IMG/VR virus record: IMGVR_UViG_3300030376_005405
Span: 1-38,945 of that record
Strand: one strand, 5' to 3'
Length of the DNA: 38,945 nucleotides
Source: a virus
Taxonomy: Duplodnaviria > Caudoviricetes
The notes below the pieces were generated by a model. It had not been told where the DNA came from, made no database searches, and saw only the letters and a list, made by a program, of their open reading frames with translations. Both the position numbers and the translations under genes were made by a program. Each line of letters starts with the position of its first letter. Position 1 is the first letter of the stretch. Below are positions 1 to 38,945 of the stretch, in pieces.

Positions 1-3000
1 ACCACAATGGCTGGGATGGGGGGGGCTACATCTTATTCAATTGTTGAAGGCGAGTTTTATCTCAAAGCATTACCACAACCGGACAAACAATTTGTCAAAA
101 AAACTGTTCAGGGTATATCCGACTCCTTTAGATACGAAACAGAAGATTTAGCATTATCTTCTATTATCAATGAAAGCGACATGGTCAAAGTAACCGAAAT
201 GGTCTATCAAGGAGAAGTTACTCGTGTTATGAATCAAGCACTTACAAAGACTGGAACAATGCCAGCGGCCCCCGGACACCCATACAACAGAATAATCTGC
301 GAATATGGAACGGGGGAGTTTTCAGTAACAAGCGGCGGGTTAAATCTGTCTTCGTCAACATGTGATGACATTATTGCGATAGCGGTTGATGACATACGCC
401 CGTTTTTGTTAAAATCGCTAGACATCGACCACAACGCACAGTTTAGAACACACAAAAAAGGCCGGTTGACTGATGGGGGGGAGTTTCGTGCAAAATATGT
501 CCCAACTAATGAAGTTTACATACAGCACCTAACCCCTGACGATCAAACTAGAGTTGCTATTATTGAAACGCCAGCCTATTTAGTGGGCCTAGGGGTTCCA
601 CCCGTCATTGAAGTCCATTATGATGCCATTGACCTTACGGGAGAGGTTGTAGCCGGGACAGGGATTGCCAGTCCATTCGATGTTGTCAATGATTATGCAA
701 AACCTTGGATTACTGGCGATAATAATTATGCTGGCCATTTGGTGGTCAAAAAAACGCATCCTTCGGGGTGTCAAGGGTATGCAACCAGTAGCGGCGGGGT
801 CAGGACTTTAGCCGATTTGCTGAAAAGACCATTTGACATAAGCGGTTCAGCACCGTCATCAATAGCATTGAAGGTCACATCTCCCGGCGGCATTATTTCG
901 ATACCCTCTAAAAACCTAAACAAGCCATTGAAATCAAATATGCTAATGTCAGCACCAACTGGCAATATAACCCCTTCTTCTTTCATCAATATCGAAGATT
1001 GTCTTGTAAACAATAGAGAGTCATATAGAGGGTTTGGAAGACCAAAAGGCGTTCCAAGCACAGTAGTCCCTGACCCTACGACATCCGCTGATTATCACTT
1101 AGTCAGAATATCGCCCAGTTTTTCAAATACGGACCACACCGCCGGGGTTTCATCTAGTGTGTTTTCAAGAGCGAGCAATAGAGCCTTTGATGTCATTGAC
1201 AATGAGATTACTGCAAACGAATGCCAAATACTCATTCACCCAACATCAAGGAAACTTGGAGGGGGGTTAGACGATTTTATCACGGAACCTAGTAACCCAA
1301 AAAATCCGCATTCAATTCATTTAGAATATACCCTTTTGAAAGGAAGAATAGAGGAGATTGAACCCGGAACAAGCACCACGAAAGATGCGGGCATCACAAT
1401 TAGAGGCCGTTCATTATTGATGGATTTGGCCGATCAGAAAACAACTCGTGATTTCAAATTGTCAGATGGAACGCCCATCAAGGAAATTGGCGATTTAGGG
1501 ACTCCAACAGTTTCATTGTCGCTGGGGGGTCCCGGTCAAGGCGGCGTTGATGTAAAGGCTTCTAGGACAGAACATAATGTGTTTCCGGGTTGGAAAGACC
1601 GTATTGTTTCTAGTGGCAATGCGTCTGTTAGGAACGATAAACAAGCATCGACCTATTACGCATCAACAAGAGCCTTAGTTGAAATGCCATTATTCCCCTC
1701 GATGTTTTATGATACAGAAAAAGTCGTTTATCCACATGCAGATACGGTTCAACCGTTACCAAATAGTAAAGGATTTGGATTGACGATTGATTGCACTATG
1801 ACCGCCGTAAATAGGCCTGAAATGAAAAATCAAGAAAGCAGATTTGCGGTTGACTGGGGTGTAACTCCGCTGGCGGGTTGCTTTGAGGTTACAGATTCAA
1901 TATACAAGGTGTCTTTGATTCGTGGCACTGATCAGGTTCCGCCTTTTTGGACACTTATGCACGGCGGTGCTGGTGCGGGGGGTCCCGAAGGAATACTACA
2001 TAGGAGGCCGCTTCTCAAAGCCCAAAAAACCCATGTAACCGCTGTTGTTGAAAGTGTTGATGCTGTCGCTGGCACAATCACAGTCGATGACGCATCAGCA
2101 TGGTCTAACCTTTCGGAGAACGGTTCTGCGGACCTTACCTTACTGCACTATGTTACAATCGGGGAGGGGTTACTAGGGGGCAAGAACGGATATGTAGCAA
2201 AGATTACGAGTCGTGCAGGTAATGTATTCACAATCACTGACCCCGCAACTGAATTATGGTCTATGGAAAAGAATGCTCGTTTGACCGAAGCGGATTCTTT
2301 AGCGGCGGCGGACATTACATACATAAAACCGGGAATGACATTGACACTAGGTTCTTACATTGTGTTTACAGGAAACGCTACTGATGCATGGGTTTTGGCT
2401 GTTTCAACACATACTTCGCATTCTAAAGAGGATATTGCGGGTGCTATTGCTTCAAAGTTAAGTGGTTTTTTCAATCAAGGCAAAGTGGATATTGGGGGTG
2501 CGCCTATATATCGTGATAAAAAGAATGTAGCAAAGTGGTGGTTACATGATGTTGTATCAATGGAGGCATTTGACTACGACCCCGATGAGTCATTGTATTC
2601 CTTTGCTGATAGACCGCTAGTGATGGGGGTCGATTGCAGGGCTAGTGCATTATCATTAAAAGGTAAATCTAGCGATGGAAACACGCTGATACCAGTCAAA
2701 CCAATGGAGTTAGACTTCAACCAAATCGCTTCTGCAAAAGATGATTTCAACGCCTGTTTCGATGAAGTGATTAGAAGGATTAACGCCGCCGCACACCCCT
2801 CCTCAAAACAGACCGATGGTTTCAGTGCCTTCGACCCCCCTGAATACAATATCCGCACGCATATGGCCGCACCTCAAAATGGTTCACACATGGGTTATGT
2901 GAGGGCATTTGAAGGTAAAGATGTTGAAAGCCGGTCCGGTGAAAAAGGAAAAACCATAGTTATTCACAGCACCATCCCCGGTGCGACATCTCGTAATTTT

Positions 3001-5184
3001 GCGGTGTGGATAAACAACAAAAGCCCATACCCCTATCTGCCTGTGGCTTGCATTGGTTCAGGTGGTTTACTGACCAATAACAGCCTTCATTATCAAGCAA
3101 ACTCATTCCCCGCACCATTGCCAATAGGTTCTGACGGAGATACCTTTGTTCCTATCACCACATTCACGGGTGCGCCGCATGGAAAACTGTTAGAGAAGTA
3201 TGACAACTCGATCAGAACGCATACGGGTATCGGTCAGCGAATAGTTGCCAAGACAATTATACCAACAGTAGTTGAAGACAGCCTATACAATACGCCAGTA
3301 ACTGGTGATTACGCCAATGTAATGGTATGTCCTAGAAGGTCCGCAGTTTTTCAAGCGGTTTATTCCTTAACGACTTCTAAAGCGGCATTTAACCCCACAG
3401 ATACCCCGCCAATAGAATCGATTGCCATTGATTATCGTGGTTACGAAGCAATGTTGAGTCTTGGAAGCGAAATAAGTGCGAGCAATCCGGGGATTGCTAG
3501 GATAAACAACAGACTGTTTCACTTTGAGGAGATAAACTCTCTAAGTGGTTTGGGATTAAGAAGCACAAACGGTGTATTCTTGAAAAATATCACGCCATTT
3601 GATGAAATCGAGAAGTTTTATGATGCGCTGTTTGTAAAGGATTCAGCAGGTGTTGAAACTGATGCTGTTGGTTTAGATGTTGAAATCCTGTGGCCGCTCG
3701 TGAACACGAAGGGCATCTTGTTCTTCGGTGGTGGCCATACAGGGGTCACTGTGGACATCAGCGATGGAACAGCAAATGATTACAGCGATTCTTATGACCA
3801 TCATTATTCAAAAGGCCCAACTGGATTTGCAGGCCTGCAAAATCTTCCTGAAACAAATAGAGCATCAGCCGTTCTTGACTTTACTCTATTGAATGACCAC
3901 GACACAATAAACGAGGACAGTTACATTGGTAAACATCACAAATTGAGAATCCGGGCTGACACAAAGACTCCGATTCAAGATTGTTTGATTCACTTATCCA
4001 TGATCGAGGAGAATCCTACTACTTTGCCGCCTCCAACCACCACACAATTTGACTCCGCTACACAACCATTCCCTCAAAACGATGAAACGATACTGCGAGA
4101 GGAGATATATGGTCGGCATATGAAACTAAGTGCGCCTGCTGGCAGTGCTACATTAGCGGGTTCATCTCCTGCGGGGCATGACAAGTTTAGACCGATTCAA
4201 TTCCATCCTCATACTGGGGCGGGCGCATGGCCAACAAGCGGATACCCGTATGTGGTGTGTCATGACTGGAACCCAACAAGAGGGGTGGCGGGAGAGGCGG
4301 AAACTATGTTGCCACATTTATCCGGTGGCGGGCAATATACTCATCTTAATGAAGGGAATAGGCCAATGCTTCCTGAAAGGCGATTTTCAATATCCTTCTT
4401 CTTTAATGCTGATTGGGATAATGGTGGACTAGGTTTCATGTCAGGCCCTATCATCCATGCCATTACAGCCGATGGAGGTATATGGGGGGTGTCAATGAGT
4501 GGCAATCATGCAACCGCCAGTCTTCAAAGTTTTAATTTTGCATTACACTTTATGAGTAGTGTGGCCAGTCCAAGCCTGCCAATGTATGCAAGGATAGACG
4601 AAGCGGCTTATTTTGCGGCCTTTGGACAAGCCCCACAATTCACTAAAAACGAATGGCATCACATTGTATTTACACGATCAAACAACAATACCCCACATAC
4701 AATACAGATAATTATGGATGGAGTTGATTTAACACCTTATGTCGAGATTGGTTACGATGGGTTATACAACGGGACAGCACCAAATGCTCGTTCAGCAACA
4801 GGCACTAGACATTACCCTCATCATGGCGACATAGGGACCCCAACTGCGGAGGGTGTAGCGGACCACCCATATATTCCGCTGGCCAATGGTCCAGCATCAA
4901 CAGTTGACCCTACAAAAGCGGTTAGAGGAATAGGCATGGTAACAGTGGGCGTTGCTTTGCACGGTGCGCCTTGGGCGACTGGCGGTTATTACTTCGGTCA
5001 GGGTCCAGCCGCATTGCCCAGTCAAACATATGGAACGCCGCAAGTTGTCCCTCCAACAGACGGCCATAACAATGTTGGACCGATATATCTCAATGGAGGT
5101 TCCTTAGCACACATCGGTGTATGGGACCGTGAATTAACAGTCGCTGAAGCGCAAGAATTGTATGCATCTAGGTTGAGGTGGTAA
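1..5184 (+). CDS. Giant virion tail protein with C-terminal LamG/concanavalin-A-like domain; probably 5'-truncated
   Basis: 1725-aa ORF from 7; the frame is open to the window edge (acc aca atg). The C-terminus has LamG signatures (FSISFFF, WHHIVFTR, IIMDG, GSLAHIGVWDRELTVAEAQELY). Internal LKGRIEE...ITIRGRSLLMDL resembles a tail-hub N-terminal motif. G/T/P/S-rich. Confidence 0.75.
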   Translation, partial: TTMAGMGGATSYSIVEGEFYLKALPQPDKQFVKKTVQGISDSFRYETEDLALSSIINESDMVKVTEMVYQGEVTRVMNQALTKTGTMPAAPGHPYNRIICEYGTGEFSVTSGGLNLSSSTCDDIIAIAVDDIRPFLLKSLDIDHNAQFRTHKKGRLTDGGEFRAKYVPTNEVYIQHLTPDDQTRVAIIETPAYLVGLGVPPVIEVHYDAIDLTGEVVAGTGIASPFDVVNDYAKPWITGDNNYAGHLVVKKTHPSGCQGYATSSGGVRTLADLLKRPFDISGSAPSSIALKVTSPGGIISIPSKNLNKPLKSNMLMSAPTGNITPSSFINIEDCLVNNRESYRGFGRPKGVPSTVVPDPTTSADYHLVRISPSFSNTDHTAGVSSSVFSRASNRAFDVIDNEITANECQILIHPTSRKLGGGLDDFITEPSNPKNPHSIHLEYTLLKGRIEEIEPGTSTTKDAGITIRGRSLLMDLADQKTTRDFKLSDGTPIKEIGDLGTPTVSLSLGGPGQGGVDVKASRTEHNVFPGWKDRIVSSGNASVRNDKQASTYYASTRALVEMPLFPSMFYDTEKVVYPHADTVQPLPNSKGFGLTIDCTMTAVNRPEMKNQESRFAVDWGVTPLAGCFEVTDSIYKVSLIRGTDQVPPFWTLMHGGAGAGGPEGILHRRPLLKAQKTHVTAVVESVDAVAGTITVDDASAWSNLSENGSADLTLLHYVTIGEGLLGGKNGYVAKITSRAGNVFTITDPATELWSMEKNARLTEADSLAAADITYIKPGMTLTLGSYIVFTGNATDAWVLAVSTHTSHSKEDIAGAIASKLSGFFNQGKVDIGGAPIYRDKKNVAKWWLHDVVSMEAFDYDPDESLYSFADRPLVMGVDCRASALSLKGKSSDGNTLIPVKPMELDFNQIASAKDDFNACFDEVIRRINAAAHPSSKQTDGFSAFDPPEYNIRTHMAAPQNGSHMGYVRAFEGKDVESRSGEKGKTIVIHSTIPGATSRNFAVWINNKSPYPYLPVACIGSGGLLTNNSLHYQANSFPAPLPIGSDGDTFVPITTFTGAPHGKLLEKYDNSIRTHTGIGQRIVAKTIIPTVVEDSLYNTPVTGDYANVMVCPRRSAVFQAVYSLTTSKAAFNPTDTPPIESIAIDYRGYEAMLSLGSEISASNPGIARINNRLFHFEEINSLSGLGLRSTNGVFLKNITPFDEIEKFYDALFVKDSAGVETDAVGLDVEILWPLVNTKGILFFGGGHTGVTVDISDGTANDYSDSYDHHYSKGPTGFAGLQNLPETNRASAVLDFTLLNDHDTINEDSYIGKHHKLRIRADTKTPIQDCLIHLSMIEENPTTLPPPTTTQFDSATQPFPQNDETILREEIYGRHMKLSAPAGSATLAGSSPAGHDKFRPIQFHPHTGAGAWPTSGYPYVVCHDWNPTRGVAGEAETMLPHLSGGGQYTHLNEGNRPMLPERRFSISFFFNADWDNGGLGFMSGPIIHAITADGGIWGVSMSGNHATASLQSFNFALHFMSSVASPSLPMYARIDEAAYFAAFGQAPQFTKNEWHHIVFTRSNNNTPHTIQIIMDGVDLTPYVEIGYDGLYNGTAPNARSATGTRHYPHHGDIGTPTAEGVADHPYIPLANGPASTVDPTKAVRGIGMVTVGVALHGAPWATGGYYFGQGPAALPSQTYGTPQVVPPTDGHNNVGPIYLNGGSLAHIGVWDRELTVAEAQELYASRLRW

Positions 5185-5187
5185 TCA

Positions 5188-8100
5188 ATGGGGACACAGG
5201 CCGACAAGGGATATATGGACCGAAAAAGGATTTATCCTGCGGCCATTCAACCTCTAGGCAGTGTCAATGGTTATCCGGCATCAGGCTGGTTTTCTATGCA
5301 TATCACCTATCCTGATACAGAATATACAGATGAAACTGACCCCGGCGCAACAGGCGGTTTCCAGTATGGTCAGAACACGCAATCTTGGCGACAAGGGCTT
5401 CAAGTCATTATCAAAACATGTATGGCTAGTGCTGGTGCGGCATCGACCCCCGTGCAACCAACATCAGATACCACAAATGTTGTGGTCGTGGATTTGGCGG
5501 CATATTCTGTTGCTAACGGGGGCGGCTATTCGCTAGGTTCCGAAGAAGCGGCTAGAGTTATTGCATCTAAAATCAATAGCACTAGAGTTAGACAGGTTAG
5601 CGAAAGAGGTGTCACAAGAATGTTAAAGGCTAGATATGTGAAAATGTCTAGTCAGGATGAGATTGAAGGAATGTGTCACACCGCACCTGCAACAGACCGC
5701 TTGAGGATTCAATTAAAGGACTTATTCATAGATGGCGCACCGCCCGATATGCCTCCAACGGGCGAGTTTACTGTCAATGTTGGAGGTGCTTTATCGGGCG
5801 ATACAATTGATACAACGCATTCAACAGCACACAGCCCGGTTGCTGGCAGGACATATACTTACGATTCTTGGAGAGTTGTGAGGGGGCCAATTAGAGAGCA
5901 ACCGGAATATGTGACTGGTTCACTGCATCCGGGTCGTCTTTATTCTGTATTACATGAAGTAACGCCTATGATCGAATTGATAGGAATTAAAGATAAGGAA
6001 TTAGGGACCACTATGGATGCAACAACTCTCGTTGAACAAACAACTCCTTATGGAGGCCCAAGACACATCAGTAAATTGACAATAAAAGCACAGCCACCTC
6101 AACATACAGTTGTAATATCATGGAATCATCAAGGTGCGGCTGGCTATTGGGCGGGTGCTAATGGAGGCCCGGTCATACAAGGTCTTGGACAAACTTTACC
6201 AGTTTGGCATCTCGTTGCTAAACCATTAGATGGAGGCAATATGGGACTCCCCGCTTTGAATTATGATGCTAGAGGAGGTGCGCCCATTGCACATACTGAA
6301 AATCATGGATTTTGCAGGTTTAGCATAGAGGGGTTGAATAGTGCCGTAATGCCGAGTATGCCACCCCCTGATTTTACCATTATTGAACCTGCAATAAGAG
6401 GTATGACGGCGGCAAATCCGGGTTTATTCATAGATGGTCTTCAATATCAACTCAATATAGCCAAAATGGAATATGGGACTCAATTGCCATCTAGTCGAGT
6501 GGCTGATGTTGACACGAATCAATTGCACAACATTGCCTTGTATGAAGGTGTGACTATTTTAGAAAGCGGAACGCCATCAAATAATCAACTTTCTAATGGC
6601 GATGGTTTTGATGCTATTTTAGATGTAGCCGCCTCTCCAAGTGCGGTTCAATCACTATTGGATTCTGATGCATCTGAAGATTTTTCTCAAACGCAAACAC
6701 ATTCTTCCAAATACAGTCAACCGTTCTTTGTTCGGCGTAAAATCAATGAGGCTAGAGTTGAAGGAATGATGATCACAAACGAAGAGATGGTCTTTGAAGA
6801 TTTAGAGGTAACTGATGATTCAGGCAACATTCTAACTGTCAAAGGCGGCTCTCCATTTGGAACAATTATTCGTGACTTTGCTGTCGAAAATGTATCGATT
6901 GATGAAAACACTGGGGAGGAGATTATTGGTCCTTCGACAGGCAGTGGCCGAACCACGCCGAATCTCCGCATACAGTTACCTGACCCCTCCGAAATACCCG
7001 GCGGTATATTTGTCAGGTCAGGACACGACAGAATCCAAGCGCATTCCAATAAAACATGGGGTATGGGGGGAATAGCCCCGCCTACATCGCAAGAAGCGGG
7101 CCATCATGAGAACACTTTCATGGATAGGTTGGAGGAGGTTTATGGTAGCGGTGGCATTCCCTCAATAGTCAATACACTTGAAGCAACACTAGAACAGGGA
7201 GAGGTCACGCAATTTGATACACATGACCGTATGTTGCTGTTCCATTGTGAAAGAATACTACACCCTGATATGACTTCAAAACAAGGGCTTTTGTCTTCAA
7301 TTGTTCCGGGTGCTGTCCCTAGTGGCACAACACGACTATATTCCGCTCATCGTATAACAGACCACGCTGAAAGAGGCTCGGTCTTACCTATGACCGCAAA
7401 CGGCGATAACACAATCAATGCGTTCAATGTTCCGCATTCTCGTTTACGCTTTGGGAGGCAGGGTCATTCCTTTGTAACACCGTTGACCCACAGGGGGACC
7501 CCTCATAGCATGAGAAGGCAATTGCACCGTAGTCACGGTTCAGCATACACTTTGATGTTTGAGGCTGAAACTGAAAACAAGCACCACCTTTTCCAGCAAG
7601 CATCACCTATGACAAGTGACCCTTCCGCCAATTTTCCAATAGATAGTATTGAGTTGAAAGGTGTTGCGGGGTATGCTGGTGCAACGGGTTCGGGTTCTGC
7701 TGACGCTTTACCATTAGTTGAAATGACAATGGGTCATGGGCGTGAAACCCGTGTGGACTTTTTAGATACAAATCAAGGACACCAACGAGAAAATGCAGAT
7801 GGTTTACAAATTGATTACTTGATCGCACCCGGTCAAACAAAAACTAATGTTGAAGGTCCGTATCAACATACTAAGTTTGGAAATCCTGTAACAGACTTAT
7901 CTGTGTCGGGTATTTCATCAGCGGTGCAAATGCAGTTTACTAACTTTTCACCATCGGGTGGCAGTGGTATAGCCCATCGTAACAGGCCGGTAACTGCGGC
8001 GGAGGCAATGGTCAATGGTTTCATCTTGTCAGATTATCAATTATCAGGTGGAAGGCCCCAGCCTTCAACTACTAGGAGGCAGATGACAAACCCATATGAT

Positions 8101-11100
8101 ATTCGTTATGGAACAAATAACTACACGGTGGTGGGCAGTGAATGGGGCTGGATAACTCCTCGTGTTGCTACTGAATTAGCAACGGTCCCTCCAATGTTTG
8201 TTCACGACCCTGATTATGTAAATATGACGAACATCAACATATCCTACGAGGACTGGGATAATGGTATTGTTGACGAAACAGATACAAACTCCGGTGCAAA
8301 ACCGGATGCATTCTTATGCCATTGGCTTGCGGAATATGGACACCCTGCGATAACTGGTTCTCCCCGTGAACATTTTATGATGTTCCGATACCGTGAAGCG
8401 GGAATGCCTAGGTCAATGCAATACCCAGCAGTTAGAGGGCTTCTTTTGCGTAATCATTCAAGATTAAATCTGACCCGTAGGGTAGATCGAACCCACCGCA
8501 TATACGACGATGTATTTTACAACGGTGCAATCTCTCTAACCAATCTTAGCAAAGAATCTCTTACAATCGGCTCGATAAAAGCGGGAAAGCCGTTTGAAAG
8601 AATATACGCTTTACAATGGCTTCAGTCATATGGTTTCAATGGTTTGAATGCTGGCGGGCATGGTGTAGGAACACTTGAATCAGGTTCAGCGGTATTGATG
8701 GGGCATACCACTGTTAGAGAACCGAGAGGGACAATGAAACTGCCAACAATAAACAGCGGTGAAAGATATTCTCGTGGTGAAAGCATAGGAGATTCCATAA
8801 ATCCTGAAAAAGGCGTATTTGGCCGTTATATTGCCAAGCGTATATCCACTACGGCTGAAAAGCATAGAATCTATATGGGGTTACAACCAATGGTTGGCTT
8901 CGATCAGGGGAGGAGATTGCCTGTGCGTGCATGGGGCATAAGAACAGCATCAAGCGCACTAGATATGCTCGCTGGCGACCCACACGAAACCGTTTCTAGT
9001 CAAAACCCATTATATGGCAAAGCAAGGTATGACGGGGGGATTCACGATTCCGTAGCATTAGCGGCAACGCACGCAGGATATGGTTGGGAAACATCAGGAC
9101 TTTCAGGTCTTGAAAGAACATCACCAATTGGGATGGTTATTTCAGGGCATACAGTTGAAGCAATGGAGGGAATTAAATCATCTAGGTTAAGTAATGAGCC
9201 TATCACTTCTAATGAAGATGAACCATTAGGAATTGGCCGTGCGTTTGACCATGTTAGTGCTGGTTTATTCAAACCAATCAGTTTACCAGCCGGTATGTGG
9301 GCTAATGAATATATTAGTGGGACTCATACCACCCTCGCTCAAGTCCCAATTATCAGCAAAGGCAGTGACCCTATCATACCATCGAATGATGAAACAGGAA
9401 CAGGGCAGGACTCGCCCGCAACCGTTCAAACAACTGGTTTTGGTTCGACATATCATCTAGTCGGAAACTCATTACATACCAACTCAAACGACTTGATCAC
9501 AAACTTAGGCGGCGGCGGTTCTTATCCAGCAAATGGCTGGGGATATGGTTCAAACATATCGGCTAACAAGATATTGCCCACCCCTTTAGCCGAAATTGCG
9601 GACCATAGACAGGTTATATCAAGAGTTGAGCCTCGTATGGGGCTGATTATCAGAACCACTAGAGAGGAGGAAACTGAAAAGAATACAGACTATCTAGTTA
9701 CCTCGACTAAAGCGGTTTCACTACATTCTGATTTAATCGTGGGACAGCAATTCCCAATAACTCCTTCATATCTAAACAGGACATATACAACAACCTCAAA
9801 GCACACGCTTGGGACTTTAGCATCGCCGGTATCTCACACACAGCCCGCAATAACTATGAGTGAATTGTATGACCTCCCCCCGACATTTGAAATCGATGGC
9901 AATAGGTCAAAAGGGTTGCCACCGGGCAATGATACCACAAAAACTACTCCCCGGTCAGGTGCTGAAGACATATGGAATGTGAGAGGCGGTTCTGATTTGC
10001 CTCCTTGGGGCGGTGTTTACATCCTGCGAAAAACATTCCTAAATCGTCAGGAAGAAGGTTCTCTTTCAACTGTAAACAATTACTCGGCTGTCAATAATAC
10101 CATCAAAGCAACAGCATCGCATCCTCAAAGACAGTATGTTGATTACATCGTGAGGCCGTTTAGACCAAACAAGATGTATCCGTTTGCTTCGCTACATAGA
10201 AATCAAGACGGGTATTTGTTAGGACCGCATACTGTTGATACAGGAGTCGCCACACAGCCTTCTGACAATTTCTATCATCGTGACAAACGGTATGGGATTT
10301 TTGAGTTGAATATGGCTAAGGATGAAGGTATGACCGAGCCGATATTATCCGCATCTGATTCATTCAGCATCGACTGGCCTGACCCAAATGACTTTGATGT
10401 TGTATATCACTTAATTCCTTCATCCGCACTACTTGAGTTTTTCAAATCAGATGCAAACCGTATTGATTCCGACAACAAAATAGTGTCAACCATAGAACCT
10501 AGATATTCACAATCAACACATCCCGGTGGTTTTGAAGAAGTCAGTCAAAGCGAAACAAGGTATTCATATTCTGATACGGGTATCGCAGGGGACCACGCAA
10601 ATCAAAAGCCTCAAGGAGAAGCCGTTAGAAAACAGTATATCGACGGCAACAGGAACACAAATCGTGTTGAAATAAAAATGGATTACTTATCAGGGGGCAA
10701 TAGGTTCTTTGTCGTTAGAGATGCATCAATGCTTCCTAATGATGGAGATTTAGTTTATCCTCAGTATTCGGGTTCGATCAGATATACAGCAAAGAACGGG
10801 AACATTCTATCAATTGACACAAATGCGACTACATCCCCCCTATTAGCCAGTGCTAGTTTACCTGCGGGGCATGAATGGCCAAGTAAGGTGGTATATTACA
10901 CAAAGAAGGTTTCAGGCCAAAATACGGCAAACTCATCTAACAGGTATCCACTGACTACTGGGGCTAGAACCGATATTTCCACAGATATGAACAAAAAGTA
11001 TCCGTTGTTGCCTTCTTTTGTTGACAACTCTATTGTAACCTCGGCATACATAACGGAGTCGTGGTATAGAAGTGACGAAACAGGGTTTACAAGAACAGGT

Positions 11101-12441
11101 TTGTCATATAGAGGAGTTACATTCTATACCCCGCAGGATTTCATAATGATGACACAAAGACCATTCCAATTGTTTGATGGTTCTAGTAAAGGCGTGATAA
11201 AAGCGAAGAAGCGTTCAAACAAATTGATGAGAGATGGCAGGGAGTTAGATATAAACTTCGTTCCGCCTTATCTCTATGATGAAGACAATAAGAAGTGGAG
11301 GGTTGCTGAAATCAAAGAAGAGTTTGACGGTAAAACTCTTGTATTCAAGAATATGGAGGGCGAATCCCTAACCGATTCAGGTGTTGAAATTGGAGATGTA
11401 TTTTTGGGTCAATATGCAACAATTGGGGTTAGAACCACCGATGCAGTGATGACGCTGTTGAATGATGGTGCGACAGATTCAGCGGGATTCAATTTGAAAG
11501 AACCAAATATGCTGGCTAGCACTGAATCATCATCATCCATTGGCGGACATCCGTCTTTCAAGGATATAATGATGCATAGCAATTCTTTCATCTCAAGGAA
11601 TACTCGTGGTTTGAATATCCTTGAGGTTATTCGTAATTCATCGCAACTCGATGGCAATCAATTGATCAACATTTCATCGGGCATTTTGATTTATTCTAGT
11701 CAAGTGTTTAGACAGACTGGAAAACGCATTGGGTCAGACAGCGGTGCTAGAGATGTATCGGTCAGTCGTATGTTTGACTCTCCGAATGTAGTTACAGTAA
11801 AGGGTGACAAAATTGCCGAAAACGAAGCCGTTCTTGTTGAAGTAAAAGATGTCGAGCGAATGAAATTACAGGCAGGTGCTGGTGCTGATGAAAATGTAGT
11901 CAGGTCTTTTACTCAAGCGGTTCCCGGCTTGAAAACAAACAAGAATGCTCTCCGGCTTGCTAAGTCTTTATTGGCTAGAATCGAGAACGGTGCGCCGTTG
12001 GTTCAAATAATGGGATTACTAAATGCTACATCCGTTCAACCCGGCGATGTAGTCACGATCAACCTCCCTGTTCACGGGTTGAATGGGCTATTCGCTGTGT
12101 TTGAAACAACTCACAATTACGAAGATGGCACTAGCAATTTTGTTGTGGCGCAGTATGAAAAGGGAATTGAGGGTATCCTTTCTGACCTGCAATCAAACAT
12201 TGGCAATGTAAGCGGCAATGAAGAAGTCGCCGCCTCTTCATCCATGACCATTGCTTTGTCCAGTAGTGCGAAACTGGTTATTGTCCACAGAATTGTTGCT
12301 AGAAGCAATAACAATACAAAAATGACAATCGGACACAGGGCATCAGCCACAGACCGAAAAGGTGCAATAGGTGTCCAAGGTGGCAATAGAAGGGCATTAC
12401 CAATCGGAATGTCAAAGAGCAGGCCGTATGTGGTTAGGTAA
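5188..12441 (+). CDS. Giant virion tail protein with C-terminal baseplate-hub/tail-tip-like domain
   Basis: 2417-aa ORF with SD GAGGTG upstream. The C-terminal ~330 aa (LEVIRN..., NVVTVKGD, A.RLAKSLL, VQPGDVVTINLP..GLNGLFAVFETTHNY) match the pattern of phage late-control-D/hub proteins. Confidence 0.75.
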   Translation: MGTQADKGYMDRKRIYPAAIQPLGSVNGYPASGWFSMHITYPDTEYTDETDPGATGGFQYGQNTQSWRQGLQVIIKTCMASAGAASTPVQPTSDTTNVVVVDLAAYSVANGGGYSLGSEEAARVIASKINSTRVRQVSERGVTRMLKARYVKMSSQDEIEGMCHTAPATDRLRIQLKDLFIDGAPPDMPPTGEFTVNVGGALSGDTIDTTHSTAHSPVAGRTYTYDSWRVVRGPIREQPEYVTGSLHPGRLYSVLHEVTPMIELIGIKDKELGTTMDATTLVEQTTPYGGPRHISKLTIKAQPPQHTVVISWNHQGAAGYWAGANGGPVIQGLGQTLPVWHLVAKPLDGGNMGLPALNYDARGGAPIAHTENHGFCRFSIEGLNSAVMPSMPPPDFTIIEPAIRGMTAANPGLFIDGLQYQLNIAKMEYGTQLPSSRVADVDTNQLHNIALYEGVTILESGTPSNNQLSNGDGFDAILDVAASPSAVQSLLDSDASEDFSQTQTHSSKYSQPFFVRRKINEARVEGMMITNEEMVFEDLEVTDDSGNILTVKGGSPFGTIIRDFAVENVSIDENTGEEIIGPSTGSGRTTPNLRIQLPDPSEIPGGIFVRSGHDRIQAHSNKTWGMGGIAPPTSQEAGHHENTFMDRLEEVYGSGGIPSIVNTLEATLEQGEVTQFDTHDRMLLFHCERILHPDMTSKQGLLSSIVPGAVPSGTTRLYSAHRITDHAERGSVLPMTANGDNTINAFNVPHSRLRFGRQGHSFVTPLTHRGTPHSMRRQLHRSHGSAYTLMFEAETENKHHLFQQASPMTSDPSANFPIDSIELKGVAGYAGATGSGSADALPLVEMTMGHGRETRVDFLDTNQGHQRENADGLQIDYLIAPGQTKTNVEGPYQHTKFGNPVTDLSVSGISSAVQMQFTNFSPSGGSGIAHRNRPVTAAEAMVNGFILSDYQLSGGRPQPSTTRRQMTNPYDIRYGTNNYTVVGSEWGWITPRVATELATVPPMFVHDPDYVNMTNINISYEDWDNGIVDETDTNSGAKPDAFLCHWLAEYGHPAITGSPREHFMMFRYREAGMPRSMQYPAVRGLLLRNHSRLNLTRRVDRTHRIYDDVFYNGAISLTNLSKESLTIGSIKAGKPFERIYALQWLQSYGFNGLNAGGHGVGTLESGSAVLMGHTTVREPRGTMKLPTINSGERYSRGESIGDSINPEKGVFGRYIAKRISTTAEKHRIYMGLQPMVGFDQGRRLPVRAWGIRTASSALDMLAGDPHETVSSQNPLYGKARYDGGIHDSVALAATHAGYGWETSGLSGLERTSPIGMVISGHTVEAMEGIKSSRLSNEPITSNEDEPLGIGRAFDHVSAGLFKPISLPAGMWANEYISGTHTTLAQVPIISKGSDPIIPSNDETGTGQDSPATVQTTGFGSTYHLVGNSLHTNSNDLITNLGGGGSYPANGWGYGSNISANKILPTPLAEIADHRQVISRVEPRMGLIIRTTREEETEKNTDYLVTSTKAVSLHSDLIVGQQFPITPSYLNRTYTTTSKHTLGTLASPVSHTQPAITMSELYDLPPTFEIDGNRSKGLPPGNDTTKTTPRSGAEDIWNVRGGSDLPPWGGVYILRKTFLNRQEEGSLSTVNNYSAVNNTIKATASHPQRQYVDYIVRPFRPNKMYPFASLHRNQDGYLLGPHTVDTGVATQPSDNFYHRDKRYGIFELNMAKDEGMTEPILSASDSFSIDWPDPNDFDVVYHLIPSSALLEFFKSDANRIDSDNKIVSTIEPRYSQSTHPGGFEEVSQSETRYSYSDTGIAGDHANQKPQGEAVRKQYIDGNRNTNRVEIKMDYLSGGNRFFVVRDASMLPNDGDLVYPQYSGSIRYTAKNGNILSIDTNATTSPLLASASLPAGHEWPSKVVYYTKKVSGQNTANSSNRYPLTTGARTDISTDMNKKYPLLPSFVDNSIVTSAYITESWYRSDETGFTRTGLSYRGVTFYTPQDFIMMTQRPFQLFDGSSKGVIKAKKRSNKLMRDGRELDINFVPPYLYDEDNKKWRVAEIKEEFDGKTLVFKNMEGESLTDSGVEIGDVFLGQYATIGVRTTDAVMTLLNDGATDSAGFNLKEPNMLASTESSSSIGGHPSFKDIMMHSNSFISRNTRGLNILEVIRNSSQLDGNQLINISSGILIYSSQVFRQTGKRIGSDSGARDVSVSRMFDSPNVVTVKGDKIAENEAVLVEVKDVERMKLQAGAGADENVVRSFTQAVPGLKTNKNALRLAKSLLARIENGAPLVQIMGLLNATSVQPGDVVTINLPVHGLNGLFAVFETTHNYEDGTSNFVVAQYEKGIEGILSDLQSNIGNVSGNEEVAASSSMTIALSSSAKLVIVHRIVARSNNNTKMTIGHRASATDRKGAIGVQGGNRRALPIGMSKSRPYVVR

Positions 12442-12455
12442 CGGGGGACTATGAT

Positions 12456-12797
12456 ATGCCAACATTAGACGGAATAAAAGCGGCTCTTACAGACCATTTG
12501 CAGGGATTAATCAAGAATATCACATTAGGTGCTACTGGGGGAGATGCATCCTCTAGGGATGGCGGTGCAGGAAACCCCCAACTAAGCGAAACCCCTTCTA
12601 TTCAAAGGATTGATGATAGGACCGTGTCATTTTCAGCGGTTTTTGATACAACTAAAACATCAGCAAACGCAATCAAAGAGGTGGTAATGCATGGCACTAC
12701 CGCACTGGATAATGCCGCATACCGTGCTTCATTTTTGCCTATTACAAAAGATACAACAAACGAGATACGGGTTGACATATTAGTCGAGGTGAGATAA
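12456..12797 (+). CDS. Baseplate/tail-fibre attachment protein (tail-collar N-terminal/DUF3751-like)
   Basis: 113 aa with pattern ITLGATG...VSFSAVF...NAIKEVVM...RASFLPITKD..EIRVDILVEV; lies directly after the hub gene. Confidence 0.6.
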   Translation: MPTLDGIKAALTDHLQGLIKNITLGATGGDASSRDGGAGNPQLSETPSIQRIDDRTVSFSAVFDTTKTSANAIKEVVMHGTTALDNAAYRASFLPITKDTTNEIRVDILVEVR

Positions 12798-13978
12798 TGC
12801 CAAATACAGACATTTCAGAAGGACATAACAAAACTGCAACATCAGCATCATACCAATTTGAAGGTTTGAGAGATACCGATGTGCTAACAACTGCAACATT
12901 AACCAACATTACCGAGAATCTTCTAGGCAATGGGGTTATACCAGTTGGTTTGAATAATTACAATGATTCTGATCGTAACAATCCTATGTCAGGAAACTGT
13001 CATGTAGCACCAGTCGGGTCAGTTGGTTCAACTAACCAAATTACAGTAGCCACAGGGACTGTTTGCGTTGATGGTATGTATTATACCGTTGGCGGGGGCA
13101 GTGCTATTGACATCACCGCCGCTAGCAATTACCATGTCGATTATCATCCGGGCGGGACAGCGGGCGGTATTGGCGGAAGTGTAGCCCCTATCCCAAACGG
13201 AACGGCATCGGCAGATGAAGCGATTGTATTGGTTTATGTTGACCCTCGTGGACCTCAAAACATAGGACTCGTATATGGGGGCTATGTTGATACAGCATCA
13301 AATCAATTCCCTTCAACGCCATTTGCTCATCTTGTTAGACAAACAACTGTATTGGCTTGGCTAAGGATAGGTAAAGGTGCTTCTAATCCAGTAATTCATC
13401 AAGTTGAAGATAAGAGGACATTCATTAGGCCGGGTCCTGTGGCATTGTCATCCTTGATCGATAAGGATACGGCTACTGACCACGAGAACCCTCGTAACGA
13501 TATGATTGCGGGGTTGAATGCGGCAAATCTTCCTATTACAGATATGGGGTTGTTATATGCTAGGGACCCAACTGCTTTCAACCTAGCACCTGAAGGAACA
13601 GGCGAAACTCATTTGTTTTATCAGACTGATGCTACTCCTTTGAAGTCTTATCAGTTGACTCCCGTTCATAGACAATCCGTAATGATGACGCAATGGACAG
13701 GGCCGTTTCAGATACCGTATAACACGCCCCCTCCAACCGGAATATCACACCAACCTTTGATAGCCCCCGAATCAGGCTTTACAATTCTCACATGCACCTT
13801 TATCTCACAGGCTGACCCCGATACTGTCCCGCCAGTAGTAATGCATTGCGACGCACACCCTCATATCGTAGGCTTCGCACCAACTCATGTTGATATTTTG
13901 GCGGACCCCGGTATGCCTGTATTTCAAGGAATGCCGTATGACCATGTAGTTGTCGAATATACTCATTCAGGTCAGTGA
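12797..13978 (+). CDS. Putative tail fibre/baseplate structural protein
   Basis: 393 aa, TAATG-coupled. Contains GNGVI...ITVATGTVCVDG and IEDKR-like (VEDKRTFI) motifs typical of baseplate/fibre proximal domains. Confidence 0.6.
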   Translation: MPNTDISEGHNKTATSASYQFEGLRDTDVLTTATLTNITENLLGNGVIPVGLNNYNDSDRNNPMSGNCHVAPVGSVGSTNQITVATGTVCVDGMYYTVGGGSAIDITAASNYHVDYHPGGTAGGIGGSVAPIPNGTASADEAIVLVYVDPRGPQNIGLVYGGYVDTASNQFPSTPFAHLVRQTTVLAWLRIGKGASNPVIHQVEDKRTFIRPGPVALSSLIDKDTATDHENPRNDMIAGLNAANLPITDMGLLYARDPTAFNLAPEGTGETHLFYQTDATPLKSYQLTPVHRQSVMMTQWTGPFQIPYNTPPPTGISHQPLIAPESGFTILTCTFISQADPDTVPPVVMHCDAHPHIVGFAPTHVDILADPGMPVFQGMPYDHVVVEYTHSGQ

Positions 13979-14187
13979 TATGGATGGGCGAAAGGAAATA
14001 CACCGAGAAGGTGTCACAGCAATGTCCAAAGTGTGAGTCCGTAGTTTTAGCAATACGAATAAATGGGTTCTATGCGGGTAGCCGACAAAGGATACATCTA
14101 TGGGAGTGTCCACTTTGCGCTAGTATATGGCGGAGAGTAAAGCCACAGTTGAAGCCCGTGCTGTTAAAGCGGGATTTAGCATCTTAA
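13975..14187 (+). CDS. Small zinc-ribbon protein
   Basis: CPKC...WECPLC; GTGA overlap with the upstream stop. The start could be ATG 13984. Confidence 0.65.
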   Translation: MIWMGERKYTEKVSQQCPKCESVVLAIRINGFYAGSRQRIHLWECPLCASIWRRVKPQLKPVLLKRDLAS

Positions 14188-14591
14188 AGAACCTAGATAA
14201 GAAGCGATATATCAGTTACCCAACCTGTTCATCCGGGCATTGCATCGCAAGAGTCGGTCAGGAGGGTATGGTTTGTGATGGTTGTAAAACACCTCAACAA
14301 TCAAACGACAGGTCCGACATTCCCCCTCCTTATCGCAGGGCTACAAACACCCTAACTACCAAATCCGATGAAAAGTCAGACGAAAAAGGCCGATTCAAAG
14401 GATACTCAAAAAACAACATTTCGGACAGACCTGTTCGTCAAGCCAAAAACAAGACATGGACTGTGAGCCGCAAAAACAAGCGTGGTAAAACCGCTCGGCG
14501 ATACAAACGAAACAAGAGTCGTGGTAATGTCAGACCCGCTATGAGAAGGCAATTAGGGGCTGGTGGAAGTCGAGCATCAACAAGTCGGTGA
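14127..14591 (+). CDS. Basic (K/R-rich) protein with a Cys cluster; possible DNA-binding core protein
   Basis: CSSGHC...CDGC followed by a strongly Arg/Lys-rich C-terminus; overlaps the next gene by GTGA. Confidence 0.55.
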   Translation: MAESKATVEARAVKAGFSILKNLDKKRYISYPTCSSGHCIARVGQEGMVCDGCKTPQQSNDRSDIPPPYRRATNTLTTKSDEKSDEKGRFKGYSKNNISDRPVRQAKNKTWTVSRKNKRGKTARRYKRNKSRGNVRPAMRRQLGAGGSRASTSR

Positions 14592-15949
14592 GGGCGATGG
14601 ATAGGCGATCTAATAAGGAGGTAATGAGAGGGTGGATGCTCTTGGAGGCCGCCTTAATGAAATCTCATGATCACCGCCTGAATGTTGCTGATTTATTCTC
14701 CGCTGTTGGTGGGGCAGTTGGACCTGATGGAAACCCTGTTGTCCACGCTGGGTGGTCTAGTGCCGCCCGTGATAGAGGCCATAATGTGATTGGGTATGAC
14801 TGGGACCAACACAAAGGAAAACCCATTGGAATCCTCCCTGATAAAAGGGTGAATATCCTCAATCTAACCGCCGACCAAATGATTGATGACTTCGGCGGAC
14901 CAATCGATTTGTTGTTTGCTAGTGGGCCGTGCGAAGGATGGTCTATGCAACAGATTGGTAATACATGGAAAACACCTGAACAGTGGAAGGTCGGTGGCCG
15001 TAATCTGAAGCGAGAATTGAATGCTCTAAGAGGGACTGATGAAGAGTATCCTGAAGACCTAGCGGCGGGCTGGGAACCAAAGAATCAGGCCGCTATTAAC
15101 AGTCAAAGAACCATGCAAAGGACATTTGACTTGGTCGAGGGGTTGAGAGAGTATAACCCCGATATGAAAGCGTTTATTGAGAATCCAGTATCTGTATTAA
15201 GATACCACCCAACCTCGTTTGGTGATTGGGACATGGCTAACATTCAACACGCCTCATATCAAGACCCTGCGTCATCAGAATTGTTTGGTATATCGGACTT
15301 CTCTCCTATGTTGCCTGAAAGACAATTTGTTGGACAAGGTGGAATACCTGAATTGAAACCAACTGATTTGTTTGGTCATTTTCCAAAGGATTGGACTCCA
15401 AGACCTAGATTACAGTCATCTAAGAATCCGTTAAATGACATCTTGTATGGTAGTAATGTATTGTATTCCGATATGCCGGGCAGTGGCGAATCACGAAACC
15501 TAACCGCACCTGAATTGAGGCAATTGCTATCACAGGGGGGTAGCGTGGATTTCAAAGAGCGTTTGAGTCACGCCCCTGAATTAGCGGAGTCCCCTGATTA
15601 TCCACAATTGACAGATGGCAAGTATTGGAGGTCACAGCCTAGAGGTAAATCTCAAGGACAGTGGGAGGACCCTAAATCGATCAAGACTGGCCGCTATGGA
15701 AACAAATACTACGCCGCCGCACCTGCGGGTGCTAGGGCTGGAATTAACGAGTTAGGACCGATGTCATTCATCAATAGAGCGGGCAGGAAGGTAACAGCAC
15801 CTCCATACTTTACACGGTCCCTGATACCGTATGGTGAGGGCCTTGATGCAATCCTCGCAACCGAGAAAGAACACGGGCTGGATATATCGCCAGCAGGTCA
15901 GGCCGTAGTCAGTCCTCGTGAAATCATCGAAAACTTCATGCGCCGCTGA
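14588..15949 (+). CDS. Divergent DNA (cytosine-5) methyltransferase
   Basis: Motif I-like VADLFSAVGG, acidic strand IGYDWD, motif IV DLLFASGPCEGWS (catalytic PC), motif VI FIENP, and the later KPTDLFG motif of small viral C5-MTases. Confidence 0.7.
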   Translation: MRAMDRRSNKEVMRGWMLLEAALMKSHDHRLNVADLFSAVGGAVGPDGNPVVHAGWSSAARDRGHNVIGYDWDQHKGKPIGILPDKRVNILNLTADQMIDDFGGPIDLLFASGPCEGWSMQQIGNTWKTPEQWKVGGRNLKRELNALRGTDEEYPEDLAAGWEPKNQAAINSQRTMQRTFDLVEGLREYNPDMKAFIENPVSVLRYHPTSFGDWDMANIQHASYQDPASSELFGISDFSPMLPERQFVGQGGIPELKPTDLFGHFPKDWTPRPRLQSSKNPLNDILYGSNVLYSDMPGSGESRNLTAPELRQLLSQGGSVDFKERLSHAPELAESPDYPQLTDGKYWRSQPRGKSQGQWEDPKSIKTGRYGNKYYAAAPAGARAGINELGPMSFINRAGRKVTAPPYFTRSLIPYGEGLDAILATEKEHGLDISPAGQAVVSPREIIENFMRR

Positions 15950-15970
15950 CCTATCAGCGTAACGATTGAG

Positions 15971-16156
15971 ATGTCAAGTCTGTTTTTGTTTCTAGGATTT
16001 TTTGTTGTTTTGTTGTTATTTGGATTGCTGATAGACGCATATGCCGTCGATTTAGATGGTGTTGAAATCTTTGACAGCGACGAAGATTTTCAGGCAATGT
16101 TCTCTAACGGTCTTCGGGATTCTTGTCTGTCAGAAAGCCAAAGTCGTCAGAAGTAA
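15971..16156 (+). CDS. Small single-pass membrane protein
   Basis: N-terminal hydrophobic helix LFLFLGFFVVLLLFGLLI followed by an acidic tail; last gene of the + strand block. Confidence 0.5.
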   Translation: MSSLFLFLGFFVVLLLFGLLIDAYAVDLDGVEIFDSDEDFQAMFSNGLRDSCLSESQSRQK

Positions 16157-16805
16157 CACGGACCTTCTTATCCGTTCTTTCATCTCTAATTAAGAGCGAA
16201 CCGTCGTTACATTCCATATCCCACAAAATGCGTGTGATCAGGTTTGCTTCATTCAGGAGGTTCTTCATAACACCCGCTTTGTTCTCTTTTCGCCACATGG
16301 AAACTAATGTCAATGCTGATGTTATCAAAGATGGTAATGGTATCACAAACTTTCTGATGTCATTCATATGTGCTAATGCCACCAGTGGTATTCTTCTAGG
16401 ATATGACTCATAATGAGTTGCTGTCATCTCTTGGACCCATTCAAGTAAATCACAATATCGAAGGTCGCCTCGGAAGTCAACCTCAATTTTACTTCGTATC
16501 AAATCAAAGCCTAGCGACTTCATGTTATAGCCCGCAATTATTGATTGTGGTTCTAACTCCTCATACCACTTTGTAAATGCATCAAGGGTGCGTAATTCAA
16601 TTTTTTTCCTGCTGATCGAAAGAGAAAATATCTCATCAGTAAACAAAAGAAATCCTTCAGGGCCAAATACCGCAATTGCACTTAGGCTAATGTCGCTTGG
16701 CTTCTCCCAGCCCTTTGGTAAATCGCAAGGGTCGTCTTCTGAAAAGACCCTTATTCCATACAGTCGTCTTTCTTTTAACCAGTCGTCTATATTCTTTCTA
16801 AACAT
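16104..16805 (-). CDS. DnaQ/RNase H-like (DEDD, YprB/RNase_H_2-type) exonuclease homolog, probably inactive
   Basis: IIAGYNMKSLGFDLI (ExoII-like), YCDLLEWV and L..LA.MN are retained; the ExoI DxE and ExoIII YxxxD positions appear replaced (GIRV; NLLNEA). Confidence 0.55.
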   Translation of the reverse strand: MFRKNIDDWLKERRLYGIRVFSEDDPCDLPKGWEKPSDISLSAIAVFGPEGFLLFTDEIFSLSISRKKIELRTLDAFTKWYEELEPQSIIAGYNMKSLGFDLIRSKIEVDFRGDLRYCDLLEWVQEMTATHYESYPRRIPLVALAHMNDIRKFVIPLPSLITSALTLVSMWRKENKAGVMKNLLNEANLITRILWDMECNDGSLLIRDERTDKKVRVTSDDFGFLTDKNPEDR

Positions 16806-16806
16806 G

Positions 16807-18255
16807 TCACCAACTCAAGTGTATGAATGCTTTGCGGCCATCCATCAACCGTTCAGCCTGACTATTGGCAATCAACTTGTCAAGCCTTCTTTCAGCGGTT
16901 CTAGTGCTGACTCCTGCTTCGGAGGCATACCTCTTCTCAAGGTCCTTCTTAGCAACCACTTCTTTGCCGGACTTCTTGTGTGCAAACTTGCCACAGGCGT
17001 TGTATGATTTTTTCCATCCGTGCATCTCATTCTCTCTTCGCTTCTTTGCCTTGACATCCTGCTTTTGCTCTAACCAAATAATCAGGTTGTGCAGGTTGTC
17101 ATAGATGATTTCAGTTGCCATCATGATATGGTCAGCGGTAATCACTGATGTCTTCATAGTAGCGGCAATGATGTTAGCGAATATGATGGTATAATTCTCG
17201 ACATTCGGTATGAATGACATAGCCGTTTCCCTGATGATGTCATTGTTGATTCCCTTGATCAACGAGTAATAATCATCAACAGCATTCAACAAAGCGGCGT
17301 GGTAAGATGGACCTATCGAAAATATGTCATAGGAATATGCTATTGCTTTGTCCTCCTTCTCTCCTTCAGACAACGCATCCCATTCCTCCTCCGTAAGGCC
17401 CGCCGCCTTCAACAACCTGCCCTTAACTTCATTCGATATGTCTATGATGAAATCCGCTAAGTCGGAATACGACCACAATTTGTCAGGCACTGGAACATAT
17501 ACACCACCCATACGGTGTTCGCTAGTAGTCTGTCGCTGTTCAACGCCAACATCATTTTGAAATAGGAATACACGCTGAAAGAACCCTTTTTCCAACACAT
17601 GATTCATAATGTCCTTTGGAGGGTATGTGGTCATCCACAGGGACACGCCTGATGGTGTTCTGACCGAACCACCAACAAGGTGCTTTACCAGCACATTCGT
17701 TTCACTACCAATAGGGGCCATTGCCTGTTGGAGGTATAGAATCTTATCACTGAAGTATGCTTTCTGATCGTTTAGCAATACACTGGCTTCATCAAAAAGA
17801 AGCGTCTTATACCCATTCAACAAGCCGGGGACTGTAACATTCTCCTCACCTATTGGTTTACCATCGTCATCATACACAGCCTGTTGTTGAACGGTTCCAA
17901 TCATCTTTGCATCAGAACCGCCACTGAATGATTCAGTTTCGATACCGCATTCTTTCAAGAGTTTTGCAGTAAACTCGTATGCAATCGATTTACCAGTCCT
18001 TGACTGTTGAATCCAATATACATGCACCCTGCAATCAACATGAGAGCCGTGTATTGGTATTCTCATGTATGGTGCTAGCATTTGTCCAGCACAGAAGAAG
18101 TATGATAGCATACCGGCATATTCGTTGAAGAATGATACAGTATTGAAACGGCCAATGTAGTTACGAATGTATTTACTCCCATCAAAGTCTGATTTGATTA
18201 GGGTGTAATCATCCCATTTTCTTCCTCCTGCATCCGTAGTTGGTCTAAGTAGCAT
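16807..18255 (-). CDS. mcm: MCM-family AAA+ replicative helicase lacking the N-terminal domain
   Basis: VHVYWIQQSRTGKS (Walker A variant), S...KMIGTV, PGLL, LLFDEAS (Walker B), LQQAM, GFFQRVF (Arg finger), ITADHI..A and a C-terminal winged helix. Confidence 0.75.
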   Translation of the reverse strand: MLLRPTTDAGGRKWDDYTLIKSDFDGSKYIRNYIGRFNTVSFFNEYAGMLSYFFCAGQMLAPYMRIPIHGSHVDCRVHVYWIQQSRTGKSIAYEFTAKLLKECGIETESFSGGSDAKMIGTVQQQAVYDDDGKPIGEENVTVPGLLNGYKTLLFDEASVLLNDQKAYFSDKILYLQQAMAPIGSETNVLVKHLVGGSVRTPSGVSLWMTTYPPKDIMNHVLEKGFFQRVFLFQNDVGVEQRQTTSEHRMGGVYVPVPDKLWSYSDLADFIIDISNEVKGRLLKAAGLTEEEWDALSEGEKEDKAIAYSYDIFSIGPSYHAALLNAVDDYYSLIKGINNDIIRETAMSFIPNVENYTIIFANIIAATMKTSVITADHIMMATEIIYDNLHNLIIWLEQKQDVKAKKRRENEMHGWKKSYNACGKFAHKKSGKEVVAKKDLEKRYASEAGVSTRTAERRLDKLIANSQAERLMDGRKAFIHLSW

Positions 18256-18293
18256 GTTTTCACTTCCGGGGATTTAAGTGGATGTGTGTCAAG

Positions 18294-18308
18294 TATTTCA
18301 ACACTCAC
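18294..18308 (-). promoter_or_regulatory. Putative promoter (GTGAGTG-TTGAAATA), variant of the recurrent motif
   Basis: Overlaps the xpf stop, upstream of mcm; partial match to the GTGAGCC-TTGAAA motif. Confidence 0.45.
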
Positions 18309-19021
18309 GCCCTTGTCATCTTGACTTTTTCATTAGGAACGGCATCTTCACTATTCAATACAGTCAGAATCTTTTGCGCTCTAACTTTGCCGATGCCTTC
18401 CGATTTCATTAACTCTTTTGCATTCAATCCAGCGACTTCAGCAACCGAACCATGTTCCTCGATCAAACGCTCGGCGATAGCATGGCTACAACCAGCCGCT
18501 CTCAATACATCCATACGCATGTCTTCAGAATTGGTTTTTCTCATCACCCTATATGTCGATGATGAGCCGATAGTGTCATGCTTCTCAAATCGTTTACAGA
18601 TGAATCTAGCCGCTGATGAGCGGTCAGGGAATGTAACTATGGTTATATCGAAGTCTGTTGAGAATCTAGCCAATGAACCAATGAAGCCACCCCACGCTCT
18701 AGCAAAGGGAATCTTTCGACCACCCTTCTTTGCACTGGCGACATACTTGTCAACGGTTCCCCATACAAGCAATATAGCATGATTGTAATTGTCATCCATG
18801 TTTTGTAATTGGTGTTCTAAATGTCCACTGTAAAGGCTTTGCATGTAATCCTCCATAGATTTGGATTCAATGCCGACACTAGCAAAAGCATAGTCCGTGA
18901 TCAGGTTCTGTCGTGTCTGATACTTCAGCCCCTGCTTGTCGCAATACTTCTTTACAAGAGCCTCAAGACCGGACCGTTCACGATTGTCAATGAATAAGAC
19001 TTTTTCAGGCATCCTCGACAA
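18305..19021 (-). CDS. xpf: XPF/ERCC4 structure-specific endonuclease with C-terminal HhH2 domain
   Basis: LFIDNRE, TDY...GIESKSMEDYMQSL..GHL..QL (ERKxxxD variant) and HhH motifs (AERLIEEHGSV; EGIGKVRAQKI). Confidence 0.9.
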   Translation of the reverse strand: MSRMPEKVLFIDNRERSGLEALVKKYCDKQGLKYQTRQNLITDYAFASVGIESKSMEDYMQSLYSGHLEHQLQNMDDNYNHAILLVWGTVDKYVASAKKGGRKIPFARAWGGFIGSLARFSTDFDITIVTFPDRSSAARFICKRFEKHDTIGSSSTYRVMRKTNSEDMRMDVLRAAGCSHAIAERLIEEHGSVAEVAGLNAKELMKSEGIGKVRAQKILTVLNSEDAVPNEKVKMTRA

Positions 19022-19217
19022 CCTCCTGCGGGATGTCCTCCTCTTTCATAGGAGTCCAGCCGTATGCCTTCGCATAGCCGTTATACCATTCGACATAATG
19101 CTTGACACATAACCCATGAGTCCCTGAATCAGGGTGTGCTGGGCGTTTACAGTCAGGGGACTGACAGGTCCCCCACATAGCGGTCATATTGGAATCTGTT
19201 ACCATGAAGGCGGTCAT
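19005..19217 (-). CDS. Small zinc-finger protein (C3H)
   Basis: CQSPDC...LCVKHY; TAATG-coupled to the upstream gene. Confidence 0.6.
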   Translation of the reverse strand: MTAFMVTDSNMTAMWGTCQSPDCKRPAHPDSGTHGLCVKHYVEWYNGYAKAYGWTPMKEEDIPQEVVEDA

Positions 19218-19369
19218 TACTCCTCCTCCTCCTTCGCTTTCTTTTCAGCATACGCTTTACGCTTTTCAGGGGTCCAACCCTGCATACAAGATACGCATCT
19301 TCTGAAACCTGAACGGACATTGTTTTCGCATTCCTTGACACAGCACATGACCGACATGAAGCGGGCCAT
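19217..19369 (-). CDS. 50-aa zinc-finger microprotein (not in ORF track)
   Basis: Hand translation MARFMSVMCCVKECENNVRSGFRRCVSCMQGWTPEKRKAYAEKKAKEEEE; TAATG overlaps at both ends and GGAGG SD. Confidence 0.75.
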   Translation of the reverse strand: MARFMSVMCCVKECENNVRSGFRRCVSCMQGWTPEKRKAYAEKKAKEEEE

Positions 19370-19653
19370 TATACCTCCTCCTCTTCTTCTAAGGAGGCTA
19401 ACCTCTCCGCCTTCTTCTTTTCGTAATCATCATCATCTTCGACTTCAACAACTGGTTCCTCGACTGGTTGATTTGACCTCTTAGCCACTTCAGCCAGTGC
19501 TTCTTGGAATGCTGGGGTTCTATGAGTTTCTAATAAATCGATTACAAGCCTAGCAAAGTTTTGATCACCAGTAAAAGCCACTGGATTTTCATGCTGAAGA
19601 ATGACATACTGTATTTCGCCATTCGGGGTTTTCATAGCACGAGCGGACCACAT
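19369..19653 (-). CDS. Hypothetical protein with acidic C-terminus
   Basis: 94 aa; TAATG-coupled on both sides. Confidence 0.65.
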   Translation of the reverse strand: MWSARAMKTPNGEIQYVILQHENPVAFTGDQNFARLVIDLLETHRTPAFQEALAEVAKRSNQPVEEPVVEVEDDDDYEKKKAERLASLEEEEEV

Positions 19654-19769
19654 TACTTACCCCCCCTAACCCACATGCTGTGACATGTTTTACACATGTC
19701 AACGCCGTGTTTATTCTTCATCGTAGCCGTTCCTTCGCAATGGATTCCTCCAAACTTACATTTAGTCAT
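19653..19769 (-). CDS. 38-aa zinc-finger microprotein (not in ORF track)
   Basis: Hand translation MTKCKFGGIHCEGTATMKNKHGVDMCKTCHSMWVRGGK; ATG directly follows the primase stop and its own stop overlaps the next ATG. Confidence 0.7.
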   Translation of the reverse strand: MTKCKFGGIHCEGTATMKNKHGVDMCKTCHSMWVRGGK

Positions 19770-20879
19770 TTAATCAACTCCTTTTCCATCATAAAATGGA
19801 CATTTACCAACGCATAATCCTTCTCGGTATAATGTGGGGCAGGTCGGTGTCTGATATTGTCGTTCCGCCCCATGTTTGAGATATTTGTGGGTCACTTCAG
19901 GTTTGTAGTCCGCCCACTGTAATTTTGATATGAAAGCATGTGCCTGATTGATTCGTTCATCAATAGGTATCTTGCTATTGGATGGAGGCCGTGCGAAGCG
20001 GTTGAAGTAATCGAGGAGATACATCATAAGATATACCCTCGGCAGGTGCGGAGGATTTGCACCTAACTCGCAAGTTGCTTCGGCTAGACATGGTAGCATG
20101 GGTATGTTTCCAATACGCTTCATCTCTATCTCAACATCTTCAGCATTAAACTCCTGCTTCGCAAAGCCCCCTTGAGGACCAAATGGATTATTTGGGTCAC
20201 GCTCTATGACTTCAAGAGGCATTCCTCTTTCACCCATGATGCACATACCCAAATTAGAAGGCTCTCTCGCTCTTTTATTTATGATGTCCCAGCCTTCTGA
20301 TATTCCACCTAGATACAAAGGAATCGACCATATATTGCGTTTGAAGTTGAATGAATTAGGAATGCGAATATGACGGTCAGGTCTGAATGATACCACTGGG
20401 TCTAATGTCTTCAAGTCCATGTCCCTAACCCACTTTGAAATCAAAGCCCTGCCTGATACAAGCAGGTCATTCAACTCCTTTGGGTTAAGGACATACTCTT
20501 GATCGAGATTGACCCATATATGAAAACCGCCGCCTGTAAACCAAACAGCGTGCCTCCATCCATTAGTCAATAGATGAGCGGACAAACGCCACGCCTCTTC
20601 AGAACATTGCTGTCCTGCTTCGTCATCATCCATACCGTTAGCAACGAGTCTATCCTTGTCTAAGTCAACAACGAAGTGGGGGACCACCGCAGTATTGTAT
20701 TCACAACGGTTTCCTTTTGTTTTCAAATCTCTAAAACCATAGACAGTAGTAGTTATGTTATCTTTACCATTGGTGGCTGAAACATACTTCTGTAACTGTT
20801 CCTCATTCTTTACAACCCTGCGGGTCCTCATACAGACCTCACGAGGAAAATGGCGAAACATGGAACCCATTGGGATCAC
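19770..20879 (-). CDS. priS: Archaeo-eukaryotic primase, fused PriS (catalytic) - PriL (Fe-S-type C-terminal domain)
   Basis: AEP motifs VVDLD, FTGGGFHIW and D..RHIRIPNSFN; C-terminal MLPCL...TPTCPTL..EGLCVGKC is the PriL-CTD Cys pattern. Confidence 0.88.
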   Translation of the reverse strand: MIPMGSMFRHFPREVCMRTRRVVKNEEQLQKYVSATNGKDNITTTVYGFRDLKTKGNRCEYNTAVVPHFVVDLDKDRLVANGMDDDEAGQQCSEEAWRLSAHLLTNGWRHAVWFTGGGFHIWVNLDQEYVLNPKELNDLLVSGRALISKWVRDMDLKTLDPVVSFRPDRHIRIPNSFNFKRNIWSIPLYLGGISEGWDIINKRAREPSNLGMCIMGERGMPLEVIERDPNNPFGPQGGFAKQEFNAEDVEIEMKRIGNIPMLPCLAEATCELGANPPHLPRVYLMMYLLDYFNRFARPPSNSKIPIDERINQAHAFISKLQWADYKPEVTHKYLKHGAERQYQTPTCPTLYREGLCVGKCPFYDGKGVD

Positions 20880-21349
20880 TTCTTCTTCTTCTTGGCTGTT
20901 TTACCGACCATTCTATCATCACGCTTTTTGACAGGGCATGTTCTAGCATTATGGCCTCTTTTACCACAATAACCGCACTTTACGGAATAGCCCTTTCTGC
21001 CGTTTGTCTTTCGCTTTCGGGTCTTTCTCGTGACAGTCTTCTTTTTACTAGGTTCGTATCTCCTGACATCAATCTTTGTATATGGTGGGTCGGTTGAGAA
21101 AGGACTCTCAATGATAGAAGTCTTTTCAGGGTCATTGTGTAAGTAATCACCGATTTTTTTGAAGTTTCTATTAGGGCTATTTTGAATGATGTCATCCAAT
21201 TGGTTCCTAACCTTCTCTAGTAATTCTTCTCTTTTCGCAGATGCTTTATGCATCCCCGACGCTTTTTCTATATCCTTTATCATCACAGCAAAGTGATGGG
21301 GGATTTCCTTTATTTCAACAGTCCATTGCTTATCCTTAGTATCGCTCAC
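20876..21349 (-). CDS. Basic protein with CCHC zinc knuckle
   Basis: CGYCGKRGHNARTC flanked by K/R-rich stretches. Confidence 0.7.
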   Translation of the reverse strand: MSDTKDKQWTVEIKEIPHHFAVMIKDIEKASGMHKASAKREELLEKVRNQLDDIIQNSPNRNFKKIGDYLHNDPEKTSIIESPFSTDPPYTKIDVRRYEPSKKKTVTRKTRKRKTNGRKGYSVKCGYCGKRGHNARTCPVKKRDDRMVGKTAKKKKK

Positions 21350-22389
21350 GCTTCCAACTCCTTTTTCATGTCATGGGGCATCAAAACCCTCCCGTATTTG
21401 GGGCAAAAGCCCTTGACCGCACACCAAGGCTCGCACAATCTAGTGGTTGCGAAGCCATTTGGTTTTACAGGGAACATCCAACCGTTGTTGTCCCCTGTAT
21501 ATCTCAAGTGCATTCTGATCAGGGACTTTAGGTCCCTTAGCACTTCTTGAATAGCATCTGTTCGGACATTCTCAATAAAGCGATATATCTCTTTGCCTTG
21601 TGTATCGCCCTTTGTGTGGTCCCAGCCCCAATAAGCCGCTGTTTTGCCACTAAACTTGTGTCCTTTGGATTTGCGAAGCAAATAGACATAGAATGCCATC
21701 TCCTTACGCATTGATTCTAATTTGTAATCACTGTGTTTCCATAACCCAGTCTTCAACTCATGGATATGCAAATTGCCATTGGCATCCATGAACGCCCTGT
21801 CGATGATTCCCGTCAGGTGAACCATTACCACTTTGCCATCGACTTCAATATCAACGATGGCGTTGATTTCATCTTCATTGATTACCGGCAGGAAGTTTTC
21901 CTTATCAGATGAAAGGAACCTGTTGGTTTCGATCATCATCATACGCTCTAAGTGTTCATGCTCTCCGAGTTTATATGGGCTAGAAGGCGTTACAACACCC
22001 TTGTATTCCTTTTCTTTGCTACAAGAGGGTATGAACCCTTTGAAGTATGTGTAAAGGTCACTAGGCTTATCCCTTAACTTATCAGCATAGTCCAAGTCAA
22101 CAGCGTTGTAAAAGTCCTCTATTGCATCGTGGACATTGGTCCCTCTCCGCATGTTGTCGTTTTCAACCTCTTTGACCCCTAGTATATATTTGATGAAATA
22201 CTGTTGTTCACAGAATTGGAATGTATTCACCGATGATTTGCTTACACGCAATAAATGTTCAGGGAGTTTCCCATCAATAAGGTGGTATCCATAACTAGAA
22301 TCCAACCCTTTGCCGACCTCATCAGGTATAGGGTGAATGCCCGGTGGCTTGACCCCTTTGATTCCTGATGCGGATGGTTGATTGCTCAT
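21346..22389 (-). CDS. Cas4/AddB-like PD-(D/E)XK exonuclease with Fe-S cysteines
   Basis: SKSS...FCEQQY, GTNVHDAIE, GIIDR, IHELKTG, EMAFY and C-terminal C..WC.....C. Confidence 0.85.
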   Translation of the reverse strand: MSNQPSASGIKGVKPPGIHPIPDEVGKGLDSSYGYHLIDGKLPEHLLRVSKSSVNTFQFCEQQYFIKYILGVKEVENDNMRRGTNVHDAIEDFYNAVDLDYADKLRDKPSDLYTYFKGFIPSCSKEKEYKGVVTPSSPYKLGEHEHLERMMMIETNRFLSSDKENFLPVINEDEINAIVDIEVDGKVVMVHLTGIIDRAFMDANGNLHIHELKTGLWKHSDYKLESMRKEMAFYVYLLRKSKGHKFSGKTAAYWGWDHTKGDTQGKEIYRFIENVRTDAIQEVLRDLKSLIRMHLRYTGDNNGWMFPVKPNGFATTRLCEPWCAVKGFCPKYGRVLMPHDMKKELEA

Positions 22390-22670
22390 TCATACACCTC
22401 GTCTATTTCATGATCAACGAACATATTAATAACCGCTTTTTTGGCCTTCTCAATATCGTTCAATGACAACTCCTCAACAGGTCCACCGTAATCGACAATA
22501 TGTTTTGTCATGTGATACAACTTTTTGAATTGCTGTGCCTGATAAGCGAGGAATGCTTGGGGTGAATCTAAAACCACTTTACGGTTCAATGCGTCATCGA
22601 AATACCATGTGCGACCATTGCCGGTAGCCCATTCGGTTTCTTTGTTTACAATTCCTGCCATATTTACCAC
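22386..22670 (-). CDS. Hypothetical protein
   Basis: 94 aa; abuts the upstream stop and overlaps the downstream start (ATGA). Confidence 0.6.
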   Translation of the reverse strand: MVNMAGIVNKETEWATGNGRTWYFDDALNRKVVLDSPQAFLAYQAQQFKKLYHMTKHIVDYGGPVEELSLNDIEKAKKAVINMFVDHEIDEVYE

Positions 22671-23846
22671 CTAGAAACCAACCATGTCTTGCGGGTTATC
22701 AAATGTCCCATCACGCAATCCGGGCCATCCAAACCATTGAGGCTCGTCAGGGTCACGGATGAATAATAGAACAGGTTGTCCACACTTGAGGCTAGTCCTG
22801 TTCTCAACAACAGTAGCAATTGATCGAGTCTGATTTGTCAACTCTCCCTTCTCATTGCGCTGTTCCTCGACACGGACATGTATCAGTTGCTGGAAATCAC
22901 CCTCGCTACGAGGCAGGATGTCAGGGACATCAGAACCTAGTATCTCATTGCCATTGCTGTCGTATGACGGCTTCATGTGGGTGATTACATAGCAATGCAC
23001 GCCCAGTCTAGCAGTTTCCTGAAGACCGTGCGGTAATGCCGCCCTATATCGGTTCTTACGAATCTCCCAATTGAATCGGCCAATCTTGGTGGTGGTCTTC
23101 TGACCAGTAGTAGCAATACCGTCACGGCCCAAATCAAGGTCATACACCTTCATCAATGTGCCACAGATGTTCAGCCATTGATCAGCACCGTCAAACACTA
23201 GGGTCTTCAGATACGGGTTCGGCATACGGCCATGCTCAACAAAGTATGCCGCTTGTTTTACGGCGACTTCGTGAGCGTGGTTTAGAATATCCAACACACG
23301 CTGGTATGTTGCTTGGAAATCATATGGGACACGACTTTGGTTCTGAACCATAACCCAAGGGCTAATGACAACAATGTTATCCTTCTTATCAGAATGGTGA
23401 GCCGCCTTAGTGGTATCTCCTCCTAAGTCGAAGTCAACATGCCATATTTCAGCACCACCCTCTATCTCCTCCTTCGTGAGGCTGTCTAGGACCATTCCAG
23501 TCTTACCGCTCTTGGCAGGGCCAGCAATCATAGCCAATACGCAAACTGGCGTATATTGAGCCATGATTCTAGCATCACGAACAATCATCGAACCGGGGGA
23601 ACCCCAATCAGTAGTGACAACTGGTGCTTGTGGCTTTTGAGGGGCCACTGTTTTAGCAACAGGCATCTCACTAACAACCTCCTCAATGACAGTATCCATT
23701 GAAGGGGGGTTCGTGTTCTTAACCGGAGTATTATTCGCAACTTCAGAAGTTGATGGCAGTTGATCGAATGCAGGCTTCTTCATATCAGAAGGGTCCTTAG
23801 TCGTATCAACTATCGCTACACTATCAAAAAATCCTGTTCCGCTCAT
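22671..23846 (-). CDS. RecA-fold ATPase (AAA_24/Sak4-like single-strand annealing recombinase)
   Basis: Walker A IAGPAKSGKT, HVDFDLG, Walker B TLVFDG, VITH; low-complexity N-terminus; lies between an SSB-like gene and a Cas4-like nuclease. Confidence 0.75.
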   Translation of the reverse strand: MSGTGFFDSVAIVDTTKDPSDMKKPAFDQLPSTSEVANNTPVKNTNPPSMDTVIEEVVSEMPVAKTVAPQKPQAPVVTTDWGSPGSMIVRDARIMAQYTPVCVLAMIAGPAKSGKTGMVLDSLTKEEIEGGAEIWHVDFDLGGDTTKAAHHSDKKDNIVVISPWVMVQNQSRVPYDFQATYQRVLDILNHAHEVAVKQAAYFVEHGRMPNPYLKTLVFDGADQWLNICGTLMKVYDLDLGRDGIATTGQKTTTKIGRFNWEIRKNRYRAALPHGLQETARLGVHCYVITHMKPSYDSNGNEILGSDVPDILPRSEGDFQQLIHVRVEEQRNEKGELTNQTRSIATVVENRTSLKCGQPVLLFIRDPDEPQWFGWPGLRDGTFDNPQDMVGF

Positions 23847-24172
23847 TCTAAAACCTCCACTTGTCCAACTTCGACCTTCAATGTGTGTGCAGGAGTCAAG
23901 CCTTCAGGGAATAGTTTGTCCAATGGGTCATGAGTTTCACAAGCGTTTAGGCTGAATGCCAAACCGCATAGAATCTCAATAGGCATCATGTCCCTGCCAA
24001 TTTCTTCAGTGAACACTTTGCCCGTTCTCTTGATAACACTGTTTAGGAATGTAGTCAATTCTTCGTCAACGATGTCCGCAACGGTGTCGCCCCACATGAG
24101 TCCTTCTTTGAGGCCTTCAGCCCCAAAAGCGATACCTCCTGTTTTGAGGTCTAAAGGCCACCAGCCCATCAA
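23843..24172 (-). CDS. Hypothetical protein
   Basis: 109 aa with overlapping start/stop junctions on both sides. Confidence 0.6.
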   Translation of the reverse strand: MMGWWPLDLKTGGIAFGAEGLKEGLMWGDTVADIVDEELTTFLNSVIKRTGKVFTEEIGRDMMPIEILCGLAFSLNACETHDPLDKLFPEGLTPAHTLKVEVGQVEVLE

Positions 24173-25491
24173 GCACCACCACTGAAGTCATTGAGTCCCG
24201 ATAGGTCACTGGTGACAGCATCAGGCTCTTGGGCGACAATAGAACGCATTGGCATAGCGTGAACGCTCATACCGTCTAGTGACATGTTACGGGAACCGTC
24301 AGTTGCATTCCATGTTCGTGATCGAACAACAATCCATACTCTTGAACCACGAGCATACGGTTTCCAGCCATCAGACTTGAGGACCTTCAATGCTTGGTGC
24401 TTCTCGACTAGGTATCTTGTAACTTCAACCCATAGACTTGCATCAGGGTTGTCACGGCGAAGGCTGTTACTACTGATAGTCAATGAATGCTTGAATCCAC
24501 CTTCGATGAAGGATGGTGCTTCTTTACCATCGTAATCAATGTAATCGACAACGCCGGAAATAGCAAATGTCGGACCGTATTCTTTGCCGTTAGGAGATGT
24601 AGTAGCATTAGCGTCGTGATACTCCCAAAGGTCATTGAGGTCAACTACTGGCATGAATTGAGCCATAAACTGGTCAGGCTTGAAGATGGCACTGGCTTTG
24701 TCCATTTGCTCATCAGGAACCCAATCGAGGTCATAGGAAGCAACCATGTTACCTGTCCTCAAGATAGTTTCTTCAGGGTTTGGCCAGCCCTTTGCTTCTT
24801 CAGCCTTGAAACGAATAGGCTTGTGCATCATCAAATCCATTTCAGCGGATTCAAAGGAACACTCTAGTGTTCGTGGAGGCAGTGGACCTTCAGTTAGGAA
24901 TGAATCTTTCTTGTTGCCGATAAATACCCATTCTCGCTTTGCCATGAATGCAGGTTTTGGATACTTTCTGCCATCTTTCTGTGCAATCATACCAATGTGC
25001 ATTTGACCACCATTGATCGGTATAACCCAACGAGGAGTTTTTCCTTCAGCCTTTTCAGAATGCACCTGTTTGTCATCAGCATCGACTAGAACCCAGTCGC
25101 CGCCATCATTAAGATATGCTCGACCAATAGGCACAGAATTGCCATTATACTGGATACCATATCGGAGAGTTTGAGGCAAGTTTGCTTCAGCACTTTCAGT
25201 GGCTAGTGTTCGCTGGCGTTCCATAGTATCTCTTCGGCCATTGTATGCTACAATCATGCCAACCCATTCATCGCCTTTGCCACCACTGCCGGTGCGCCTG
25301 TTCATACTAACATCGAAGGATGCAGAAAAGAAGTCTAAGTCATCGGCATCTAGGCCATCTAACTTCTGTCCATTCTGTGTCCATACTTCGGGGAATGAAT
25401 CCTTTACGAAGGTGCTGAATTGCTCAACCAACTCTTCGTCTGACCATCCTTTTGCTGTTCCAATTCTCTTCAGTGTATCATTTATTTGCAT
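24169..25491 (-). CDS. Putative single-stranded DNA-binding protein (RPA/OB-fold-like)
   Basis: 440 aa, beta-rich. The C-terminal part (FAISGVVDYI...YARGSRVWIVVRSRTW...SLDGMSVHA) looks OB-fold; acidic tail; recombination context. Confidence 0.55.
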   Translation of the reverse strand: MQINDTLKRIGTAKGWSDEELVEQFSTFVKDSFPEVWTQNGQKLDGLDADDLDFFSASFDVSMNRRTGSGGKGDEWVGMIVAYNGRRDTMERQRTLATESAEANLPQTLRYGIQYNGNSVPIGRAYLNDGGDWVLVDADDKQVHSEKAEGKTPRWVIPINGGQMHIGMIAQKDGRKYPKPAFMAKREWVFIGNKKDSFLTEGPLPPRTLECSFESAEMDLMMHKPIRFKAEEAKGWPNPEETILRTGNMVASYDLDWVPDEQMDKASAIFKPDQFMAQFMPVVDLNDLWEYHDANATTSPNGKEYGPTFAISGVVDYIDYDGKEAPSFIEGGFKHSLTISSNSLRRDNPDASLWVEVTRYLVEKHQALKVLKSDGWKPYARGSRVWIVVRSRTWNATDGSRNMSLDGMSVHAMPMRSIVAQEPDAVTSDLSGLNDFSGGA

Positions 25492-25540
25492 ACTATCATC
25501 TCATTCGCTTGTCTGCGGGATATGTCGTATCATCGACCCC

Positions 25541-25555
25541 CTTATCAAGGCTCAC
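25541..25555 (-). promoter_or_regulatory. Putative promoter GTGAGCC-TTGATAAG
   Basis: Copy of the recurrent motif in the intergenic gap upstream of the SSB-like gene. Confidence 0.6.
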
Positions 25556-26052
25556 TAATTCATGCGTTCAATTGTATTCTCTATCAATTTCAATGCATTA
25601 AGCACGCCCTGATGGTCTTTCGGTTGTTTCAATACCCCATTCAAATTACGCACTAGGTTCAACCCGCTTTGGTTCGATACAAACTCATCCATTCCTTTGG
25701 TGATCGACAAGACCCTGTTTATTTCTTCGGGTTTAGCATATACCTCACGAGGAGTAACCCCCAAAGATTCTAGGTATTGCGCTAGGCGGCCCGACATTTG
25801 AGGGAACCTGACTTCAGGCCTGATGATGTATCCACATTTACGAGATTGCGTTCTTTGGACACATATGTCCGCACGCATTGTTGTTACAGCCAATAGTCGT
25901 GTTATGTCATCATAACTCATTTGTGTTGATGGTGAAACAATTTCAGCCATAGGCTGTCCAGCCCCCCCAACACTTTCGACATCAACCATATCGGAGTTAG
26001 AAGGATGATTGTGATTATTGCTATTGTCAATATCCATAATATACACATCCAT
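25555..26052 (-). CDS. Degenerate single-domain LAGLIDADG-like protein
   Basis: ICVQR....KCGYIIRPEVRF and PKDHQGVLNALKLIE...MN resemble I-CreI-type endonucleases, but the LAGLIDADG helix is replaced by LLAVTTMRAD. Start codon uncertain. Confidence 0.5.
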   Translation of the reverse strand: MDVYIMDIDNSNNHNHPSNSDMVDVESVGGAGQPMAEIVSPSTQMSYDDITRLLAVTTMRADICVQRTQSRKCGYIIRPEVRFPQMSGRLAQYLESLGVTPREVYAKPEEINRVLSITKGMDEFVSNQSGLNLVRNLNGVLKQPKDHQGVLNALKLIENTIERMN

Positions 26053-26082
26053 CTAACAATAGGGTTCTCAATGTCAAACACT

Positions 26083-27522
26083 TCATCCAGTCTGTTCTTC
26101 CCCGTCATTCCCATCCATCCCTGTAATCATCTCAATTTCTTCGACTCCGATACAGTCCTTTATGCCCGCTTCAGCCATGACAGAAACTACCCTGCCATGA
26201 ACATACGGTCCGTAATCACCCCAGCCTGAAGCATTTACTTCGACCTCCACGAAAACCGGAGATTCTATTGTAAACTCATCATTAAGAAGTTTTGAATGAT
26301 TAGGAATCATTGACTTCAGGCGTTTTGCCACTTCGGGCGTTGCCTCGATCAATCCCACTGGGTAGTATGTATTGCCATCTCTAGCCCCTATCCTCCATTT
26401 GCCTAGAAGAGGGGCCTGACTACCATGTATTGACTGAACCCATTTGCCACTAACGACTCTAAAGATTGGGTTACGCTTTGCTTTGCCGCTCAACACAATC
26501 ATCTCGTAATGTGTGTTCTCATATGTGTGAACACCCCCCGCATTCCATAGTATGACGGCCCTATCTTTTGATAGATGTTGGCTAGCATCTGTCGGGTCTT
26601 TGAGTTTGATTGTATTCTTTAATGCCCACTTTGGCAATGTCTTCTGCAACTGTAACCTGCGTTGCTGATATGTCATCTCCGCTGTCGAAAGCAAATCACA
26701 CACTACTAACTGTCGGCCTCTATGAGATGCATATTCAACGAGATATATGCCAATAGGAAAACCGCTGTATAACTCATAAGTGTCATCCATTTCAACTTCA
26801 GAACCTGATGAATCAAACAGTTTAGAGAACCCCTCCGCTACATGTAATGTCATCCATTCGCCTTCAGGATACTCCATGTAACAATCCGTAAACTTGACTT
26901 CGCTAGGAGAGTCCACATATGTTGGTGACGGTATAACAAGTCCAATGCCGCATTTAGGTTCAATCAAAGGATGCAGGTCGCTTCCTTGAGATAATACGAA
27001 ACAGGTCCTTTCAAGACCAACGAGATATGATGCACGCTTGATCTGATAGAACAATTCACCATTGGCCCATGCTAATGCGGCGATGATATGCCGCCTCCTG
27101 ACAATACCCGCCCTGACGCTCATCCGCATCAATAGAGGATGCATGTCCCTTGAACACAATCTAGTGAACAATGGAACCATCAACTTAGCCCTGTCTTCAT
27201 TGTCATTGCATTCCAATACAGATTTCAGTATGCTAACCACACGGCCTGCATTCATAGTAGTGGATTCTGTTTGCGATAATTGTGAAATCAAATGGATTGG
27301 GTCAGGGTCATCATCGACCTCATCACAATGAGCATCAGTCAAATGAAAGAATATCTCCCTGAAGTCTTCATCAGATAAACGGGTATTGCTTTCAGGTGAA
27401 TAGAAGTAATACACCACCATGTATTGATTTGACTTATTGCCACTCAAACAGTTAGCAATAACCCGTTCAGGCTTCATCGATGTCATTACACGACTTGATT
27501 CGGCTAATGACCTAAACGACAT
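26083..27522 (-). CDS. ATP-dependent DNA ligase homolog, apparently catalytically inactive
   Basis: Ligase architecture: helical DNA-binding domain, nucleotidyltransferase core (MEYPEGEWMTLH, VVCDLL, YQQRR..L) and OB domain (FRVVSG.W...LGKWRIGARDG..YYPVG; VFVEV). Motif I has no Lys. Confidence 0.75.
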   Translation of the reverse strand: MSFRSLAESSRVMTSMKPERVIANCLSGNKSNQYMVVYYFYSPESNTRLSDEDFREIFFHLTDAHCDEVDDDPDPIHLISQLSQTESTTMNAGRVVSILKSVLECNDNEDRAKLMVPLFTRLCSRDMHPLLMRMSVRAGIVRRRHIIAALAWANGELFYQIKRASYLVGLERTCFVLSQGSDLHPLIEPKCGIGLVIPSPTYVDSPSEVKFTDCYMEYPEGEWMTLHVAEGFSKLFDSSGSEVEMDDTYELYSGFPIGIYLVEYASHRGRQLVVCDLLSTAEMTYQQRRLQLQKTLPKWALKNTIKLKDPTDASQHLSKDRAVILWNAGGVHTYENTHYEMIVLSGKAKRNPIFRVVSGKWVQSIHGSQAPLLGKWRIGARDGNTYYPVGLIEATPEVAKRLKSMIPNHSKLLNDEFTIESPVFVEVEVNASGWGDYGPYVHGRVVSVMAEAGIKDCIGVEEIEMITGMDGNDGEEQTG

Positions 27523-27524
27523 AT

Positions 27525-27540
27525 CTGAATATGTATTCAG
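27525..27540. promoter_or_regulatory. 16-bp palindrome (possible operator)
   Basis: CTGAATA-TG-TATTCAG fills the gap between the TFB-like stop and the ligase-like start. Confidence 0.35.
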
Positions 27541-27983
27541 GAATCTCCCTCCTCCTTTGAAGAGGGATACTCGGAGAGCAATGTGTTCAATGCGTCTTCA
27601 TCAGGCAGGACTTCAAGGATGACCGGATGGACCCACTTTGTTTCCACCCATCGTGTCCCCTCTCTCCTAGAATCTTTCAACATAGCACGCACCCTGAATC
27701 CAGTTACCTTCTTCGCTACATCGGCTAGCGAATTGATTGACCTTCTGTTGCCAGTCATATGTGCGACTACATAGATACAATCGCATAACAAACGAATAGG
27801 CGTTCTAGGGACACGCATGAGAAGCCTAGACCATAATTCAAATGATAGGATGGAAATGTCATGTGGCAACTTTAGTTTCTCACATATCTCTTCGGCCTTT
27901 TTCATATGAATGTCTTCAAAGTCTTCTTTACTATTCAATCGGAACAACTCCTTCTGTATCCTGATCATCCCATAGGTCATCAT
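27537..27983 (-). CDS. TFIIB/TFB-like single cyclin-fold protein
   Basis: EEICEKLKLPHDI...ELW...RTPIRLLCDCIYVVAHMTGNRRSINSLADV matches the TFB core repeat (C..L.Lp..i...A..iY.a.r..g.prsl.eia). The start may be ATG 27905. Confidence 0.65.
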   Translation of the reverse strand: MMTYGMIRIQKELFRLNSKEDFEDIHMKKAEEICEKLKLPHDISILSFELWSRLLMRVPRTPIRLLCDCIYVVAHMTGNRRSINSLADVAKKVTGFRVRAMLKDSRREGTRWVETKWVHPVILEVLPDEDALNTLLSEYPSSKEEGDS

Positions 27984-28236
27984 TAGCCAATGCTTCAGTC
28001 AAATGAGAATGCAATAGTTGAACCTCCTCCTTCGTGAGCATAACGCCCTGCTTAGTGTAACCAGTGTGTCCTGAAAAGTTAGGAACAATCCGGTATAACC
28101 TGATATTCATTATTCTAGTATTGAACCCTTTAGAGGTCATAGTGTGTATCTCCATGCCCATGTGACACCTAGCGTCAATTTTCCCGATTATCCTTGAGTC
28201 TAGGTGACTCCAATCGGTGGGCTTTGATTTACTCAC
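27931..28236 (-). CDS. PC4/Sub1-like (YdbC-like) ssDNA-binding transcription cofactor
   Basis: RIMNIRLY...GYTKQGVMLTKEEVQLL matches the PC4 pattern DIR.y...P.kKGI.L..ee...L. Confidence 0.7.
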   Translation of the reverse strand: MSKSKPTDWSHLDSRIIGKIDARCHMGMEIHTMTSKGFNTRIMNIRLYRIVPNFSGHTGYTKQGVMLTKEEVQLLHSHLTEALANDDLWDDQDTEGVVPIE

Positions 28237-28799
28237 TCTTCCTCCTCCTCTTCCGAGTTAGATGCAACAATTGCATCCTCCGCTAAACTCTTTTCAAACA
28301 ACTTCTTTTGCTTGATGTCGTATGCGGTTGAATCAACAACTACATGCAAACCACGCATGTCCTCGTCAACGGCTTCAATTTCACCACATAGGGGACATTG
28401 ACCCTCATCACTAATGCGGATATACTGGATTCCTGCCACTAACTCCTCGACTCTCAAGATTGCACCGCACCTCGCCTGACATAACGACACATTGCCGACA
28501 TCATCAGGATTGATTCGTATCTGTTGATTTTCCTCATCATAGGCCTCTTGTATCTGTTCAATTACATTCCATTGTAGTAACTCACCTAGGGCGACTATCC
28601 AGTCATGCCTATCAAACACCGATTGCCCAAATGCATCATCAGATGGTTTGCTATTGTGGATAATGCCTAACGCTAAGACATTCTGATCAACACGAACATA
28701 AACTCCAACATCCGGTAATGTCCATGTGCCTCCAATTGCTAAACCGTTCCATAGGCGATATGCCCATTCAATATCTTTCTGTGTTGGTTCAGGAATCAT
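28233..28799 (-). CDS. Hypothetical protein with zinc ribbon
   Basis: Start reassigned to ATG 28799 (SD GGAGGTG); CQARC...CPLC; acidic tail. Confidence 0.65.
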   Translation of the reverse strand: MIPEPTQKDIEWAYRLWNGLAIGGTWTLPDVGVYVRVDQNVLALGIIHNSKPSDDAFGQSVFDRHDWIVALGELLQWNVIEQIQEAYDEENQQIRINPDDVGNVSLCQARCGAILRVEELVAGIQYIRISDEGQCPLCGEIEAVDEDMRGLHVVVDSTAYDIKQKKLFEKSLAEDAIVASNSEEEEEE

Positions 28800-28950
28800 G
28801 GAACATCCACCTCCTGCATTGAGGGCATCTAACAACTGTTCTGACTTTGCGGTTGACTATATCCATTTTCTCACCATCTAGTAACATGTAATCGTTTGAA
28901 CAGTCGGGGCATTGAATCTTCACCTTTACGACTTTTTCAGGTTCAGCCAT
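28789..28950 (-). CDS. 53-aa zinc-ribbon microprotein (not in ORF track)
   Basis: Hand translation MAEPEKVVKVKIQCPDCSNDYMLLDGEKMDIVNRKVRTVVRCPQCRRWMFHDS; TAATG-coupled with SD GAGGT. Confidence 0.75.
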   Translation of the reverse strand: MAEPEKVVKVKIQCPDCSNDYMLLDGEKMDIVNRKVRTVVRCPQCRRWMFHDS

Positions 28951-29252
28951 TAGACCTCACCCAATTCTTCATCAGTCATCCGTCTAATCTTACGGGTTTT
29001 GAATATGTTGCGAAGTCCGCCCTGAACCATATCTCTTTCGTGAAGATAATGTTTTATCCATCCCTTCGCTGTTTTAATTGCGTCGTCAATGGCATCAAGT
29101 GCCTTGACTCTTTCAACGCCAGTCATTTCGCTATACTGTGCGTTACCTAGAAGCATTCCTCTATCCACTCTTAACTCGGTAATTATCTCATTCCATGCGG
29201 ATACGGCCATTCTATATCTTCTCTCGGCAACGAGTCCATTCCAATCTGACAT
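28950..29252 (-). CDS. Hypothetical helical protein, probably leaderless
   Basis: ATG 29252 (MSDWNG...) lies at the same distance from the promoter motif as the thermosome ATG; the track's TTG start falls inside the TATA box. Confidence 0.65.
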   Translation of the reverse strand: MSDWNGLVAERRYRMAVSAWNEIITELRVDRGMLLGNAQYSEMTGVERVKALDAIDDAIKTAKGWIKHYLHERDMVQGGLRNIFKTRKIRRMTDEELGEV

Positions 29253-29274
29253 AGCGAGGGCTATGGGGGTCTGC

Positions 29275-29289
29275 CTTTTCAAGGCTCAC
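29275..29289 (-). promoter_or_regulatory. Putative promoter GTGAGCC-TTGAAAAG
   Basis: Recurrent motif; 22 nt from the end of the box to ATG 29252. Confidence 0.7.
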
Positions 29290-29666
29290 ACCTTCATATC
29301 TTCGCCTGATGCCATTGTAGTTGATCGGGATGCTAGAGTTGCACGCCTAGCGTAATACCAACGCCAGCCCGGACTTTCAGGGCCAATGAAATACACATTG
29401 TCATCAGGTTCAATAGCGGGCATAACCCACTCAATTATCTCTTCAAGCGGAATCGTGGGGGTATATTCAACCTCCATTGTCCGGCCTTGATGTTTAACCA
29501 AAACAACACCCATGAAACCGGGGTCATTCAACCTTACACATGCTTCTCCATATACCAAAGCACCTGATGAATCGAACAGATATGAGGGGACACAATCTCC
29601 CTCATAATATGTCACGCCATCCAGCGGGTTTACCCAGCCTGTATCTTCAGGGTTGGTCATTCCCAA
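29286..29666 (-). CDS. Hypothetical protein
   Basis: 126-aa ORF in the tightly packed - strand operon; the start may be the second Met. Confidence 0.6.
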   Translation of the reverse strand: MGMTNPEDTGWVNPLDGVTYYEGDCVPSYLFDSSGALVYGEACVRLNDPGFMGVVLVKHQGRTMEVEYTPTIPLEEIIEWVMPAIEPDDNVYFIGPESPGWRWYYARRATLASRSTTMASGEDMKV

Positions 29667-30301
29667 TCCTCCAATTGATGTGCCGGGAAAGTTTTGCTAG
29701 AGTCTAGCCGTATTCCTCCTTCGGAGTCGTCAGGATTAGCACCACAGGCTTCGCACGGATGTGTTCCATCCAATGGGTCATCATCATGCTTCAATCGTGG
29801 ATGACCGCACCAGTTGCACGAGGGTCCATCCCACAATACATTAGCGGTCATGTCATAATCACCGTCATCTCCTCTCTTTGTGAAGTGCTTATCTAGGTCA
29901 ACTTCCTTTCTTGTAATCGGTATAACCTCCCAGTTGTTGTCTTCTAAACTGGCGATAAAATCAAGACATTCTTCAGGCTCAATTGCCATTGAAGACATAG
30001 GACTAATTGCCATGTCATAGATGACCCAACCTCTCCTGCCATCAGCAGTGATTACAGCCATCCCTCTTTTGTCTAGTATCTCGTTAGGCAGGTCGATGTA
30101 TGGCAATAGTGCAAATGGTGCTTTGTAATTCCATAGAGTAATCGATGAATGTTCTTCAGGGACTTCGATCCAATCAGGCCCTGTTTCCTCCAATATCTCC
30201 TCAATGGGAGTATCTTCGTCAATAACTATGATTGCACCGGCCCACTGTCGTAATACAACAAACATGGGCAATGCTGGTGCTTTTGGCATACCAACTGTCA
30301 C
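29657..30301 (-). CDS. Hypothetical acidic protein with C-terminal Cys/His cluster
   Basis: CNWCGH...H...HPCEAC; SD GGAGG upstream. Confidence 0.6.
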   Translation of the reverse strand: MTVGMPKAPALPMFVVLRQWAGAIIVIDEDTPIEEILEETGPDWIEVPEEHSSITLWNYKAPFALLPYIDLPNEILDKRGMAVITADGRRGWVIYDMAISPMSSMAIEPEECLDFIASLEDNNWEVIPITRKEVDLDKHFTKRGDDGDYDMTANVLWDGPSCNWCGHPRLKHDDDPLDGTHPCEACGANPDDSEGGIRLDSSKTFPAHQLEDWE

Positions 30302-30303
30302 AC

Positions 30304-30600
30304 TTAGACCTCCATTGTCATCAACTGTTCAGCGGCCATCTTTGCAGGCCCTGATATAATAATTGGATTATCATCCGCATCGCTTCTAGCAATCTCCCAT
30401 CGTGTCGTCTTAATCAATATACGGCCTTCAGGGGTGTCGGCATACCTGTTTGCGGGGGTCATCTTCATCCACGAAGGTGGGAAACCCAATACAGATACAG
30501 CGGCACGCCATACTAGAGATGAATGCTGACGGCTCTTTGGCCTATTCTTTGGAGTCCAAATGGTGGTGGAAGGGCCACGACCACGCCTAGTCTTTGACAT
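30304..30600 (-). CDS. Hypothetical basic protein
   Basis: 98 aa with SD-like GGGGGT upstream. Confidence 0.6.
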   Translation of the reverse strand: MSKTRRGRGPSTTIWTPKNRPKSRQHSSLVWRAAVSVLGFPPSWMKMTPANRYADTPEGRILIKTTRWEIARSDADDNPIIISGPAKMAAEQLMTMEV

Positions 30601-30898
30601 GTATTGACCCCCTATCTTGGCGCATAACGCCTATGATTCTGCCTTTGTTCACTTGATCCAATGTCCAAAGACCCATAGCATATTCTGTCATACCATTCCT
30701 CTTTCGTTCCTCGTCATTACAGTCAGCGCACCAATCGTTACGCTCTCCCGCCATGTCAGGGTGTTCAAAGCGAACCTTCATGCAATTCTCACACTTGGTA
30801 TCGCAGTTTGCGATGTCCTCTTCTGTAACACATAACATCTTCATTTTGACATATCCCAATGGAGGGAATGGCACTGGAAACTCTTTAACTTCAGGCAT
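30587..30898 (-). CDS. Zinc-finger protein
   Basis: CENC...WCADC; SD GGAGGAG upstream. Confidence 0.6.
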   Translation of the reverse strand: MPEVKEFPVPFPPLGYVKMKMLCVTEEDIANCDTKCENCMKVRFEHPDMAGERNDWCADCNDEERKRNGMTEYAMGLWTLDQVNKGRIIGVMRQDRGSIHVKD

Positions 30899-30900
30899 GA

Positions 30901-31320
30901 TTACTCCTCCTCCTCCTGCGTTGCCAATGCTGGCCCGTCAGTAGTATCAACCCATACGCCCTGTTTCTCTTCATCCCAGTCAGGGTTGTTCAACTCAATG
31001 AGAACATTACCTAGAACGGTTTGACCAATCACACTTGTTGCACGCTTATTCAATGGTAGCCTCTTTGGAATCCCATCTTCATCGCACCACAAACCCTTGA
31101 AGTTTTCATCGAAGCGACTGATGTCGTCTATGCTGAATTGTGGATGAGAGAATGCACCCATCCAAAGTAAGTCTTCAGTGTTACATGGATAGGTGGTATA
31201 GTATCCGCCGATCATGTCCTGCATCCACTTCATTTTCTCAAGTCCTTTTTCAGGCCCAATGATAGGATACAGTATAGCCTCGCTATCATCAGCAGAAATC
31301 CAAATCCATTCTGTCCTCAT
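30901..31320 (-). CDS. DUF3846-like protein
   Basis: L..MQDMIGGY...LWCDEDG..KRLPLNKRAT...VLGNVLI is the DUF3846 signature. Confidence 0.75.
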   Translation of the reverse strand: MRTEWIWISADDSEAILYPIIGPEKGLEKMKWMQDMIGGYYTTYPCNTEDLLWMGAFSHPQFSIDDISRFDENFKGLWCDEDGIPKRLPLNKRATSVIGQTVLGNVLIELNNPDWDEEKQGVWVDTTDGPALATQEEEE

Positions 31321-32264
31321 TCAAACACCACCTGCCCTAACGCTTCTTCAATGTCTTTACGCAGGTCTTTAGATATGTTGCTAGATTCCATGTCCATAGC
31401 CAATGTTTCAGCCAAAACATCCCATGCGGCTGATGGCATCTTGATTGTAATCATATCCGTAGCAACCTCTCCTGTGTCCTCAATAGGCTCAAAAGCACCA
31501 TGCTTAGGGTCTATCCCTATGAAGACCCCCCATGCGTCTAGTTGTTTGATGGTGGCATAACCTAGGTCATACAGCATTAATGCTGAACGCTTTGCTAGGT
31601 CATAGTCCTCTTCATCATAGTCTTCGACATCACATTCCATATTCCACATTGAACAGTAATGCAATAGGTTCTCTTGATCGTATTCAGACATATCCTTGAT
31701 ACCTCTTTTCTGAATCAACTCAATACATGCATGTGCATAGTCGGCAAAGTGAATAGTGCCTGCTGGTCTATCCTCATAGCGATACCATTCACCCCACGAT
31801 TCAATACCCGAATCGCCCCAAATAATATCTTTGGCCTGCCATTCTTTGAGGTCGTTTACACTGTCACTGAATCCAATCCAATCGCCAAACTCCTTTCGGC
31901 AATCAGCATGTGGTTGTAAAGACTCAACGAGTCTGCCACACAACTCCTCTAGTAATACCTGATAGACCAACTCTCGTGAATTGTAATCAGACTTCTCAAA
32001 GTCATCGATAGAGCGGACAACTTCTGTTGACCATCTAAACTCATCCTTATGCATCTCACAGTAACCATGTTCCCATGCATTGTCAGCGGTCAATGGATGT
32101 CCTTCAACACAGGTGTATTCATGCTTCTCAATGTCGTGTTCACAGAAGAAGCCATCCCAATGACGCTTTGCATCTCTTTCATTTGAGAAGATATAGCGAG
32201 CCGTTGGAATACCGCCATGATATTCAGATACAACCCAAACTACTGGATACCTAGTCATGATCAT
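31317..32264 (-). CDS. Hypothetical highly acidic protein
   Basis: 315 aa, D/E- and aromatic-rich; ATGA-coupled. Confidence 0.65.
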   Translation of the reverse strand: MIMTRYPVVWVVSEYHGGIPTARYIFSNERDAKRHWDGFFCEHDIEKHEYTCVEGHPLTADNAWEHGYCEMHKDEFRWSTEVVRSIDDFEKSDYNSRELVYQVLLEELCGRLVESLQPHADCRKEFGDWIGFSDSVNDLKEWQAKDIIWGDSGIESWGEWYRYEDRPAGTIHFADYAHACIELIQKRGIKDMSEYDQENLLHYCSMWNMECDVEDYDEEDYDLAKRSALMLYDLGYATIKQLDAWGVFIGIDPKHGAFEPIEDTGEVATDMITIKMPSAAWDVLAETLAMDMESSNISKDLRKDIEEALGQVVFE

Positions 32265-32539
32265 TCCTCCTCCTTTATTGTGATGACAGTCTTATCATGC
32301 CAGCCCAATGCACTAGCAATAGCCCCGTATGATTCAGCAACTGCGATAGGCCTAGTATCACCTTGAGCCATTACGAAGGTTCCCTCACTAGCATCTAAGG
32401 TTCTAGGGGAGATATGAATAATCGCCTTCTTCTTGATGTATATCGGCAATCCGGCATTACCATTGATTTGAGTCAACTTGACCCAGTGAGTATAGTCCTT
32501 GATACGAAGGACAGCAGGTAGTTTAGTGCGGTCCACCAT
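32261..32539 (-). CDS. Hypothetical protein (FlbD-like beta motif)
   Basis: WVKLTQING..PIYI....I..I...GTFV......IAVAESY..I resembles small FlbD-like phage proteins. Confidence 0.55.
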   Translation of the reverse strand: MVDRTKLPAVLRIKDYTHWVKLTQINGNAGLPIYIKKKAIIHISPRTLDASEGTFVMAQGDTRPIAVAESYGAIASALGWHDKTVITIKEEE

Positions 32540-34236
32540 CAGTAACCACCTCCTAGCCCTAGAAAGTCCATAGCAGGGTCATCGTCTGTGCCAATGTCTA
32601 TGCTGGCAGGACCAGTGATAGGAACAGATGTTTCTTCATCCTCTTGTTCAACTGGTGGGTTTCGCAATGATTCGATGTAATACCCTTCGCCCTTGTATTC
32701 TAGGGCGGCGTAGTGACATAGGCACTTTTCAGAACAGAACCTGCGTGCGCCCACTGGGAGGTCTTCGTAAACAAACTTATGCGGCTTGTCGCAATTAGCA
32801 CAGCCAGTGTGCGGTATAACAAGAACAGGCTCATCGATCACAGGGTCTTCAATAACTACGATACCCTCATCGTGTGGAATCCAAGGCTCGGCATCTGAAA
32901 TGATTTCATCAAACTCATTCTTGATGGCTTTGACTTCTTCAGGGTCGTTAGTCCACATAGACATACCGCCCACTTCATTGTTGATATGAGGCTCGTGTGT
33001 AACTGCAACTACTGAATCGCCACTAGGTTTGAATGGAGTATCTTCTAACTCTTGACTGATTACATCAGGCAATGGCATACCAACTAGCATCTCTAGCCCT
33101 GAACCAGTCAGGAGATAGCGTGTGCTTCGCCTGACACCTTCTTTAGCAACTAGGCCATGCTTGACAAGTTTGTCTAGGCATTTGCGTGCTAGGTCTAATT
33201 TGTCCTCTAGGATAGTTTCAGACAGCGACTTCTTGATTCGACCCCATGTTGGACCAACCTGTCCGTCAGGGGCATCGTTATCCTCATCAGCATTGTTGAT
33301 TGCCTCGATAATTAGATTCTCCATGTGTTCAGCATAACCTGTAACGCCTAGAGATACTTCGATGACGATTTGATCATTGTCAGATTCCACAGTGTCTGCC
33401 ACTGCAACAATAGGTGTGGGTTCCTCCTCCAATGTAACCGGCACAGGTGCTTCGGGATGGGATGCCTCAACAACAGGAATGACTACCTCCTGTGCCACAG
33501 GAATATCAGGTGTGTTATCCTGTGTGGCTGTTACATTGGGATTAGGAACAAGGGTGTTTAGGACAGCCTCTTTACGGGCGTTCTCCTGCATCTCCTGCAT
33601 TAATGCTAGTGTTTCTTCAGCATTCTCTTGTGGCTTCCATCCGCCACCTATCTCTTCAACATGGAAATCCATATTCAATTTAGGAGAGCCTGCTGACTTA
33701 CCTTGGAAGTGCCTCTTCAATGATTCAACGATTTCAGCAACTTCGACAGCGTGCTTATGCGATGGCAAGTCTGCCTGCTTTACAGATTGTTTACCTGTAT
33801 CTTCATCAGTAGCCATTGCCATGTCAATCGCTTCATTGACTCTTTCAGCAAATGCAAATGCAACCGAGGGGTCGCCACTGAACGCTTCGATCAATGCATC
33901 AATCCAAACACCAGTAGCCCAATCTCTAGGAATGGAACAAGTGTTTCTCTTGTCGCTATATCCAACTGGTATTACTACGGCTGGCTTATCCTCATGAGAT
34001 GGCCTCATTGTAATGCGCTTGTCACCGATTCTAATCTGAATCACAGTGTCTTCAACATGTGCGATAGGATTCTTGTTGGTTTTACGCTCGTCTTCATCGA
34101 GGTAAACTCCATGTCTGCCCATCCACTCTTCTTGCATGATTGTTCCCAGCATTTTCAATGCAGGTCCCAACTCCGCTGGTATATCTTCTAGCCTTTCAGC
34201 ACTCTCTTTAATGTATTTCCGACTCATCATTCTCAC
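32539..34236 (-). CDS. Acidic multidomain protein with winged-helix and C-terminal TRASH/MYM-type zinc finger
   Basis: PTWGRIKKSL...ARKCLDKLVKHGLVAKEGVRRSTRYLL (wHTH) and CANC...RRFCSEKC. The start is probably ATG 34230 or 34227, after SD GGTGA. Confidence 0.7.
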   Translation of the reverse strand: MRMMSRKYIKESAERLEDIPAELGPALKMLGTIMQEEWMGRHGVYLDEDERKTNKNPIAHVEDTVIQIRIGDKRITMRPSHEDKPAVVIPVGYSDKRNTCSIPRDWATGVWIDALIEAFSGDPSVAFAFAERVNEAIDMAMATDEDTGKQSVKQADLPSHKHAVEVAEIVESLKRHFQGKSAGSPKLNMDFHVEEIGGGWKPQENAEETLALMQEMQENARKEAVLNTLVPNPNVTATQDNTPDIPVAQEVVIPVVEASHPEAPVPVTLEEEPTPIVAVADTVESDNDQIVIEVSLGVTGYAEHMENLIIEAINNADEDNDAPDGQVGPTWGRIKKSLSETILEDKLDLARKCLDKLVKHGLVAKEGVRRSTRYLLTGSGLEMLVGMPLPDVISQELEDTPFKPSGDSVVAVTHEPHINNEVGGMSMWTNDPEEVKAIKNEFDEIISDAEPWIPHDEGIVVIEDPVIDEPVLVIPHTGCANCDKPHKFVYEDLPVGARRFCSEKCLCHYAALEYKGEGYYIESLRNPPVEQEDEETSVPITGPASIDIGTDDDPAMDFLGLGGGY

Positions 34237-34269
34237 CTAATGACCCTCGTGGGGCTAGTCCGAGCGTGG

Positions 34270-34293
34270 CGGTCAGGGTATTTAATGGCTCAC
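34270..34293 (-). promoter_or_regulatory. Putative promoter GTGAGCCA-TTAAATAC-CCTGACCG
   Basis: Canonical TATA-like TTAAATA preceded by the shared GTGAGCC and followed by GACC. Confidence 0.7.
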
Positions 34294-35354
34294 ATATTGG
34301 ACCTAACCCAATTGTTGAACCAAATGTATCCTTTATTCACAGTGTTGCTGTAACTGATGTAACATCTCTCGTATTCAGATTCGTGGTCATAGCAATACTC
34401 AATCTCCTCAAGAACACTATTGATCAATTCAGGTAAACCTTCAGGCATTGGCGTATTGCCTTTCAAGATGTCAATAAGATGACCGGCCTCTTTTGGTTTA
34501 GCAATGATTTGAATCAACTCATCAGGATGACCATCAGTGATTTCATTATGAACCTCATCACTCCAATAACAATCGAAGTTGCCATTGATGTAATCAGTCA
34601 TGTGGGGTATCCATCCTGTTGGCATTCTAGGCTTCTTTGTTGGTTTGCCCTTCCATTCATACTTGAATAGACGCATGACCTTCTCATCACGGGCCTTGAC
34701 CTTCTGACAAATCATCCTCTCTATTTTCCTAGAGGGTGCGTATCCTTTGCCAACTGAATAGCCCATGTTGAATGGGTTTGTTTCTGATTCCTTCAGGCCC
34801 ATAATGGGTTTCATCAACTTCAGGAGTATCCTATTGAACACTAAATCGTGTGGCCTTCGTTTGCCATTGAGAATACTAGACTTGTATCGACTCAAGTGTA
34901 TTACATGTGTAATCTCATGCACTATCACTTCTATGAGCCTGCCTGCACCACCAGCCAATGGCACTGTTATACCGTAACTAGGCCCACCTCTAGCACTCTT
35001 AGCGGTTTTCCAATCCTTTGGTCGGCTGAATCTGATCGTGCCGTTCTTCATCTTTCTTTTACCAGTATAGTATTGGTCAGTCTTTGTCCACATGTCCGCT
35101 TCATCTATGCCGTAATTTTTGCGGCCACCCTCGCCTTCTCTCTTAGCAAACTCGTATGCCTCATGCACGATACGATACATCTTCGTCTTGTCCATTGTGC
35201 ATATCTTTCGTGCTAACTCCATCACATTCATTGCTGGTCCAACTCTAGGGTCAGGGCCTTCTCCTTTGTGAAAAGCCACCATCTCTTTGTATGTCCCAGT
35301 ATTCAGTGGGTATAGCCATTTTTCATCCTTAATCCATTTCTTCATTCTCATCAA
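34290..35354 (-). CDS. SprT-like zinc metalloprotease domain protein
   Basis: EVIVHEITH followed by RRPHDLVF (HExxH...H..F); basic N-terminal half, acidic C-terminal domain. Confidence 0.7.
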   Translation of the reverse strand: MMRMKKWIKDEKWLYPLNTGTYKEMVAFHKGEGPDPRVGPAMNVMELARKICTMDKTKMYRIVHEAYEFAKREGEGGRKNYGIDEADMWTKTDQYYTGKRKMKNGTIRFSRPKDWKTAKSARGGPSYGITVPLAGGAGRLIEVIVHEITHVIHLSRYKSSILNGKRRPHDLVFNRILLKLMKPIMGLKESETNPFNMGYSVGKGYAPSRKIERMICQKVKARDEKVMRLFKYEWKGKPTKKPRMPTGWIPHMTDYINGNFDCYWSDEVHNEITDGHPDELIQIIAKPKEAGHLIDILKGNTPMPEGLPELINSVLEEIEYCYDHESEYERCYISYSNTVNKGYIWFNNWVRSNM

Positions 35355-35392
35355 TCTCCTGTGGGCTTCATGGTCCCACTAATCTATACTAG

Positions 35393-35418
35393 CCGGTCAG
35401 TGTATATGAATGGTTCCC
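35393..35418 (-). promoter_or_regulatory. Putative promoter GGGAACCA-TTCATATA-CACTGACCG
   Basis: Shares CCATT.A.ATAC.CTGACCG with the element at 34270-34293. Confidence 0.55.
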
Positions 35419-35439
35419 CGCCTAATCGTGCCACTGCGA

Positions 35440-35600
35440 GCCATTTTGCCTATTTTTGGTCGATTTGAATCTTGATTTGCGGGATTACAATCTGTTCCTG
35501 AACATCATGGGCGGAGATAGTAAAATAAGACAAAGTTGTGATTTTTGAGATTTCCAAAAGTTTTCCGAGTTGTTCGGATAATTTTCCGAGTTTTAGAATA
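35440..35600. repeat. Non-coding region with ~10-bp phased T-tracts and a TTTTCCGAGTT direct repeat
   Basis: T-runs at about 35444, 35453, 35464, 35476 and 35542, 35551, 35561, 35582, 35591; TTTTCCGAGTT at 35561 and 35582 with an inverted TCGGA between them. Confidence 0.6.
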
Positions 35601-35615
35601 TCCACGCTTTAGATA

Positions 35616-36011
35616 ATGATGAATAATACAACATTGGAGATGAAAGATATGACAAGAAAAATAATTGATATGCAAAAAGAGCCTGAAGGGACACTTCTAG
35701 TGTTCAAGAACCTGATCGTTGAGATAGACGAAGAGGGTGGATTCAAACGGGTCGGTGGACTCCGTAGCGAAGCCGCTGAAGCAATTCAGCATACGGTTCG
35801 CCGGAAGATACTGACTCCAATCAAGCCTGAACCTGAACCTGAAAAGACCTTTGCTGAAGAGTTGAAGGAATTGCATTTGTCGATGATGAATCAGGAGGGG
35901 GGTCGCCCTTTAGCGGGGGTAATGACTCCTCAAGGGGATGTGATAACGGAGGAACAGTATCTGAAGGAGAAGAGGTTCATGGACAGGTGGTGGCACGGCA
36001 TTGGCTCGTGA
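35616..36011 (+). CDS. Hypothetical protein (isolated + strand gene)
   Basis: 131-aa ORF diverging from the non-coding region. Confidence 0.6.
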   Translation: MMNNTTLEMKDMTRKIIDMQKEPEGTLLVFKNLIVEIDEEGGFKRVGGLRSEAAEAIQHTVRRKILTPIKPEPEPEKTFAEELKELHLSMMNQEGGRPLAGVMTPQGDVITEEQYLKEKRFMDRWWHGIGS

Positions 36012-36064
36012 GATTTATGAGGTTCATATGGACTATGTTCTCGGTTGCTCGTGCAGTTTCATGA

Positions 36065-36301
36065 TCATTCCAAGGGGTGTTCAATGTCTTTATCCCCCAG
36101 CACCCAACGAAGTGTCTTAACCACTCCTTCTAACGCTTTGAAATTACGAGCATGATACATTCGCTTTTTTTTGGGTGATGACTTGATAGCACAGGCCGAC
36201 GCATGTTGGTTCTGAACCTTCTCGGCCTTGTCCAACATTTCCTCAATTTCGACCCAACTTCTCTCGTATGTAAAATCACCAGCGACTGGCATAGCAATCA
36301 C
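36065..36301 (-). CDS. Small helical hypothetical protein coupled to the thermosome gene
   Basis: 78 aa; ATGA overlap with the chaperonin stop; ends KALEGVVKTLRWVLGD. Confidence 0.7.
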   Translation of the reverse strand: MIAMPVAGDFTYERSWVEIEEMLDKAEKVQNQHASACAIKSSPKKKRMYHARNFKALEGVVKTLRWVLGDKDIEHPLE

Positions 36302-37935
36302 ATCATTGGGCCGGGTGGCCCCGCTTGACGCATTTGGATTACATCATCGATACGAAGAATCATAGTCGCTGTTTCAGTAGCACTAGATACCGCCTGCCTT
36401 ACTACACTCATTGGTTCAATGACACCGTGATCAAGCATGTTGTCGATTAGTATATCCACATCATCATCAGTGACATAAACACCGTGACAGTGCTGACCAT
36501 GTCCATGTGCTTTCCTAAGAGCAATGATTGTATCAACTGGGTCCATCCCAGCGTTTTCAGCAATAGTTGCAGGAATCTCCTCTAATGCAGTAGCATATGC
36601 CTCAACTGCCATCTGTTTACGGCCAGCCACTGTGGATGCAAACTCTCTCAAGTCCTTAGCCATTCTAGCAAATGTAGCACCGCCGCCAACTAGAACCTGT
36701 GACTCGTTAATGACTAGAGATACTACTCCAAGGGCATCATCAAATGCTCTCTCAATCTCCTCAACAATGTGACTGGTTCCACCACGCAACACAACTGTGA
36801 CCGCTTTACCGTCAGTGGACACGCCACCGATAGATGTCACGATGTTCTCTCCTAGTCGTTCCTCCATTGCATAACCGGCACTGCCTAAGTCCTCACTGGT
36901 CAGGTCGTCTAGGTCACTAATTACTTTAGCACCAGTTGCCTTTGACACTGACGATAGTTGTGACTTGCGACAGGATTGTAATGCCATGATGCCAGCCTTA
37001 GCCATGTAATGTAATGCTAAGTCGTCAATCTTCTTCTGACATAACACAACATTCACCTTTGCATCAACAAACTTGTTGACCATATCCTTCAAGGCCTTCT
37101 CTTCTTGGTCAAGGAAGTCTTGCATTTGGTCAGGGCTAGTGATACTGATTCTAGCATCGACTTCAGTCTTCTTTACTTCGATAGGAAAATCGATCAATGC
37201 AATGATTGCGCCATCAACTGCTGTCGGCATACCATTGTGAGCCTTCTCTTTTTCTAGGACAATTCCGTCGAGTAAATATGAGTCTTCGACACTGCCACCA
37301 GTCGCACATACAACATTGATGTCGTCTAGGTTTGGTGGCGTTATACCGTCTGACAAAGACTCAACAGCATCGCCAGCAATAGTCGCAATGACATTCTTAA
37401 CGCTCTCGTGAGTATCTGTAAACTTGCCAGTCAATGCTGTTTCAGCACAAGCCATAGCAATTGAACGATAGCCCTCGCCGATATGCTTCTTCAGTTTGTT
37501 GCTTGGGACAGCACATTGCTCTAGGGTTTCTAAAGCCTTAGAAGATGCTAGCCTATATCCTGATGCAATCACAGTCGGATGCACATTCTTTTCGATCAGT
37601 GCTTCGCTCTCCTTGAGTAAAGCACCAGCAAATACAACCGATGTAGTAGTCCCGTCATAACACTGTGACTCTTGAGTCTTCGACACTTCGATAACCATCT
37701 TTGCCGCTGGATGTTCAACATTGATTTCCCGCAGGATAGTAGCACCGTCATTTGTAATCAGGACATCGCCCAAACCATTGACTAGCATCTTGTCCATCCC
37801 CTTTGGACCGAGAGTCGATTTGACAGCGTCAGCAACCGCTTTTGCGGCGGCTATGTTGTTACCCTGTGCGCTTTTTCCTCTCGTTCTATCTGTTCCTTCA
37901 GGCATTATGAAAATAGGCTGTCCATGCGGTTGCAT
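36298..37935 (-). CDS. thsA: Thermosome subunit (group II chaperonin)
   Basis: [61 protein letters not shown]. Confidence 0.97.
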
Positions 37936-37957
37936 ATCCCTGCTGATGAAGGTCTAG

Positions 37958-37972
37958 CATTTCAAGGCTCAC
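37958..37972 (-). promoter_or_regulatory. Putative promoter GTGAGCC-TTGAAATG (leaderless thermosome mRNA)
   Basis: Recurrent motif; 22 nt from the end of the box to ATG 37935; no clear SD. Confidence 0.7.
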
Positions 37973-38529
37973 TAAGCCCACCAGTCAGGTGCTGGCCGTA
38001 TTTTCTCCCACTGTGGCCTGCGAGGGTCCTTGAAATTGAACACCTTTGATTTGTAATACTCTCGATAAGAATGAACGGCATCTTCGCTTCTAAACTCATC
38101 AGGCATTGCCAATGCAAACGGTGTCATCTCATCAGACTTATCGAATGGTTTAGCCTCGTGCATTTCGATCAGTTGTTTAATGACCGCTTTGCATCGATGA
38201 GGTTTCCCTCCTCCCACTAAAGGGTGCTTTGCATCAGGACTACTCTTCTTTCGGTATTCGTATTCCTCGCATAGAGCCAGCCCTAATTCGCCTAGCCACT
38301 TGAAGTTACCATTGGAATCTCCCGCCCATAGTGTGCATGGGTGGTTCTTGTGTGTTACACCATAGGGCCGCCCTGACGATGACAACGGCATCTCCTGCGG
38401 GTCATGCCCATTAGCAACCAATGCGGCCACCATCATTTGAGCGCATTCCAATATCTGTTTGATTACATGAATGTCGCAATGCATTTCAGCGCAAATCTTT
38501 GCTAATCGGTGTAAAACAAATATGTTCAG
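37972..38529 (-). CDS. Pyrimidine-dimer DNA glycosylase/T4 endonuclease V-like family protein, CTG start
   Basis: (L/M)NIFVL......CAEMHCDIHVIKQILECAQM...THKNHPCTLW...NFKWL...LCEEYEYR...FALAMPD...AV.SYR.YY...P.W is the family pattern. Confidence 0.85.
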   Translation of the reverse strand: MNIFVLHRLAKICAEMHCDIHVIKQILECAQMMVAALVANGHDPQEMPLSSSGRPYGVTHKNHPCTLWAGDSNGNFKWLGELGLALCEEYEYRKKSSPDAKHPLVGGGKPHRCKAVIKQLIEMHEAKPFDKSDEMTPFALAMPDEFRSEDAVHSYREYYKSKVFNFKDPRRPQWEKIRPAPDWWA

Positions 38530-38945
38530 TTAATCGCCTCCGTATGCCTGCAAGAGTCTTTGATATTAGGGTTATACCCTGAACATCCCATGAAAGGACC
38601 CTTTTTGCCATTACGGGTTCTAAGTGTTCCAAAGTGGCACTTAGGGCATTTACGCTGTGGTTGCCATTTGTAATTCCAATACTCATCGATCACTGGCTCA
38701 AAACGCTTCAACAAGTTGAGCCTCCAATTTACGACACGATGAACACGCTTGAATGATTTATGCCAAGGATAACCTTCAGGGTCAACTAATACCACCCTGA
38801 TAGCATCAGCACCTTTCTTGCGGCCTGATGAATTGCGTATATCGATTGACGAGTATATCCTGATACGACATCCAGTGTCGTCATACTCACGCTCATACAC
38901 CGCTTCTTTGCAGTAGTGACCAACCTCATCAGGTTCTATTCGTCT
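38526..38945 (-). CDS. Protein with C-terminal topoisomerase-type C4 zinc ribbon; 5'-truncated
   Basis: CPKCHFGTLRTRNGKKGPFMGCSGY...C.HT; the frame stays open from 38900 to the window end. Confidence 0.75.
   Translation of the reverse strand, partial: RRIEPDEVGHYCKEAVYEREYDDTGCRIRIYSSIDIRNSSGRKKGADAIRVVLVDPEGYPWHKSFKRVHRVVNWRLNLLKRFEPVIDEYWNYKWQPQRKCPKCHFGTLRTRNGKKGPFMGCSGYNPNIKDSCRHTEAIN

Follow-up and report, generated by a model that had tools for sequence, protein, structure and literature searches.

A strongly conserved magrovirus protein keeps the three-domain DNA ligase fold, lacks the adenylated lysine and lies in a four-gene cassette at the head of the replication operon

Why would a virus keep a full-length DNA ligase that appears unable to ligate? 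The question is raised by a 479-residue open reading frame in a 38,945-base virus record (the whole stretch analysed, hereafter the window), which contains no N bases and is laid out in two arms, the structural genes on the plus strand and the replication genes on the minus strand. The original prediction held that this frame is intact, that its catalytic motifs are eroded and that the ligase scaffold has been retained for a new role. Positions of the features discussed are collected in Table 1.

Table 1. Features of the window, with the observations on which each assignment rests.
Feature	Position	Strand	Remarks
Pseudo-ligase ORF, 479 aa	26083..27522	-	three-domain ATP-dependent DNA ligase fold without motif I Lys
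Helical DNA-binding domain, ~residues 1-190	26953..27522	-	VIA matches to Lig1/LigIV DNA-binding domain (8b8t, 7d9k)
Nucleotidyltransferase-fold domain, ~residues 191-348, shortened, catalytically eroded	26479..26952	-	model and alignment
OB-fold domain, ~residues 349-466	26125..26478	-	model and alignment
Motif I remnant, E217-Y-P-E-G-E-W-M-T-L-H227	26842..26874	-	canonical E-x-K-x-D-G-x-R-x-x-x-H
K302, sole invariant Lys of the close family	26617..26619	-	aligns to the strand after the 'eRR' helix, outside motif I
TFB-like gene, one cyclin repeat only	27537..27983	-	PF00382 E 0.006; family profile to archaeal TFB 1d3u E 4e-5
Conserved ~98-aa 'PC4-like' gene	27931..28236	-	in 62/69 loci
Single LAGLIDADG-fold protein, conserved part ~125 aa	25555..26052	-	directly downstream of the pseudo-ligase gene; model pLDDT 90.5
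Remaining replication operon: SSB-like, RadA-like, PD-(D/E)XK exonuclease, primase, ERCC4 nuclease, MCM-like, DnaQ-like	16104..25491	-
Thermosome subunit	36298..37935	-	PF00118 E 7e-158; marker of magrovirus groups A/D in the accessible text of PMC5434244

The thermosome, primase and nuclease genes and the genome layout match those of magroviruses, and we therefore assigned the window to these viruses of Poseidoniales. It is group A-like in having the thermosome gene, opposed replication and structural arms and a link to Poseidoniales; a 39%-identical homolog of the pseudo-ligase was found in a Poseidoniales genome assembly, on a contig of 106 kb, and is the sole match in 401 Poseidoniales genomes. 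An annotated phage collection held no match to the gene. A sigma-70 promoter scan of the window stayed at chance level, the consensus being ill-suited to an archaeal host. Elsewhere in the window, the structural arm ends in a 453-residue ORF without a Pfam match (14588-15949, plus strand), whose segments ADLFSAVGG, GPCEGWS and FIENP we take to be methyltransferase-like, and the closest complete relative carries a 3528-residue ORF just upstream of its thermosome gene (L073:8284-18867; G001 27284-37867).

An AlphaFold2 model of the protein, built from 23 homologs (mean pLDDT 82), consisted of a helical N-terminal domain followed by a nucleotidyltransferase domain and an OB domain. Foldseek ranked the P. 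furiosus ligase 2cfm first (E 1.9e-20) among 117 matches at E <= 0.001 in which archaeal three-domain ligases led, VIA returned Z scores of 16-17 for the top ligases (LigIV, A. fulgidus, LigIII and S. solfataricus), and searches of BFVD and the ESM Atlas likewise yielded three-domain viral ligases. The frame, the model and the structure searches thus bear out an intact protein with the three domains of a ligase. The BFVD matches to the ligase fold include several nudivirus proteins (GrBNV gp37-like, HzNV-1 Orf134). The 479-residue sequence by itself gave no ligase signal in Pfam (0 families), in PHROGs or in the PDB searched by phmmer and HMM, and a wide profile search reached one true KLDGYR ligase at E 4.6e-4. 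A profile of active ligases was built from Thermoplasmatota genomes and aligned to the profile of the pseudo-ligase family, which gave a probability of 93.9% and E 1.6e-7, with local runs of 447-459 columns.

Domain order and fold are those of the archaeal and eukaryotic three-domain ATP ligases (P. furiosus 2cfm, T. gammatolerans, S. solfataricus 2hiv, human Lig1/3/4), with which the protein also shares the G and H of motif I, the IIIa Asp and the 'eRR' helix. It differs from them in lacking the motif I Lys and motifs IV-VI, in being ~80-100 residues shorter than the archaeal enzymes, in its low identity to them (12-16%) and in matching no Pfam family. The DNA-binding domain has conserved RLSDEDFRE and LT-x(4)-EE segments and many invariant or near-invariant arginines (R11, R55, R111, R133, R143); the QxxLF PCNA-binding loop of archaeal ligases was not seen at the aligned place. 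In the catalytic domain G221, H227, D276, R288 and K302 are invariant in 90/90 relatives, and the median net charge is -10 against -3 in active ligases. The OB domain has lost the GTGF and RFPRF/RxDK segments of active ligases, GTGF and RFPRF being presumably the segments that grip DNA in those enzymes, and has acquired a new conserved hairpin, GWGDYGxY.

The lysine of motif I is indispensable for ligation. Motif I of the window protein had been read as EYPEGEW with the adenylated lysine missing, and this reading was confirmed by the string itself, by alignment and by the relatives. The Thermoplasmatota profile alignment sets EYP-EGEWMTLH on EYKYDGLRxQAH, with the lysine position at P219 or at a one-residue deletion; in the longer alignment CYMEYP-EGEWMTLH falls on CAFEYKYDGLRIQAH of the active-ligase profile, so the adenylated lysine has been replaced or deleted. 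In the close family, for which 90 different sequences of full length were compared (most of them 28-73% identical to the window protein), positions 215-222 contain no lysine in 89/90, and the one exception (homolog P0009) reads K-P-E-G at motif I but has neither E217 nor the motif I Arg. Retention of KxDG by relatives was sought and is not the rule in this family or in a distant lineage described below. The predicted loss of the motif I arginine held for the window protein, which has W223 there, but not for the family: 38/90 sequences keep it, among them the whole branch that carries PolB, and it is absent in some clades only. Residues 223 and 326 are never both Arg in the 90 sequences; an Arg/aromatic swap between them was considered as co-evolution and rejected, since each position changes only 3 times on the tree.

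Motifs III-V, where hhalign was unreliable, were mapped by eye, motif IV on model strand 322-327. The strings said to mark their erosion (GIYLVEY, RAVILWN and EMIVLS) occur as quoted, and motifs IV and V are indeed lost, but the acid of motif III is kept: it corresponds, by eye, to E263, which is E or D in 90/90, although the preceding DG is gone. Motif IIIa keeps D276 without its aromatic neighbour, the preceding Phe being V, I, C or L in 76/76. Motif IV (E-G-h-h-h-K) reads RAVILW, with W/R/H/Y at the lysine position in 33/33/17/7 of the 90 sequences, and motifs V (WxKxK) and VI (RxDK) are replaced by YEMIVL and YVHGRVVSVMAE; the motif IV Glu and both motif V lysines are absent. Judged from these sequences, the protein is predicted, with high confidence, to be unable to ligate for want of the adenylated lysine, and we refer to it as a pseudo-ligase.

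We next consider whether this gene is decaying. From 24 close pairs picked by hand, 18 were usable (dS between 0.05 and 1.5) and gave a median dN/dS of 0.047, spread evenly over the three domains (0.048, 0.047 and 0.054). Comparison values were 0.034 for the primase, 0.056 for the SSB-like gene and 0.114 for the gene downstream of the pseudo-ligase. The alignment of homologs and the dN/dS analysis proposed earlier therefore both point to strong purifying selection. The gene was present in 47/47 loci covering its slot, out of 108 loci examined; 46 of these had been fetched by PolB or primase and one by the pseudo-ligase gene, and some contigs recur. Homologs are all of full three-domain length, with no fusion among 33 matches in 1.84 billion proteins. 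In an independent sequencing run a related strain was ~94% identical without indels, and 36/40 of the differences shown fell at third codon positions. Together with the median of 0.047, this indel-free strain rules out recent decay or an assembly error. The gene thus encodes an old and highly conserved descendant of an ATP-dependent DNA ligase of the archaeal three-domain type, and its retention under strong purifying selection supports a new role.

A scan for the clamp loader reached viruses whose replication genes are distant from those of the window's lineage. Their order is PC4-like, TFB-like, a 460-residue gene, LAGLIDADG-like, loader, SSB-like, RadA-like, clamp and PolB, and the 460-residue protein is homologous to the pseudo-ligase over its full length (hhalign 97.6%, E 2.6e-12) at ~17% identity; an example of its motif reads YDLVEGARVFVH. 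This second lineage comprises 15 loci, some of them near-identical, and the one pair that could be compared had a dN/dS of 0.083. None of its 11 long ORFs has the motif I Lys. As both lineages lack this residue, inactivation of the ligase is likely to predate their split. Among seven aligned members no Lys column of the catalytic domain is invariant, the invariant ones lying elsewhere in the protein. A relocated lysine had been named as an outcome that would count against the original prediction; that K302 is not matched by an invariant Lys in this domain of the second lineage argues against it as a relocated nucleophile, although the alignment around K302 is uncertain.

What surrounds the gene is nearly as constant as the gene itself. 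PC4-like, TFB-like, pseudo-ligase and LAGLIDADG-fold genes form, in that order, a cassette at the head of the replication operon, and across 69 sources the neighbours were the ~125-residue gene in 67 and the SSB-like gene in 66 on the downstream side, and the TFB-like gene in 63 and the PC4-like gene in 62 on the upstream side. The pseudo-ligase had been placed directly downstream of both the PC4-like and the TFB-like gene, which is correct for the TFB-like gene (14-bp gap); the PC4-like gene sits one gene further upstream. Within 150 bp of the pseudo-ligase, the first lineage has the TFB-like gene in 47/63 loci and the LAGLIDADG-fold gene in 62/67. In the second lineage the two are directly upstream (14/14 covered loci) and directly downstream (11/11), with ends that touch or overlap, and a PC4-like gene was detected in 13/14 (E 1e-5 to 7e-3). 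The label 'PC4-like' is our assumption from a sequence motif and the original prediction, and a PDB search with this protein gave no significant match. DNA methyltransferase genes are inserted directly beside the pseudo-ligase gene in loci L009-L011, L034, L044, L045 and L061, and in several loci they separate it from the TFB-like gene.

The downstream neighbour matched I-Vdi141I in VIA (Z 8.3, rmsd 5.2, 121 residues aligned; Foldseek E 3e-3), and its top 16 VIA rows were all LAGLIDADG or WhiA folds, while the ESM Atlas offered no usable match. By eye, its catalytic acid position holds Arg in the window's lineage and Glu in the second, which suggests that this core LAGLIDADG-fold gene encodes a domesticated DNA binder like WhiA. 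A complex prediction for the pseudo-ligase with this neighbour scored 0.00 and was counted neither way.

The pseudo-ligase gene runs in the same direction as the SSB-like, exonuclease, primase and helicase-like genes. Within the operon, Pfam backs the assignments of the exonuclease and the ERCC4 nuclease and gives weak support to that of the primase; the SSB, RadA, MCM and DnaQ labels are assumed from the gene list of Philosof 2017 and from sequence motifs, and PDB searches with the SSB-, RadA- and MCM-like proteins found no match. No PolB, clamp or clamp loader was found in the window's replication operon. The family in fact has two branches. PolB, a clamp-like gene, a clamp loader and one more gene are present in the first, whereas the second, which is larger and includes the window, has none of the four. 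PF00136 was detected in 3/10 genomes carrying the pseudo-ligase and was absent from two rated 100% complete. The fourth gene, of ~190 residues, lies beside the clamp loader in the PolB-bearing branch only (L049:11710-12282 and 11 other loci) and was lost with PolB, clamp and loader. The PolB-less clade (window 16104-38900; G001, G002, G003, G006-G009) keeps primase, helicase-like and SSB-like genes. Other magrovirus groups have PolB, clamp and loader in the published accounts available to us, so loss is the simpler direction on a tree that has no outgroup root. The accessible text of Philosof 2017 (PMC5434244) states that 'all 26 genomes encode DNAP', unlike this clade, and a figure legend in Nishimura 2017, as far as that source was accessible, implies that some genomes lack PolB. 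Both the pseudo-ligase and its cassette persist in viruses that lack PolB, clamp and clamp loader. A polymerase subunit of the poxvirus A20 type is therefore excluded, and a dedicated PolB processivity factor is disfavoured.

We also examined which ligases are available to these viruses. An NAD-dependent ligase was found in 60/61 Poseidoniales genomes (G011-G071), and an ATP-dependent ligase domain in 0/61 and 1/401, compared with 74/121 in a sample of the phylum. The single match is a 2020-residue protein on a virus-like contig. That contig (L262-L268; G492:C65, 128 kb), where the thermosome gene adjoins the 2020-residue protein, is mostly unlike group A magroviruses, and the ligase-like domain has no match to KxDGxR. 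Poseidoniales thus appear to rely on an NAD-dependent ligase of bacterial type in place of the ATP-dependent enzyme of archaea, a point that we did not find stated in the papers searched. Since no ATP-dependent ligase was found in the hosts searched, the viral gene would be a relic of an enzyme absent from those present hosts. Among related viruses, PF01068 was above the cut-off in 0/10 genomes (81-100% complete) and in 0/2 more, leaving no intact ligase detected there. Three weak PF01068 matches all fell in a ~1150-residue head-module protein beside the capsid genes.

This head-module domain, the 'structural module ligase' of Philosof 2017, occurs in the same viruses (L119:2191-5652, equivalent to G001 94746-98207, and 19 other copies). 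Like the pseudo-ligase it has a nucleotidyltransferase fold, a P-[EK]-G remnant of motif I and eroded motifs III-V, and unlike it, it is one domain of a much larger protein. Its 20 aligned copies have K, M or R at the motif I Lys position and lack the motif III Glu, the motif IV Glu and the motif V lysines, so that it, too, looks dead from its sequence. The two are probably separate acquisitions: paralogy between the head-module domain and the pseudo-ligase is not supported, their profiles giving no significant match (E 0.085-0.11).

The accessible text of Philosof 2017 (PMC5434244) gives group A two ligases, one per module, calls the replicative one a 'thermostable ligase' and treats the ATP-dependent ligase as part of a nearly complete replisome. 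The replication block of the PolB-bearing relatives contains no ligase-like gene other than the pseudo-ligase, which is therefore probably this 'thermostable ligase'. The string 'inactiv' has 0 occurrences in the searchable main text, supplements and preprint of that study, whose figure-only Fig. S1 could carry such a label. Inactivation is likewise unreported in the accessible text of PMC5434244 and its preprint, PMC10160649, PMC11706807, PMC5332604, PMC8651126 and PMC7544198, and in the full text of PMC12999244 and PMC10768690; figure-only or supplementary material such as Prabhu Table S13 could carry an 'inactive' label.

The closest precedent is poxvirus A20/A22 (bioRxiv 10.1101/2022.11.22.517515; PMC11142717), described in the accessible parts of these sources as likewise a viral inactivated ligase with a non-enzymatic role in replication; the A20 structure 8wpf_B appeared in the VIA fold search with Z 8.9. 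According to the same parts, A20 derives from an NAD-dependent ligase, of which it retains the catalytic and OB subdomains alone, and it links PolB to UDG. The magrovirus protein shares the inactivated ligase fold, whereas it is of the ATP type rather than of NAD-ligase origin, has all three domains and persists without a viral PolB, with which it co-occurs in 3/10 genomes. It belongs neither to the active ligases nor to the A20 family.

The proposal that the ligase scaffold has been kept for a new role is thus supported by the presence of the fold, the loss of KxDG, the lack of an invariant match to K302 in the catalytic domain of the second lineage and the purifying selection. One form of it, a decoy that blocks the host ligase, is disfavoured as mimicry, the host ligase being NAD-dependent. 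We favour, with moderate confidence, a non-catalytic scaffold on the replication side with a putative DNA grip. A retained grip is the best explanation for the preservation of all three DNA-encircling domains and of the arginines of the DNA-binding domain, and the operon position together with the A20 precedent points to replication. Like those of active ligases, the three domains would still encircle duplex or nicked DNA, and the pseudo-ligase would hold partners there, either the small cassette proteins or the viral helicase, primase or SSB, leaving nicks for the host NAD-dependent ligase. Loss of the DNA-gripping OB segments (GTGF, RFPRF) and the acidic catalytic domain weigh against a DNA grip, while the nearest and least variable neighbours have a flavour of transcription (TFB-like, LAGLIDADG/WhiA-like), which weighs against a role in replication. 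The gene is kept in viruses that have a clamp of their own and in viruses that have none, so it is tied to no known replisome part. The gene order around it may simply be inherited; group B magroviruses with an active ligase were sought for comparison of neighbours, and only unrelated phages or haloviruses were found.

Those neighbours raise a possible, though less probable, alternative in which the pseudo-ligase works with the TFB-like, PC4-like and LAGLIDADG-fold proteins as a transcription module that redirects the host RNA polymerase, possibly by sensing nicks on replicating DNA and so switching on late genes. T4-like replication-coupled transcription is a model for such a nick-sensed late-gene switch. 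The same four-gene order recurs in two lineages whose pseudo-ligases are ~17% identical, with the TFB-like gene upstream in 14/14 and the LAGLIDADG gene downstream in 11/11 in the second and both within 150 bp in most loci of the first (47/63 and 62/67); the cassette has outlived PolB, clamp and loader, and the fold search with the LAGLIDADG neighbour returned WhiA among its matches. This support consists of adjacency alone, interrupted by methyltransferase genes in several loci, and the PC4 and LAGLIDADG folds would fit replication equally well, as binders of single-stranded DNA or of the origin. We know of no transcription factor derived from a ligase.

It is unlikely that the pseudo-ligase is instead a protein-protein linker without DNA contact, a rigid three-domain bridge such as the A20 ligase domain mostly is. 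The acidic catalytic domain, the lost DNA-contact motifs of the OB domain, the new conserved surfaces (the GWGDYG hairpin and RLSDEDFRE) and, as far as the accessible sources describe it, the A20 precedent would all fit such a bridge. A20, however, lost the N-terminal ligase parts, whereas here three domains of full length are under equal selection, and the obvious partner, viral PolB, is missing in 7/10 genomes.

Ligase folds bind nicks, and the host depends on one NAD-dependent ligase, so that a shield over nicks or ends, protecting viral DNA or blocking host repair, could be imagined. We consider this improbable: none of the 12 viral genomes or records examined yielded an intact ligase, so that the host enzyme is probably needed by the virus and blocking it would bring little gain, there is no homologous ATP-dependent host enzyme to mimic (1/401), and the slow, uniform evolution and core status are unlike those of an arms-race gene. 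Least probable is an enzyme with changed chemistry, whether through a relocated lysine (K302), lysine-free nucleotidyl transfer or de-adenylation. Some residues favour it (K302 invariant in 90/90; E217, E/D263, H227, D276 and R288 kept; K-P-E-G in P0009). Against it, K302 aligns outside motif I without an invariant counterpart in the second lineage, the adenine-stacking Phe has gone together with motif VI, the Glu of motif IV and the two lysines of motif V, P0009 lacks E217 and the Arg, and the residues kept are also structural in this fold; the state of the nucleotide pocket is here judged from alignment and from known ligase structures.

Beyond the favoured DNA scaffold, a broader and distinctly tentative proposal is that the cassette is a control machine built by the virus from disarmed or truncated DNA-handling folds. 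The pseudo-ligase would clamp nicks in viral DNA under replication and, through the one-repeat TFB and the LAGLIDADG saddle, direct the host RNA polymerase or replisome to the genome of the virus, and the machine would be so central that it outlived the viral polymerase, clamp and loader, in a virus that has no working ligase of its own and relies on the host NAD ligase.

With poxvirus A20 as the first, the pseudo-ligase is the second example, of independent origin, of a dead ligase retained among the core genes of a virus. In contrast to A20, none of its three DNA-encircling domains has been lost, and it offers a natural example of a ligase scaffold without catalysis. The hosts of magroviruses rank among the most abundant archaea in surface ocean waters, and the viruses have been described as having a nearly complete replisome that includes one or two ATP-dependent ligases. 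As both 'ligases' of the group look dead, as a large clade is without PolB, clamp and loader, and as the host order uses an NAD-dependent ligase, the published model of magrovirus replication needs revision.
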